Below, one piece after another: positions 1-64,000 of a stretch of DNA of 64,000 nucleotides (positions within the stretch are counted from its first letter, which is position 1; every line of letters starts with the position of its first letter). The notes under the pieces were generated by a model that was not told where the DNA came from, did no database searches, and was given only the letters and a program-made list of their open reading frames with translations. Made by a program: the position numbers and the translations under genes. The stretch lies in assembly GCA_030704615.1 (NCBI GenBank), contig CM060733.1, forward strand, positions 64,604,001-64,668,000, read 5' to 3'. Source of the DNA: Takakia lepidozioides (lineage: Eukaryota; Plantae; Bryophyta).

Positions 1-2714
1 CCCCGCGGACAGTCACAGAAGTATATATAGGGAGTAGTAACCCCGAGAACGGTGCAAGCCCGTTGGTGACCAAAAACTAGTGAGTAAGCGTGCGAGCTGG
101 AAAGCGACCAAGGTGTGGGGAGCTATTCCGGACTGCCATCGACCAAAGAGAATTTCCACTAGGCCCAAATTGGGAGAGGGTCTTGTGGAGGAGTAAAGGG
201 GGACCGTTATGTCCCGGTGAGCAGCCGAAGCTCCGAGTTGGCCCGATGGCCAGTTAGGGAGTTAGGTGCGCGCATCAAAGCGAGTAACTATGACTTGAAG
301 GGGAGCTTACCGAAGTGAGGTACGCGACACCCTCCCTCTCCTCCTCCTTCACCTTGCTAGGTCTGTTCCGTTGTCATTCAAGAAGACTAGGGGCTATCTC
401 AACCTAGGCTACCTAGTCTTATTCAAGTATTACCTACATGGTAGGCAGGGCACTCCTTGTTTCGCTGCCTGCTCACTGTTTCTAATGACATTTGTTCGCT
501 ATGCAATTAGTATCTTGGATACTGGCTACTGTTCTTCGGGGCATCTGTCACGAATCTCATGAGTCTTTGTCTTATGGCGGCCTTTGGGCATCTAAGGGTT
601 TAATTTTTTCCCTTCAATAATTTTTAATAAAGTTCTCAAGGGCTACCTCCCCTTTCTTTTAAAAAACAAATTAAAAAAATGTGATGAAAATGACCATAAG
701 GAATTTTCTCAAGTGAATGTAAGTTTGATTATGCACATGAGATTGAAATGTGTAAAGTAATATAAGTTAACCCCTAAACGACGAGCTAACTTTTTGGACT
801 TTTTGACAAAACAGGTATATACCCTCTCTAAAATCGCTGTAACTACCTAACCACTAAAATCCACGTGGATGAACCGTACACGTGCATTCCTACTGACATT
901 ATGAATGATGTGGAAAAATTACAGGACTTTTGACCGTTGTATTTGGGAGATTATAACAAAATAAAAAGGCCTAAATTGTGAAAATGCAAAAAACTAAGTG
1001 ACAAAAATGGGTTTGACCATGCCAAATTGGCATTTTCTAGATTTTTCCTGAGTGAATGGGTTCCAGATTTGGAATTTGGGCCAGTGAAGGAGTACTCCCT
1101 GCAAAAATGGGCCTGAACCCCAAAATTAGAGGGGGGGTGCTATGTATGTGAAGGAGGGGGGGTAAAATTCATTCCAAGTTGCTCTGGCTAGCTGAGGGCT
1201 TCCAAATGCCCTGAAATAGGGACTTGCCAGGAAATTCCAACGGTCATTCTATGAAGCACTCCACTGCAAAGGCCTCTGCAAAAAAAAATTGGGATTTGGA
1301 GGGAGGTTCATACATGGATGGGGAAAAGACTGGATTTCCCGGCCAACAGCAAAGCAGGCCTTCTGGTGCCGGAAACGTGCCGGAAACAATGGTTTGACCT
1401 GCCAGCTGTGCAAATCCCGGGGTTCCGTGCCCGGTCAACAAGCGTGACCACCTCCTGCACCACACAAAATGGCAAAACCTTGCCACGCCATAAATTCTAG
1501 CATGCAGGGAATTTATTGAATCCCTAAAATTCTTGCTGCAGCGTGTAGAGGACTTGGATGGGCCTCTAGACTGGATGGACGTCCAGAATTCAATTCTCAT
1601 TTAGATAATTTGATAGACATCATGTAAGCATTTGACATGTATTGTCATTTTTAGATTCCAAACACCATCCTCCTTTAATAAGTTATGAAATACATCATAC
1701 ATTGACTTGATCCTTGTAAATAATACAGCACAAAAATATTTGATATTGAATTCTCAAGCATCGTTGTCGTAGGCCTTGTGACGTATTTTTTGCACTTCAA
1801 ATGGATTTTTTCGTGCATGTAAGTTTTTGTGGCACATATAGACTTATTTATTGTTTATTTGTAAACAATTCATCTTTCAACTTTAATTCAACCACCAATA
1901 TTTTAAATTTATTATGTCAATCCATTCACATTCTGTTTCTTCTATTAATCACTTTGAAACTTCTGATTTCACTTATAGTTCTGAATTTTATATATTGATA
2001 GTATTAATGTTCAACAATTCATATAAATGAGATGGTGCACTATAGTACCCCTTGCAATTTCAAAGCATGGACATATGACAACAACAAATTTTAAGGGATG
2101 TCTTGTGTGAACATTTTCGGAGGACTGGCAATGACATACGTTCTGCTTGTAAGCGGACTCTGCATCTTGGACATTAAATAAGATTAATCTTATGCTATAA
2201 GAACTTACATATTCAAGCCGTCAATAATACTTGTTTTTGGAAGCATGTGATGCAGCATACACCTTCCACATAAAAATTTGGACGTAATTGCGCTTGGTTG
2301 TTTTAGAATTAGACACACACTCCATAGATTCATATAATCAATAAAATATAGTTAATTTGACATAATTCTTTCCAAAAACCCATATTATGCGATCTGAGCA
2401 GATATTTCAAACTACACTTTTTGATTAGATTCATATACTCTTGTCGATAGAAGTTGGAAAAATAAAATATTATGAAATTGTCTCAAAAATTGAAAACAAT
2501 TGGATCTCTTGACCAATCTAGGGGGAACATACATAATGTTACATTCATATTGTCTTCAGATAAATATATAAATATATATGCAGTAATGAGTCATTTCTAC
2601 AGAGATGTACAAACAATTACTCTTCATATATCATCAGATAAATTGATTGACAAAATATGAAGATGCAGGTGGCTTGCAAATGAAAAGTACTTGTAATTTG
2701 ATTGTGGAGATAAT

Positions 2715-4260
2715 TTAAACTATCGCATCCAAGCGAGGCTCAAAAGAGATACCATCCAAGAGCCCATCACGCATGCGGTGGTCTGGCAATGAGCAACGAG
2801 GCAATCGCCGCCAAAGATTTTTTGACAAATCATATAACAATATCAATCTATCTCGTAGACCCCCTGTTATGTAAAGCATTACAAGATTGTTGTATCCAGT
2901 GCAACTGAAAGAAGCACCATCCCTAAGGAATTCCTCACATAACATACTTGGCATCGTATCCACCTAAACCAATACATGTTTTAGTTTGTTTTCAACATAT
3001 TCCATAATCGAAAACAATTGAAAAAACATTAATTTTAGTTGGGGATTCCATCACTTCAAATTACTTTTGTGTATTATGTTATAAACTCTGCAGACGAATT
3101 ATTAGAAAAGTGTTTTCATGATTATATGTACATTAACTTTTATATCCAAAAAATTATCATAGTGAAACTTCTAATACCTCTGTCCACTCCAAACGCGTCC
3201 TTTCAAGTTCCAATATACATATTCTTTTAGTAATATCATTTTTCAAAAGCCCACCTACAGTATATATTCGTCCTTGGTATTCAACTAGTGCATGGTAATC
3301 AAAAGCGTGAGGCATCGGTGCTTGAATTTGACTCCAAACACCTTGTTGCATGTCGTAGGCTACCAAACCATCAAATTGGAACCGCCGTGAATAGAGAAAT
3401 CCATTGCAAAGTATACCATGGTGCCATCTGTAGAACCCCGGGGGAAGAATACATGTTTTTTTCCAACAATTTGTAGCCGAGTCATAAACCTGAAACACCA
3501 TCAAATAACTTAAATCTACTTGGGGTTTAAGGCCGGAAAACATTATATTTATAAACATATCAACTCCACGACAAAAATTATCAAACGTGGAACGTTATTG
3601 TAAGTATGAGGGTAAAATATATTATGAAGAAGTTGATTAAATTTGAAGCGTGTTAGGTACCTCATATATTTCGCAATTGCCTGCAACAAGAACCTTATAA
3701 GTTTTTGTCTCTTTATCTACAACCATACCCACTGTGTACAACCGAAAAGGTTGATTAAGCATGGGAGGAAGTTCCCGCCACGTCTTAGTGAGGGGATTGC
3801 ATACCACAAACGTCTTCCAACCATCCACATAACATCCAAAACAAACCAAGCCTCCAGCAGCAGCAGCCGGGAAAAAAGTTTCATTTTGTGGAAGAGAAGG
3901 GAGAGGGATGTGGTGCCATTTATTCGATGTTGGATCAAATGTTGAACCATCTCGATAATCATCATCTGTGAACATTAAGAACCAAGGACCTTCTGAGGGA
4001 GCCTCAGCATATGCTTGAAGAAAATTTTGAGAGAATATCAGGTTGTTCCAGCTTTTGCATACACAACGAAATCTGGAAAAACATGTAACGGGCAGACGGA
4101 CCAGAATTCTTTCCAAAAGATGCTCTGGCATATTGCTCCAAAGTGAGGAGTTCATACTCACTTTGCAAGTGGAAATGGAGCCTCCTTGTTCACAATCTAC
4201 TACTTTGGTCATTTCTAGTTCGCGTTTCTTTGCTCTGGTCATTGCCATAAAGGGCGACAT
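2715..4260 (-). CDS. F-box/kelch-repeat protein, 3 coding exons (about 3661-4260, 3178-3489, 2715-2963)
   Basis: F-box motif WSNMPEHLLERILVRLP..RFRCVCKSWN, kelch-like repeats (VVCNPLTKTWRELPPM, EVYDSATNCW, LYDLSKNLW) and C-terminal FEPRLDA. GT-AG introns 3490-3660 and 2964-3177 join the exons in frame. The start codon is uncertain. Confidence 0.9.
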
Positions 4261-5329
4261 TGCGAGATGTCTTCTTTGAATTGAATCGAAAAAGTTGGAC
4301 CTCACATAATTAGAGCTTACTAAGTTTACATGCCCAAAAAGACAAAAATTGTAAAATAAACATGTACTTAGTGTCTCTAGCCATCAATTTACAAATTAGA
4401 GAAAAATGCATTCAATACTCTAAATTTGTGTATGTAGAATGATGTGCTTACGTAGCCTTCAATGCTTACTAATGATTGTCCAAGTTTCTTATGATATTAG
4501 GATGTAGCTTTCCATACTCACTTAGATCTCTCAAGCGAATGATTTGAACTCCACAATCACACAACCCTTCATATTGTAAGATTAAATGTATGAACAAAGC
4601 ATCTATTCAAATAAATCTTCTTATTTAGAAAAAAAGTTATCCTACAACTCTTTATTCTTTTTGCTTTTCATTTGTTGTAATTATTTGCATGTCTTTTGTT
4701 CTTTTGTGTTTTCTTGTCTATTTTAAATGGGAGTTGAAAAGGTGTAATATATTTTCAAAGAGTCATACTAAGTCATCGGAATGGTTGTGTCTTTTCGAAC
4801 ATATGTATGCCATTGGCACATTATAAGCTCAATTAAACAAACATAAGGATGCTACAACTCGGAGCAAATACATGTATATCATTGAGTAAAATAAACTAAA
4901 ATAATTATGATATCGACTAAATTGATATATTTTGAAATATGAGCCAAAACACCTAGTAAAGTTTTGAAGTTCAATTCAAAACTATAGCAATTATCATAAT
5001 TGGGTAATTAGAAAACCCAAAAAAAGAATATTCAGTAAACACATGGATAATCCTTGACATTTTATATTAATTCGTTCCTAGTCAATAATAATTAGAGGCT
5101 TACATATTTTTATTTTTATTTTGTCCACATTTTTTGTTAAATAAATATTATTCAGATTTTGTCTATTTTCTTTAAAAATAAATAAATAATCATATATCAA
5201 TAATCTACGCCCAGACGTCGCAATTTGGGGCTGTGACCCTGCCCCACAAGAGGGTGTTGGCGACGCCACGGTGTCGCCCCAGCATCGCTATCCCCCCCCC
5301 CCCCCCCCCCCCCCCCCTCCCCAGTAAGT

Positions 5330-6137
5330 GGTCCACGTTGTCCGTGGCCCTGCCTCGTTTTGACTCCCCTTGCACATAGAGCTTGAGGTCCCTTCTGTTG
5401 CGGACCCATGCTTTGCCAGAGCCATCCTTCAACATCTTTCTGCCTCCCTTCCAAGCATCAGTTTTTCATGATCCTTGTATCCAAGAAAAGAATAAGGACC
5501 CTCCCATGGGCTGATCATGGCCCCATGCTTGTCTGGTTTGATCATCATTACCAGATCCCCAGTAGATAGCTCTTCATATTTGTGGCCAGCCTGATGCTTT
5601 GCGTTCATAGTTACGGGCATGCTGCCTTTGGCCCTTTTGAACATTCATTTGTATCTTTTCATGCATCTCAGACAGGAACGACACCTTGTCCCTCATCATT
5701 TTTGCTATGGCCTCAGGACGATCACTCTCTTTTGTTGACTCTAGCAGCATTTTCAGTTTGTTGTCAATGCCCAGCCTAGGCTCTCTCCCTGTCAAGATCT
5801 GATAAGGGGAGAAATTGGTAGTGGCTTGAACCCCCATGCGGTAACCAATAAGAGCTCGGTACAGGTTACTTGCTATTTTCCACCCCCAATGTTGTAAAGC
5901 TCATCTTGAGGGATTTAATCACCCACTCTAGTACCATTCCGTTGCACTGTGGCCAATAAAGGGCACTGTGCTCCATTTTTATACCATATTTCAATGTGCA
6001 CAATTGTTCAAACTCTCCCATCCATTCTGTGCCGTTGTCAGTGAGAATGAAGCAGGGGCATCCATACATGCAGATTATTTTTTCTTCCCAGAATCTCGTC
6101 GTAAGAAGTGATGAGTGATCCGACACAGGTGCTGCCT
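5330..6137 (-). pseudogene. Degenerate Ty3/gypsy integrase fragment
   Basis: YGCPCFILTDNGTEW, HSALYWPQCNGMVLE, QATTNFSPYQILTGREPRL and SPWEGPY, spread over several frames. It is cut at 6137 by a younger LTR. Confidence 0.8.
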
Positions 6138-7071
6138 TGTCGCGCGGCTTTTACTCACCCATCCCTTCGCTATCCGAGGTGGGAACTCCAAGACAGAAGA
6201 GTTGGAAATCTCTAAGCACTCAGCCCGCTCAGAACAATCAGTCATGACCTACAGCTAGTGTATCATGGGGGTGTTTCCTATTTGTACTCCTTCCCGCATT
6301 CATGTTAACGAGTTACCTTACTATCTGCAATTAAGTATCAGTTTGCTTCAGAAATCTATCAAGTTCCATCCATTCATTCCATAGCTTCACTCAGGTCTCT
6401 CTACACAGTGTGAGTATGAAGTATGTATTAGATTAATATCTATCAAGTATCAGGATGAAGCCATGGTGTCTCTATTCTGCTCTACATTACAACTCTACTT
6501 CTTGCATTCAGCAAGTATCAACAGGTCATTCTCCTCCTACTCCGTGCTCACCCTCTTTCTGCTCAAAGATCCGCTCTCCGCTTCATTTCCAAGTTGTGAT
6601 CCTCTTCCCCGAAGTCCTTCCAAAAGTGCCCCCAGAAGTCCCCCTTCTTGACTTTATCCCCCTACAAGCTGTTCTAACCGCTTTCCTAACTAACCGTCAT
6701 CCCTATAGTACACGTTCTTTTTGCAGATGTCGTTCCTTCACAGTCGTTCCCTGCCATTGATAACTGTTCCCCAGCAGTGCGAAGCTGTGACTGGCTGTGT
6801 AAGGCTGTGGCGGACTGTGACTGGTTGTGTCGGGCTGTGTAGGGCTGTGCGAAGCTGTGGCGGCTGTGTCGAGCTGTGTCGGGCTGTGTCGGGCTGTGAC
6901 GGGCTGTGTCGGACTGTGACGGGCTGTGTTGGCTGTGATGGGCTGTGTAACCCCCCCCCTAAAGTGCGCTGCTGTCACCCCTAAGGCTCATGTTGGTCTC
7001 AGTCTGTGCAAAAATTAAGGGTATCCCACAGATCCTGTAAAAGTGTCTAAGTCCCAAGCAGCCTTCTAACA
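6138..7071 (-). mobile_element. 3' LTR of a Ty3/gypsy-type retrotransposon
   Basis: TGT...ACA termini. On the minus strand a polypurine tract (GAGAGGGGGAGGGGTAAA, about 7072-7090) lies immediately before TGTTAG. The LTR interrupts the older integrase. Confidence 0.65.
6783..6948. repeat. Tandem 10-bp minisatellite (GGGCTGTGTC-like) inside the LTR
   Basis: About 16 imperfect copies of GRCTGTGWCG seen directly. Confidence 0.9.
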
Positions 7072-7110
7072 TTTACCCCTCCCCCTCTCAAAAAGTCGTG
7101 TCCTTGCGGT

Positions 7111-10100
7111 TTACTGTTTGGGATTAGCAAACCTTTGTGAACGAGCACCCTTCTGACGTTGAGAGTCTCGTGAAGGACTCTGTGTGCGAGCCCGAGGTCT
7201 GTCACTGGTTGACGGAGATGATTGAACACTACCTGGATATGTGAGGCCCTCTGGAGGCTGATATCGAGGTAATCTTTCAGGCATAGGAGACCCCCGTCGC
7301 TTCTTCTCTGCCATCTGAATTGCATAGTCTTCTCCCATGTCAAAAGAGTCCGCTGAAGAAACAGTTGTATCAGAATCCTCATCGCCTCTCAGGTGTTTTA
7401 ACTGCCGAACTTTTTGTGGAATCCTATGGGGCATACAATGTTGTCCTACCATGTCTGGAAGTTTAAACTGCAAAACTCGCTGTAAACGCTGAATGGCAAA
7501 ATTGGTGAAGACCCTGAGCTTCTTGTCTGTCCAGGTGAGTGGGGTACCAATGACTTGTGAATTGTGCAAGTATTTCCATGCCTCATGTCCCTTAAAGAAA
7601 ATATCGTCAGGGCCGAATTTATGTGTTGACAAATTGTTCCAAGCCGCATGAAACCATGAACGAATTTGAGAATCCTTTTGCATCATAACTTTTGCCTCAT
7701 ATAGGTACATATGAGGTGACACTGAAGGTAAGACCCAATAATCCCCACTGGAATAACTCAGAAAGCGCGTTTGCATCTTCTGCTGCTCAATGTGATAACG
7801 TACCAGAAAACAAGCAGCGTAGTATAACCCGCAACCCATGACAATACTTGCTACCTCCTTGGTCTTGGTATAAATGAATCCATGTACAACTTGGAAGACA
7901 ATTAATTCCTTCAACATGGTACTTGCCTCATGCCAGTACTGCGCAAAGTGATGATCCTCAATTGGTCGATTGTTCGGAAGAACTTTAGTCCTAGTTGCCA
8001 CTTGGCAGCCAAATGCGCATGATTTGATAGTAATGTGTCAATGACTGCGGAGGACTAAATTCCTTCCAAGCCAAATCCAACACAATGGGAATTTGGTTGA
8101 AGGGCATAATCATAGCCCGACTGTACTCCCGTGCAGCAGGAGTTTTAGGTGGGTTAAAAGCAACATTCCCCCATACCTCAGGCTGTGGTGGTTGTGGTGT
8201 GGCTGTAGTAACAACAGGGTCAGCTACTGGCACAGTGACTTGTTGTGGTGTTGGTGGCACTGGCTCTTGTACCATTGGCATCTCCTGCACCCCTTGCGAA
8301 GAAGACTGAAAAGCCAAAGTTCTGGCTTGTAAATAAGAAGCCATCAGTTGTTCCTCAGGTACAAAGACTCTCTTGTCAATATTTGATGTCAGGTCCTCTA
8401 CCTGAGTCTGCAGGCCGTCTACATCCTCTTGTAGCTCCGCTATTTTACTATAGACATTGTCTATAGTAGTTGTGGCAATGTTCTGCACTTGCAATCTGAG
8501 CTCATTCATCTCGCTTTGGGTGAGCTTTCGTGGTGCTTTGCCCTCCACTGGCCCTTGTGCTAACCAGACCTGCATAAGGTGGTTATCCACCAATTTGCTT
8601 GTGGCACCCCTGAGAGTCTGCTCCTCTGTGAGCCTGTACACATCTGTTGTAAAGCCTCCATGCGCTTCGCATGAGGTTCAACCAAATTCGCATATGTAGC
8701 AGCCAGATTATTGGCTTCCTTCCAAGCCTTGTTAGCCACAGAGAGTTCATTTCTATTGGACATGAACGTTTGTTGCAATTCCAGGATGTACCTCTCTTGG
8801 TCAGCTTCAACCTGCCTGTATTGCTTGAAGGTATTCTCATTGCGACAGATTGTATTCTTCATATCGACAATGAGTTTCGCTTGCTCGACATTCTCTGCCT
8901 CTGCCTTCGTACATCTTTCCGCTTGACTGTTAACTTCTAGTGTGCTCAAGCGTAGTTGTGATTGTAGCACATTGTATGGCCATCTTGTTATGCACTGTCT
9001 GCAACTCCATATGTAGTGCCTTCACTTCTTGCAACTTGCTTTCATGCTTCACCTGCATTTGGTATAGCTGTTGCTTATGTGTTTCGTGCAACTGGTCTTG
9101 CGCGAGGCCTGCCTCAATCAAATGTTCCTTGGCCAATTGCAAAGCAGCTTCTGTACTCTCTAAGTCTTGCTGTATCTTGAGAGTGACCTCCTCATCGACC
9201 TTGTTTGCACACTCAGTGGCAAGTCGAGCCTCAAACTCCTTCCTGAGTTCCTCCCTCAAAGTTGCCAATTGGGTAGTTGGAACATGAGATTTGACATAAG
9301 TGCCCAACAAATTAAGTGTCCTGTTTATGGAACTCATAAGCATGGCCTGTTGAGGGTCATCATGGTGAGCTTGCTGTTGTTCTCCCTGATCCTCAACAGT
9401 TTGATGCCTCACGAACCATTCAGGCCATTGCCCCACCAAATTTTCTTCCTGAACCACTTCATCCGTCACAGGTGCTGCAGTGTCTTGACATTCTACCTGT
9501 GGTACCTCCGTCACAGGTGTGTGTATTATATGCATAGCAGGGTTTCCCCTGGACACCTGCTGCACCTCTGCAATCATTGTTTCCCTAACCAGAGCAGAAT
9601 TTTCATAGAGAAGGTCCCCCTTCTCAATTTCTGCCACCACCTGTTCTGTAGTGGGAATGTCTAACCCTTCTTTCTCCAAATCAATTATTTGTGGTGGAAC
9701 TGCATGGACAACTTGTGGTAACTCTGTGACAAGCCGATCATCTGGCTGTGATGGCTGTGATACCGAAGTAACTTCATCTTCCCTCTCTGAAGGCCCTGCT
9801 TCCAATAATAGCAGCTCTCTGTGCTGCTGTGCCCCTTCCTGCACAAGAGCTTGGGAAACATTATCATGCGGTTTCCGTGAAGCCAGTGGATCCACCACTA
9901 CAGTCTTTCCCCACCTCTTTCTCTTAGACTCGGGTTGCCCTGCCAGTCCACCCTCACTGTGTGAAGAGCCTTGCTCTTCCATTGCAGTGGTTTCGGTCTC
10001 AAACACTCCCATCTCATTTCTTTCCCGAGCATCAAGTATGCAAGAATCAAGAATTATTTGAGCAATGATTGGGCCAGACACTATGATATGAGACTTTGCG

Positions 10101-10460
10101 GCAGTGCCCTGTAATCTTTTCATCTCTTCTACCAGTGCGTTGTACATTATGTCCGCCCATGCTACCTCTTCTCCTCTCAGGGCTTTGAGTAAATCCTCTG
10201 TGAAGGATCTGCTCAAATATTGTTGGTTCTGTTTCATGGCAAACAGAACGTTCAATACCTACCTCCATTAGCCCTGGGTACATGGCCTTGGTACAAGCAT
10301 AACCCTGAGTTTTAAAGAAACTCCCTTCTTGGAATAAGTCCCCTATTTGCAGTCTTGCCCTGTGCTCCTCCACATGCACCTAACCTGATGGCAATTCAAA
10401 CAATTGCTGTAGGTATAGGGGAGTAATTTCTAATTCAACTCTCTTCACCGTTGTTGCTCC
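7111..10460 (-). pseudogene. Additional 3' ORFs of the LTR retrotransposon (coiled-coil and plant-transposon-domain-like), frameshifted
   Basis: Overlapping ORFs 7111-8001, 7991-8641, 8560-8970, 8930-10255 and 10047-10379 lie directly upstream of the PPT. They have E/Q/K-rich heptad stretches and no gag/pol motifs. Confidence 0.55.
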
Positions 10461-11129
10461 CGTCCTAGGCCCGATAGGGCGAGCCTGTATTTTGCCGGGT
10501 GGAACGAAACCCTGAGAGCAGGTACCCGCTGATGCTTATTGATCGTATGGTCGAGAGGAGTTCTTTTTGTCTGTATGGTCTATGTACACATATTATGCTC
10601 TCTCTCGTATTCTTCATTTTGCTTGTATTCCATACATGCTCTTTGCCGCTCATCCGTAACTATTGGTGGATGGCACAATATTGTAGTTCAACGTTTCCAC
10701 AGCAAATTGCTTGAGTTGTAGTGATCTGAGACTGATTTGTTGCTATATATGCAATATGCATGAAAAATTCACTCAACCGGCAGGATGTAGGAGTTGAAGT
10801 TCTAGGGTATTTAGATCATATTCTAATTGTTCTGTCTAGATCATGAGGTAGAGATCAGTAGTTTCATGCGCTTGGAATGGTTGTGGTTTGTCAAAATTAA
10901 AGAAGTAGCAGGATTCATGATCAGTGTGCAAGAGGTTTCGTGTGTGTAACATATCAGTTCGAGCAGTCATCGGGTTATACGTATCTAGGTGACATTACGT
11001 CATTTGAGTTTATCATGGATGGCATTGACCTCAATGATGATTATGCCATACTCGGATCACACGCAATTACCAGTGATGTTAATCCATTTCATATTGAAGA
11101 TAGGTTTCAGCCTGATACACTTTTGCACA

Positions 11130-11212
11130 GGGGGGCTGCTATTTCATGAGCCATGAGCCATGAGCGGCATGAGCCATGAGCAGAGTCGTAAGTGTGGAAA
11201 AAAACATGAGCA
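11130..11212 (+). repeat. Left terminal inverted repeat with subterminal CATGAGC heptamers
   Basis: Near-identical to 34144-34212 and to the reverse complement of 30555-30589. Confidence 0.9.
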
Positions 11213-11593
11213 GCACTATTTTCCGGAAATGAGTGTCCGCGGGAATAGGGTTTAGGGTGCCACGGTCATAGGGGGAGAAGGACCTCCCGATGAAGGAGGT
11301 TCGGCAATGTTATTTAGAATTATATATTGAAAGGCAATGTTTCGCGAATGGTAGGGTGGTACTGCTCTGTACAATGGGGGCCCATTTCAGCCTACCAGCC
11401 ATTTGCAAAATCCACCCACACTCCCAATCCCAAACGAAATGAGCAATGACGCATTCTCGGAACGATGGACACAGAATAGAATAAAAAGAGGGCACAATGA
11501 GGTTTTTATTGATCCACATGAATTGCATTTGAAGCACGTCTACTGTGCTGATTGTGCCATCAAATCTTGAGCCCTGTGCCTACTGAATACAAG

Positions 11594-12157
11594 TCACGTT
11601 GTCAATGGGACTTCGACTGCTCTCAGAACTAGCTCATGAGTCATGGGGCTCCTCCATGTAAAGTCGATTGCAGCCGTTGTACCGCCCCTAGTGATGTTCA
11701 CCACAATGTCCTGCCCTTCAATCATACCACCATCGAATATGGAAATCTTCACGTTTTCGTCGTCCACACCAATGCGAATGTCCCCATACAATGGAGAAGA
11801 GGAGCGCACTCCTCGAGGAGAATAGGTCTCTCCGATGGAGTCCACCCACGTCCAGTGGCAGCAGTTCCACCGCAACAGCATAGCAGTGCGCCTTCTTCTG
11901 CATGGGTGACCGTCGTAGCTGGGAAAATCGGAATCGAGGATGCGCAGGAGCCACGGACTCCTCAGACCAAGATCGTCACCCGCCCCTCGAAGGCGTAGTG
12001 GCCTACGATATACTCAAAAGCCACCAATGTTTCCACAATCGAACCAGTATCTTCTGTAATCTGTGTACCAGATAACAATGTCTCCCGATGTGGCCGAATA
12101 CATTGCATAATCGATGCCTCCAAAGGGGCAGTCGTCCCGGTTCCGGAAGCACGGCAT
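11594..12157 (-). pseudogene. Transposon-encoded ~190-aa unknown protein (RWNCCxWT family), frameshifted
   Basis: MPCFRNRDDCP...SGDIVIW and LLRWNCCHWTWVDSIGE...DGGMIEGQDIVV...ELVLRAVEVP align by eye to the intact ORF 35689-36267. Confidence 0.7.
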
Positions 12158-12779
12158 CCTTGCAAAGGAGGACCTGAGGACGACTTGGATGCCGATGACC
12201 TTGCGGACAGCTACGAAGCCCTTAGATTTGGAAAAGATACGAAGCGGAAGAGCAGTCCGGCCTCCAAAATGGAGCATCTGGGTCACACGTACCCACCGAC
12301 GGAGGTGGAACGTGTTCATCACGCCAGCGGTGGATGAAGCCATACATCTTTCTCATCAACAAGTTATAGTTTGAGATCTGCCACCGAAGTCCATCCCCCG
12401 GATGGAAATTCGGCGGCCGCATTTACATCGAAGAGGGGATGGACTTCGTCGTGTCCAGTGGCTATCGGCCCACCTGGCAGTGAGTGCCCATAGTTTGCAT
12501 GGCAGGGTAGGAAACTGAAACGGCTACATTCATGCAGCAGCCAATCTTCATCGGTCCAGGATCCTGTACGGGGGAAATTTAAATGTGCCCTGGAGTGTGC
12601 CCTGGAATGTACCTCACTTCTGTATGACTGTGTTTCATTGTGTTGAATAACTCTCGGATTTGGCCCACTGTTTACAATTTGATGTCTCATTTCTACATTT
12701 GTCTGTCGGTTTGAATAAAGCAGAGTAACCGGTATGTGAGTCATGTGTCAAGAATATACCAAGTAACGCCATGTCGGAC

Positions 12780-13595
12780 ATTGAAATGCGGCACCCGCAT
12801 TTCCATGTCGGCATCGAAATGCGGCGCCGCATTTCCATGTCGGCTTGAAATGCGGCGCCGCATTTCCATGTCGGATCGAAATGCGGTGCCGCATTTCCTG
12901 TCCCATCGAAATGCGGCACACGCATTTCCATGTCGGACATCGAAATGGCACCGCATTTCCATGTGGGACAAGAAAATGCTGTGCATCATTTCCGTCCAGG
13001 TACACGAAATACCAACACGGGTCTATAAATTGATCAGAAAACGAGGTTGGCATTGCAAATGCGGCGACGCATTTCCATTTCCAGCTTGCAATGGAAACTT
13101 CTTTTTGGACAAGGGAATGCGGTGCCGCATTTCCGTCCAACACTTCGAAAAGTGCACCTATTTCCGACCAGCGCGATGGAATGCGTTACCGCATTTCCGA
13201 GAGAGGGTCTGCAAATGGACAAATTGCGATGTCCGTTCTGGAAATGCGGCGCCGCATTTCCATGTCCGTCATCGACTTTTTTTTTACAATGGAATGCGGT
13301 GCCAATTTTTGCTGATGGGCCTGCAGTTCGAACAACGACCATCCCCAATATGGAAATGCGGCACCGCATTTCAATCCCGCCATGTCGGCCTCCTTGTTCG
13401 ACCTCCTTGTTCGACCTCTGTAAGCGTGGTGGCATCCATGCAATGAGCGGGAGAGGCCAAAACTGGCGTGTGGACAAAGGAAATTTTGGAAATGCGGCAC
13501 CGCATTCCCATTTCAGATTACTTTTTACTATGCCAACATTGAAATGGAAAATTAGTCCCTCCCCTGTTTTGGAAATGCGGTGCCGCATTTCCAAG
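12780..13595. repeat. Array of type-I palindromes GGAAATGCGG(CG/CA/TG)CCGCATTTCC; the first six units are about 31 bp apart
   Basis: Copies start near 12783, 12816, 12847, 12878, 12908, 12942, 13056, 13113, 13178, 13240, 13352, 13487 and 13571. Confidence 0.9.
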
Positions 13596-13775
13596 AGGTT
13601 CTTAGAGTTGCCAAATTTTGGAAATGCCCTGACCCATTTCTGATTTTGGGAGCGTCCTGGTTTGGGCGATTGTGTGGCTGGAATGCACACTGGAGAGGGT
13701 CACAATGTCGGGCAGAATTTTCTTTATATACTGTGGAAGAGAATTTACATTTACAGAGACTTCATTAAAATTCTA

Positions 13776-16700
13776 TTAATCTTGAAAATCATCGGAATCC
13801 TCATCCCTGTTCTAGACTGTCCTGCTCCTCCTCCACCCCCTCAGTGCCTCTCTCATCTCCAGCGGACTGCTCGTTGGCCAGGCTTTCGAAAATCCCATCT
13901 TCCCCTTGCGGAACTGTCCATCTCACCTCCGTTTGGGTCGTCTTCCTCCCTGTCTGCGTCGCTCTCATCCGCTGAATCACATATGTACTTTCGTACCCGT
14001 CTACCTGTCTGAGCTGCTGCCAACTCTTTCCTTATCCTTCTGTCCTCCCTAGCCCTCTCCAAAATCTGCTCTACTTTACTGGGATTCTCACTTCTTCTAA
14101 TCGCTGTATTTGCGAGTTTAGCTGCATAACTAGGAAGGGAGTAGTCCCTCACCGGGCTCGTCATGAAGTCGGCCCTCGCAAAGAACGGGACATTCTTCCT
14201 GGCAGGAAGTGTAGGCCCTACATGTTTCGACCCGGACCCTGCAATCCTGCACATGACAATCATCAACGAGACTAATGAGAACCACAGTCGGGAAATTCCT
14301 TTGACATAATGACCCAGAAGGCTTTGCAAACTTACAATGTTTGCACTCACTCGTATTCCGGGTTCTCCTCTGCATCAATGTCCACTGTGTCTTCCTCGGA
14401 CTCCGACGAATCCGAGGAGACTTCCGCTCTGTCGGGAGCCTTCACATTCCGTTGCAGCCCCTCCAGATGGGATCCCCACACGGATGAATCCTCCTCGTAG
14501 GCAAAGAGGTGCCGGTCGGAAAACCGCCCAGCCCACATTGAGGCACCTGTTACAATGCCATCCACACATTACCACATGGCGCTTCAGATGTTGCGAACTA
14601 CATCCTAACGAGAATTTGCAGAACAGCAGAGATCAAGATTCTGCATACCTGTCCCACAGATGAGGTCCAGCACTGTGCCCTCCACGTCTGTGCATGTCTC
14701 CATAATTGTCTGAATGAAGGCAGGGCTCCGAGTCCGTGAGTACCGCAGGGGTTCCGTTGAAGTGAGGCTATGAGGGAGAAGTTCCTTGGGAACGTTGTTG
14801 AACAGAACGTTGTAATCGAGTGGGTCGCAGTTGGGTCAACCTTTCCTCCCTCCTTCCGGAAAGCAAAGGTGGAGTTTTCCTTCACAAAGCAGTATGCATC
14901 GAACTGCTTCGTCTGCATACACAGGGGAAAACGATTAGAAACCGAATGCGGCACCGCATTTGAAAGCACCCAAGCAAATGAATGGACGAGTGCCAGTGTC
15001 GTAATCACCTTCTTCCCTTCCGACCGAAGGCCCAGTGTGTTGATGCACGTCCACTTCTTTTTCAGAATCGGGACGGCGCTCTTGCGGGTCCACTTCGCAA
15101 TTCCTGTCTGAGTGTTTTTTCCTCTGCTCGCCAGGACAACCACACAGCCTCTGTCGTCCAACACCATGCGGGCAAGCCCGAATCCTTTCTTCCAAAAGTC
15201 CTCCGAGTACCTGTTCCAAGATGGCAAAGCTTGCAGTCCTTCCACAGGCTCTCCGTCCGGAATATCCAAGATGATCATATCGCAAGACCACTCGGTGGCA
15301 TTTCCGCCCCTCCTACAATCCTTGTCTGCACACACCCTCTCAAAGAACGAGACCATATTCTGAAATCCTGGGGTGTCGGAAGGCTCTTCGGCAGTCGCCT
15401 TCTTCAGTGCTCTGCCCTTCAGACCCTCCATGGTCTTCATGTATGCCAACTTGGCTGCCCGTCCATCCAAAGCCGCCAAGAAACTCTCATTTACACACTG
15501 GACTACAGTTTCGGGAGCCACTTTCGGCCTCTTCATTTCCACCGGCTCGAAAGGGTGCCCCCCTGGGGGGTTGAAGAGTGCCTTCTTTGCCGAGCCAGTT
15601 CTCGTGCCTCTCGTGACAACGGTGGGCACAGGGGAGGCAGCCTGCGTTTGGGGGGGTGGGCTGGTTGCAAAGTCTCCATCGGAGTCCTCTTCCTCACCCT
15701 CTTCCTGAACAGGCTGTTTCTGCTTCTTCGTTTTGGCGGGTGTCACAACAGCTGCTCCTTGCTGGCGAGTCCTCTTCTTCGACCCCTTCTGTTGGGCCTG
15801 CACAGCTGCATCCACCGTCTTTTGTGCCATCTCAGCTGCCTTTCTGGATTCTTCCAGAGCAGCAGATTCCTTTGCCGACTTTGGCCCAGCAGGGACACGT
15901 CTTTCCTTTCTCTTCTCTTCTGCCAAGGCGTGCAGATCTTTCTCAGACTCGTCAACAATACCGCCAGACATGTCCAGGTACCACGGGCATCCAACGAGAT
16001 GCGCGGGATGCCATTGTTTCTGCATCTCGGGTGTGTAGACACAGCTTGGGCCCGCCACGGTCCAAGCCATGAAGAACGGGGGCTCTTGAGCCAGGGCCCC
16101 TGTCTGAAGGAGCACGTATTTCATATACCTGCAAGGCAGTCAGCATGCGTGAGCAAAAGTTGAGACCAACCTACTGGCAGAGTGCCACCGAAAACATAAA
16201 ATGCGAATGCGGTGCCGCATTTCCGAGACAAACCTCGTAACCAGGCTTCGCATACAAGGGCAGCTGTGCTTCACCTGTAAACAATTCGCATTGCAGCTTT
16301 CCCCCGCTCCCTCCTGATGTGTAAACTCCACGCTCCTTCTTGCTGTCTGTAGCTCTCTGGCGAAAAGGTTGTCCTTGTACGCACATCTGAAACGTGTCAC
16401 GTAGTCTTCCAATGTCTGTGTTCCATCCCATTTGACGTACAAGCCGAACGAATTTGTGTGCATTACGACTTGCTCCTTCGCATTCGACATTACCTGCCAT
16501 TCCCAAATGCATTGTCACGTAGCAGTTCAGGGAATTCATGTCAGAAAAGCAAATCTGGGGAAGTACCTTGAATTACCTGGAACCACCAAGTCATACGGTT
16601 GAGCCACACATCCACTGCAGGGTCGGAAACTTCCAGTGGAAAAGACCACATTGTCCTTATGCTCTCGGATGCATTCCAGATCGACAGCCACCGTGTCTGC

Positions 16701-18900
16701 CATTTCCGATCCAATGTCAGTGGCTGGAAGAGAGTGGCTATTGCTAGGAAGGAAATTCAGTGCATTGAAACCTCACCTTCTCTTTCGCCTCCACACATGC
16801 CGTTGAGAGGTGATGCAGTTTCTCCAATTGCATGGTCGGCTGCATGGCCCGAGAATAGTGTTTTGCAATCTCGGGGATGAAGTCCTTTCCAAGTGCCGGA
16901 TCTGCAATTGCCACCAGCTTCACAAGCTTTGACTTGTATTTGGTTCTGGACTTGACACCGGCTTCCTTCAAGTGCTCAGTCAATGACTGCAACGTTTTGA
17001 CCTGCCCCTCACTTTCCATGAAGAAGCGTTTGGCATGGGCCAAATCCAGCTTGATGTTTGACTGCCAACAAAAACATGCAGAAGCGTTACATTCGATTCA
17101 TGTGGAAACATTACTGGAAATTGGGGAAGGATGAGCAGAGGGAAATTGGAGCACGACTTACTTCGTATATCACCTCCACCATTCCATCCATAGTGAGACG
17201 ATACCATGTCCGGTCTGTTTTTGCAACGGCTTTCTGAATGAGCTCCGGCTCCAGCATTTCCGCAAACATCTGCGGATCAGTAAGACCAGTTTTCCTCACC
17301 CTGTACAGCATATGTGCCATGTGGGTATGCACGTACGCATTCTCAGTGACCCTGCAAGGCACACTCTCCAGTTCAGTACACGGAAGCACGGAATCAAACC
17401 AGAATGGAAACCGAAATGCGGCACCGCATTTCGAATGTGCTAGGGAGGGTATGAGTATCTTACGAGTTGAGGTCCGCCATGGCATTCTTGAGCAGGGAGG
17501 AGTCTGCCGCCTTCACCTTGAGGATGACACACTCCACCATGTAATGCCAGCCAATGTGCTTGGCATGGTTCTGCTTGATGTACTCCCACCAGGCGAGAAG
17601 TCGGTGATTCCCGTCCCACACAAAGAACATTTTACCCGACATATGGCCGAAGTCGGGATCACCCTTCAGCGTCGCCTCGAATTCGTGGTTGCGAGTGTGC
17701 CAGTGGGTATCCCACGTTGACAATTCATCGGCAGTGGGTCCACGGGTTTCGCCGTCCTCATTCTCTATGGAAACGTAAAACGCTGCCGATCCCAGACGGT
17801 ACCCTTCTCGAAATGCGAACTTGAGCTTATCCACATCTCCGGGAAGGGCCTGCCTGACGATGGGAAGGGAGACCATGCGACAGAGTGGGATTCGAAGAGT
17901 CCGCTGGAATACCCTGCTGCCCAGAACTCTGCCAATGCTACTGTGTGTCTCCTCCAACATTTTATCCGCTGCACTTTTGAAATCCTCCGGAGACATGTCT
18001 GTAGGTGCCGGTAGTGGCTGAGCAGCTGGAGCATCCTCAACTGGAGCTGCACTCTGGGGCCTGTGTGCGGGCAATTCTGCCATTGCAGAGGCCTCCTCCG
18101 GGCCTGCTAGCTCATCGGTGGTGAGGTCTGCCTGCGAACGTTCAGCGGCAGCACCCTCCTCCGGTACCAAATCGAGATCAACGGTCGATCCCATTGCCTT
18201 CGCTGCAGCAGAGTCGGCCCCAACATCTGCAGGCGGGAAATCCTCCAGGAACTGAGCTTCAGCTCGTGGAAGCGGTTTTGCGGGAGATTGTTCGCCCGTC
18301 GCCCTGATTGCCTTCTGCTTCCTCATCCTTGCAGGTGAAGGTGTCTGCTGCAATAGAATCTGTCTTCTACCCTGCTGCTTCATTCGCGTTGGGGGGGGTG
18401 AATCGGCCTGAGCCGGTTCAGAAGCCAGTAGAGGGACGGGCTGCTTCTTCTTCGACTTTGCTGGAGAAGGGCCCGACCCCTGCTGGCGATTCTCCATGAT
18501 CGAAGAACGCGAGTCGATCTCTGAGACTTTGAACTTGCCCTTCGAAGACGCGTCTTTGAATCGCAGAGGGCTAGGCCCGGCAGGAATACCCGCGCTCGGG
18601 GATCGGGTGGGTGTACGTGCTGCAGCTAGCTCCTCGGACTCTTCCTGCGGCTCTTCGGATTCCTGCGATCCCTCCAGCACGTCCACCTTTCCTGTTAGGC
18701 ATGCAAACATGTTCTGCATTCAAGTCTCCTAGCATTCAGTCTAAGAATTACAGAAGCAAAATGGGGGGTTCGGTGCTCGATCAGCTGCGCGCAGCCCGAT
18801 CGCATGGAGCTCTCACTGGTGGCTGGGTTGCCTGAGTGGCCTGCTGCTCGGAGATGGCAATCTCCTCCTGTAGACGCATCTGCTTCCTCCCCTTCGGCAT
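13776..18900 (-). CDS. Multi-exon gene: disordered N-terminus + ParB/Srx-like domain + beta-class N4C/N6A DNA methyltransferase-like domain
   Basis: ParB-like MFFVWDGNHRLLAW (about 17590-17632). MTase motif IV-like CDMIILDIPDG (about 15252-15284). RSPAFIQTIMETCTDVEGTVLDLICGTG (about 14648-14731), followed after an intron by ASMWAGRFSDRHLFAYEED, matches the order motif X / motif I / motif II. GT-AG introns at 17352-17463 and 17062-17161. The full exon structure, start codon and intactness are not established. Confidence 0.75.
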
Positions 18901-19335
18901 TGGCCTACGTCCGAAGTATAATTTCCGGAGCTTGCGACGAGGTCTCCTGTCTGGTGCACGAACTCCCCCCCCTCTCAGGTTCGAGCATAAGAAGAACAGA
19001 GAGAGGGAAAAGGGGCAAAGAGTGCAGATGGAAAGGGCGCGAGAGGGGTGACTGAGGAGACACGACAAAAGTAGATGAAACGGCGGTGATGCACCACTTG
19101 GGTTCGAAAGGTTGGACGAAAGTGTCTCCTCGTGGAGTTTGCGTCATTACGAAATTCGAATCGTTGAGGGTACGCCTGCCGTCCGAAAACAAACATCATT
19201 ATCCAACGGTCAGGCCGCGCCGCCTCATGCCCCTTCAGTCAGATAGAGTGCCGACATGTGCAGCAATTCCGTTGCTCCACGTGTTCACATTTCAAGGCAT
19301 TTCCGTCCCAGCGTCTGATGAGTTGGAGCGAGAAT

Positions 19336-21037
19336 GCGAATGCGGCGCCGCATTTCCGTTAAGTACCATCACGAAGCTACACATCCGTACTTGTTGGAAG
19401 AAAATGCGGCACCGCATTTCCGTTCCACCTTCACATACCTTAGTTGTTGAACGGAAATACGGTGCCGCATTTCCGTCCCACAGCTCCATGTATGAGATTC
19501 AGAAGGGAAATGCGGCGCCGCATTTCCGTTCCCACTTCACATACGTTAGTTGATGAATGGAAATGCCGTGCCACATTTCCGTTCGGGAAAGTATAGAGGT
19601 CTCACCTGGACAGAAATGCGGTGTCGCATTTCCGGTCTGGAAAGGTTGAAGGTCTCACATGGATGGAAATGCGGCAACACATTTCCGTAGCACAGCTCCA
19701 GGCCGAATATACAAAACGGAAATGCGACGCCGCATTTCCGTTCGAGAATGTCGGAAGGTGCGACTCGAACGGAAATGCGGTGCCGCATTTCTGTACCCGT
19801 TGCGCACGATTTTCAGTCAGAATGGAAATGCGGTACCGCATTTCCGTTCTGTAGAGTATTAACGTCCGACGCTGGCGGAAATGCCTTCCCGCATTTTCGT
19901 TCCACAGCTCCATGCCTCACATACAAAACGGAAATGCGGCCGCATTTCCGTTTTGGAATGTCGGATGGTGGGACTCCGACGGAAATGCGGTACCGCATTT
20001 CAATTCCGATGTTTCAGGATATTTCATCAGAACGGAAATGCGGTGCCGCATTTCCCTTTTAAATCTAATACATTCCGTTCAGGAATGTTGGGAGGTGCGA
20101 CTCGGATGGAAATGCGCTGCCGCATTTCAGTTCCGATGGTTCACGATTTTCAGTCAGAACGGAAATGCGGTACCGCATTTCCGTTCTGGAATGATGGTAG
20201 GTGCGACTCGGATGGAAATACGTTGCCGCATTTCAGTTCCGATGGTTCACGATTTTCAGTCAGAACGGAAATGCGGTGCCGCATTTCCGTTCTGGAATGA
20301 TGGTAGGTGCGACTCGGATGGAAATACGGTGCCGCATTTCAGTTCAGATAGTTCACGATTTTCAGTCAGAACGGAAATGCGGTGCCGCATTTCCGTTCTG
20401 GATAGTTTGAATGTCTCAACCGGTCGGAATTGCGCTGTATGAAGCTGTCGGAATCTTACTCGGCTCCAAACATCAGATACAAAATGGAAATGCGGCGCCG
20501 CATTTCCTTTATGGAATGTGGAAAAGTGCGACTCGGACGGAAATGCGGTGCCGCATTTCTGTTCCCGTTGTTCATAATTCTCAATCAGAACGGAAATGCG
20601 GTACCGCATTTCCGTTCCACCTTCACATACCGTGCTTGTTGAATGAAAATGCGGTACCGCATTTCCGTTCTCGAGAGTATGAATGTCTTTTAAGGACGGA
20701 AATGTGCTGCAGCATTTCTATCCCTCAGCTCCATGCATCAGATACAAAATGGAAATGCGGCGCCGCATTTCCGTTCTGGAATGTCGAAAAGTGCGACTCG
20801 GACGGAAATGCGGTGCCGCATTTCTGTTCCCGTTGTTCATAAATCTCAATCAGAACGGAAATGCGGTACCGCATTTCCGTCCCACCTTCACATACCGTGC
20901 TTGCTGGATGGAAATGCGTTACCGCATTTCCGTTCTGGAGAGTATAAAGGTTTCCCCCGGACGGAAACTCGGTGCCGCATTTCCGTCGCTCTGTTGCATG
21001 ACCAAGATGCAATACGGAAATGCGGCGCCGTATTTCC
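19336..21037. repeat. Phased palindrome array: about 31-32 copies of a 22-bp palindrome at a 53-bp period with variable ~31-bp spacers
   Basis: Starts at 19400, 19453, 19506, 19559, 19612, 19665, 19718, 19771, 19824, 19877, 19930, 19981, 20034; then 20108 to 20426 and 20486 to 21016 in 53-bp steps. Confidence 0.95.
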
Positions 21038-21466
21038 GTCCACCAGCAATCGACAGAATCACTCGGGACGGGAAATCTGGAACCTCAATGGGTTGCATTG
21101 TTCCGAAACAACACAATTGCGGCCAGTCTTGATGAGCACAACTTGGTTGTCTGACCGTTTTAACCAGCAGTCCTGGCACTTGTCAGTGCGAACGTTCCTG
21201 TCTGCACCGAGAATACTGCTGGATCCACCCTCAGGAGAAACTGTCAGGAGATGTTATTTCGTCGCCGAATCGGCCATCATTGTCCTACTCACTGGCTATG
21301 GAATCAAACCTCCCACCTTCATGCATGTAGCTTGAAACAATACTTTCCACTTCAATGTGCGACTTCCAATTGTCGATGGACTCCGCAGATCCACTTAGAT
21401 GGTGCCTGTGAGCCTTGGTCTGTCGCTATACTGAACCTCGCACTTGCCAACTCCGTGCGGTGTTCG

Positions 21467-24400
21467 ATGGCTCCGAATTCCTACGCTATAGTTTGCTGTC
21501 CTCCGCAACTTGGGAGAGCCTGGATCCCAAACGAGGGAGGACTTTGCAGAGTGACTGAAACTTACCTTTGTTCCAAATTCAAGCTCAAACCGGGCACAGT
21601 TTATTTGGAAGAAGAAAGGAAGGATGTTCCTGGACAGGTTGACGAGACCATTGTCGTGCTAGGTAACGACGGAGGTTGCGGAATCGAATGGCACGTTCCC
21701 CCGTCAGACACCATCCTGTACCGAGCTGTGGGAATGCCCATTCCCTTTCCGAATCAGTCGCTGCCCACACCATCCACAAAGGAGTCCGGAAACCGAGAGG
21801 CGGCCACTGCCAACAGAGAGGTATGCAACGATAATCATTCCCGACCTGGACCGTCAAGACCCTCCATAGCTTCTCGTGTGGACGTATTCGACATTTCCGA
21901 CGAGGAAGATGATTGCATTGAGGTACCCATGTCCTCCACACGGTCGTTCAAATCCGGCATGGACGTCTCTGTAGGTGCTACGCATGTGCCCTCGAGCATA
22001 ACTCCAACCCGGTCCATTGTGCAGCTCCTACGACAACATCACCTCGATGGTTCTCGCTCCGAGCTGGCTGCTCTCGACTATGCCAAATTCCCAGTCAGAA
22101 AGGTAACTTTTCTGCCTCCCGAAGTCGATGGCAATGTCATCTTTCGAGTTTCCACCTGTTTCTTCGTCAAAGAAAGCCTCCGGGATGTTAACAGACATGG
22201 ATCGAAAGCATGACGGACACCCCTGGTGTGTGACGAAGACCAGTAGCACGAAAATTGCTGATGGTGTTCGTGTACGATATGTCCTCTGTGCGGGGAAGCT
22301 GAGGTGCCTCAATCCCACCTGCTTCCACTTTCTCTCCAAAGGAGGGCGGAGAAACGAGACGGATTGGACTGGCACAACGCATCATCCATTCATTGTCTCC
22401 AGCCAAGCTCCTGCGGGTTCTTTCAAGTGTGCACATTGCAAAGAACCACCGACGTGCATGTCCATGTGCAGAGCCAAGCAATATTACGTAATCCATTTGC
22501 TCCCGGACTTGACTAGAGCTTGCATACACGTTGGGGTCCACTGCCACCCCTTGGCGAGAGGCAACATGCGTGAGGCTGTGCAGGAAGCACACGACATCAT
22601 AAAAGAGGAGGTGAAATTGAGCCCCGGAGCCAGACCAAAGCAGATTCAGCTGAAGGCAGCCCACAAGATTGCTCTTGGCAAAATCATGTCTGAAGATGGT
22701 TCCGACCGAGAGCCCTTGACCGAAGACGAGATGCGTGACCTCTTGGAGTCCGTCTCGCACGTTTGTAGTCCGAATGTGCGGAATCACATCGTATCTTGCA
22801 AGCAGGAGTTCGGCAGGGGGTCGGACATGTACTCAATCCTGGAGGTGAAACGAATGACTGGATATGACTACATCCAAGGTAGCAGGTTTCCAGGGCAAGG
22901 CAGCGAATCCGATCGTTGTTACATTTTCAAAATGTCGACGTGTGGGCCTGGGAGTGGAGTCGACTTGGTCACTCGCATGACAACTGGAAACTTGTCGAAT
23001 GCTTGGGTGATGTTTGATCACATCAAGCGAATTACAAACCATCAGTGGGTGACTATGGGTGCGCATGTTTATGACTATCACTCCAAGAGGCTCATGACGA
23101 TTGCAATCTGCGAGATGAAAGGGGAGGACACACAGTCCGAGATGCATCTGTGGGAGGGCATAAACGAGCAGATGGCAAGGGCGGGATTGCCAGAGCCCAA
23201 TTTCAGGGGATTCATGGCAGACAACGCTCAGGCCAACTGGGCAGCGGTGCGGCGTGTGTACGGTGAGGACCCCAATGTTCCAATGGAGGGGAAAGAGAGA
23301 TCCTGTGGATTCCATTGGATGCAGAGTCTATCCCACTACACTACCAAATTTGTTGCTAGCTCATTCCAGGCTGAACACCGTGTCCTTTGTACGGCGTGGA
23401 AGGATGCACCCACATTTGATGACGCGGAGGTTAAGTTTGCTATCATCGAGGCTTGGTGGAACACGTCAGGTGCAGTGGAGACAACCAATCTGGGAGCATT
23501 GCACAGCTGGTTGGGGTGGTGGCATTTCGGTATCGACAGTTCGGACAGTACATGCGGGAGGTAGGCTGCTGTCATTTTCGTTCATTGTCTTTCTGTTACG
23601 GACATTTCGATTGGTCCTCACCATTGTTTGTGTCCTTCTAGGAGCGGTGCTTGGATTCCGACACGGACATGCCGAACACGAATATGGCAGAATCGGTCCA
23701 CTCCTCCTGGCGAGCGTCTTCTGCCGCACATCTGGTGGACGTAGTGACGGCCACAACGGAGGACATCGACAGAGCAATCATGCAGCAAGCCACGTACTAC
23801 AAGTTCCTGAGCGGCAAACAATGGGGCTTTGGGCCGGACAGGGAGGAATTGTTGGTACGAACAGCTTCGAGGTCCAAGAATCCAGTGAAATGGGCGACAG
23901 CATTGCGAGAGAAGATCAAAGGGACGCCTCTGCACCGCAGAGGTGAACACCTAGAGGGGGACGTCCGGACTCGCCCTGTCAGGCGGAGGATTGAAGAGGA
24001 ACCCGGGTGCGAAGAGGATTCCTGGAGATCCGACAGGAACATTCGGACAGCACCTCGAGGTCCCGTCATGTTGCCGCACAATGTGTCTTCCAGCAGTGGA
24101 AGCCCAAGAAATTCCAGATCGCCGTCGCCTTCAACCGGGGATTTCGTGCAACAAATTCCCACCGCTCCCTTGCCCCACATTCCGCCCGCTGTTATGCAGT
24201 ATGGCCAAGCCATTGTGGAGACGACTGTGTCTGCCTCACAGTGGAGAATTGCTCGCACAAAGCCGTCGTTTCGAGGAAGGTGTTCCGCAATTCGTGTGGA
24301 TACACGGCAACGTTGTTTAGAGATGATAAGGAGGAATCCAGATGGGGCTGTCCCTGCTCCTACTTTTACAGGAAGATTTGTCCATGCAAAGTTTGCGGAG

Positions 24401-25072
24401 GCGACAACCACCCAGTTCTGGTTCTGCAGGCACGACATTATGACTTGCGTGTATGGAAAGCCCAAGTACGGCATACAGACAATGCCAGAGGCTCCCCCGG
24501 TGTGGCCGGTGGAACCAGGCTGCGATCTGAGTCAGGTTGAGGCCGACGCCCTTACCGCCGCAGGATTTCGGATGGTGCAGCGCACTGACGTCCCCAGACA
24601 ACCATTTCCGCTTCCACAGCCTCCACCACCGACCCCTGTGAGAGCAAGAACAATGGAACACGACAGCTCTAAGCATCCTACACACCGTTGGGGGAAACCG
24701 AAGAGGCGGCGACCTCCCTCAAAAGTGAACGAGACAAGGATGGGGAATGCACTTCGGATGAACTGTACAATCCAGAGCTCGACAGAAGTGCCCCCACCAG
24801 GATTCGGGCGTGTGTATCAGATGGCCACGGCGGGCTCAGCTGTTCGCAATGAGGTGTACACCATCACCATTTCAGAATTACCCACCTGCAATTGCACCGA
24901 CTTCCAGATCATGGCGAACAAGGGGGCATCATACTGCCCTTGCAAGCATTTGTACTACGTGTACCTAAAGAGACTCCGTTGTAATTCCACAACTCATCAC
25001 TTCATACATGCACCAGGGTTGAGCCCCCAGGAGGTTCACACTCTTCTGAATATGGATCCAGGGGACCAGTGA
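21467..25072 (+). pseudogene. MULE-like DDE transposase with GCM/WRKY-like Zn domain and C-terminal SWIM finger; two frameshifts
   Basis: CAGKLRC..C..CAHC..C..HVGVHCHP, then WVMFD, FMADNA, CGFH, TNMAES (D-D-CxxH-E) and SWIM CNCTDF...CKHL. Frameshifts near 22145 and 23526; intron about 23561-23641. Confidence 0.85.
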
Positions 25073-25819
25073 GCTTGGCTTGCGGTCCACATACAATGGT
25101 ACGCCCATCCTTTTCGGATAGTAGAACTGTACTGCTGCCAGTACCTCAGACTCTGGCCACACAAAGGTCCGACATATGTCTTGCCTACCAGTAACCTGTT
25201 TTGATCGAACTAAGATATTACTATATCGTTCACTTGTTTCCACGTGCATGTATTTTTGTATGTTGGAGGGTTCATGTTTTTCTGCTTTCCGAAAACTTGC
25301 TCTCCTCATTCGACCTCCGACAAGGAAATGCGGCGCCGAATTTCCAAGTGTCGTCGTAGGTACCCCCAGAGGCGGCCTTCGCCAACACCAAACCGCTCCG
25401 AAATTTCGCACGTGCGAACCCTAATGCGGCACCCTATTTCCCAGTTCAGTTGCAAACCTTTCCCGCCGAATACCCGAAGAAGACAGAATTGTGAAGTACT
25501 GCAGACTGTATTGGTGCAGACTCCATTGGTTCAATCGCGGCAAAAGGGTCAGCTTCATTCCAATGTTAAGGCATGTAAAACCGCGGAATACTCTATACAG
25601 GCCAGTATGCGACGTCCTTTTGCAGTGGTATACTGGATTTCCCGTTGCACGGTCACTTATTTCCATGAGCGGATCTATAAAACCATGAGCGGACTTGTTA
25701 CTGACGACATATCTTCGCCGCATTACATGATCTGGAACGTCCAAAAACGGCAAGGTCAAATAAAAAACTATTATTTTAATACTTGTTTAATCTGCCGCAT
25801 TTCCAAATTTGGAGGAGTC

Positions 25820-25924
25820 CGCTCATGAAATCCGCGTATCTTAGACTTCGGCTCACCGCTCATGCGGCTCATGCGGCTCATGGCTCATGGCTCATGGTTT
25901 CTGCTCATGAAATAGTAAACCTCC
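25820..25924 (-). repeat. Right terminus of copy A (degenerate TIR plus GCTCATG repeats)
   Basis: GCTCATGCGGCTCATGCGGCTCATGGCTCATGG...GCTCATGAAATAGTAAACCTCC. Transposase-homologous sequence (PTCMAVCNAKQYY) begins immediately after it. Confidence 0.8.
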
Positions 25925-28438
25925 CCTACGTGTATGGCAGTGTGCAACGCCAAGCAGTACTACGTCGGGACCGTCGGCCCAGCGTGCACCAGAGCATGCA
26001 TTCACATTGGAAAGCATGACCACCCCGTCGTCAGAGGCAATTGCAGAGTCGCTTTTCAACAAGCCCACGATATTATCAAGGAGGAGGTGAGGTTCAGGCC
26101 GGGAGCAAAACCAAAGCAGATACAGCTCGCATCCGCACATAGAATTGCAATTGGCAGAATAATGTCGGAGGACGGAAGCACAAGAGAGAAGCTGGGCGAG
26201 GGGGACATGAAGGAGCTGCTGGAAGCTGTCTCCCATGTGTGCAGCCCCAATGTCAGGAACCACATTGTCGGCTGCAAGAAACGAATTGGAAGAGGATCAG
26301 ACATGCTCTCCATCTTGGAAGTAAAGCGCACATGCGGCTACGACTTCATCCAGGGCAGCTTCTTTCCTGGTCAAGGCTCAGAGACAGACAGGTGCTTCAT
26401 ATTTAAGATGTCAACGTGCGGATTGGGGAGCGGTGTTGATTTGGTGAAGCGGATGACCAGTGGAGACCTCTCAAATTGCTGGGTCATGTTCGACCACATC
26501 AAGCAAATTACCAACCACGATTGGGTGACAATGGGGGCACATGTATACGACCCACATTGCAGAAAGTTGATGACCATTGCTATCTGCGAAATGAAAGGAG
26601 AAGACACAGATTCGGAGTTGCATATGTGGCGCGGAATTAATGAGCAAATGGTGAGAGCGAAGTTGTCCCCTCCCGATTTTAGGGGCTTCATGGCTGACAA
26701 TGCCCAGACGAACTGGGCTGCAGTGAGGAGGGTATATGGGGACGACCCAAAGACTCCAATGGAAGGTAAGGAGAGATCTTGCGGGTTCCACTTCATGCAG
26801 AGTTTGACGCAAAACACGGAAAGGTTTGTGGCGTCACGCCACCGGCAGGATCATATCAGTATGTGCCTTGCGTGGAAAAATGCAAATTCCATCGACGAGT
26901 CGGAGACCGAGTTTGCAACCATACGCGCCTGGTGGGTGTCTTCAGGGGCAGTGGATGTGAAAGATCAGCCAGAACTGCAAACGTGGCTTGCGTGGTGGCA
27001 CTATAGATTCCGCCAGACTACATGAAACAGATAACACATTTCTGTACTTGACAATTGTTCTGTTTTGTGCTTGGACATTCTCCACAATGAGTGACATTTC
27101 TAATTTCCTTCAACAGGACATGAGCTTGGAGGATGACACGGATATGCCGACGACGAACATGGCCGAATCGGTGCACTCTTCCTGGCGTGCTTCCTCTGCG
27201 TGGTCTTGCTGGGAGAAGGCGTGGGACGCAACATCGTTGCGCCCCGAGGTTGAGTGCGGATGTTCATATCTGATCTCCATGAATCCCCGTCGCCTCCGGG
27301 CATGTCCTCAATTCTTCTCTTCACCGGCCGGCTGCGGACATCGCCCTCCAGGCAGTTCCCCCGACTGTGTAACGGCGTTGACCTTATTGTTTCCCGCAAT
27401 GCAGCAGTCCATTTTGGGATCGGTCGAACGATGCGCCGCCCTCATCAGCATCTCCTGCTTGTCTGTTCCGATACCCCTTCTCCTGCAGCATCCATGGAAT
27501 CGCTGCCAGACTCGGGACAACATGTCGAGGATGAGCATGCTGCTCCTATTATCGTTACCCAATACAACATTCCAATCGTGGAGCGAGATGTGTCGGCCTC
27601 GCAGTGGAGAATTGCACGGACCCGTCCGTCATTTTGTGGCAAATGTTGTGTTGTTCGTGTTGACACCAACCAGAGATGCAATGAGATGATTCGGAGGAGC
27701 CCGCAGGGCGGTGTGCCTGCCCCTTGCTTCACAGGGAGATTTGTGTGCGCAAATTTTGTGGAGGCCACACTGAAGGAGTTTTGGTTTTGCAGGCACGACA
27801 TCATGTCGTGTGTGTTTGGCAAGCCCAAGTATGGTGTACAAGGCATGCCTGAACCACCAGCAGTCTGGCCTGTGGCAACTGGTACAGATCTTACCGTGGA
27901 GGAGGCAGACGCTCTAGGAAGTGCAGGGTTTCGACTGGTGGAGAGGACAGACGTTCCACAAAATCCAATTCCCAGTCGTCATCCTCCTCCCACGAGAAGC
28001 TCTTCGCCCCGCATACCGGTGGGTGACCCCGCAGCTTGGCCCACCCATCGGTGGGGGAAATTGAAAAGACGGCGGCCACCAGCAAAGGCAAACGACACCA
28101 GGAAGGCCAACGCTCTTGCAATGCCCTGCATAGTGCAAGGTTGCAGGGATGTTCCTCACCCCGGGATGGGGCGCATATTTTAGTTGTCAACAGCCGGGTC
28201 TGCTGCGCGCAGTGTTGTGTATGCAATCACGGTTTCTCAGTACCCAGCTTGCAACTGTGAGGACTTCCTTGTTATGGAATCGAAGAATGCAGCATACGTC
28301 CCTTGCAAACACCTTTATTACATTTTTCTGAAGCGCATGAGTTGCATATCCGCAGTGGACGTCTTCATCCATGCTCCAACATTGAGTTTCAACGAGCTGC
28401 ACAAGGCCCTACGGCAGGATACAGATCGGACTGCTTGA
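25925..28438 (+). pseudogene. Second MULE/SWIM transposase, 5'-truncated, with internal inversion and premature stop
   Basis: Colinear with 22450-25072 (WVMFDHIK, FMADNAQ, CGFH, TNMAES, CNCEDF...CKHL). Segment about 27200-27490 is inverted; stop codon at about 28180. Confidence 0.85.
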
Positions 28439-29123
28439 CATTCCACATTCGGGAAGGAAAAAGTGGCAATTATATTACATTCATCTTCTTGCACCCTATT
28501 TTTTTGTGAGGAATTATACACTTGGTGGTGCCGCACCGCCATGGCTCCAGGTGCATTTTGGTGCCGCAATACATGAGAATGTGGTTTTTGGCCGTGAATG
28601 GCATGGGCATGTTTTTTTTATTTTGGTTATGTCTATAAATGGATCCGAGGAAAGCATACATTGTGTGGAGATACATGGGTATTGTGGCCTATTTCAGCGC
28701 CGTTATTGGTCTGTATATTGCATAGTGCTTCCTTGTTACTGCTCTTCATTCAATTTGTGGTGATTTCGCAGCCCATCCTGGAGTTTTTGTCCACCTTTAT
28801 GAGAAGACTCCAATTTGCTACCAATACATTGTCAGTGTTCTGCAAATGTGATGCCTTTACAAGATTGCTAGTTTTGTGTCCCAGTGGGAAGGGTCCTACT
28901 GCACATTCCAGCATTTGCATACTGCACCTTGTGCAAACAACAATCCATACGACAAAGGACACGTCCCAACATACTGGTAGTGAATTGCAAAAAACCTTAA
29001 CAGAAGATTATCCAAGCATGTATATTCCCCATATGGCACAATGAAGCTACTTGATTTTTGAATCAAAATGTATGTGCCATGAGTGTCGGCGAGTCGAAAC
29101 ATGTCTACTCTAGCATGCATGAC

Positions 29124-29675
29124 CTATGGTCCCCTCGCCCAAGAAGAAGGAACTCGAACTGGCCTCTCAAGGACCTCCTGAGTGACCGGGTGCCGATATT
29201 TGAACAAAATGTCAGCGGTTTCTGTCGCCCGATTGAAACTAACGAGGATGTCGTGTTTATCGATAGCGCCCCCTTTGTAGAAGGACATTTTCACAGTGGG
29301 CCCTGTGTTCCCCTCCTCCTCATCCTCATAACTGAAGAGAATGTCCCCACTTTCCGAGCCAGTCCATCCACGCGTGAAGTTTTCACCTATGCACTCATCA
29401 TACGTCCACTCGCAACAATTCCAGCGATACAGCAACGCTGTGCATGATCTGTTCGGCTCCCACTCAAGCGGAAAGTCCAGGTCCATGATGCGTAGGAACT
29501 ACCTGCTCCCCAGCCGGGGTCCAGGAGACTCGTGCAATCCTGGAAGAAACTCCATTGCTCTCAACTGGACAAGTCGAGGATCGTCCCTGTAAACATCTAG
29601 GAAGACAATGATGTCATCTGCTTTCGGGACAATGACTCCCGTCTGGCGTCGATAGATGTGATTCGGGCACGACAT
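29124..29675 (-). pseudogene. RWNCCxWT-family small protein with one internal stop
   Basis: LRAMEFL, LLYRWNCCEWTYDECIGENF, GGAIDKHDILVS, EVLERPVRVPSSW; stop at about 29499. Confidence 0.7.
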
Positions 29676-29909
29676 GGCCTCACGACACAGCAAGAACTCA
29701 GAGCAGGGAGGAGATGGGCACAGCAGAGAAGAGTGAAGAGCAAAATGAGAGCGAGGCCGGCGGAAGAGGGATATATCATTGCTGCACTGCCAATGTCGTA
29801 TGCGGCAGAACTTCTATTTCCTCCGACATGTGTGCTTTTATTAGACAAATCCGCACCAGTTTCAGGAGAGTTTGCAAAACTCCCTCACCGTAAGGCGGGT
29901 ATTTGCTCT

Positions 29910-30330
29910 CCGGAGCCCAATTTCGGCGCCGTTATTGGATGGACTGCGGAAGCTTCAGCCGAGAATTTTGTTTCCGGACCCCAATTTTGGCACCGTTATT
30001 GGTTGCACTCCCCAGCCTTCAGCCGGGTATTTGGTTTCCGGACCCCAATTTTGGCGCCGTTATTGGCTGCACTCCGGAGGCTTCAGTCGGGTATTTGGTT
30101 GGCGGAGCCCAATTTCGGCACCGTTATTGGCTTCACTCCCGAGCCTTCAGCCAGCTATTTCTTTTCCTGTGCCCAATTACGGCGCCGTTATACCCAACCA
30201 TCCTGCACTTCTGCAACAGTACTATCCACAGTTATAGGTTGCCATTGCGTTTTCGGAGTCTGCAAACCCGGATCCTAATTCCGCTTGCGTCTCTTCCTCT
30301 GGGATAATTTCGGTGCCGTTATTGCCCAAA
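29910..30330. repeat. 64-bp tandem array with the imperfect palindrome CCAATTTCGGCGCCGTTATTGG
   Basis: Units at about 29919, 29983, 30047, 30111, 30175 and 30306. Confidence 0.9.
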
Positions 30331-30359
30331 ATTCAGTTTTTCTATGACCTGACCTGGCG

Positions 30360-30589
30360 GTCCATGAGCCTGGGCTCCAAGTCATGAGCGGACACTGGTA
30401 CTTATGAGCGGAGTGCTTCTAGCATGAGCGCGGAAATCTTCGAAAACCTTCTCTTCTTATACTACTTTCGATTATTTTATAGTTTTGGGCCCGAAAAAAA
30501 TCTGCCGAAATTCGAAGTGTGTTACTTTGCGGCTCATGGGTGAGCCATGCCCGCTCATGAGCTCATGGCTCATGGAATAGCAACCCCCC
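30360..30589 (-). repeat. Right TIR and subterminal CATGAGC repeats of copy B
   Basis: The reverse complement GGGGGGTTGCTATTCCATGAGCCATGAGC matches the left end at 11130 with 2 mismatches. Confidence 0.9.
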
Positions 30590-31287
30590 ACTTCATTGCT
30601 CTCAATGATTCTTACTTATGTCTAGAATTGTCAGTGAAAACGGTGAGGAAGACAAGGATGTCTCCAGATTTGGGTGTGAACATAGCATACCTTCTCCCAA
30701 AATAAGGGCACTCATTTCGATTGCGGCGGCACGATATCTTTGCAAATGAATCACGTCAGACGACACTGCAGGAAGAGTATTTCAGCACTCAACAGACTGT
30801 GTAGGGAAATAAGAATGAGCTTGTAGACACTACCCTTCATTACTTATATTCCACAAGATATTTGAGTTTCCCCCCTTACAGGGACTTGCACGGATGATGA
30901 TTGGTGGCTCCATGAATGGAGCCGTTTTTTTTTTTTTTTTTTTTTTTTTTTCCATCATTGCGATGGAAACCCTACGCCGCATTTCTCATCCGACTGTACC
31001 CGGTGGAAAGAAGGTGCCGCAATTGCTTTCTAGCATCCTACGACCGTGGGTCATTACCCTATTCCCATAGGCATGTATTTGTGTGAGGTTGAATTCTCAT
31101 GAGCATAGACCCAAAATTCCATGAGCAGATACTGCCGAACAGGGAATTACACGGTATTCGGTGGAATATTCCTTGCCAAAAACAACTCCAAACCTGCGCC
31201 GAGCCTATACCAAACCCAATTTTTTTTTTTCACTTGGAATCCCCGAAGCAAAGTTGTAGGTCACGTGAATGACCGAGCCTGTGCTGT

Positions 31288-32136
31288 TGTTCGACGCCGA
31301 ACAACGCCAGCAAAGGCCGCAGAAACCTGGTCGCGGAAAAGTGAGGATTAACGAAAAATGAGGGGAAGACAAGATGGTCCACAGTGGTAGCAAGTCTGGA
31401 GATAATCTCCAGATGTAATGGAACCCATCAGATCTAGAGAATATTCCCAACTACGTGCGCCTCAGAACACATCCAGCCAGTATGATATCAATTAGTCAAT
31501 TTGGATATATCAAGACAAAAGAACTCTAGCTGCAAACGATATGGGATAAATATCTCAAAGGTCCAATTTAAAAACCTGCTGAAAAGACCAATGTTCAAGT
31601 ACACAACGTGCATCGATCTACACGAAAAAAAATTAGTTCTCAACATACTTAGGGAGCACATAACACAGGGATGTGCTGGCCAATCACGCCTCTCAAAACG
31701 GGGGCATCAATTTTATGAGCACGTGGCCGCTCCCGAACAAACCCACCGTAACTGGTCGGGTCCCGGCAGACACGATTTTGCAACAATAAACCACACAGTA
31801 GCTCCCGGGATGAGATCACCCGGCAGTGTTCGGCGCCGAACACCGAAACTCTGGAGTACACTTTATACAAAATCAAAATATCCAAAACCAATCTGGAAAT
31901 TGGAATGGCCTTACAAAACCCTCCACATCCTCTGTGTTCGGCGCCGAACCGGTGAGCCCGCAATTCTCAATAAGACTTCCATGTAGGAGTGGTTCGGCGC
32001 AGAACAGTAAAACCCAGCAGAATTGAAAATGTGAGAAAATGACTCCTAATCCATGGCCATATTAGTAAGGTAAAAAGAACGGATGAAAAAGTGAGAATGG
32101 ATGAAATTTGGATGGAATTGTTCGGCGCCGAACAAT
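31288..32136. repeat. Dispersed 16-bp palindromes TGTTCGGCGCCGAACA
   Basis: Copies at about 31288, 31827, 31935, 31991 and 32119. Confidence 0.8.
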
Positions 32137-32364
32137 GAACACATTTTCGCATCTGTGTTCGTAAGGAAATCCAGGAGATCAACTATCTAACGCAAGGACT
32201 CTGTACACTCCTCAAACATGAAACCGAATTTTTTTTCATTGCTGAAAACATTTTACATACTGGGAGATCCTCGAAACGTCAAAACTGCTAGAATGTTTTG
32301 ACCTCGAGAGTCTCAATGAACACAATTAAATTTCCACAATAGAAAAAGAAGTAAATCATTGCTC

Positions 32365-32640
32365 TCACAACCTCCGTCTACAGAGTGGGCAAGATGCATT
32401 CATTTGGAGCCATGCATCGATGCAGTCGCTGTGGAAACGATGCGTGCAGAGATTGAGTGTTCGAACTATTTTCCCAGGTACTGGATGCTCCATGCATATC
32501 GAACATGGTTCAGACCCAATAGCTGCTACAGGAACAATACTCTGAGGATAAGAGCTTTCGATGAAATCCAACGAAACTCCAGTCCAGCTGGCATGCTCTA
32601 CCTCCTCATCTGCAACGTCAAACTCTTCCCAAACGTCATC
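32365..32640 (-). pseudogene. RING-H2 (ATL-like) zinc-finger fragment
   Basis: CSIC...CTHRFHSDCIDAWLQMNASCPLCR. It is truncated upstream by the non-LTR fragment. Confidence 0.75.
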
Positions 32641-32699
32641 TTAAGAAAATTCTGGTCTGCGATCAAAATTGGATGTCAGAGAGCTGAAACAAACATCCC

Positions 32700-34110
32700 A
32701 TGCTTATGGCGTCTACCACGCGGCCACTAACCAGCCCGTATGCCCTCAGACTCCCCGGCCCTGCCACCATATTACGTGCAGAGCTTATGGCCATCCTGGA
32801 AGCCCTCTCCTAGCTGGCCCAATTTCCCCCCCGCACTACATTTTTACGGACAGCCTTACCTCACTTTTTCTTCTCCGTAACCACCTCTCTTGCCCTCCTC
32901 CCATTACCACCACCCGGACCGTAACATCACCACCGCCATCATCAATCTTGCTATCTCCTTGGACCACCCCGTCCACTTTCTCAAAGTCCGTTCCCACATA
33001 GGTATTAATGATAATGAAGAGGCTGACCTCCTCGCCCATGAAGGTGCCTCCAACCCCCCAGTAGAACCCACAGATGATCCCATTTATATCACGCACACCC
33101 ACCCATTCTGGCTAATACGCTCTATGCCAGACTCCCCTGAAACCCGACCTATACATAACCTCTTGACCATACTCACTCGTGAAGCTAACACACAAGCCCT
33201 GACATCTATCAGCCACACCAAAGTACACATCCAAAAATGGACGTAATCCACCGTACTCCATCACAAGCTGTCAAACTATTTCTGGCACACCAAAGTCGCA
33301 CTGATGCACAAATATGCCAAACACTCAAATTTTGGGCCACCAACGCGAACATATTTTCTGGCCACGCCTATTCCCATCCCCACACTATCCACTTTGTTCA
33401 CATATCCACCAGGTGCGTAACACCTGGCCGCACCTCCTCAGCCAATGTACCCACCCTGTCATCCACGACCTATGTATAACCCGACATAACCATGCAGTCT
33501 GGCACATTCATAAACTCCTCATGCATCGCATTGAAACCCGATGGTTCTCACTCATCAACGCTGGCACCTACCAGGGCAGACCCCCAGACCATACTGTCCC
33601 GTCTTGGCTCCTCCCATGTGTCTGCCCTCGCTCACCATGCACTTGCCCTGCTAGACTATGCCCTAACATCTTGCTTGTCCATGTGGTTTACTAATAAACC
33701 CCCCAACCCCCCCCCCCCCCCCCCCCCCCCCGCCCTTCTACCCTATCCCCAAACTTCACCATTCATTTTGTAGAATTTACATACTGCCATGACCGCTACC
33801 CCGCCACCTCCACCTTAGACAAACGACAAAAATATGCCCCGCTCATCCTAGCAATTCGCCAACGAGGCTGGAACACCGGCCCACTAACCGTTATCACTGC
33901 CGCAACTAGAGGTGGCATCCACAATGCCAACATTACCGCACTACACAAAAACTTTAATATTCCTATTTTCCCTATTCACAAATGCTTCAAGGCTCTTCGC
34001 TCTCTTACAGCTATTATCACTAATAAGCGACAACTCGAATCCAATCCTGTCAGTACTCGAGGTACCCCTCTCCCCCGGTTACCTGGTGTCCCCTAGACAC
34101 CTGTAGGCTT
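32700..34110 (+). mobile_element. 3' fragment of a non-LTR retrotransposon with RNase H, Zn knuckle and restriction-like endonuclease
   Basis: LRAELMAI, IFTDSLTSL, FLKVRSHIGINDNEEADLLA (RNase H); HLLSQC...RHNHAV; VEFTYCHD...KRQKYAPL...GW (RLE). Multiple frameshifts. Confidence 0.75.
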
Positions 34111-34590
34111 AGCCTGCTTTCTTTATAGGGCCCACCCCCAAGAGGGGGGCTGCTATTTCATGAGCCATGAACCATGAGCAGAGTCGTAAGTGTCGAAAAA
34201 AACATGAGCAGGACTATTTTCCGGAAATGAGTGTCCGCGGGAATAGGGTTTAGGGTGTCACGGTCATAGGGGGAGAACGCCTCCCGATGACGGAGGTTCG
34301 GCAATGTTTTTTAGAATTACATATTGAAAGGCAATGTTTCGCAAATGGTAGGGTGGTACTGCTCTGTAGAATGAGGGCCCATTTCAGCCTACCAGGCACT
34401 TGCAAAATCCACCCACACTCCCAATCCCAAACGAAATGAGGAATGATGCATTCTGGGAACGATGGATACAGAATAGAACAAAAAGAGGGCACAATGGGGT
34501 TTTTATTGATCCACATGAATTGCATTTGAAGCACGTCTACTGTGTTGATTGTGCAAACAAATCTTTAGCCCTGTGCCTTCTGAATACAAG

Positions 34591-35147
34591 TCACGTTGTC
34601 AATGGGACTTTGACTGCTTTGAAAACTAGCTCATGAGTCATCGGGCTCCTCCAGGTAAACTGGATTGCAGCCGTTGTACCGCCCCTGTTGAGGTTCACCA
34701 CAATGTCGTGCCCTTCAATCATACCACCATCAAATATGGAAAGCTTCACGTTTTCGTCGTCCACACCAATGCGAATGTCCCCATACAATGGAGAAGAGGA
34801 GTGCACTCCTTCAGGAGTATACGTCTCTCCGATGGAGTCCACCCACGTCCACTGGCAGCAGTTCCACCGCAACAACATAGCAGTGCGCATTCTTCTGCAT
34901 GGGTGCCCGTCGTAGCTGGGAAAATTGGAATCAAGGATGCGCAGGAGCCACGGACTCCTCAGACCAAGATCGTCACCCTGCTCAAAGGCGTAGTGGCTTG
35001 GGATATACTCAAAAGCGGACAATGTTTCCACATTCGAACCAGTATCTTCTCTGTGTACCAGATAACGATGTCTCCCGATGTGGCCGAATACATTGTATAA
35101 TCGAAGCCTCCATAAGGGCAGTCGTCCCGGTTCCGGAAGCACGACAT
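34591..35147 (-). pseudogene. RWNCCxWT-family small protein, frameshifted
   Basis: Counterpart of 11594-12157 in copy C. Confidence 0.7.
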
Positions 35148-35688
35148 CCTTGCAAAGGAGGACCTGAGGACGTCTTTGATGCCGATGACAATGACCTTGC
35201 GGACAACAACGAAGCCCTTAGATTTTTGAAATGATGAGAAGCGGAAGAGCAGTGCGGGCTCCAATAATGGAGCATCTGGGTCCCACGTACCCACCAATCA
35301 TCGTGTAACGTGTACATCACGCCAGCGGTGGATGAACCGATACCTCTTTCTCATCCACGGGGTATAGTTTGAAATCTGCCACCGAAGTCCATCCCCCGGA
35401 TGGGAATTCGGCGCCGCATTATGGACTTCGTTGTCTCGAGTGGCTATAGGCCCACCTGGCACTTACTGCCCATAGTTTGCATGGCAGGGAAGGAAACTGA
35501 AACGGCTACATTCATGGAGCAGCCAATCTTCATCCGTGCAGGTTCCTGTAGGGGGGAAATTTAAATGTGCCCTGGAGTGTTTGTGAGGAATTCCAGCGTT
35601 TGCTTGAACTTCTTCCAGCCACCGCACTGCTGCCTCCTCCATCCGGGAGCTGCTGTCATTGAGCGTACTCCGCTAATCTTTTTCAAGG

Positions 35689-36267
35689 ATGTCGTGCCGC
35701 CAAAATCCTGCTGACTGCCCTTATCATGGCCACGATTATGCTATGTTCAAACCAGAATCAGGAGACATCATTGTCTGGCTCTCTGTTTTCATTGACGCTT
35801 CTGGAATCAAGCGGGAGTCTTTGCGCGCAATGGAGTATTTGGAGGGCTATTACCGCTTTGAGCGAGGTGAGGGCGAGGGTCAATGCGGTCCGTGGGTCCT
35901 GAAAATTGTTGACCTCAATATACTAAGCTGGAATGGGATGCCGGACAGATCACGCACGGCCTCGCTTTGGCGCTGGAACTATTGCCAGTGGACCAAGGAG
36001 GACGGCACCGGGGAAAACTATATTCGTGGAGTTCACTCCGCTCTTCCAGTGTATGGAGACATTCGGCTGAGTTGCGAAGATGAATTGCACGGGCACATGA
36101 GGCCCACAATGACCTTGTCAATGTATGATGGTGGTATCATTGATGGGCATGACATTGTCGTCAGCTCCACCAAGGGCACCAGAACGACCGCATTGCAGTT
36201 TACCTCGAGGTGCCGCATCAGTAATGAGCTTGTTTTGAGGGCTATCGAAGTTCCGTCGACTTGGTGA
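35689..36267 (+). CDS. Intact 192-aa transposon-encoded protein of unknown function (RWNCCxWT family)
   Basis: Open ATG-to-stop ORF, alignable end to end with three paralogues in this window. Confidence 0.75.
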   Translation: MSCRQNPADCPYHGHDYAMFKPESGDIIVWLSVFIDASGIKRESLRAMEYLEGYYRFERGEGEGQCGPWVLKIVDLNILSWNGMPDRSRTASLWRWNYCQWTKEDGTGENYIRGVHSALPVYGDIRLSCEDELHGHMRPTMTLSMYDGGIIDGHDIVVSSTKGTRTTALQFTSRCRISNELVLRAIEVPSTW

Positions 36268-36477
36268 CGCCCTTGTAGAAGGAGGAAGGGCTTAGATTTG
36301 TCTGGAGTTGCTACATGTGAGACACCGTGTTCGATCAATAAAACAACCCATCGTACCTCACTTCTGTGTGCTCTGTTTCATTGTGTTCAAGAACTGCCGT
36401 AATTGGCCCATTGTTTACAATTTGTGGTCTCATTTCTACAATGTGTCTGTCCACATGAATATACCATACTTCGAATT

Positions 36478-37325
36478 GGAAATGCGGCACCGCATTTTCA
36501 TATTGGACCTTGAATTGTCCAAGCATGTCCAATCGCCAATGCTTGTCCATGTCCGTTTTGGAAATGCGGCACCGCATTTCCATGTCCGTCATCAAATTTT
36601 CTTATTGGACAATGGAATGCGGTGCCGCATTTCCATGTCCGTCATCAAATTTTCTTATTGGACAATGGAATGCGGTGCCGCATTTCCGTCGAAGGGTCTG
36701 GAATTGGACAATCAACGATGTTAGTTCTGGAAATGCGGCACCGCATTTCCATGTCCGTCATCAAAAATTTGTATTGGACAATGGAATGCGGTGTCGCATT
36801 TCCGTCCAGCAAGACGGAATGCCCTCACGCATTTCCGTCCAAGGGTCTGGAATTGGACAAACAACGATGTCTGTTTTGGAAATGCGGCGCCGCATTTCCA
36901 TGTTTGGCAATCGAAAGTTCTTATTGGACAATGGAATGCGGTGCCGCATTCCCGTCCAGAATCATGGAATGCGGAGCCGCAGTTCCGTCGATGGGTCTGG
37001 AGTTGGAAAAACGTCCATCTCCAAAATGGAAATGCGGCACCGCATTTCCATGTCCGCCATTTAAATAACGTGTTCGACCTCCGCATGCGGGGTGACATTT
37101 CCATTTACCTCCATGGAAGGAGCTGGGCAATTGGCAAAACTGCCATGTCGAAAACGGAAATGCGGTACCGCATTTCCGTTCGGCCAAACAGTTTCTGATG
37201 TCCAAACCATGAAACGGAAAATTGTTCTTGCCCCGGTTTTGGAAATGCGGTGCCGCATTTCCAAACGAGGTTTTTGCAGTTCCCACATTTCCGTTCCGAC
37301 ATGGAAATGCGGTGCCACATTTCTG
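36478..37325. repeat. Type-I palindrome array of copy C
   Basis: Copies at about 36478, 36560, 36613, 36666, 36729, 36782, 36878, 36932, 37028, 37156, 37241 and 37303. Confidence 0.9.
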
Positions 37326-37460
37326 ATTTTGGGAGGGACGTGGTTTGGACGATGGTGTCGTTGAGAAGCACATGGGAGAGGGGACATGAAGGACGGGGAG
37401 AATTTCCTTTATATACTCTGGAAGAGAATTTAAATGTACAAAGAGTTCATTAAAATTCTA

Positions 37461-39232
37461 CTAATCTTGAAAATCATCACTATCGTCGTCCTATCCTTGA
37501 CTGTCCTGCTCCGCCTCCACCCCATCATTGCCTTTCTCATGTCCAGCGGACAGCTCGTTGCCCAGGCTTTCGAAAATCACATCAAAGAACGGGACATTCG
37601 TCTTGGCAGGAAGTGTAGGCCCTACATGTTTCGACCCGGATCCTAGAATCTTGCACATAACAATCACCCACAAGACCAATGAGAACCACAGTCCGGAAAT
37701 GCGTTTGACAAAAAATCACCCAGAAGGCTTTGCAAACTTATAATGTTTTCACTCACTCGTATTCCAGGTTCTCCTCGGCATCAATGTCCACTGTCTCTTC
37801 CTCGACTCCGACGAATCCAAGGAATCTTTGGCTTCGATGGGAGCCTTCACATTCTGTTGAAGTCCTTCCAGATGGGATCCCCAGACGAATGTGGCAAAGA
37901 GGTGCCGGTCGGAAAATTGCCCAGCCCACATTGAGGCACCTGTTACAATGCCATTCACTCATTGAAAAATAGCCCTTCACACATGACGAATTTGAACAGA
38001 ATGAGAATTCACAGAACAGCATAGTACAAGAATCTGCATACCTGTTCCACAGATGAGGTCCAGCACTCTGCCCTCCAGGTCAGTGCATGCCTCCATAATT
38101 GTCTGGATGAAGGCAGGGCTCCGAGTCCGTGAATACCGCAGAGGATCCGTTGAAGTGAGACTATGGGGAGGAGTTCCGTGGGAACGTTGTTGAACAGGAC
38201 GTCGTAATCGATGGGGTCGCAGTTCGGGTCAACCAACAATCCCTCCTTCCGGAAAGCAAAGGTCGAGTTCTCCTTCACAAAGCAGTATGCATCGAACTGC
38301 TTCGTTTGCATACACAGTGGGGAACGATTAGAAATTGAATGCGGCACCGCATTTCAAAACAGGTTACAAAATGAAAGGAAGATTGGTAATGTCCTAATTA
38401 CCTTCTTCCCTTCCGACCGAAGGCCCAATGTGTTGATGCACATCCACTTCTTCTTCAGAATTGGGACGGCGCTCTTGCGGGTCCACTTCGCAATTCCTGT
38501 CTCCGTGTTTTTGCCTCTGCTCGCCAGGACAACCACACAGCCTCTGTCGTCCAACACCATGTGGGCGAGCCCGAATCCTTTCTTCCAAAAGTCCTCGGAG
38601 TATTTGTTCCAAGATGGCAAACCTTGCAGTCCTTCCACAGGCTCTCCGTCCGGAATATCCAAGATGATCATATCGCAAGACCACTCTGTGGCTTTTCCTC
38701 CCCTCCTGCAATCCTTCCCTGCACACACCTTCTCAAAGAACGAGACCATCTTCAGAAACCCAGGGGTGTCGGAAGGCTCTGCTTCAGCCGCCTTCTTCAG
38801 TGCTCTGCCCTTCAGACCCTCCATGGTCTTGATGTATGCCAACTTGACTACCCGTCCGTCCAGAGCCGCCAAGAAACTCTCATTGACACACTGAACTACT
38901 GTTTCTGGCTCCACTTTCGGCCTCTTCATTTCCACCGGCTCGAAAGGGTGCCCCCCCGGGGGGTTGAAGAGTGCCTTCTTGGCTGAGCCTGTTCTCGTCC
39001 CTCTCGTGACAACGGTGGGCACAGTGGATTTTGGCTGCATTTCGGGGGGTGGGCTGGTTGCAAAGTCTCCATCGTTGTCCTCTTCGTCACCCTCTTCCTG
39101 CCCTATCTGTTTCTGCTTCTTCATCTTCTTTGGTGTCACAACTGCTGCTCCTTGCTGGCGAGTCCTCTTTTTCGACCCCTTCTGTTGAGCCTGCACAGCT
39201 GCATCCACCGTCTTCTGTGCCATCTCAGCTGC
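37461..39232 (-). pseudogene. 3' (methyltransferase-like) half of the ParB-MTase gene, copy C
   Basis: CDMIILDIPDG and IMEACTDLEGRVLDLICGTG; same intron positions as copy A. Confidence 0.8.
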
Positions 39233-39779
39233 CTTGTTCCAGCGTGGGAATTCTTTAGGCACGATTTCACCAATTGCACTGTACCGGATGGATTCAGAAG
39301 CTGGGAGCCGCCACTCTTTGCCCTTTCCGAAATCTGCATGTAGAATGACGGCACTTTCCAGAAAATTTCCATAAGCATCCTTCGTCTCCTCTTCCAAAAA
39401 CACCGTTCCAGGGCGGAGCCTGAACTTCACACACAAGTACTGCTCAGTGACAATCGCAAATCCTTGGTTGCAGGGTATTTTAGCTTTCAGAGAATCAGGA
39501 TGGAAGTACACGTTTACCCAAACACGGGAGTCCATATTGAAGACGGTACCTCTCGGTACGCTCCGCAGCGAAGTCCTGCAATGAGAAAAATATGTCCTAC
39601 ATAATACCACAATCATTTTCTAGAGGATTCTGTATCCAACAGGATGGGTGATCAGTGCACGTATGAATGAAGGTGTGTAACGTACGTTACAAATACGGAC
39701 GACCACAGCAAGTTCACATCGGATATTTGGTGCCTGAATTGTGATGTACCACCAGTTGGGCTATAATAAATCAGGCCTT

Positions 39780-41025
39780 CTCATGAATTTCGGCACCGAA
39801 ATCTGGATGAACATCTCTGTAATGTAACAGATTTGGAAGCCAGAGGATGAATTCTGGCGACAGAAATCGTAATTTGTTCACCTCATTAAACTGAGCAAGC
39901 ACCCGACGGATGGATTTTGGTGCCGAAATTCGGATGAACATGTTCTTCATGAAATTGTTTCTGCCCATAAGGGTTGAATTTCGGCGCCGAATTACGGATG
40001 AATGTGTTCGTGATTACAGTCATGATTCACCACGTGTCCGGATTTCGGTGCCGACATCCGAATGACAGTAATCTTGAATCGGCAGTAGGGATGAATTTTG
40101 GCGCCGAAATTCATCCTTACTGTCCGCAATGGGTAACTATAATATTACATTTTCTATGCGACGGATGAATTTCGGCGCCGAAATTCGTCCGAACCCGACA
40201 CTTACTTCTTGCTTCTGGATAATGTAATGTTCCGAAATTCGTTTGAAATAACCCATTCCGACGAAGATAACACGAATATTCTGCATTAAATGGAGAAATC
40301 GGCACATTCAACCCCATATGTCTTACAAAAGGCCGTTATCCAATGACGAAAGGGGATATTTTTTCATGTTGGGGGAAAATTAATTGCATTTTAGCCGTTG
40401 TTTTCATTTGAAACTGACAGTATCCATTAAGTTTTCATTTTTCGCACGGGACGTTGCCGCACATAAAGTATAATTCCGGTGCCGAAATTATAGTTAACTG
40501 TCCAGACATGGCAAGTCCAACAGGCATGGACAGCAACCGTGAGGGGCAATAATGGCGGCAAAGCGTAGCATGGTGCCGATTTAGTCTTCGCGCTGGATGA
40601 ATTTTGACGCTGAAATATGGATGATTTCACCTCGTCTACGCGCGGACGGAGATATTCTTAATGAATTTCGGCGCTGAAATATGGATGAAATGTGCCCAAG
40701 TGCAGCCGTCTCCACTGTCCCAGATTAATTCCGGCTCCGATATCCGACTGACAGGTTTGCTCATGACGGATGAGGACTGGGGAAGCGATGAATTGCGGCG
40801 CCGAAATTCATAAGTTTGTGTATGAAAGCACTTGCATATGATGAATTTTGGCGCCGAAATTCATCCGTCCGCTGATGAAACGTACCGACTTGACTGTTGA
40901 ATGTCATAGGCAGGGGATTTTCATGGCGGTTGGGTTTCATGATGTGCGGATATTTCATTCAATGTCGGCTGCTCCGGGAACAGCATCCGGTGAACGGAAC
41001 GGTATTTCGGTGCCGCAATTCGGAT
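39780..41025. repeat. Array of type-II palindromes (GGAT)GAATTTCGGCGCCGAAATTC(ATCC)
   Basis: Copies at about 39785, 39849, 39913, 39976, 40040, 40093, 40167, 40599, 40663, 40726, 40790 and 40843. Confidence 0.9.
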
Positions 41026-41553
41026 AAAGCGTCTTGTACTGGTGGCTTGAACAGGCACGCGTCGTGTTCCAGTCGACTTCAACCGTGCGAACGTGTCAGG
41101 GGTCGCAATCTCTTCATCACCCATACGGCAGAAAGTGGTGGACGGTGGCAACGCTTCGGGAGACGTGGCTGCTTACGCAGCTGCCCGTGCACAGTGGTTG
41201 CATGTTCCACCGCTTCGCTCTCTCGCTCCTTGCCCTTCTGCAGTGACATTCTCCTGCGTTTCTTCTCCTTATGCAGCATAGTAGTGGAAGGTCAGGCGAC
41301 TCCGACAAAGAGAAGGAGGACGCGGGAGACGACACGACTTAAGCTCCGTCTCATGCAGGAAATGCAGACCTCGTTATCTGGAGACTCAGATCGCCCACCA
41401 GTGCGAGATTTGTGCTTCGCGGATGTGAAGCACGCCATACGCACTATTCCTTTTACACCTTTTTTTTTGCGTGCAGTGTGTCATGTTTTCCTGTTTGTTT
41501 GACATGGGAGCTGGGGAGGGATCGCAGAGACTCATAGCAACATAGGCCGCGTT

Positions 41554-42345
41554 TTGGGCTCCATGGTGTATCCGGAGAACCTCAAAGTTCCTTTGTGTCG
41601 CATGGTTAGCCTTCCAGATCGACTGAAGCACAACTTTAGAGAGGGGTACAGACGGGGGTCGGCAGCATTCTACGTTTCCATTGAGAATGACCAGGGTGTC
41701 ACAAGGGGCCCTACTGCAGAGGAGCTTCAGAATTGGAGCCCCCACTGGCACACTGTAAATGCCGAGTTTGAAGCCTCTCTTGAGACTAATCCCACATTCG
41801 TACACATGGAAGGGAAGATGTTTTTCGTTTGGGACGGGAACCACAGGATGCTTGCCTGGATAGAGTACATTGCTGAAATGCATCCGCAAGATATCAATTG
41901 GCATTACATGGTGGACTGCATTGTCGTGAAGGTGGACGTCAGGGACAGAGGACTGCTGAAGGGTGCCATGGCGGATATAAATCTGTAAGTATACAACTAC
42001 ATCCTTGTGTACTGCCTATTGCGGCGCCAAAATAGACAATGTTCTTGACTGTCATGCACTCTATGAACTGGAAATTGGATTGATGTGCCGAAATATGGTT
42101 ATTTTTGTATCATATTTTCATGTTGTTCCTTTTTATTTTCTCCATGGCAGGGTAACAGAGAGGGCCTTCGTGGAAACTCATCTGGCACATACGCTCTACA
42201 GAGTGCAAGAAGTGGGAACAGCACCGCTGACGGACTTCCAAAAATCCCTCGATCCCGAGTTGTACAGGAAGTCCTTTGCGAAAGCGGATCGCACCTGGTA
42301 CCGACCAACACTGGACGCCATGGTGGAGATCCTGCTGAATTCTGT
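41554..42345 (+). pseudogene. ParB/Srx-like domain exons of copy E, truncated
   Basis: VPLCRMVSLP, MFFVWDGNHRMLAW, AMADIN, intron, VTERAFVETHLAH; same intron position as copy A. Confidence 0.8.
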
Positions 42346-42404
42346 TAGCTGTTTCGAATGCCTCATCCACTGTATTACGGGGTAGCATATCCACTTTCTT
42401 TTGT

Positions 42405-43100
42405 AATTCAGGTCTTAGTCCACTCACAAACCAAGTCTTCTGTAATCCTGGTGCTGGTACATCAACCAGTTTTTCATCATTAACTCCATCTTTTCCATAT
42501 ATTCTTCAACAATGTCATGCTTCTTTTGCCTCAACTGTTGTAAACTCCCATACACTTCATCTTCAGTTTTGCTTGTCCTGAACCTGTTTCGGAATGCTGT
42601 ACTTAGGCCATTCCAGGTTAGGAAATGATTATTAGGAAACCTTGCATACCATTCACTTGCTTTCTTGATAAGTGAACAAGAAAACAATCTCATTTTGGCA
42701 TCATCGCCATTCTCGTTGTTCATAATACACATGTGCTCAAATTGGCTGATGTGTACATCAGGATCCCCTTTTCCTGCATATATTGGAAAATGTGGCTTTG
42801 CCCGTGTTGAAGGTACTGCCATCTGTGGCCCTACACCCTACCCTTTGATAGGTGCTGGTCCTCATGTAGGTGTTGGTCCTTGAGGACCTGCTGTTGTAGT
42901 GGTGGAACTCCCACCGAGTGTTGGCCCCTAAGCACTCCCTACTACTGGCCCCCCTGTACTTGCAGTACCCTCAGCTCCAGTTGCACTACTTCCCACACTC
43001 CCTATCCCCCCAGAGCCAGATCCAAGCTGCCCGCCTGATCCCCCTGAGCCGACACCTTTGTTGGCCTGTGATCCAAGTGCTCCACTTGATCCAGGTCCAA
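42405..43100 (-). pseudogene. Ty3/gypsy gag fragment
   Basis: YAGKGDPDVHISQFE, RLFSCSLIKKASEWY, TWNGLSTAFRNRF, LRQKKHDIVEEY. Confidence 0.8.
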
Positions 43101-45400
43101 CAGTAGAAACGACAGCGTTGACAATGGCTGAGATGAGGTTACGGTCAGGATGATGGTGGTGGGAGGAGGGGCGGGCAATGTGGTTGCAGATGAGGAATAA
43201 GGAGGTAAGGTTGTCAGTGAAGATGAAGTATGGGGGGGGGGGGGAGGTATCGAGTAGGAGGAGAGCGTCGTATATGGCCATAAGCTTGACCCTGAGAATA
43301 GTTGCAGGGCCAGGGAGTTTGAGGGCCACTCCTCTCCCCGTACCTGTGTGATAGATACCGTAGTTTGCATTAGTTTGAGTAAGGGATCCATCAGTATAAT
43401 GAGAGTTCGCGGGAGGGTATTTGAGGGGGTAGGATTGCCGGTACAATGAGGGAATGGGGGGGAGGGGGTTTGTTGGTGTGGCATGTGGAGGGCGCTGCAG
43501 TGCCTCAATCCAGGCTTTATTTGTTTTAATTCTGGGGAGGGGGGTAGGTATATTTGTACAATGGGGGATAGGTGGGTGGTGGATGATGGCCTTTATTTTA
43601 TGAGTAATGGTTAGTAGATGTTCTAGTTTGTGACAGAAAGGTGTGGGTATGGCAGCGTGGTGGGGGTTTTGTACATGCAAGATGAGGGATAGGGTGGGTT
43701 CATTTTGCCTGAGGTATTTGGGAAAAGGAGGGGTATGGGTATATTTAAGTTGGTTTAGGTCGATTGTGGCTAATAGCTTGACCCTAGCAGGGAGGCGTAG
43801 AAGTGGGTGGGAGGTGGTAGGTGTGTTTTGTTGTGTGAGGATGAGGATAGTTGAAGCATAAGAAGATGAATGCGCAACATATTTGGCCCATTGAAGAGCT
43901 TCATGGGCGAGGGGTCCAGATGGAGGGTGAGCGAGACCACGGCCCTCCCATGTATGCTGAGTAGCATTACCAGTGGCCCCGAAAATACAATCTCTTTGAT
44001 GTGGGCTAGCAAATGTGTCGAGTTCCATAGGGCAGGTTAATGGGTTGAAGTAGTATGAATGAGTGATCTGGAATGTTTTGATAAGTAAGACGAGAATATC
44101 TTTGGGAATAGTATGGTGTGCGCTTGCCGTTTCTAGCCGTGCAAGGGAACGTGGTTTTTTAGGAGGGGTGTCTTTGAGATAGCGGTCGATAAGCCAATAT
44201 ACTTCTGTGGCAAAATCTTGTTTTGGTGGGAATAGCTCCTGTGGGTATGTCTTTGGGGCAGAGTATAACTTGCTCCATAGCCATGTTAATCTATCGTTGG
44301 GGATAAGCCCTATGTAGCGGCCATTTTGTGCATATATACTAGAAAGGCGGGGGTCCATGCAGATTAGTGGTTGAGCATGTTGGATATCTTTGTCCGGATT
44401 ACATTCAACTATGCATATGTGTATGTTGGGGGCCGAGATCAGCTTATGAATGTACCTGTTGTCTGTATGCTGGATGGGGGTGGCATGTTGTTGGTGAATA
44501 TGTGTTAGGTAGTCAATGTTAGTGGTTTTGTAGAACATGGTGAGAAGGGTGAGATTGTGGTCTGGGTCACAATCATCGTGTGGGCCGAATAGATCATCTT
44601 TTATTTGCCATGTATTGTCTTCGTCAGGGTAGCCGCCCACTTGCAATGGTAGTATGTGTCAACACGGGTGGCCCCGAAGGCGTCAGTTGACGTTTGGGTT
44701 AATACCTAGTATGGCTTCAATAACATAGGCATCAGGGTTATCAGAGTTATGCGGGGAGGTAGGGTGGGGCATTATGGGGGATAGTGGGGGGTGGGTGGGA
44801 GGGTCTTGTGTATTGGCTGGGGAGGTTAGTGTTAGGGAAGAGTTGCTGGTTGGCATAATATGTTGTATGGCACGTACTTGAGGAAGGGGATCAGGTTCCG
44901 TAGATGCGGGGGTGTTAGCGGTGTTTGATGTGCAAAGCTTCTGGTAAATGGAGGTGGTTGGGGTTCATATATTGAGGGAGCAAATCTTGGGCTGTGTGTG
45001 GATAGTAAGGGCAGGGAAGATTACAATCAAGGGTGCAGGCTTGGGATGGGTGACAGAAGAGTGTGCGGAGGTGCTGTAAGTACCGGCTAGTTTTGGTTGT
45101 AGCACGCAAAAATTTAGTAGTGAATTCACTTGGCCTTAAAAGTCGGCGACCTGTTGCTGTGATAAGTTGGGTGAGGGTAATAATGTGGCGCTCTTTGAAA
45201 TAAGTGAGGATGGGAATTTTTTGTTTTGGGTGAGAGCGTTCGACTCGTGATAGGAAAGGACTTGTGATCCATGTGCGTTCCATTTGGCGGAGGATGAGTA
45301 GTGTATGCGCAGTGGGGGATGTGCAAGCACACAACAGGTTCCAGCGTTCCTCCTCCCTTGCACTCCAAGCTCGCACCTTCACAAAACTGTCTTTTCGCAT
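43100..45400 (-). mobile_element. Non-LTR retrotransposon fragment with RNase H (same family as 32700-34110)
   Basis: YTDGS...LPGPATILRVKLMAIYDAL...IFTDNLTSLFLI...HHHHPDRN closely parallels 32740-32950; strong C/A skew on the coding strand. Confidence 0.75.
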
Positions 45401-47249
45401 TCTGGCAGTAGCAGCCCGCTCCGTACTCGAAACAATATTATGTTCATATGTATATGTATAGTAGTCGTATATACGATTAGGTAGCCCTGGACCCTAGGCC
45501 CCAGCCTAGGATATAGAATCATTTTAAGAATCTATCCTAAGGCTGGAAAGATTCTTGAAATACCCCAGGCCCGGGTCCAAGGTTCACTTGCTGGCCACAA
45601 AATGTTCCTTTACATTCCCATAGGATACCCCAGCCATGTGGTTGTTTGAGGAACAAAACCCCCAGACATTGTATGTCCTGGGCTATGGAATATTGTCTCA
45701 GGCTTTGGAATCTTTAGCCCGGGCTTTAGAATCTTTCAATGTATGGCTCTTTTTCCATTCCCTAGCCAGCCCCGGCATGAGGACGGGAGCCCGGGCCCGC
45801 GGCACTATCCTGAAAGACATAGTGCCGAGGGGCGCCGGCCTTTATTAGGGTATGTCTTACGGGGAATTTCCCAGGCGGGGCCCATTCCTCCTTTTCTTTA
45901 TCTTTCTGCTTCTTTACTTCTTGTCCTTTCCCTCGTACAATTGAGAAATAACTGGAAAGAAATAAGCTGGAAAGGAATAAGATGGAAAATCTTTACGCAG
46001 GGGAAGTGACTGTCCCTTGGTACTTCCGCCTTTTGAGGTTTGCGAACGAGGGTGTAGTCGTCCTTGAAATGCGAGGGAACTCGCCGTTTGCCAGGTGCGC
46101 AAAGAGCTCGCCTACCCGGGCTGTTGACTGCCTACCCGGCAGAAATGGCTCGGAGAGGGGCATTCCGTCGCACCAACCTGAACGTTCCTCGCCATTGCTT
46201 CACTTGAGAACTTCCGTTAGAATTTGGAACGTCTACTAAGTTACTCCAGGACGCTGATCTGTACTGCGCTCTCTTTAGACTTTAGACGTGCTGTGGCAAG
46301 GCTTCGAGAGCTGCCAGCTGATGGTGTCAAGCCACCAAAAAAGTGCAGCAGCGAGAGTAATTCACACCCGTGCGTGACCGTTGAAGCTTCGAGGAGCCTG
46401 CTGTTGCAATCGTTTCTTGCATCGGGATTGCAAGTACACGCACCAAAATATATCTTTCGGCCTCTTTCATGCGCAGAAGACGGAGTCGCTTGCATATGGT
46501 GGCTATGGCGCCTTTAGGGATGTCATTCAAATTCGGTAATAACACGAAACACTTCGCGGTTTCCTTTCTTGGGGTCGCTTTGTTGTATGTATGCGCCGTC
46601 GGAACCAGGCTCCGAATCGTCCTTTCGCAATTCAGCAAAAACGAATGTAGCGAATGTACTCTGGGCAAAAGCAATAAAGCGCACGGGGTCGTTAGATAAG
46701 GCCTATAATTGGTATATCTGGCGCGTAGGTCAATGCTGGAGCATGGAACTGCGGAGCCAGGAGTTCTTGAAAGATCCTTTACAACGGTGGGACAGGAGCC
46801 TTGACAAGGTGAGCTTTCTTCATGTGGGATGAGAAGGAGTGTGAGGGAGTGTTGAGTGAAGTTAGAATCTCGCTTGCTCTGCAGAAACTACTTTTACTGT
46901 CCATGTCGCAGGTTGTTCTTTCTAAGCAGGGTATGAAAGTAGGATGCGCAAGCGCTTTCCCTGGAGTTGGCAAGGCACTGGGGAGGGTTGAGACTGTGGC
47001 TGCTCAGCTGCTCCCTGGTGGTTTCTACAGACCAGTCCAAAATTTCCAGACTATAGACATAAGCTGGTTTAGCAGCTGTGTAAGTTTGGACATGTTCGTA
47101 TGTTCCTCTTTGTGTAGAGTCCCATGGAGCCCAAAGTGAATGTGGCATGGATGTTGTTGAAAGGTGACTTACACTCCTCTATAAGATACTTGTCCAAATG
47201 TTGATTCTGTGGGATTTTCGGTCACAAAGGTCTACTTTGGATCATGGAA

Positions 47250-48153
47250 GAGCAGAGCTGGCATGAGGTTCTTAAAGATCCTTCACAATGGTGGGACAAC
47301 CGCAATTGCAAGGTGTGGCTTTCTTAATGCTGGACGGGAAGAAGTTTGTCCATCCTGCAAAATGTGGGCTCTTCCTGTTAGTATCACGATTTGGTAATTT
47401 TCCTGGTGTTTGTAAGGTACTTGGGGATGGTCAGTGTGGTCTTAGGAGGCCGAGTTTAGATCTATGGCTGCTCAGTTGCACCATGCTGGTTCTCCTCACA
47501 GACCGATTCGAGATTGCCTGACTACAGACACAAGCAGCACACACAAGGGGACCTTTTGGGTTGATGGTCAGTCGAATCCTCCAAGGGTGAAAGAAAAGCT
47601 AGCTGCTTTCATGACACAAGGTCAAGGACAACTTGGTGAGGGCACCTCCTTCATCAACACAATTCAGTGTTTTTTGCCCTCTCATCAGAGTCGTCCTAAT
47701 TTTCCATGTTGAGTTTTGCAAGTAACCTCGTTTGGTGGATCTATTTGTGGTTGGTGTGATTTTCACATGTTACTGCCAATGTGGCAGCAGGAAAGTATCC
47801 AAAAACAAATAACAAAGACGAGGAGAAGCTTTGGAATGAGTATTTTTCCGACCCCAATCAATGGTGGGACAATCGAGGCAAAAAGGTGAATGGCTGTTAG
47901 ATTACAGAGAGAAGCAGACAACAAGATGCAATACAAAGCTTTGTTGGCAATTGTCATCCTCTCTCTCCCCAGCACAGTTTTAACGTCTTGGGCACTTCAG
48001 CATCAGAGGTAGTGTGTGATAAGTAAGGTTGGGGTGTTTGCTAGAACAAATCTAGGCTGTCATTGTCAGCTGCTAGCAGCAAGGCGAGGGCCTATACTTG
48101 AATGGTGCAGAGGCAGGGCAAGCTGAAGGAGCAGGGATAGAGTGTGGGTCCAG
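47250..48153 (+). CDS. Putative upstream exons encoding OSB-type PDF motifs, apparently spliced to the PPR exon
   Basis: WHEVLKDPSQWWDNRNCK|gt (to 47312); ag|TDSRLPDYRHK..WVDGQSNPPRVKEKL (from 47502, one frameshift); EEKLWNEYFSDPNQWWDNRGKK|gt (to about 47885); ag|IHERGPDFKHKITYDPLW (from 48154). Confidence 0.65.
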
Positions 48154-51100
48154 ATTCATGAAAGAGGGCCGGATTTCAAGCACAAGATTACGTATGATCC
48201 CCTGTGGATTGATAGCCACAAGAAACCTGCATGGGTAGATGGTCAACTGGAAGCAGCAGCAGCAACAGCAGCGGCACAGTTGATAAAATCAGGCACATCG
48301 ACCATCACCACAGCTTCCAAAAGAGGAGCAAGAGAGGGTGTCCACAATGCTGCTTCTGGCACTTCTGGGCATGTGAGGACGCTATGTGAGGCAGGGCAAC
48401 TGAAAGAGGCTCTACAGACTTTAAACCAAGGAGGCATTTCAGTAGATTCAGATACTTATGTCTGTCTCTTGCGTAAGTGCATCAAGATGAAAGGTCTGGA
48501 AGCTGGAAAGCAGGTGCACGCTCACATTATCCAAAGTGGATTCAAGCCAAACGTTTTCCTAGACAACACCCTTGTCAACATGTATGTTAAGTGTGGGAGC
48601 ATCGTGGATGCTCACCAAGTGTTCAACAGAATGCCTCAACGATGTGTGGTCTCGTGGAATATAATGATGGCAGGATTTACCAAGAATGGGTGTGGTAGGA
48701 ATGCTTTGGAGACATATGAGCAAATGATGCGGGAAGGTGTGAAGCCCAACCAGATCACCTTTGTTTGTGTGTTCAATGCGTGTGCGAGCCTTGCAGCCCT
48801 GGAAAAGGGCCAAGAGGTCCATGGTGACATCGTCAAAGCTGGAATTGTACCAGATGTCATTCTGAACAATACCCTTGTGGACATGTATGCCAAATGTGGG
48901 TGCATGGAGCAGGCAAAGCGAGTGTTCGACAATATGGTTGATCGAGATGTGGTGTCGTGGAGTGCAATGATTGCAGGATATGCACTGCAGGGGCGTGGGA
49001 TGGAGGCTTTGGAGACCTATTTGCAAATGATGCGGGAAGGTGTGAAGCCTGACCACATCACGTTTGTTTGCGTTTGCAAGGCATGTGGAAGCCTGGCAGC
49101 TTTAGGAAAAGGCAAAGAGGTCCATGGTGACATTGGCAAAGCTGGAATTGTACCAGATGTCATGCTGAACAATACGCTGGTGGACATGTATGCCAAATGT
49201 GGCTCCATTGAGGACGCAAAGGGAGTGTTTGACAATATGGCTGAACGAGACGTGGTCTCATGGAGCACCATGATTGCAGGATATGCACAGCAGGGGTGTG
49301 GGCTGGAGGCTTTGGCGACCTATGAGCAAATGATGAGGGAAGGGGTGAAGCCCAACAAAATCACGTTTGTTTGCGTTTGCAATGCGTGTGCAAGCCTGGC
49401 AGCCCTGGAAAAGGGCAAAGAACTCCATGGTGACATTGTCAAAGCTGGAATTGTACCAGATGTCATTCTGAACACTGCCCTGGTGGACATGTATACCAAA
49501 TGCCGGAGCGTTGAAGATGCAAAGGAAGTGTTCGACAATATGGCTGAACGAAATGTGGTGTCCTGGAGTGCAATGATCGCAGGATATGCACAGCAGGGGT
49601 ACGGGATAGAGGCTTTGGAGACCTATGAGCAAATGATGCGTGACGGGGTGAAGCCCAACCACATCACATTTGTTTGCGTTTGCAATGCATGTGCGAGCCT
49701 GGCAGCCCTGGAAAAGGGCAAAGAGGTCCATGGTGACATCTTCAAAGCTGGAATTGTACCAGATGTGATTCTGAACAATACCCTGGTGGACATGTATGCC
49801 AAATGTGGGTGCATTGAGGATGCAAAGGGAGTATTTGACTATATGGCTGAACGAGATGTGGTATCGTGGAATGGGATGATCGCAGGATATGCACAGCAGG
49901 GGCGCGGGATGGAGGCTTTGGAGACCTATGAGAAAATGATACTAGAAGGGGTGAAGCCCAACCACATCACGTTTGTTTGTGTTTGCCATGCGTGTGCAAG
50001 CCTGGCAGCCCTGGAAAAGGGCAAAGAACTCCATGGTGACATTGTCAAAGCTGGAATTGTACCAGATGTCATTCTGAACACTGCTCTGGTGGACATGTAT
50101 GCCAAATGCCAGAGCATTGAAGCTGCAAAGCGAGTGTTCGACTGTATGGCTGAACGAAATGTGGTGTCATGGAGTGCCATGATGGCAGGATATGCACAGC
50201 AGGGGCGCGGGATGGAGGCTTTGGAGACCTATAAGCAAATGATACAGGAAGGGGTGAAGCCCGACCATATCACATTTGTTTGTGTTTGCAATGCGTGTGC
50301 GAGCCTGGCAGCCCTGGAAAAGGGCAAAGAGGTCCATGGTGACATCGTCAAATCTGCAATTGCACCAGATGTCATTCTGAACAATACCTTGGTGGACATG
50401 TATGCCAAATGTGGGTGCATTGAGGATGCAAAGGGAGTGTTTGCCAATATGGCTGAACGAGATGTGGTGTCCTGGAACGCGATGATCGCAGGATATGCAC
50501 AGCACGGGCATGGGATGGAGGCTTTGGAGACCTATGAGAAAATGATACAGGAAGGGGTGAAGCCCAACCACATCACGTTTGTCTGCGTTTGCAATGCATG
50601 TGCAAGCTTGGCAGCCCTGGTAAAGGGCAAAGAGGTTCATGGTGACATTGTCAAAGCTGGAATTGTACCAGATGTGATTCTGAACAATACCCTGGTGGAC
50701 ATGTATGCCAAATGTGGGTGCATCGAGGATGCAAAGAGAGTGTTTGGCAATATGGCTGAACGAGATGTGGTGTCGTGGAACGCTATGATTGCAGGCCATG
50801 CACAGCATGGTTGTCATAGGGAGGCCCTACAACTATTTGAAGGAATGCAAATGGAAGGCTTGAAGCCGGACAGTATCACCTTTATATGTGTTCTCTCTGC
50901 TTGCAGCCACGTTGGCCTATTGGATGACGGAAGACGCTACTTTGATTCCCTGAGTCAAGATCATGGTGTCACTCCCACAGTGAAACACTTTGGCTGCATG
51001 GTGGACCTTCTTGGACGTGCGGGACGATTGGATGAGGCAGAGGACCTCATTAATCAAATGCCAATCAAACCAGATGCTGTGGTGTGGAAGGCCTTGCTTG

Positions 51101-51690
51101 GTGCCTGCAGAATCCACGGCAATGTGGAGATGGCTGAACGTGCGGCAACATCTATTCTCAAGTGGGATGAACAGGATGCTGCGACTTATGTGTTGCTATC
51201 AAACATCTATGCCGCAGCTGGGAGGTGGGACGATAGTGCCAAGGTGAGAAAAATGATGAAGGTCAGAGGGGCTAGAAAGGAGCTCGGTTACTGCCGCATT
51301 GAGGTCGGCAACAGGGTGCACACCTTTGTTGTGGATGACAAATTGCATTCCAAAATTAAGGCAATCCATGCTGAGCTGAGAAGATTGTCTGGGCAGATGA
51401 AGGAGGCAGGGTATGTGCCTGACATGCGCTTTGTATTGCATGATGTGGGGGAGGAGCAAAAGGAATTTTCTCTTTGCCACCACAGTGAGAAGCTGGCCAT
51501 TGGTTTTGGGCTGATCAGCACGGCCCCTAGGACGCCTCTCCATCTCATAAAGAATCTTCGGGTGTGTGGTGACTGCCACACCTCCACCAAGTTCATCTCA
51601 AAGATTGTTGGCCGAGCCATTGTTGTACGGGATGCTAACCGCTTTCACCGCTTTGAAGATGGGGTTTGTTCTTGTGGGGATTACTGGTGA
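48154..51690 (+). CDS. PLS-class PPR protein with E and DYW deaminase domains (organellar C-to-U RNA editing factor)
   Basis: L-S-(P-L-S)x7-P2-L2-S2, E1/E2, HHSEKLA, CGDCH and terminal CSCGDYW; uninterrupted ORF of about 1180 codons. Confidence 0.95.
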   Translation: MHERGPDFKHKITYDPLWIDSHKKPAWVDGQLEAAAATAAAQLIKSGTSTITTASKRGAREGVHNAASGTSGHVRTLCEAGQLKEALQTLNQGGISVDSDTYVCLLRKCIKMKGLEAGKQVHAHIIQSGFKPNVFLDNTLVNMYVKCGSIVDAHQVFNRMPQRCVVSWNIMMAGFTKNGCGRNALETYEQMMREGVKPNQITFVCVFNACASLAALEKGQEVHGDIVKAGIVPDVILNNTLVDMYAKCGCMEQAKRVFDNMVDRDVVSWSAMIAGYALQGRGMEALETYLQMMREGVKPDHITFVCVCKACGSLAALGKGKEVHGDIGKAGIVPDVMLNNTLVDMYAKCGSIEDAKGVFDNMAERDVVSWSTMIAGYAQQGCGLEALATYEQMMREGVKPNKITFVCVCNACASLAALEKGKELHGDIVKAGIVPDVILNTALVDMYTKCRSVEDAKEVFDNMAERNVVSWSAMIAGYAQQGYGIEALETYEQMMRDGVKPNHITFVCVCNACASLAALEKGKEVHGDIFKAGIVPDVILNNTLVDMYAKCGCIEDAKGVFDYMAERDVVSWNGMIAGYAQQGRGMEALETYEKMILEGVKPNHITFVCVCHACASLAALEKGKELHGDIVKAGIVPDVILNTALVDMYAKCQSIEAAKRVFDCMAERNVVSWSAMMAGYAQQGRGMEALETYKQMIQEGVKPDHITFVCVCNACASLAALEKGKEVHGDIVKSAIAPDVILNNTLVDMYAKCGCIEDAKGVFANMAERDVVSWNAMIAGYAQHGHGMEALETYEKMIQEGVKPNHITFVCVCNACASLAALVKGKEVHGDIVKAGIVPDVILNNTLVDMYAKCGCIEDAKRVFGNMAERDVVSWNAMIAGHAQHGCHREALQLFEGMQMEGLKPDSITFICVLSACSHVGLLDDGRRYFDSLSQDHGVTPTVKHFGCMVDLLGRAGRLDEAEDLINQMPIKPDAVVWKALLGACRIHGNVEMAERAATSILKWDEQDAATYVLLSNIYAAAGRWDDSAKVRKMMKVRGARKELGYCRIEVGNRVHTFVVDDKLHSKIKAIHAELRRLSGQMKEAGYVPDMRFVLHDVGEEQKEFSLCHHSEKLAIGFGLISTAPRTPLHLIKNLRVCGDCHTSTKFISKIVGRAIVVRDANRFHRFEDGVCSCGDYW

Positions 51691-52687
51691 AACTATGTTC
51701 TTCCTTAAAGGTGTGAGTGTCTTGCTTCATTGATTGATCTGTGTAACTAAGTTCATCAACCATTTCCTGAGAATATTGACCATGATGTGTACTGTTGAGG
51801 GCATTTCCTGTGCCATATCCACAGGTTATGGTAGGATGGTCTACCCAACGTAGGTGGGAAGTTCGCTCATATTTGCACTTGGATGGAGCAGGTGATGAAG
51901 GAAGGGGGGACTTTGGTGGTAGTGGAAGGAAATCAGAGTGGTGTCCTAATTCTGGTGTGAGTGGTGGAGCTTCTCTGAAGCTTGAAGATGAAAGTGAATG
52001 CAATTCATAAAGAGCTTGATTATAATGGCAGCTTGGTGCACAAGTTTGTCTACTTCTTAAATTTGGACATGTTTGTATGTTTCTTGTGGCTCTGTGGAGG
52101 GGAAGGGCCGTCCAGAAGGCATTTCGCCCTCGTTCCCATGCCCAAGAACAGCGGAATGCCCATTGGACGGGCCCTCAACGTGAAAACCTGACCTATTTTG
52201 GAACAGACGCACCTTACAAATTTGCAAGGTCCCTGCCAGCCTCTCAGGGACCTTACGAATTTGGAAGGTGCCTCCAAAAACAGGATGAAGTTCTGGTCGG
52301 GGAGGTATCTCCAAAAACAAAGGAAAACTTAGGTCAGATTTTTGCGCTTCAGGTAAAGCCCTTGACTAACTTGCATGAATGTTTTTGAAAACTAGCCTTA
52401 ACCCACCAAGATGTAAGTTCACGTAGATTGTAATGGTAATTGGGCATTCTGTTATTGATTGATGCGGCATGAATTGGATTTGCAGGGCTCCCTCACACTA
52501 TAATATTGGTTTGTGCATGTTGGAGTTCAAGGTTGGGGGAGAGAGTCTACTCCACTCCCTTCAGAAAAGAATTGCCCACAGTTCGAAACCAGGCAGCATG
52601 TATGAAACAGTTGTACAGTAAAAAATCTTTGCATAGGTACATGCAATAATTGGCGATACTGCTAGTGTCCCGGGAAGCAGGTGCTGA

Positions 52688-54455
52688 TTACTTGCATAAC
52701 TCTCCGTGTTCAATAGCTACTTGAGCTGCTCCCAAATCTCGTTCAGCCATACTGTCGAACACTCCCTCCGCATCCTCGATGCACCCACATTTTGCATACA
52801 TGTCCACGAGGGTATTGTTCAGAATCACATCTGGTACAATTCCAGCTTTGGCGATACAACCATACACCTCTTTGCCCTTTTCCAGCACACGCACACAAAT
52901 GTGATGTGGTCGGGCTTCACCCCTTCCACCATCATTTGCTCATAGGTCTCTAAAGCCTCTTCCCCGTGCCCCTGCTGTGCATACCCTGCAAGCATCGCGT
53001 TCCACAACACCACATTTCATTCAGCCATATTGTTGAACACTGCCTTCGCATCTCGATGCTCCCACATTTGGCAAACGTGTCCACGAGGGCATTGTTCAGG
53101 ATCAGGTACAATTCCAGCTCTGACAATGTTGCCATGGGCTTCTTTGCCCTTTTCCAGAGCTGCCAGGTTTGCACATGCATTGCAAACCCACACAAACGTG
53201 ATGTGGTTGGGCTTCACCCCTTCCCCCATCATTTGCTCATAGGTCTCCAAAGCCCTCCACCACACGTACCTGCTGTGCATACCCTGCAAGCATCGCGCTC
53301 CATCTCGTTCAGCCATATTGTTGAAAACTGCCTTTGCATCCTTAATGCACCCACATTTGGCATACATGTCCAACATGGCAGTGTTCATAATGACATCTGG
53401 TACAATTCCAGCTTTGACGATGTCACCATGGACCTCTTTCCCTTTTCCAGGGCTCCCAGGCTTGCCCACACATTGCAAACACAAACGAACGTGATGTGGT
53501 TGGGCTTCACCCCTTCGCGCATCATTTGCTCATAGGTCTCCAAAGCATTCGTACCACACCCATGCTTGGTCGTTGAGGCATTCTGTTGAACACTTGGTGA
53601 GCATACATGTTGACAAGGGTGTTGAGTAGAAAAATATTTGCCATTAATCCACTTTGGATAATGTGAGTGTGCACCTGCTTTCCAGCTTCAAGGCCTTTCA
53701 TCTTGATGCACTTAAGCAAGAGACAGACATACGTATCTGAATCTGCTGAAATGCCTCCCTGGTTTAAAGTCTGTAGAGCCTCTTTCAGTTTGTCTGCCTC
53801 AGAAAGCATCTTCACATGCCCAGAAGTGCCAGAAGAGGCATTGTGGACTCCCTCTCTTGATCCTCTTCCATAATCTGTGGTCATGGTTGAGGCGCCTGAT
53901 TTTATCAACTGTGCCGCTGCAACTGCTGCCTTTAGTTGACCATGTACCCATGTAGGTTTCTTGTAGCTATTGATCCACAGGGAATCATAAGTAATCTCGT
54001 GCTTGAAATCTGGCCCTCTTGGATGAATCTGGACCCACACTCTATCCCTGCTCCTTCAGCTATCCATGCCTCTGCACAAATCATGCATTCAACTTTACCT
54101 TGCTGCTAGCAGCTGACAATCACAGCCTAGATTTGTTCTAGGAAACACCCAATCACACTAGTTCCTATGCTGAATTGCGTCTGCTACTCGCTGTAATCTA
54201 ACAGGCATTCAACTTTTTGCCTCGGTTGTCCCACCATTGACTGGGGTCAGAAAAGTATTCATTCCACAGCTTCTCCTCATCTCTGTTACCTGTTTTTGGA
54301 TACTTTCCTGTTGTCACATTGGCAGTATCATGTCAAAGTCACTCCAAACTAGATTCACTCAACCAGCTAACTTGCAGAATTCAACGTGGAAATTTAGGGC
54401 CGATTCTGATAAGAGGGGAAAACAGGGTGAAATGTGTTGAAGAAGCAGTGCCTGA
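52688..54455 (-). pseudogene. Inverted, frameshifted and truncated paralogue of the PDF-PPR gene
   Basis: GPDFKHEITYDSLW, PLS repeats in shifting frames, and an upstream EEKLWNEYFSDPSQWWDNRGKK exon at about 54215-54305. Confidence 0.9.
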
Positions 54456-54459
54456 TTGT

Positions 54460-56375
54460 ATCAATTGTGTCGCTGCTGCTGCAATTTGATTCTCCACCAA
54501 AGCTTTGAATGCTTTGAACCTATCGAGAACTCCAAACTTATTTTACATCATGTAAAGAAATATTTTCTTAGAAAACTCACCAGTGAAGGTCAAGAAATAC
54601 TTTGCACCTTCATGAGATTCAGACGACATATGACCGCATAGATCAGTATGCAACGGTTCAAGAACCTTATTTATTCGAGAACCTCCATCCTTTGGAAATG
54701 AGTTGCGATGGTGTTTACCATATACACATCCATCACAAACACTCAAGACCTGATCTCTTGTAAGATCCATGCCCTTAACCAGATTGTTAGCTGACATGCA
54801 TGCCAAACTTTGCATTGAGACATGTCCAAGTCTCTGATGCCAGAGGTCACTCTGCTTGAATGTAGCATTGCAATCCACATGTAACGCCTGGACAGCCCCA
54901 ACAGCTTGTACAATCTTGCATCTTGAACTACCTTAGTTCAACCAACAATGAATGGTAGAATCCTCAACCATAAGACCTTGCTCAGTTACCTGACTAACTG
55001 ACAATAGGTTCTTTGTCAATCTATGAACATAGAGAACATCTCCGATCTCTCGTGACACTTCAGGTGATAATTGAAACACGACAGTATCTTTTCATGGATA
55101 TCAAGACTAGTAGTACTGTTGTCTCCAAGATACACCTTGTGTCCCACAAAGAGTTCTTTGGAGGTTGAGCATTGGAACGTCATATGTTGAGATGTTCCTG
55201 AATCAATGATTTACCACACATCTCTACAACTGGGAGAGATTGACAAAGCTACAATAAAAAAGTTTAGTTTTGTCAACCATAATTGCCGATAAAACTTCAC
55301 TCTGTAACTTTTCCTTCTTCTCATCGTCTAGCTTTTTCTTGAAGTATTCACGTGCATAATGACCTCTTATGCCACAAAAGAAACATACTTTGTGTTTCTT
55401 CTTTTTGAATTTAACTTCCTTCTTCCATCTTACAACTCTTGGTTAAGATAGAGCCGATTGACGACATGTTTTCTTCCAAAACTGACACATAGATTGAACC
55501 ATGCTTATCTAACAGTTTTAGCATGTGCAACATGATGAAGTAAAGAATCTGCCACATTCAACAACATGGTTCCTCGAGCCAACTTATCTTTCTTCGCAAA
55601 AAGTTGTTGCTCAGGAGTCAACCCTGCGGCTATGATCTCTCCATCTTCAGGCTGCAGTTGAACTGCTGCAACCGCTTCTCCTGATGTGATCTCCCACAGA
55701 TCTTTCTCATGAAGAATGAACTCCATCTTAATCTTCCATGTATGAAAATTGTGATCATCTAACTTCTTCACTCGGATATGATCAGCAGAAGGTGCCATGA
55801 TGCTAGTTTGATGTTTTGCCAACGATAAAACACCCTCAAACTTTCAGATCTAACTCCAAACACTCAAGCTTTCAGATCTGACACCAAGCACTCAACTCCA
55901 AGCATTCAAGCTTTCAAATCTAACCCCAAGCACTCAAGCCTATTGGTTGTAAATCAAATACTCATCTTCTTCTATCTCTTAGACAGAATCAAGCTCTGAT
56001 ACCACGTTGGAATTCGACAGAGAATAGAGGTAAAAGATGAACTGATTACTGAGAACTCTCCACCCAACCATAGGACCACAACAAGCTGTGTGTCCACCCT
56101 CCGAGCTCTCCCTATTTATACTCAAAGTCTAATCCAGAAATAGCTGAGATAACTATAGCATAACTCCATGCTTTTACTTAAGTTATCTCCACCTGATACT
56201 ATGGTATAATGACTTGAGTCACTAATAACTAAAGCTAATTTTAGCTATCTTTTAGCTAACCGAGGCTTATCTCTATTGTTAACTGTGACTTGTCAGCACT
56301 CTTTTTATGGAAGCCTGACTTGTCATCACAGTAACTTTAGGTAGTAGTAACTTGGTCAGGAGTTGATTTCCAACA
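54460..56375 (-). mobile_element. 5' part of a Ty1/copia retrotransposon (LTR, PBS, gag, protease, GAG-pre-integrase, integrase start)
   Basis: LTR 56005-56375 (TGTTGGAA...TTCCAACG); Met-tRNA PBS TGGTATCAGAGC at 55993-56004; NFHTWKIKMEFIL; LWHQRLGH..CDGCVYGKH; HTDLCG. Confidence 0.9.
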
Positions 56376-56527
56376 GGTTTGGGGATGTGCGAGCAAATGA
56401 TGTGAAGCCGGACTGTGTGTTGTGCATGTCGTCTTGGTAGCGATCAGATGTGTTGGCTTCAATTCTCTGCCCTTAGAATGTTGGTGAGCTGGATGTGCCT
56501 ACCTTGATTTTTTATATATGGGGTGCA

Positions 56528-57440
56528 GGAGTTGGGCATTACATCAGACGAGGGTCTGAGTCTGGATGAGCTCCCCAAGAAAGTGGTTGTTGTCGGTGGT
56601 GGGTCTCTATGTTGGATGTGAGAAGGAAAGACTCCACAACACATAACGAACTCATACATTGCATGTTCTTGACAAGTGACCTCTGTGCAACTTTCCTTCC
56701 ATGCTTCAAAACTTGTGTTGGTCGTCACAACAGGATGGCCAAATTGTTCATAGTTAAATCACGGAGGAAATGAAGAGCAGTTTTGTTCATTAAGTTGTGG
56801 CTCCTGTGAAATAGAGGAAGGTGTTGGATGCAGCAGTTCCATCTTTTCCTATTCTGAAGCTGAATGATGGAGGGATTGATATGGTGGTGTGTGGAATAGG
56901 TACATCGTTGTAGAGTTTGTGGGTATCTATAATGGCATGGGAGCTGAGGTGGACTTGTTCTACAGGAAGCCTCTTCCTTTGACGTAAGTGGAGAGATTGG
57001 TTTTGTATTTTGTAGCTGTAAGTGTCCCTGTCTGTGTGATCAGGGTTGGAGGTGACTTGAATAGGTCCTGTCTGTGTTGGTGAACTTCAGCTAGCAACGC
57101 TTGATCCTTCCATGCTGGAGTGGACAATGCACGCAAGGGACTCACATGATGAATTGGTCGTTTGAATTGATTGAAAGAAACCCTGTAAGTGACTTCTGTG
57201 TAGGGGTTTTGACGAGGAAATGAGATCTATTGTAGCTCGCAACTTGGAGGGCCGAGGCATCAAATGTCACCCCGGTGTAAATATTACAAAGGTCGGAATT
57301 TATCTTCTTTTGTTTGCTAGTCTTACTCGTGCATGAATCCACAAACCCAGGTTTGTTGATTGAATGAGGAGCAGGAGAGTGGATGTGTGACCTGAGGAAC
57401 GAAATCCAAAATTGTGCCAGATACCATACTTTAACCTGCC
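56528..57440 (+). pseudogene. Glutathione reductase gene fragment (2-3 exons with introns)
   Basis: [24 protein letters not shown] (56528-56600) and [27 protein letters not shown] (56900-56983) match the NADPH-binding region of plant GR; flanked by AG/GT. Confidence 0.75.
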
Positions 57441-58612
57441 CTCATCAACATATACTGTAAATGTGGCAGCATATATGATGCAAACAGAGTGTTGAAAAAA
57501 TGGCTACACGAAATGTGGTGTCATGGAGTGCAATGATTGCAGGATATGCCCAGTATGGGTTTGGTAAGGAGGCGTGTCATGGAACACAATGCTTGCAGGG
57601 TATCCACAACAGAGACGTGGTATGGAGGCTTTGGAGACCTATGATCAAATGATGGGGGAAGGGGTGAAGCCCGACCACATCATGTTTCTGTGCATTTGCA
57701 GTGCGTATGCAAGCTTGGCAGCTCTGGAAAAGGGCAAAGAGGTCCATGGCAACATTGTCAGAGCTGCAGTTGTACCAAATGTCATTCTGAACAATACCCT
57801 CGTGGACATGTATGAAGGGAGTGTTCGACAGTATGGCTGAACGTGATGTGGTGTCGTGGAGTGCGATGAGAAAATGATACAAGTAGTGGTGACACCGGAC
57901 CAGGTCACGTTCATCTGCATTGTCAATGCCTGTGCAAGCCTGGCAGCCCTAGAGAAGGGCAAAGTTGTCCATGATGACATCATGAAAGCCAGAATTGTGA
58001 CAGATATTGTTCTGGATACTGCCCTGGTTGCATGTATGCCAAATGCGGTGACATACAGGATACCCGTCATGTGGTTGACAATATGGCTCAACGCAGTGTG
58101 GTCTCATGGAACACAATGATCACAGGATATGCCCAGCATGGGTGTGGTAGGGAGGCTTTGGAGACCTATGAGCAAATGATTCAGCAATGGGTGATTCTGG
58201 ATACTGCCCTGGTGGACATGCATGCCAATTGTTGGAGCATAGCTTATGCACGTCGAGTGTTTGACAACATGGGTCAAAGAAGTGCGATCTCATGGAATGC
58301 CATGATTGCAGGATATGCCCAGCGTGGATGTGGTAGGGAGGCTTTGGAGATTTACGAGCAAATGATACAGGAAGGATGAAACCTGACCAGGTGATCGCCT
58401 TCATTTGCGTTGTGCGTGCTTGTGCCAGCCTGGCAGCCCTGGAGAAGGGCAGACTGGTGCATGCTGACATCCTGAAAGGTGGAATTGTGCCAGATAGCTT
58501 TCTTGAAAATACCCTGTTGGATATATGTATTCCAAATGCGGGAGCATAAATGGTGCAAAACAGGTGTTTGACAATATGACTCAACGAGATGTAATCTCAT
58601 GGAACACCATGA
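57440..58612 (+). pseudogene. Degenerate PLS-PPR repeats
   Basis: Same repeat family as 48154-51690, with many frameshifts and stops. Confidence 0.9.
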
Positions 58613-61600
58613 GCTGCGGATGGAGGATGGTGTCTTTGAGGTGCGAATCCTCCGCAGGCAGATCGCCTCGAACATCCTCATCTGCCAAAGATAGCAGGTT
58701 AGTGTGGTAAACACAATCCATAGTGGAAGTGTGTACATCTGCTATTCAGAACTCAGACACAAAAAAATCATTTTTATCACGAATCGGTGATGATCGTTGT
58801 CGATCATAACAGATTCTACTAGAGTGGAGCTGCAGAGAACATTGAAACTCATCATGAAAGCACAAGCAGAAGGGAGACGGCATACCAGCTGACCAGGGAA
58901 ACCCCCTTTCACAAGGTAGAGGCTGTTCACACAATTCCATGTGCGCAAAACTTCAAACCCTGAAGACTTGAGGTATGATGCCAATGCCCGACGACTATCA
59001 TTGTCACATGACTGAAAAATCAGAAGTGTCCCTGCATCAGAGAGGAAGTTATTACAGAACCCGAACACCCAACTCCAGTAGTTGTCCTCGAATTTGTTCC
59101 AGCCTGGCGTCTTGCCCTTTGGAAGAACTTCTGGCACAGCCTGGCCATCCGGAATGTCGAGAATAACAATGTCGGCCGCATAAGTTTTCTGCACACCGCA
59201 CACGAAGGTGGGACCTGTGCTCACCTGCAACAGACATGTTTTTTATAAGAACGAAAGCAAGAATGTTTTCAAAGAACGAGACTGAAATACTGCCAACGAA
59301 ACTTTCAGAGAAAAAGGAAAGAAACTGGAATTCTCACCAGATTGAGGAATGAGATTATATTGTCCCAGGTAGGCGATGGCACCCCAATGTATCCTCTCTT
59401 TCGACTTTGCATCATTGACAGTCAACCCCCATTAACAATTTTCATCTCTCCTGCCGAATCAGAATGGGAAGGGTGTGGCTTGGCATCGAACACGCACTGA
59501 ACAGTGCGGGTATATCTTCCAGCAGTAAAGTCCTGCCCACTCTCCATCTCCTTTTTTTTCTCCTTCCCCTTGTCTTTTTCCTTCTCTTTGGACTTGTCTT
59601 TGTCCTTTGGCTTTGCTGGTGAGATGGCTATGACATCAACAGCCTTGTCTTTTGGTTTGCGGCCCGCCTTCTTTCCCTTCTACGGCGTTCCCTGAGCATC
59701 AGGCACCTTGGCAGCCAATGTTGCTATGTTTCGTTGGTACTCTTCGTCAGTCAAAGGCGCCAGCATCTCAACGTTATTGTTCAAGTATTTCATATGTTGT
59801 TCTTGAAAGGTCGTGTGCTCCGGTGGGCAGTCAAGGTACCACCCACAGTCTCTGAAGTGAGAAGGACTCCAGTCCTTCAATATCCCTGCAGTATACATGG
59901 TTGGATCGTTTGCAGGGTCCGACCACATGTCAAGATAGTCTGGAATTCCGCTCAGGTGATTTCCTTCCATAAGCACATATTTTGTGTACCTGAAAAAAGG
60001 AGATAAATCCCAACCCACAAAAGCGCTCAGTGAGTAAGATGCAAGTAGAACAGAATGAAAAAAACATAGATTGAAATGGCTCTGAGAACTGCTCCAAAGA
60101 CCTTTCAGGACCACACGAATGCTCCAGATGTGAATGTCGTCAACGCCATTCAAAACATTCCATTCAATGATACTGTAAATACACCCTAATCCAGGTGAAT
60201 GCAAACTATCGTTTTGGAATGACACGGACATAGAAGTGAATGTCGTCAACGACATTCACTAATCAAGCCTAATTATTCCTCAAATGAAGCAAAATCACAG
60301 GATGGAAATCATAAACTCGAGTAAGGAACCCTCCAGGAAAACTCAATGCACATTCATAACGAACATATCACTGAGGACCTCACAACAACACTGTATGTGA
60401 ATGGCGTCAACGCCATTCACAAAAATACCAACAAGGAACCAATTACTCAGCTCCTAATCCATGTAAATTCAAATTGTCGCTGTTGAATAATACAGACACA
60501 GAAGTGAATGTCGTCAACGAAATTCACTCTGGATTTCTCATAACAGAGCTTATCAAGCCTCCAGATTCCTCGCAAGAGGCAAAAACAATGCAGAACAACT
60601 GAATGTCTGCATTGACATTCAGCAATATGAAGTGAGGAACCCTCACTGTAACCTCTATGGACATTACAAAAATTTACATAACTCTGAGGACCTCTCAACA
60701 ACTCCGGATGTGAATGTCGTCAACGCCATTCAAGGACATTTTCAATTCTAATCAGGGACACTATAATTACACCCTTAGATCCTAACCAGGTGAATTCATA
60801 TACTCGCTTAAGAATGACTCAGACAAAGAAGTGAATGTCGTCAACGACATTCAATCTGGATCTATGATTACAATCCTTATGAAGCCACATTTTTTTATTC
60901 CCGAAAAAAACAATAGAGTTTCAAGTATGACATTGCACTTGTACACAACTCGCATCATGGCCCACTCTCCTCCAACCTGACTGTCAAAGTCGTTGGACCG
61001 TAAAATGTTACCATCTTTGGAGAACTCCCGGAAAAAACAGTATCTCCAGGTGAGACCTCTCCACTTCCTTATGTATGCCTCCAATGACATTTGGGGAGGG
61101 GAAACAATCGAAATGTTCAGGTCCTTCAAAGTCTGATCCAGCACAATGACGGCGCGCTTTTCGAGTTGCAAATAGTATATTTGTCAGAATTGCAAATAAG
61201 ATACTCATCACATACTTGAAGAGAAGAAAACGGTGTTTGAATACACACCTTACTCCAAAATGTAGCCTTGTGGAGCCAGTTATCAAACACCAAATCACTG
61301 ATTCCTTCCACCTTTGTGCCAGGCTGTATGGTGCTCTTTGGGAACTGATTCAAGTCCTTTACTGTTTGATCTGAGTTCCATATCTCCAGCCACCTTATTT
61401 TTGTTTGTGGGTCGACCATCGATATGGCCAGCCGGTGCAATTTCTCCTGCTGCATCTCCGGATGCACATGCTTGTCATAGTGTGTTTTGATCTGCTGAAG
61501 GAACTCAGGACCAAGTCCAAGATCTACTATTTCTAAGCTGCTTTCCGAAGGCGGACATCAACTTGGTTCTTCGAATTTCAAACTCCTTCTTTATTGCAGT

Positions 61601-62093
61601 TTCCACACCCTTTGATGTCCTTAGTTCCTCTGGTGTAGTGCGGTAATATTCGGATTTTCCCTTCTCAGCTGCCTCTGCCAGTTCTTGCTGCATTGATTCA
61701 AGTAGTGATTAGCTCCGAAGGGACTACAAATATGTATTCGAAAAGTAAACAGAGTACAGACTTGGGCTTACCACATACATGTACTCCAGAAACGCCTCTC
61801 GTGTCAAAGAATACCAAGTGCCTGCAGCTCTTCCTGTTTCGCACTTCTTGATGATATTGGGTGGTAGTACTGTCCAAAAATCATCCAGCTTCATCAGACC
61901 AATCCTCTGAATTCGGAATAGTGTGTGAACCAAGCTTGTTGTCACATGCAATTTCTCTGTCGATCTGCAAAAACATTGGAAACATTGCATTCCTTAACAC
62001 TGTTTTTTGAGGATTAATAAGACACTACAGAGGGAATGAAATCTCCTGGATGACTTACTTGTTCACGTCGTGCATAGTTGTAAGAAGCCTAGC
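58610..62093 (-). pseudogene. Diverged ParB-MTase-family gene fragment (copy D)
   Basis: ADIVILDIPDG..PGWNKFEDNYW..FLSDAGTLLIF..WNCVNSL; HVTTSLVHTLFRI..GTWYSLT; QQEKLHRLA; LLTTMHDVN|gtaag. Each aligns with a copy A exon, in the same order. Confidence 0.75.
60129..60855. repeat. Six palindromes GTGAATGTCGT-CA-ACGACATTCAC within copy D
   Basis: Copies at about 60130, 60236, 60397, 60504, 60710 and 60831. Confidence 0.85.
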
Positions 62094-63780
62094 GATGTCG
62101 TTTCCAGGATCCAAAACCATTGCCTCCACAGCAACATGCTTGTCTTTGTCTTTCGTATTTTGCCTCAGTCGAGGACATAGCAATTGTAGATTGTTTCTTG
62201 CTGCTCCAGCTTACAGCTCCATTTGCTAGCATAAAAACATAGCCAGATGTAGAGTGGCGGTCATCAATATTACCAGCCCAATTTGCATCACAATAGCCGT
62301 ATAGCTCTGTGCTTTTGCAAGCACTATCTGAGATACCATATGAACCCACTTGATCCAACTGAACATTATCATTGTTCTTTCTTAAGCACAAACCATAGTC
62401 CAGTGTGCCTCTCAGATAACGAAAAATCCGTTTTATTGCAACCCAATGGAGTTGCCCAGGGTTAGCCACATATTGGCTTACAACCCCCACTGCTTGTGCT
62501 TTGAGAGTTTGCAATTTGGGACAAACGGGGTATTTACCGGCATACTTTCAACCATACCAAAGCGCCTTAAGATATCTTCAAGATATTTACGCTGGTTCAG
62601 GTAAATCGCTCGGTCTTGTCGAACACGAGTTACCGATACCCCCAAGCAGTACTAGATCTCTTTCAGATCCACCATCTCAAACTTCATTGAGATATCGCTC
62701 ATTATCTTTTTCAACAGAGCCTGATCAACACATGATCACAAGATCTCTTTCAGATCCACCATCTCAAACCTCTTTGAGATATCACTTTGTCTTTCTCAAC
62801 AAAGCCTGATCAACATATAATCACACGATCTTTTTCAGATCCACTATCTCAAACTCTTTTGAGATATTACTCTGTATGTGTTTCAACAGAGCCAAGTCAT
62901 TAGAGACCAAAATCAGATCATCAACGTACAGTGTTATGATCACAAAAGAGTTTCCATGAGCCCTCTTATAGTAAACACTATAATCAGCAAAGCTCCTCTC
63001 AAACTCTTCAGCCATGAAATATGCATCAATCTTAGCATTCCATGCCTTAGGGGGATTGCTTCAAACCATACAAGGACTTGAGGAGCTTACACACCATCTT
63101 TTCCTTCCTTTTTACAGCAAATCCCTCCGGCTGGTCCATGTATATTTCTTCCATAAGATCTCCATTGAGAAATGTTGTACATACATCCATCTGATGTACC
63201 TCAAGATTTTCAACAGTAGCAAATGCTAGAATCACTTGAATTGACTTCATCCGTGCAACAGGGAAGAAGGTTTCATTGTAATCAATACCTTCAATTTGCG
63301 AGGACCCATTTGCAACCAAGCGCGCTTTGTACCTTGCTACAGAACCATCTGCATTGTACTTAATCTTGAAAATCCATTTGCAGCCAACAGACTGCCGTCC
63401 AGATGGAAGTTGAACAAGACTCCAGGGCAGAAGCATGCTACAGTGGCTCACTTTGCGAAATTTTTGTCCAGTCTAAACTAATCTACTTTTTTTTATATCT
63501 TTTTTTTATATGAACTTCAAATTAGGTGTTGCAATTTATTCTTGTTGTCAACTCAATTTGAAATCACCCAAAAATTGGTTTCCAAACAAAGTTGTTGTGT
63601 TTTGAAGATGAAAAATGAGAGTAGGGTAGAGTAGACTGGACAAAATTGAGCCACTGTAGCATGTTTCTGCCCTCCAAGTCTTATTATCCTGAAGAGACTT
63701 AAACTCAGATGTCATAGCTTCATTCCAGTGTGTGTACATCAAAGAGGCATGTGTCAGTAACACCCCTCTACCATATGTGA
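62094..63780 (-). mobile_element. Ty1/copia RT/RNase H fragment, degenerate
   Basis: WNEAMTSEFKSL, GCKWIFKIK, YKARLVA, HQMDV, SLYGLKQ, LYVDDL, GYCDANWAG, SSTEAKY. Confidence 0.9.
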
Positions 63781-64000
63781 ATGGTGTTAGGAAACAGACC
63801 GAGTTGGGGCAAGTGGTTGGCCAGACAACACTTTGGAGTCTAAAGTTACTGAAACTTATGGAGCTGCGGAAGGGATAGTCAGTATTGCACTGTTTAACAG
63901 AGTTCTTGATTCTAATAGCACTAGAACATACTAGCTACAACAATTCAGCCCATGTGTGGGCTTGCTTGTTTTTGGCTGGGCCTTTTGAGGCATGGATTTT

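Follow-up and report, generated by a model that had tools for sequence, protein, structure and literature searches.

A near-regular palindrome array between a ParB-like accessory gene and the transposase gene of a Mutator-like element in Takakia lepidozioides

The palindrome array of a 64,000-nucleotide stretch of Takakia lepidozioides DNA (contig CM060733.1, positions 64,604,001 to 64,668,000; hereafter the window) sits inside a 14.8-kb Mutator-like element, element A, which runs from 11130 to 25924, and is not a free-standing satellite. The two divergent genes between which a first-pass annotation of the sequence had placed the array are an accessory gene with a ParB-like domain and a transposase gene (Table 1). 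The sites are constrained in their arms, confined to non-coding DNA and different between element families at homologous positions. By a slight balance of probability, and from the combined sequence, structural and comparative analysis, we favour reading the array as a loading platform of the parS/sopC kind for the element's own ParB-like protein, which would regulate or shield the element in the manner of VANC.

Table 1. Features of element A and of the related elements in the window (positions are those of the window).
Feature	Position	Strand	Description
Element A, left end	11130..11215	+	G-run and CATGAGC subterminal repeats; other-flank contig joins at 11131
Small third gene	11594..12343	-	Broken in element A; no Pfam family
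Second array, element A palindrome	12782..13641	.	Upstream of small gene; spacings 30.5-32.5, 83, 58, 64, 63, 112, 136, 83, 49
Accessory gene	13850..18719	-	Spliced, exon borders approximate; frameshifted in element A copy; order: low-complexity N-terminus, ParB/Srx-fold domain, helical middle, putative amino-methyltransferase-like C-terminal part
Putative amino-methyltransferase-like part	14649..15311	-	DMIILDIPDG (motif IV-like), then LDLICGTG (motif I-like) in next exon
Single site	14942..14963	.	Accessory-gene intron; kept in copy C at 38335
Single site	16203..16224	.	Inferred intron of accessory gene
Single site	17412..17433	.	Intron after ParB exon
ParB/Srx-fold domain	17463..17960	-	G-N-H-R-x-x-A and conserved C-terminal Asn
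Main array	19336..21037	.	32 sites GGAAATGCGG-YR-CCGCATTTCC, 53-bp period, five spacer classes; between 5' ends of accessory gene and transposase gene
Decayed 33rd site	21070..21091	.	54 bp past last site; nearer consensus in other-copy contigs
Transposase gene	21251..25072	+	Encodes a GCM/WRKY-type Zn finger, a DDE core carrying CxxH and a SWIM finger; frame broken near 22142 and 23524; intron about 23562-23642; start uncertain
WRKY-GCM1-type Zn finger	22200..22560	+	7 Cys and HxGxHxH, nearly invariant in 44 sequences
Single site	25324..25345	.	After transposase stop
Element A, right end	25820..25924	-	CATGAGC repeats; joins into element B transposase gene; loose end after 25924, depth step
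Element B	25925-30592		CATGAGC ends like A; transposase piece 69% identical to A
Element B array	29917..30325	.	Quasi-palindrome CCAATTTCGG-YR-CCGTTATTGG; spacings 64, 64, 64, 64, 131
Copy C	34144-39235		Same family as A
Copy C array	36478..37324	.	Homologous to 12782-13641; spacings 82, 53, 53, 63, 53, 33, 63, 54, 33, 63, 128, 85, 62
Element D array	39783..41022	.	GAATTTCGG-YR-CCGAAATTC

One of the 32 palindromes of the main array is decayed (20426). The near-strict 53-bp period described in the first-pass annotation was recovered in 27 of the 31 start-to-start intervals, and the exceptions of 64, 74, 51 and 60 bp were those it had given. The 51-bp interval reflects a 2-bp deletion in a site core at 19938. 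The family is not uniform for this deletion, as contigs that retain both letters were present in 4/4 runs. The single 22-bp palindrome of that annotation is real as a recurring site, but the exact 22-mer occurs just 3 times in the main array and the centre varies. Each site consists of a 10-bp perfect inverted repeat around a 2-bp centre, with conserved GTTC/GAAC-like flanks beside it. The centres of the 30 full-length intact sites were TG (14), TA (7), CG (6), CA (2) and TC (1), which is pyrimidine-purine in 29. When up to 3 mismatches were allowed, the whole window held 49 matches to the palindrome vs. 0.00 in 100 shuffles.

Mean pairwise identity among the 30 full-length intact sites was 90% in the arms, 36% in the inner 23 bp of the spacers and 56% in the centre. 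The comparison of repeat with spacer conservation that had been proposed as a check gave 1.9 changes per site in the arms vs. 5.9 in the spacers on one minimum spanning tree of whole units, an arm rate about three times slower. The CpG of the arms was kept in 54 of 60 cases and a central CG was present in 6 of 30 sites; its loss may reflect deamination or tolerated YR variation. At least 11 of about 12 centre changes were transitions, and in the spacers the figure was 40 of 100.

The inverted-repeat form of every site would suit hairpins or cruciforms in RNA or single-stranded DNA. However, all 34 arm changes were one-sided and none was compensated on the opposite arm, which argues against a hairpin and fits recognition of double-stranded DNA. 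The element B site is merely a quasi-palindrome, and a loop would have no need of the pyrimidine-purine centre; we disfavour hairpins as a very improbable explanation. A constrained, uncompensated and phased palindrome with a restricted two-base centre resembles the site of a dimeric protein. The repeat-spacer look of the array recalls a CRISPR locus, a candidate that was rejected given mutually homologous spacers and the setting in a spliced plant transposon. Inverted alternating spacers were also rejected, at a reverse-complement inner identity of 28%.

Spacers of 31 bp make up 28 of the 31. The spacers as a whole fall into five classes with a within-class likeness of mostly 60-100% (lowest 17/31), two spacer pairs are identical, and there are higher-order duplications of 106 bp and 265 bp. 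The array thus expanded through amplification, and its units cannot count as independent. The claim that the spacers diverge while keeping their length thus held for length and needed amendment for sequence, since five related classes are present, and regularity among spacers related through amplification is partly inherited. Selection on spacer length, which had been suggested, is favoured by a deficit of indels and qualified by this inheritance. The spacers require at least 181 substitutions, and 5 indel events were seen among them vs. about 17 expected from the rate of 22 indels per 232 substitutions found in five stretches beyond the arrays where copies A and C align. That control contains coding DNA and is thus conservative, and unequal crossing-over acts in the opposite direction. 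The five events comprise a compensated pair and changes of +11, +21 and, next to the dead site, +7; of the long spacers, the two with intact sites on both sides are the +11-bp and +21-bp cases. In four contig runs, three of which are one sample, the best 12 of 34 indels in 18800-21600 included three in the 536-bp left flank that were present in 4/4 runs and one in the 1.7-kb array, the missing letters at 19938.

The unit length of a satellite can persist without selection through unequal crossing-over, which counts against a selected length. The array could accordingly be a neutral internal satellite, its period produced by slippage and unequal crossing-over and 53 bp an inherited accident. 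The five spacer classes, the 106/265-bp duplications and the identical spacer pairs are what such a history would leave, and off-phase arrays occur in relatives. We nevertheless consider a neutral satellite decidedly improbable: the arms are three times more conserved than the spacers on the same tree, with CpG kept, isolated intron sites persist and change with the family, and the unrelated spacers of element D show the same 53/64/74/127 values.

Helical phasing was evaluated by counting each distinct spacing once per family, with values within about 2 bp collapsed, gaps of more than 140 bp left out and both intervals around the core deletion left out. The pooled 24 collapsed spacings had a best period of 10.58 bp (p=0.006 vs. 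jittered spacings), and a scan of periods from 7 to 15 bp peaked at 10.5. The non-A families gave p=0.02, family A alone, collapsed, gave p=0.07, and family D alone gave p=5e-5 for 6 uncollapsed values. Phasing was not significant in family F3 or in the X-only (single-type) spacings of the L027 family (p 0.14-0.54). In 20 of 32 intervals of this family (loci L027, L028, L051 and L064) two other long palindromes, one of which also has a GG-YR-CC centre, alternate at 61.5-64.5 bp. This 63.5-bp alternation, which favours phasing, and the contrary arrays of L073 and L068 were found after the phasing test and stand outside its 24 values. Off-phase spacings were about 46.5 bp for the palindrome of L073 (1450-2100), 51 bp in palindrome arrays of L068 (4820-4980) and of L028 and L064 (about 2150-2520), and 58, 49 and 112 in the second array of element A. 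Phasing is a strong tendency among the families of the window and is not universal among relatives. The spacing of sites on one helix face, as proposed in the first-pass annotation, thus extends to other palindrome families near whole turns but fails for the L073 and 51-bp arrays. The inverted repeat around the L051 array was evaluated as a MITE and rejected, there being no target-site duplication.

The sites of element A extend beyond the main array. All five isolated sites are non-coding (P about 0.003, with approximate exon borders), and three of them lie in introns. In the homologous intron after the ParB exon, element A has an A-type site and element D a D-type site at the same offset from the donor. 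A bidirectional regulatory region, as had been suggested, agrees with the divergent position, but the same site also occurs in the second array and in three introns, so the site does not mark a bidirectional promoter only. At the corresponding positions related elements have other palindromes, whose intervals are mostly 53, 64, 74 or 127 bp. The layout of element D repeats that of A, with a transposase 5' piece (39236-39619, -), an array and a divergent ParB-like gene (41554 onward, +), and its spacings are 64, 63, 64, 64, 53, 74, 54, 250, 128, 64, 63, 64, 53 and 159. As palindromes differ by family at homologous positions, whatever reads the site must change with the element family.

This variation bears on a host factor or nucleosome positioning, by which the array would be an enhancer or an open-chromatin island for the divergent promoters. 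In A, B, C and D each gene does have an array upstream, as such a role would predict, and three 53-bp or three 64-bp units would come near a nucleosome repeat. One host factor could hardly follow arm sequences that vary between families in one window, however, and single sites are retained in introns. We regard the host-factor explanation as decidedly unlikely.

Element A has short, imperfect terminal inverted repeats, and both of its ends are backed by contigs with other flanks. The summed contig depth in run X1 was 9,300-29,200 over element A and 1,300-2,800 beyond 26,110; this is contig depth and not copy number, and with the many variant contigs it indicates a multi-copy family. Other copies differ from the window copy by single-base indels at 14923, 22142 and 23524, the positions of its frame breaks, and the window copy is therefore defective. 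The flanks of element A mismatched in a search for a target-site duplication of 8-10 bp. Only the right flank lies within the element B transposase, which makes the locus look rearranged. Among related loci of 5 kb or more, none contained a complete element having both its ends and a duplication. Element A ends in B's transposase finger (25924/25925), C breaks into D's transposase (39235/39236), and a piece of the small-gene region adjoins B's end (30592); such nested or fused elements suggest self-targeting or adjacent deletions. The small gene belongs to a beta-rich ORF family, with resembling ORFs at 29124-29498 (-), 34591-35142 (-) and 35689-36267 (+), that occurs in elements A, B and C and has palindrome arrays upstream in all three.

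The CpG observed/expected ratio was 0.71-0.98 in the elements, outside the two A arrays, and 0.43-0.44 in a PPR gene and two other mobile-looking regions. Recent arrival would also explain the higher CpG level of the elements. Between copies A and C, CpG positions showed 2.6-4 times more transitions in a biased count, which indicates incomplete shielding of the element from methylation.

The transposase had 87 relatives at E <=0.001. Its model (pLDDT 83, pTM 0.47) had ISCth4 as the best structural match (Z 10.0, rmsd 4.7, 186 aligned). Among 44 sequences, D304, D372 and C400 were conserved in 44 and H403 in 43. The C400/H403 pair (CxxH) begins 28 aa after D372, and the Mutator/MULE window is 15-45 aa; we infer that the third catalytic residue, Glu, is located in the next exon. 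Pfam had no match to the Zn finger and a weak match to the SWIM finger at the end of the transposase (E 0.02). The zinc ligands of the finger liken it to the animal GCM two-zinc form. The DDE core, the (C/D)xxH motif, the WRKY-GCM1 finger and the terminal inverted repeats place element A in the Mutator/MULE superfamily. A (C/D)xxH motif after the second Asp is also found in hAT transposases (PMC5499845).

The transposase could itself bind the sites through its GCM/WRKY-type finger, two fingers per palindrome, with the array acting as an internal transposition enhancer or in autoregulation of the two promoters. Its N-terminal part resembled WRKY18 (Z 6.5, 81 aligned) and the GCM domain 1odh (Z 5.3, 124 aligned), both middling scores, and its 5' end adjoins the array. 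The half-site ATGCGG agrees with the animal GCM site ATGCGGGT (PMC2172107) at 6 of 8 letters, but it is absent from families B, D and L027. The AtMu1 transposase by itself activates its family and lowers the methylation of that family (10.64898/2026.08.24.746577); Muta1 transposase binds its own terminal motif, and extra subterminal repeats raise the binding (PMC5499845). The ends of element A, however, carry another repeat, CATGAGC, which is common to A and B despite their different internal palindromes, and clustered palindromes are commoner in loci with a ParB-like gene. Binding of the array by the transposase is, in our judgment, unlikely.

The ParB-like domain at the end of the first accessory exon had 495 relatives, and its model (pLDDT 91) had the ParB/Srx fold in all of its top 8 structural matches among 48,161 chains, led by KorB (Z 7.9, rmsd 2.4, 90 aligned), with PadC (Z 7.0) and Srx (Z 6.8) also matched. 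A further structure search returned the same families with weak E-values of 0.006-0.1. The G-N-H-R-x-x-A stretch corresponds to the ParB N-terminal GxxRxxA motif. Its GNHR is kept in 46-49 of 49 sequences per position (G117 46/49, N118 49/49, R120 46/49), and A123 (39/49) and N165 (46/49) are also conserved. The nearest atlas cluster of the exon was DUF3723 (score 0.95, 181 of 256 features), and the DUF3723 Pfam HMM did not match the exon. No Pfam family matched any accessory exon; among the ORFs of the element only the weak SWIM match was obtained. A DNA-binding domain was not identified in the accessory protein, of which the ParB-like domain was folded. A separate wide structure search, with a 485-aa model, was swamped by the helical tail of that model.

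The assignment of the C-terminal part of the accessory protein as methyltransferase-like is weak. In the atlas the part scored 0.90 with 129 of 256 features in common, which is few, and its ten best named matches were all of one family or clan (N6/N4 methylase). PHROGs had no methylase match to it, and homolog searches with it had no matches. More generally, sequence searches against the PDB were uninformative and viral_contigs yielded no relative. We read DIPD and LDLICGTG against the beta-class N6A/N4C motifs, IV as (D/N/S)PP(Y/F) followed by I as FxGxG. The motif order would fit the beta class (IV before I), with DIPD as motif IV here and DVPF, DFPI or DGPN in relatives. A motif IV without the aromatic residue suggests an inactive enzyme, and the domain looks catalytically degenerate in the element A family. 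The ParB-like and methyltransferase-like domains were found within one protein in P0276 (DVPFG) and P0279 (DFPIG). In P0213, P0225, P0242, P0251 and P0283 a long helical region follows the ParB-like domain and the predicted product has no methylase-like part, possibly another accessory-protein architecture. In L027, a methylase-like exon with DGPNG (10882-11160, +) follows the transposase in the same orientation and is separate from the ParB-like gene, which lies upstream.

Metagenome relatives were examined in the best 80 of 314 related stretches, of which 32 loci have at least 4.3 kb upstream. A divergent ParB-like gene upstream of the transposase was present in 8 of these and none was seen in 24. 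Three or more clustered palindromes were found in 7 of the 8 loci with a ParB-like gene, between that gene and the transposase gene, vs. 6 of the 24 others. The association of palindromes with the gene is suggestive only, since five of the 8 loci are one family and several are near-duplicates. A strict de novo palindrome scan overlooked arrays in these loci, and looser scans recovered them.

Elements A and B have common terminal CATGAGC repeats and differing internal palindromes, from which we infer that the accessory protein, and not the transposase, is the reader. The ParB-like protein is thus the better candidate, its role as reader being marginally probable and that of the transposase rather improbable. 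Dimers of the accessory protein would load on the palindromes along one helix face, as SopB does on F-plasmid sopC. Speculatively, the loaded protein would spread along the element like ParB clamps, and the spread protein would keep both divergent promoters and the body of the element free of host silencing, as VANC does, perhaps through the methyltransferase-like domain. The fuller proposition, that land-plant Mutator-like transposons run a bacterial-style ParB/parS system on themselves, is one we regard as rather unlikely. By this proposition a nucleotide-gated ParB clamp, joined in one protein to an amino-methyltransferase fold, would load on phased, family-specific arrays, spread over the 15-kb element and mark or shield it against host 5mC silencing, and site and protein would co-evolve family by family.

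The kind of arrangement is, on our analysis, already known from the giant Plavaka DNA transposons of the red alga Bostrychia (bioRxiv 10.1101/2025.02.11.637652), in which an accessory gene whose N-terminal domain is ParB-like, PAG3, adjoins tandem inverted-repeat arrays and the accessory protein is proposed to bind and modify its own element. The preprint also places in the cassette a separate gene with SET that carries an N6-adenine methylase-like domain, and it reports homologous accessory genes in Chondrus Mutator elements. Element A resembles PAG3/PAG2 of Plavaka in its ParB-like accessory gene and adjoining inverted-repeat array. In contrast, Plavaka has an EnSpm/Plavaka transposase and a ParB domain fused to a 2OG oxygenase; element A is without both and is not a member. 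It also differs in its land plant host, its Mutator-like transposase with a GCM finger, and the joining of the ParB and putative methyltransferase-like parts in one gene. The word 'helical' is absent from the main text of the preprint, and the portion consulted describes neither phasing nor intron sites nor a family-specific change of site.

VANC binds amplified motifs in non-coding DNA and strips methylation across the element (PMC5735166, PMC10398659), and VANDAL is named in the Bostrychia preprint as the sole transposon known to bind and modify itself. Element A shares with VANDAL/VANC the family-specific motifs amplified in non-coding DNA. The VANC motifs of Arabidopsis, however, are 8-9-bp non-palindromic words, and 'spacing' and 'palindrom' are absent from the accessible text of PMC5735166, which leaves the mechanism from VANC binding to element-wide effects open. 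The accessory protein of element A is ParB-like with no Pfam match, and anti-silencing, shown for VANC, is here only proposed.

The likeness to sopC/SopB (PMC3177203) lies in tandem whole-turn units (43 bp, four turns), a palindrome to which a dimer of the ParB family binds, a centre of two bases varying within one base-step class, and decayed terminal repeats. As described there, the centre in sopC is purine-pyrimidine, its spacers are conserved and segregation involves a ParA partner, whereas element A has a pyrimidine-purine centre, diverging spacers and no ParA gene seen, and is a eukaryotic transposon. A ParA ATPase was absent from the ORFs scanned (34 of the 139 window ORFs and the element ORFs), so element A is not a partition system.

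DUF3723 is a conserved accessory gene of the Starship giant fungal transposons (bioRxiv 10.1101/2021.12.13.472469), which differ in using a tyrosine recombinase; DUF3723 is given no target array in the text available from that source. With MULE/IS256 transposons (PMC1702500, PMC5499845) element A shares a Zn-finger DNA-binding domain, a SWIM finger, subterminal repeats, an ISCth4-near core and CxxH, but its finger is of a two-zinc GCM-like form that PMC1702500 gives as animal-only. Iyer et al. (PMC4738411) catalogue eukaryotic amino-methylases, and the portion of the catalogue consulted holds no land-plant transposon ParB fusion. The Marchantia DN4MT1 motif is TSPPY, unlike the accessory protein of element A. 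The literature covered, which lay largely outside subscription journals and Repbase, held no land-plant Mutator-like ParB-methylase element and no helical phasing of such arrays. The land-plant Mutator version, its phasing and its family-specific sites thus appear to be new.

How a transposon recognizes and protects its own copies is an open question, and a ParB-type clamp, if true, would provide a spreading mechanism. The locus supplies a precisely defined candidate site, a rule of phasing and, within a single window, three families of sites, so that the proposed binding of ParB-like transposon proteins to their own elements can be tested directly. Transgenes would also benefit from a programmable pair of protein and site able to keep plant DNA active.

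The window contains further repeats and genes. A further palindrome family at 31295-32135 (TGTTCGG-CG-CCGAACA, 16 bp, 5-6 copies, spacings 103, 108, 56 and 128) is not phased (p about 0.5) and resembles bacterial parS. Five copies of a palindrome-like unit, GTGAATGTCGT-CA-ACGAAATTCAC, were found at 60140-60850 with spacings of 106, 268, 206 and 121. An ORF at 42928-44646 (-) had a weak PCIF1_WW match (E 0.00026), and a similar piece lies at 32742-32945. PCIF1-derived methylase domains occur in DIRS1 retrotransposons (PMC4738411), and 42350-45400 may be a DIRS1-type element with a PCIF1-derived domain. The region 5250-10500 (-) has long coiled-coil and gag/pol-like ORFs, a 10-bp tandem repeat at 6784-6948 and CpG depletion (0.43), and is probably an LTR-type retroelement. 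A PPR-E-DYW gene at 48142-51690 (+) has very regular 303-bp repeats (7.4 copies, 86% match), with decayed copies at 53013-53546 and 58010-58370.

Follow-up and report, generated by a model that had tools for sequence, protein, structure and literature searches.

We identified, in a 64,000-nucleotide stretch of Takakia lepidozioides DNA (contig CM060733.1; the window), a multi-exon gene which we hold, with modest confidence, to encode an organelle-targeted PLS-PPR-E-DYW C-to-U RNA editor; its intact N-terminal PDF domain would, we predict, clamp single-stranded nucleic acid irrespective of sequence. PDF domains are otherwise known from organelle single-stranded-DNA-binding proteins. In our best reading the domain is an accessory clamp on an RNA editor and the protein is not a DNA editor; binding of ssDNA or RNA by this domain (PDF3), like editing activity itself, is predicted for the gene product.

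An intact PLS-PPR-E-DYW frame lies in a single exon

An earlier sequence-only reading had proposed a DYW-PPR editing factor at this locus, and the open reading frame at 48127-51690 (1187 aa from stop to stop, no internal stops) bore this out by matching PPR, E motif and DYW deaminase (E 3e-40). All features of the gene lie on the forward strand. Its 3.5-kb exon D, which contains neither stop nor frameshift, begins with the second half of PDF3 (48154..48249; IHERGPDFKHK…LWID…PAWVDGQL). The translation continues into an Ala/Ser/Thr-rich linker with an N-cap helix ahead of the repeats (48250..48450), followed by a PLS-class PPR array recognized by Pfam (48451..51075; L-S, seven P-L-S triplets and P2-L2-S2) and by E1/E2 motifs, an altered PG box and a DYW deaminase (51076..51690; HSE, CGDCH and terminal DYW). 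The array includes a 303-nt tandem unit and is of the P-L-S type ending in P2-L2-S2. Canonical code residues at position 5 and the last position were found in 15 of the 16 P and S motifs scored, S2 being left unscored. The E1/E2 motifs matched PF20431 (E 7e-17). The catalytic HxE(x)nCxxC motif, the second zinc site and the terminal DYW are intact (HHSEKLA, CGDCH and HRFEDGVCSCGDYW), and a 197-aa alignment shows the protein to be close to a synthetic C-to-U editor (E 1e-96). The PG box at 51283 reads LGYCRIE in place of PGxSWIE; three relatives have PGxSWI or PGxTWI. The Pfam E+ model found no match in this protein and matched two relatives. A lead to phage gp49 from the ESM Atlas (0.78, under the usable level) was dropped as unsupported by PHROGs and Pfam scans; PPR-like clusters in the Atlas scored 0.88, also under the usable level.

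Three PDF units, of which the last is intact, precede the PPR exon

We scored PDF units with an HMM of 54 positions, for which 144 PDF domains were taken from 82 proteins unflagged by a PPR profile. PDF3 is split by a GT-AG intron of 268 nt in phase 0 (47886..48153). Exon C (47791..47885, with a second, tandem acceptor at 47788) encodes a spacer and the first half of PDF3, and ends in ...EEKLWNEYFSDPNQWWDNRGKK ahead of a GT donor. It joins 48154 in frame, as the proposal of a PDF completed across a GT-AG intron had implied, and the spliced domain scored 75.4 bits over HMM positions 1-54, its full length. The halves alone scored 29.9 and, for the second half, 38.0 bits; among unrelated segments of the window in six frames, the highest score was 8.8 bits. 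The acceptor before 48154 is CAG without a pyrimidine tract, and off-frame alternative acceptors lie at 48111 and 48141.

The frameshifted second PDF that had been described upstream was recovered at 47244-47312 and 47502-47635. Its first half is exon A (47230..47312; ATG at 47244), which scored 25.9 bits as a genomic segment and whose acceptor was taken from an exact contig. The second half is exon B (47502..47635), where a three-frame reading places the frameshift near 47535-47560. In this copy a conserved Trp of exon B is changed to Arg at 47584; a Trp codon is present there in most of the aligned contig depth of both sequencing runs consulted (X1 and X2). A third, more decayed unit further upstream adds to the earlier description. 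It consists of exon U1 (46729..46808), an 80-nt tandem duplicate of exon A carrying the decayed first half of PDF1, and a relic of the second half (47031..47069; TSPKFPDYRHKLV, then a stop) that is skipped in the observed splice. U1 aligns with unit 2 at the DNA level, and together with the second half of PDF1 it scored 22 bits.

The start of the gene, which had been put at 47250, has to be moved, as the likely targeting exon ends at 46535 and the gene thus begins near 46469. This likely first coding exon, exon E1 (46469..46535; GT donor at 46536), has 22 presequence-like codons with six R/K and no D/E, a statement on composition alone. It is a short exon with a weak context around its ATG. 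The loose end of one X1 contig from a paralogue, at 46726, matches 46505-46520, and the reading frame of exon E1 agrees with both U1 and exon A. Its start codon and an organelle-targeting function are putative.

Splicing was followed in contigs of two runs

Runs X1 and X2, whose RNA origin is a guess, contained 2,116 of 151,969 and 812 of 97,386 records, respectively, that matched 2.45 kb of the locus, mostly at 90-99%. Their summed contig depth is not a copy number, and joints cannot be ranked by it. The check on the 47885/48154 joint had a divided outcome: the GT..AG joint was found in three X1 and two X2 contigs at 90% likeness and in none at 98% in either run, no contig with it being exact to this copy, which has bases of its own at 47857 and 48160-48161. 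Exon C is joined in both runs, into 47787-47793 and out of 47885, and among the X1 joints listed some enter at the off-frame acceptors 48141 and 48111. One 131-nt X1 contig, with no mismatch to the locus, joins 46808 at the end of U1 to 47230 over GT..AG. Of two further contigs exact to the locus, one (48144-48231) extends 10 nt into the PDF3 intron and the other (47435-47542) crosses the exon B acceptor unspliced. The E1, A/B and B/C joins were seen in paralogue contigs only. At 98% likeness neither run covers 40500-46148 (21 of 30 bins), a gap that proves nothing.

Inclusion of the 80-nt U1 shifts the reading frame, so that exon A is read off-frame, and by offsetting the frameshift of exon B it yields a single frame: the gene model is open over 1,331 aa with U1 and stops after 70 aa without it. 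The 44 off-frame codons were free of stops in 8.7% of 10,000 shuffles, or about 3% by arithmetic once the one-in-three chance of a frame match is also counted. A model joining exon E1 directly to C and D gives 1,232 aa. Skipping from exon A to C with acceptor 48154 was rejected as out of frame; with acceptor 48141 the frame is open (1,264 aa) but the PDF is broken.

PDF3 is probably under constraint, and the gene product is not an OSB

Comparison of PDF3 with an inverted paralogue revealed 9 synonymous changes in 29.2 sites and 9 non-synonymous changes in 132.8 sites, a dN/dS of 0.18 (Fisher p 0.0009) that may be flattered by the high pS of 0.31; pN is 0.068, not far under the divergence of intron C (0.10) and below that of intron B (0.19). 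For the linker and the first repeats dN/dS was 0.55 and 0.51. The invariant residues of the PDF are aromatic and basic. A close OSB PDF is predicted to form a compact domain (pLDDT 83-93, residues 1-60). When this predicted fold was searched against 48,161 chains the best Z was 3.6; a PDB sequence search with the PDF columns gave no evident match, and neither of two word-based protein searches that took the PDF half encoded in the window as query yielded a hit (66 and 279 candidates). The intron position within the PDF is common to other PDF genes. At the junction, Gln (CAG) occurs in 11 half-PDF ORFs and Lys in 136 of 140 complete PDFs.

OSB proteins (AtOSB1-4) have a transit peptide, an OB fold and one to five C-terminal PDF domains. 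The gene described here shares with them the PDF domain, its tandem repetition and a phase-0 intron within it. Unlike them, it has its PDFs at the N-terminus, where linker, PPR and DYW follow over about 1,150 aa, and it lacks the OB fold: an OB profile that finds 41 of 107 library hits had a best value of E 1.1 across the six-frame translation of the window. Without an OB fold the gene product is not an OSB.

The same architecture occurs in other mosses, lycophytes and ferns

The proteome search for PDF, PPR and DYW together was answered by complete PDF-PLS-E-DYW proteins in Ceratodon (M758_6G094700) and Diphasiastrum (O6H91_09G020300 and 18G040000). PDF plus PPR was flagged in 6 of 107 library hits, PDF-PPR proteins occur in two Adiantum species, and a PLS protein with three PDFs is encoded on a single 4,755-nt Logan contig. 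Proteins of mosses, lycophytes and ferns carry complete PDFs, scoring 60-75 bits, ahead of their PPR arrays, DYW is missing from several of the fusions, and an OB fold was found in none of the 17 fusion-type sequences tested. The family layout is a presequence, one to three tandem PDF units, PLS, E and DYW; in the Takakia copy the spare PDF units decay. Proteins of Ceratodon, Diphasiastrum, Adiantum and Sphagnum share its domain order, and all entered the databases as hypothetical proteins or under a generic PPR name. They fall under two linker types, one short (A.M.PG..Q) with a P repeat directly after it (three Diphasiastrum genes, Sphagnum fragments), the other long with a cap helix (this gene, Ceratodon, one Diphasiastrum gene and the Logan protein).

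The PDF nearest to PDF3 is identical at 39 of 54 positions, and its cluster has an OB-fold member named single-stranded DNA-binding protein; none of the five nearest PDFs (down to 31/54) comes from a fusion of another organism. In PDF trees of 35 of 240 domains, picked by nearest identity and spanning 53 columns, a single fused clade was at first rejected (p-AU 0.0002, 12 fused rows versus 23). Two rows classed as "other" turned out to be PPR-fusion fragments, and after relabelling p-AU rose to 0.095 (14 rows) and 0.20 (10 rows). A single origin of the fusion is thus not rejected.

Compared with PLS-PPR-DYW editors (Physcomitrium PPR56, Arabidopsis OTP86, synthetic consPPR-DYW, PDB 9kfx), the protein has the same triplets, P2-L2-S2, E1/E2, HxE and CxxC, second zinc site, terminal DYW and canonical code residues, but it adds N-terminal PDF domains on intron-split exons, its array is longer (L-S plus eight triplets) and its PG box is altered. 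RRM-PPR, ORRM1 and MORF likewise place an accessory RNA-binding or helper module on or alongside a PPR editor, as the available part of one report describes (PMC13386178), whereas their fold is unrelated and they are mostly P-class or from angiosperms, the PDF fusions found being PLS-class and from non-seed plants. Our literature search found no paper on a PDF-PPR fusion, and PDF or OSB domains are not named in the accessible portions of a moss PPR review and a 2026 survey of editing-factor fusions. The fusion was likely missed because the PDF lacks a Pfam model and is split by an intron.

A proposed clamp on an RNA editor and its alternatives

In the mechanism we propose, exon E1 would direct import into mitochondria or plastids, and E1-U1-A-B-C-D splicing would give the 1,331-aa protein, U1 compensating for the exon B frameshift. 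The repeats would read roughly YnUGnUAnAAnUYnAGnUYnUU upstream of the cytidine deaminated by DYW, with PDF3 on its flexible linker at the 5' end of the RNA track, where it may strengthen binding, prevent the target from pairing or retain the editor at the ssDNA of transcribed nucleoids. Editing factors of non-seed plants are generally regarded as working for the most part on their own, with no MORF-type helpers, and experiments usually truncate their N-termini. If editors of mosses, lycophytes and ferns do carry a single-strand-binding domain of their own, the editing machinery would have a component that has gone unnoticed, one that might connect RNA editing with the upkeep of nucleoid DNA and that could improve engineered PPR editors. 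The PDF of OSB1 is enough for ssDNA binding, according to the available part of a review (PMC6963530), and N-terminal repeats make the first contact with the 5' part of the RNA, in the accessible text of another paper (PMC13324415). PPR56 edits in E. coli with just 14 residues before its first repeat (PMC10482289, as excerpted), so editing as such needs no N-terminal domain.

The last point would also suit PDF exons that are mere passengers, the PPR gene having captured an OSB promoter and targeting exon with the PDF as spacer or leader. The sequence-only reading had offered such recruitment beside a real PDF-deaminase fusion, and the latter is the better supported of the two: the splice is in frame, the invariant residues of the PDF are kept, dN/dS is 0.18, and there are moss, lycophyte and fern counterparts with complete PDFs. 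Recruitment fits less well since the OB fold, which in OSBs lies between transit peptide and PDF, is gone while the PDFs are kept, and the PDF2 Trp is retained in most aligned depth. We consider it distinctly improbable, even with PDF1 and PDF2 decayed and read off-frame in the open model, and with PDF3 nearer an OSB PDF than the PDFs of other organisms' fusions, as recent capture would predict. Somewhat less improbable, yet still unlikely, is that the family is real and this copy is decaying, with the PDF intron mostly kept or mis-spliced, the deaminase impaired and little working protein made. Two of its three PDFs are broken, two PPR pseudogenes adjoin it, and the altered PG box and the unspliced or off-frame forms seen speak against its working, exact contigs reading into introns and none carrying the productive joint. 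Against decay stand the uninterrupted exon D, the intact catalytic and second-zinc motifs, the canonical code residues and the exact spliced contig, which restores the frame from exon E1.

Little weight can be given to a fusion acting on DNA, in which organellar ssDNA would be gripped by the PDF, read by the repeats and deaminated or guarded by the DYW domain. In its favour, binding of ssDNA is an established property of the PDF motif (PMC6963530), the PPR code also works on ssDNA, with lower affinity, in a designer PPR (PMC13041630), and R-loops are limited by OSB1 (PMC8330923), each as given in the available part of the source. However, the rest of the protein is a canonical RNA-editing build close to the synthetic C-to-U editor, several fusions lack DYW, a large family fits many RNA sites, and targeted C-to-U changes in organelle DNA would presumably be mutagenic. 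A bolder version strikes us as highly improbable: PDF-PPR-DYW proteins would be programmable cytidine deaminases tethered to organellar ssDNA and built repeatedly from each lineage's OSB, transcripts being edited at the transcription bubble and some members deaminating DNA itself, which would link RNA editing to organelle mutation. Equally little weight falls on the PDF as a protein-interaction or oligomerization module docking the editor on OSB or nucleoid complexes; AtOSB2 is tetrameric in the accessible part of PMC6963530 and the PDF is predicted to be compact, but ssDNA binding is the sole recorded function of the isolated PDF and its invariant residues are aromatic and basic.

The inverted paralogue and its surroundings

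The inverted paralogue (52733..54452, reverse strand) is a pseudogene with exon C, a mutated donor that reads TT, the second half of PDF3, frameshifted and truncated PPR repeats and no DYW. Its blast alignment with the gene is confined to intron B, exon C and intron C, ending in the first part of exon D. The claim that it has the same layout stands for PDF3 only, no PDF2 match having been found upstream of it. Two PPR pseudogenes adjoin the gene, and neighbouring mobile-element frames were read by eye.

A PPR-DYW frame probably completed by upstream PDF exons

A single long frame on the forward strand (48127-51690) carries PPR repeats, an E motif and a DYW deaminase. The 197 C-terminal amino acids match a synthetic C-to-U editor (E 1e-96), both the catalytic and the structural zinc motifs of the DYW domain are intact, and 15 of 16 PPR code positions are canonical. 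The PG box, which according to the available text of PMC7611903 makes up strands one and two of the deaminase domain, is altered in this copy, which may be impaired. Since the earliest in-frame ATG (48487) sits within the first repeat, the start must be on upstream exons.

PDF-like halves were restricted, in a six-frame motif scan of the window, to this locus and its inverted copy (52733-54452, reverse strand). Three units on the forward strand, each of about 500-560 nt, follow the pattern of first half, GT-AG intron and second half (U1, 46729-47069; U2, 47230-47635; U3, 47791-48249), and alignment of U1 with U2 identified them as tandem duplicates. Pfam holds no model for the PDF domain; we used an HMM of 54 positions built from 144 PDF domains of 82 proteins not flagged as PPR. 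Spliced U3 scored 75.4 bits over all 54 positions, comparable to the top-scoring PDFs of fusion proteins, as expected from the sequence-only reading that an upstream exon completes a PDF. A further, frameshifted PDF had also been proposed and was recovered in U2, which scored 47 bits as far as the frameshift in exon B (47502-47635). U1 scored 22 bits and unrelated window segments 8.8 bits at most. The PDF-PPR-DYW feature is real. A junction filter gave 22 rows, comprising 11 ORFs with the second half alone, which have Gln at the junction (the CAG acceptor read through), and 11 complete variants; Lys occupies the junction in 136 of 140 complete domains. The intron position is common to other PDF genes.

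Splicing and gene model

Contigs came from X1 and X2, the two sequencing runs covering the stretch, both tentatively taken to be RNA. At 90% likeness, 2,116 and 812 contigs aligned to 46300-48750, most of them with 90-99% likeness, which makes the gene one member of a large family of paralogues. The proposed joint 47885/48154, with GT..AG ends, was present in three X1 and two X2 contigs at this cut-off but in none from either run at 98% likeness, where exact contigs run unspliced across two acceptors. X1 also used acceptors 48141 and 48111, both off-frame for the PDF, and skipped from 47312 to 47791. Joints from about 47631 to 47787-47793, seen in both runs, we read as the B/C intron of paralogues. 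An exact 131-nt contig (0 mismatches) joins 46808 to 47230 with GT..AG ends. The loose end of a paralogue contig at 46726 matches 46505-46520 (1 match versus 0.04 expected); this puts a donor at 46535/46536 and thereby delimits exon E1.

The likely family layout is E1-A-B-C-D, with two PDFs; in this copy it stops after 70 aa because exon B is frameshifted. Inclusion of the 80-nt exon U1, seen in the exact contig, keeps the frame open all the way from ATG 46469 to the stop after DYW; the resulting 1,331 aa comprise a basic N-terminus, scrambled PDF1 and PDF2 sequence and an intact PDF3. This open frame lends modest support to a living gene, as the off-frame stretch was stop-free by chance in 8.7% of shuffles. 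At 47584 most contig depth has Trp where this copy has Arg, so many paralogues probably have an intact PDF2. At 48380 most depth has ATG (Thr to Met), giving many paralogues an in-frame Met just ahead of the repeats.

Against the inverted pseudogene, dN/dS was 0.18 for PDF3 (Fisher p 0.0009), 0.55 for the linker and 0.51 for the first repeats, a test of PDF3 constraint somewhat weakened by intron divergence of 0.10 and 0.19 versus a PDF3 pN of 0.068. The beginning of the linker that follows the PDF (AAAATQLIQSG) recurs at 54452-54490 (reverse), immediately upstream of exon C in the paralogue, and loose ends of 90%-likeness contigs at 48261-48270 continue differently, one entering a likely donor; some paralogues may therefore have a duplicated PDF3 unit. 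Directly upstream of the inverted paralogue, at the expected place of exons E1, A and B, lies a decayed element (about 54500-55800, reverse) with gag, zinc-knuckle, protease and integrase-like motifs recognized by eye, presumably a copia-like retroelement.

The same architecture in other plants

We built a profile from the two copies of the PDF second half plus linker in the window. Among 1.84 billion cluster representatives it gave 107 matches at E ≤ 0.001, 41 with an OB fold, 6 flagged as PPR, none with both and 60 with neither. The PDF+PPR+DYW architecture does occur in other proteomes, in moss and lycophyte, with PDF-PPR in fern. The fusions comprise at least the complete PDF-PLS-E-DYW proteins of Ceratodon purpureus (M758_6G094700) and Diphasiastrum complanatum (O6H91_09G020300 and 18G040000); PDF-PLS proteins with no DYW in the deposited model from Diphasiastrum (01G119900/12G041000 and 16G064700), Ceratodon (KC19_6G098400), Adiantum capillus-veneris and Adiantum nelumboides; a Logan contig with three PDFs and PLS, likewise with no DYW; and Sphagnum jensenii fragments that share the short linker of three Diphasiastrum genes. 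No liverwort or seed-plant fusion was among the matches listed. The PDF most similar to PDF3 is OSB-type (39/54 identical), and the two group together in the tree (support 84/71), which hints that the fusion PDF may have been captured from the lineage's own OSB. An AU test with corrected labels did not reject a single origin.

The PDF domain is not restricted to the OSBs of plants. Among the 107 matches, P0008, P0010, P0014, P0017 and P0106 include proteins built from as many as 8 PDF repeats in tandem, which lack both OB fold and PPR and of which one comes from a dinoflagellate (Cladocopium), and a 165-aa protein that pairs a single PDF with an unrelated N-terminus.

Literature listings gave no description of a PDF-PPR fusion, though subscription papers might mention one. 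In their available text, a 2026 survey of editing-factor fusions (PMC13386178) has no OSB or PDF, which its supplementary domain tables might mention, a 2026 OSB phylogeny (PMC13393729) no PPR, and a moss PPR review (PMC9459714) no PDF. The present analysis adds the tandem PDF units, a duplicated exon that restores the frame, an estimate of selection and the distinction of two linker types.

Proposed working

The product would probably work like other PLS-DYW editors; it is not an OSB, since it has no OB fold and its PDFs are N-terminal. In the available text of PMC13041630 and PMC13324415, PPR arrays, followed from N- to C-terminus, lie along their RNA in the 5' to 3' direction, with initial contact through the N-terminal repeats, which would put PDF3, on a low-complexity linker, upstream of the recognized sequence. 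The PDF of AtOSB1 alone is enough to bind ssDNA, according to the accessible part of a review (PMC6963530), and an AlphaFold model of a close OSB PDF is a compact helix-strand-strand-helix unit. We lean slightly towards PDF3 being a clamp that would add affinity, keep targets unpaired or hold the editor near nucleoid ssDNA. This role would be accessory, since PPR56 still edits when its N-terminus is missing (PMC10482289, available text).

Neighbourhood

A third, more decayed PLS-PPR relic (57402-58612, forward) shares about 70-75% DNA identity with the main array and carries many frameshifts, and an F-box/Kelch gene exon (Pfam) lies at 3637-4383 (reverse). Arrays of 31-, 53- and 64-nt units with the near-palindromic core GGAAATGCGGYGCCGCATTTCC occupy 12769-12964, 19380-21039, 36549-37060 and 29896-30191. 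Two blocks that are 88-90% identical, together with several long ORFs lacking a Pfam match, lie at 11159-15842 and 34159-39235, at 21164-28183 and at 58742-60255; similar frames turn up again at 14598-16139, 38354-39619 and 58742-59242. The blocks and ORFs are likely an unclassified transposon family. A 576-aa frame (42928-44658, reverse) matches PCIF1_WW weakly (E 2.7e-4, short of the curated cut-off) and is possibly a methyltransferase-like domain of a retroelement.

Follow-up and report, generated by a model that had tools for sequence, protein, structure and literature searches.

Accessory genes that combine ParB-like and methylase domains, together with inverted-repeat arrays, are already published for algal transposons. 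According to the accessible part of the report on Ectocarpus, the Sola1-1_Ec32 accessory gene encodes a ParB-like and N4/N6 methyltransferase protein of about 1100 aa; gene and transposase lie on opposite strands of a giant DNA transposon, and the protein is suggested to bind the element that carries it and to modify it (PMC12477816). In Bostrychia, as far as the accessible text goes, the Plavaka elements carry the accessory genes PAG2 and PAG3, the ParB-like gene is accompanied by adjacent inverted-repeat arrays across families, the cassette also includes a PF01555 methylase, and homologues are reported from red algal Mutator elements as well (10.1101/2025.02.11.637652). No report of such ParB-methylase transposon genes in land plants was found in the literature. 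The gene family described here was studied from a 64-kb stretch of Takakia lepidozioides DNA (the window), which holds members of the types A, C and D. It resembles the Ectocarpus gene in domain content and orientation; however, Ectocarpus is a brown alga, its element belongs to the Sola superfamily, and the accessible part of PMC12477816 names no target palindromes and no degenerate motif. Bostrychia has the two domains in separate genes, one joining ParB to a putative 2OG oxygenase and the other joining the methylase to SET (10.1101/2025.02.11.637652, in part), whereas the plant family has its ParB and methylase-like domains in one gene and its dyads also in introns.

VANDAL/VANC of Arabidopsis is a Mutator-type element, as the carrier of the plant family probably is, with an accessory protein and family-specific short motifs; in both systems these motifs have multiplied as tandem repeats, within introns as well as between genes. 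The VANC motifs are 8-9 bp long, and the word "palindromic" does not occur in PMC5735166; moreover, the action of VANC has been demonstrated there, whereas the role of the plant ParB-methylase is predicted. Among prokaryotic systems, the family resembles the RK2 KorB clamps, which gave the top fold matches and have palindromic loading sites (PMC11790492, in part), and the phage ParB-N6_N4 methylase fusions, which share the architecture of ParB plus PF01555 (PMC12704722, in part). However, ParB clamps are prokaryotic, and the plant family has no ParA partner and no identified helix-turn-helix; the accessible part of PMC12704722 also states that nucleotide use by ParB proteins is not predictable from sequence. 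A beta-class fold in a eukaryote is known from MpDN4MT1 of a liverwort and from rotifer N4CMT, but both keep SPPY, are host genes and, in the accessible parts of the sources, are shown with no ParB domain.

The D gene fragment and its flanks

The D-type stretch represents a dead copy, truncated on both sides, of a gene that exists in many copies and is likely a transposon accessory gene. The fragment (58612-62155, minus strand) is multi-exon, is cut at both ends and has a PPR pseudogene on its left and a Copia fragment on its right. Its parts and those of the A-type element, which served for comparison, were placed as follows.

14350..18719, minus strand: A-type gene, containing the ParB-like exon as well as DIPD and motif I
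19336..21037: A-type array of dyads, separating the A gene from the transposase; the gap is 53 bp in 25 of 29 cases
22107..25072, plus strand: probable Mutator-like transposase, oriented head-to-head to the A gene
57480..58611, plus strand: degenerate PPR gene, left flank, outside the element
58612..58681, minus strand: start of the following exon; an X8 loose end at 58886 reads 58652-58681
58886..59188, minus strand: methyltransferase-like first-half exon; acceptor from the X8 joint 59188-59338
59338..59989, minus strand: exon with a conserved start, then a lysine-rich linker; 38% to A over 53 aa
59990..60938, minus strand: dyad intron, 949 nt, mostly three tandem units with two dyads each
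60939..61165, minus strand: exon preceding the dyad intron; acceptor damaged at 61166 in the window copy
61249..61723, minus strand: helical-middle exon; stop near 61711, frameshift near 61530
61772..61964, minus strand: exon opening the helical middle region; 34% to the A exon, E 1e-11
61965..62058, minus strand: phase-2 intron following the ParB-adjacent helix
62059..62155, minus strand: terminal portion of the ParB-like exon, broken off by the Copia junction at 62155
62156..63472, minus strand: Copia-type reverse transcriptase fragment, right flank, outside the element; RVT_2 E 8e-44

The lesions of the D copy comprise three in-frame stops, the frameshift and the damaged acceptor. The frameshift was not present in the contigs of other copies, which also read through the stops at 59682 and 59422. 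The cut at 58612 removes the SAM-binding motif I, and the truncation has likewise cost D its Box II GxxR, which reads DGNHR in window A and C; the copies in X5 and X6 continue beyond 58612 and, as contig loose ends, beyond 62155. The sequencing runs with the best D matches possibly come from the window's own source. The splice joints were read from one contig each, in the single run X8, the RNA status of which is a guess; one X8 contig skips the dyad intron, and another X8 piece retains the first intron. Neither a TIR nor a transposase was found at the D locus or seen with any D copy. The summed contig depth, which is not a copy number, was greater across D than across the flanking Copia sequence.

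The preliminary description had regarded D as a strongly diverged homologue keeping DIPD, the exon order and the intron behind the ParB-adjacent helix, and this was borne out. Homology to the gene at 14.3-18.7 kb was traced exon by exon, at 29-40% protein identity. The phase-2 intron is present in D, with GT at its position in 19 of the 23 distinct loci examined, and DIPD lies at 59158-59147. The intron structures of D and A are not identical, D being without one A intron and having one extra.

The dyads of the D intron

Six copies of a distinct dyad had been reported inside the gene, and all six were recovered, matching with 0-2 mismatches, whereas 100 shuffles gave 0 matches. All of them lie inside one intron (60938-59990).

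60130..60153: dyad 1, imperfect; sequence identical to dyad 5
60236..60259: dyad 2, arms perfect
60397..60420: dyad 3, perfect arms via a change on both sides
60504..60527: dyad 4
60599..60622: degenerate seventh palindrome, with outer arms as in the six dyads
60710..60733: dyad 5, sequence identical to dyad 1
60831..60854: dyad 6

The spacings are 106, 161, 107, 206 and 121 bp, and two pairs are indeed 106-107 bp apart. However, the phasing of about 10 turns that had been read into these pairs does not extend to the array; the gaps amount to 10.1, 15.3, 10.2, 19.6 and 11.5 turns, and helical phasing of the D dyads was rejected on these counts. The 106/107 value is one gap repeated in two of the three tandem units (about 270-310 bp), the third unit having 121. 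Across the three units, 45 of 48 dyad columns were invariant, compared with 91 of 203 other ungapped columns; between units, the spacers were 57-63% identical and the dyads 94-100%. The two imperfect dyads form weak hairpins (-3.9 kcal/mol), yet their sequences are the same, and the central CA never varies. Therefore, recognition of the duplex fits better than recognition of a hairpin.

An unrelated insertion, absent from other D copies, had been considered as a source of the dyad, and such an absence was not seen when the contigs were checked. Three contigs cross both exon and dyad (X6 59527-60205, X5 60803-60970 and X6 60826-60961). Since exon and dyad are thus linked in contigs from other copies, the dyads are a property of the family and not a private insertion. 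X6 was without cover at 60284-60646. The exact D dyad had 0 matches in the metagenome and viral contigs, and Rfam gave no match. A D-like dyad with 3 mismatches in locus L063 was coding and single-copy and was set aside as chance, although 0 of 10 shuffles matched. The CpG was kept in 12 of 12 cases in the D dyads and in 107 of 116 in those of A; this retention was not counted as evidence of protection, because selection on the sites explains it equally.

Relatives of the gene and their palindromes

The ParB exon had 606 relatives among 50%-identity representatives, and the family includes named members from Riccia and two Adiantum species plus 45 distinct metagenome loci. D reached 46% to loci of other organisms, compared with 36% to A in its own window; its similarity to Riccia was modest (32% over 56 aa, E 3e-5), and in the tree it fell outside the A/C clade with weak support. 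The view of an old, diversified family thus agrees with the number of relatives, with the host range and with D being no closer to its neighbour A than to other organisms. No relatives were found among viral contigs, word-indexed protein searches with A pieces gave nothing among longer proteins, and PDB sequence searches gave nothing meaningful.

The palindromes of the relatives have a CG-N4-CG core and family-specific arms. The core of D reads CGT-CA-ACG, whereas that of A and of the relatives' undecayed sites reads CGG-NN-CCG. The 45 distinct loci held 69 dyads with an 8-bp core versus 11-18 in three shuffles (about fivefold enriched), the core having been picked after viewing some of the loci, which are related and decayed; seven other spacer lengths gave 10-25 dyads versus 5-18 in shuffles. 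Near the relatives, 44 dyads were placed upstream, 24 downstream outside the exon hits and 1 inside an exon hit. The persistent link between gene and palindrome that had been suggested was therefore upheld, in that other D copies and relatives carry dyads, but at least two dyads with the same arms were present in 9 of 45 distinct loci only, the other 36 having fewer than two.

In the A-type element, the gene carries its own dyad in three introns (at 17412, 16203 and 14942). The A dyads are missing from the outermost 200 bp at either end of the element, where another repeat is found. In the window, TIR-like ends lie at 11129, 34143 and 30590, with no matching target duplication. The transposase candidate gave weak SWIM matches only (E 0.012-0.063), and its class is presumably Mutator-like, as assigned from the motif pattern. 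A fusion of ParB with an N4/N6 methylase, placed opposite a transposase, was observed in window A and in 6 of 18 distinct loci; these 18 have at least 5 kb upstream, and the transposase was head-to-head in the 6 and not seen in the other 12. Homologues of the window A candidate flank 10 of 80 loci. No element-bounding TIR was recognised in the 18 loci, and unrelated foldback insertions enlarge the introns of some related loci.

Predicted protein, proposed action and meaning

A ParB/sulfiredoxin domain and a beta-class amino-methyltransferase are predicted from fold models of two Riccia relatives, which stand in for D. The first three ranks for P0123 were KorB (Z 7.8, rmsd 6.5, 190 aligned), PadC (7.2, 4.1, 130) and ParB-N (6.5, 2.9, 98), with sulfiredoxin at rank 6; the ranks span Z 6.1-7.8, all values being below 8. 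The KorB alignment reaches into the middle region (173-536), but with the rmsd of 6.5. The middle region is all-helical, no helix-turn-helix was identified in it, and there was no Pfam ParB match. For P0154, beta-class enzymes took ranks 1-7 (Z 8.8-10.1, rmsd 4.2-5.2, 162-189 aligned) with a model of mean pLDDT 53. In the Pfam scan of a Riccia relative, PF01555 matched at E 5e-5, below its cut-off; the Pfam scans gave no passing family and none shared with VANC. The permuted order, with motif IV before the SAM-binding motif I, was seen in window A and in Riccia P0153 (1207 aa). The catalytic (D/S/N)PP(Y/F/W) is absent; A, a second copy of A and D have DIPD, and DLPT, DVPF, DFPI, DIPE and DVPR occur elsewhere in the family, the first Asp and the second Pro being conserved across members.

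We consider it somewhat probable that the intact protein, with its predicted ParB-like part, helical middle and methyltransferase-like part, binds the intron palindromes to counter silencing. A dimer would read the two-fold site through the CG-N4-CG core and the family-specific arms, and the clamp-like protein would load on the palindromes as ParB does at parS, spread along the element, and block or reverse host CG methylation, as VANC does for VANDAL. The sites would multiply via tandem duplication of non-coding units, with helical phase being irrelevant in D. The methyltransferase domain more probably binds than methylates, because in all members inspected DPPY/SPPY has become D-x-P-x, lacking the aromatic residue.

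Binding as proposed could instead be combined with an active methyltransferase, which would write 4mC or 6mA at or near the dyads as a self-mark. The order of motifs IV and I, the SAM-binding-like motif I retained in A and Riccia members, the two conserved residues of motif IV, and the fold matches of P0154 to M.MboIIA, CcrM, M.PvuII and rotifer N4CMT are consistent with such an enzyme, and a self-modifying role is proposed for the Ectocarpus protein in the accessible part of PMC12477816. Nevertheless, we regard it as unlikely, for motif IV lacks its aromatic residue and varies at that position, and the joint replacement of Ser and Tyr in SPPY abolishes N4CMT activity, according to the accessible part of the N4CMT report.

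It is still more doubtful that the dyads are internal binding sites of the transposase, the intron location only reflecting non-coding space. Acting alone, the transposase of AtMu1 binds its own family and activates it, and the A half-site ATGCGG is present in the GCM1 co-crystal DNA, as far as the accessible source goes. By eye, we take the Cys/His N-terminus of the window transposase to resemble a GCM finger. However, searches of Pfam, PDB sequences and the Atlas did not bear out this likeness, and the half-site of D does not match that of GCM1; moreover, the AtMu1 peaks are at TIRs, whereas the dyads are placed deep within the element, whose ends bear another repeat.

That the dyads are neutral by-products of tandem duplication, or of an unrelated foldback element inserted in the intron, kept alike by hairpin-driven conversion is very improbable and already largely refuted: the intron is a threefold duplication, unrelated foldback insertions occur in the introns of some related loci, and the D dyad was found nowhere outside Takakia lepidozioides in the metagenome and viral collections, but the spacers have diverged far more than the dyads, the imperfect dyads are also conserved, and the dyads are present in other D copies, with the core geometry recurring near relatives in other organisms.

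Whether the ParB-type accessory proteins of transposons attach to their own repeats is not settled in the accessible parts of the algal papers. The plant family offers matched protein-site pairs, with A, C and D in the window and the AACTTT, TACTTT and AGCATT types elsewhere. With one core geometry and differing arms, swaps would test binding and specificity directly, and the host plants have transformable relatives. The D copy itself is dead, and its value lies in the most divergent specificity (CGT-NN-ACG core). Tentatively, and as a possibility that we rate below the explanation preferred above, seed-free land plants may harbour an old, Mutator-borne ParB clamp, of the sliding type and fused to a methylase turned CG shield, which would load on family-specific, parS-like palindromes and spread along its element against host methylation, with at least three specificities in the 64-kb window. 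If true, this would be a second, independent anti-silencing system of land plants beside VANC, and a bacterial clamp put to eukaryotic use.

A relic copy of an old gene family

58612-62155 (-), truncated gene copy D
14350-18719 (-), comparison gene A
41.5 kb, gene C

On the minus strand, D (62155-58612) comprised seven exons or exon parts related to gene A (18719-14350), with a protein identity of 29-40% over the well-aligning pieces. Both carried a phase-2 intron 3' of the ParB-adjacent helix and the DIPD form of methyltransferase catalytic motif IV, in agreement with the preliminary description of D as a diverged homologue. The claim of a kept gene layout held for the helix intron and for four further introns whose positions matched A by inspection, but one A intron was missing from D and one D intron was extra.

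The D copy is dead. In-frame stops interrupt it near 61711, at 59682 and at 59422, its reading frame shifts near 61530, the splice acceptor at 61166 is damaged, and both ends are truncated, one against a PPR pseudogene and the other against a Copia fragment; the surviving piece includes neither the SAM-binding motif nor ParB Box II. The locus is a relic.

Twelve sequencing runs were listed, eight with part of the D stretch and none recorded as RNA, and the contigs of five were compared; the best-matching DNA runs may be the window's own source. In run X5, 289 contigs fell on 58590-62200 (58 at an identity of at least 99%, 105 at 95-99%, 77 at 90-95%, and 49 lower), and this spread indicates a multi-copy D family. 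Other D copies were open at 59682 and 59422, had a normal acceptor at 61166, lacked the frameshift, and extended past both truncation points; the stop near 61711 was absent from the rows of copy differences shown. Compared with X5, D had A/T in place of G/C at 34 positions and the opposite at 11, the bias that methylation decay predicts. In run X8, RNA by guess, one contig skipped the dyad-bearing intron, another skipped 59337-59189 with GT-AG ends, one connected 58886 to 58681, and one further piece retained the first intron. A high-depth X8 contig of 1642 nt shared only 52 letters with the lysine-rich stretch of D (59536-59587) and is probably an unrelated transcript.

Searching with a profile built from the ParB-like exons of genes A and C gave 606 representatives with an E of 0.001 or lower; among the 10 matches looked up, those with names belonged to Riccia sorocarpa, Adiantum nelumboides, and A. 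capillus-veneris. A Riccia member of 1207 aa had 23 relatives, exclusively from Riccia, in a length-limited search, and its C-terminal part hit PF01555 at E 5e-5, under the cut-off. Models of Riccia members matched ParB-family chains (ranks 1-3, Z 6.5-7.8) and beta-class amino-methyltransferases (ranks 1-7, Z 8.8-10.1). The D exon itself fell at 0.87-0.88 to methyltransferase clusters in Atlas, a lead only. From the metagenome scan came 180 relatives; 80 loci were retained (45 distinct at 98%, 25 groups at 80%). Of the 23 loci whose alignment reached the helix-adjacent intron, 19 have it at this position with GT, and the remaining four have AT. Homologues of the window transposase lie upstream, head-to-head, in 10 of the 80 loci, and in 6 of the 18 distinct loci with at least 5 kb of flank. 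A tree of 39 rows, to which 36 of the 45 loci were given and from which low cover removed L043, L065, L073, and one Adiantum protein, set D outside A and C at weak support. D was 46% identical to locus L001 versus 36% to A. The family is thus old and diversified, as had been proposed, with Riccia and Adiantum members.

Palindromes in D and beside its relatives

The six dyads described in D were recovered (core CGT-CA-ACG, arms GTGAATGT) with 0-2 mismatches, against no match in 100 shuffles; a seventh, degenerate palindrome lies at 60599. Every D dyad is inside one 949-nt intron, 60938-59990, which is largely three tandem units of two dyads each; the equivalent A intron holds A's own dyad (16203). 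Both reported gaps of 106-107 bp are there, but they are one gap present in two units (121 in the third), and helical phasing is not supported, the five gaps being 10.1, 15.3, 10.2, 19.6, and 11.5 turns. In contrast, the A array has 53 bp in 25 of 29 gaps. Two imperfect D dyads are identical despite weak hairpins, which points to sequence reading in duplex DNA.

Palindromes with arms of at least 5 bp around an 8-bp CG-N4-CG core, CG decay allowed, numbered 69 in the 45 loci versus 11-18 in three shuffles, a geometry picked after some of these loci had been viewed; other spacers, 5 to 12, gave 10-25 versus 5-18. Their density peaked at 5-7 per 10 kb in the 2 kb nearest upstream, versus about 1-2 farther out, and they avoided exon hits, with 1 of the 69 inside one. 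The arms were family-specific: AACTTT, TACTTT, AGCATT, and ATGT in metagenome loci, and AAATG (A), GAATTT (C), and TGTT (a further type) in the window. The D core with perfect arms occurred in none of the 80 loci. The suggested persistent link between gene and palindrome is supported by relatives with dyads of their own; against it, only 9 of the 45 loci have two or more same-arm dyads, and the loci are related and decayed. L001, the relative closest to D, is an exception, its three palindromes (8-200, upstream of the gene) having a shorter core, CG-N2-CG. L018, L032, L041, and L059 carry GGGAGTC-rich inverted repeats of up to several hundred bases flanking or within the gene, probably nested non-autonomous elements.

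Other features of the window
22107-25072 (+), probable transposase, head-to-head with A
25919-28400, second tandem transposase copy, frameshifted, DNA about 70% alike
11129 and 34143 (left-type), 30561-30590 (right-type), G-rich TIR-like termini holding a short internal repeat that does not resemble the dyads
11597-12013, 29127-29498, 34591-35217, 35677-36264, small gene family near element ends
31827, 32119, CGG-NN-CCG-core dyads, TGTT arms
39787-40870, 29900-30330, CGG-NN-CCG-core dyads, GAATTT arms
42931-44658 (-), 576-aa frame in LINE-like sequence, PCIF1_WW weak (E 2.7e-4, below cut-off)
48127-51690 (+), intact 1187-aa PPR-DYW frame, 101-aa period
52700-54350 (-), 57480-58611 (+), decayed PPR-DYW copies
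56500-57300 (+), exons resembling glutathione reductase by eye

The PPR-DYW gene and the Copia sequence mark the window as plant DNA. The GAATTT dyads lie upstream of C and near the right terminal end. Terminal ends 11129 and 30590 showed no target duplication, and the small gene family had no Pfam match in the three copies scanned and no homologue in the 80 loci. The LINE-like frame may hold another methyltransferase-like domain borne by a mobile element.

Proposed self-recognition and its alternatives

We somewhat favor a reading in which the accessory protein recognizes its own element. As a dimer it would bind the two-fold dyad, load and spread as ParB does, and hold host CG methylation off the element. 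VANC, the Arabidopsis VANDAL anti-silencing protein, is the tested plant analogue (PMC5735166).

The same protein might be an active 4mC/6mA writer, which we consider unlikely. Motif IV is D-x-P-x, without an aromatic residue, in all members with a legible motif.

Somewhat less probable still is that the transposase binds the dyads. By its motifs, the window transposase is probably of Mutator class, with a presumed GCM likeness.

Neutral duplication or foreign insertion is improbable: when the three units are aligned, 45 of 48 dyad positions never vary, versus 91 of the 203 remaining ungapped columns, and contigs run from exon into the dyad intron (X6 59527-60205, X5 60803-60970, X6 60826-60961), so that dyads absent from other D copies, as a foreign insertion would have it, were not seen.

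The dyads and the gene family are real, and the ParB-methylase transposon gene type is already described in algae. PMC12477816 reports an Ectocarpus Sola element with a ParB and N4/N6 methylase gene opposite the transposase, and cites similar proteins for green and red algae; bioRxiv 10.1101/2025.02.11.637652 describes red algal Plavaka elements with ParB accessory genes adjoining inverted-repeat arrays. For land-plant elements no report of such genes was found, a result that subscription papers, Repbase, and algal supplements beyond the search could alter. The part worth testing is the pairing of gene and palindrome at the family level.
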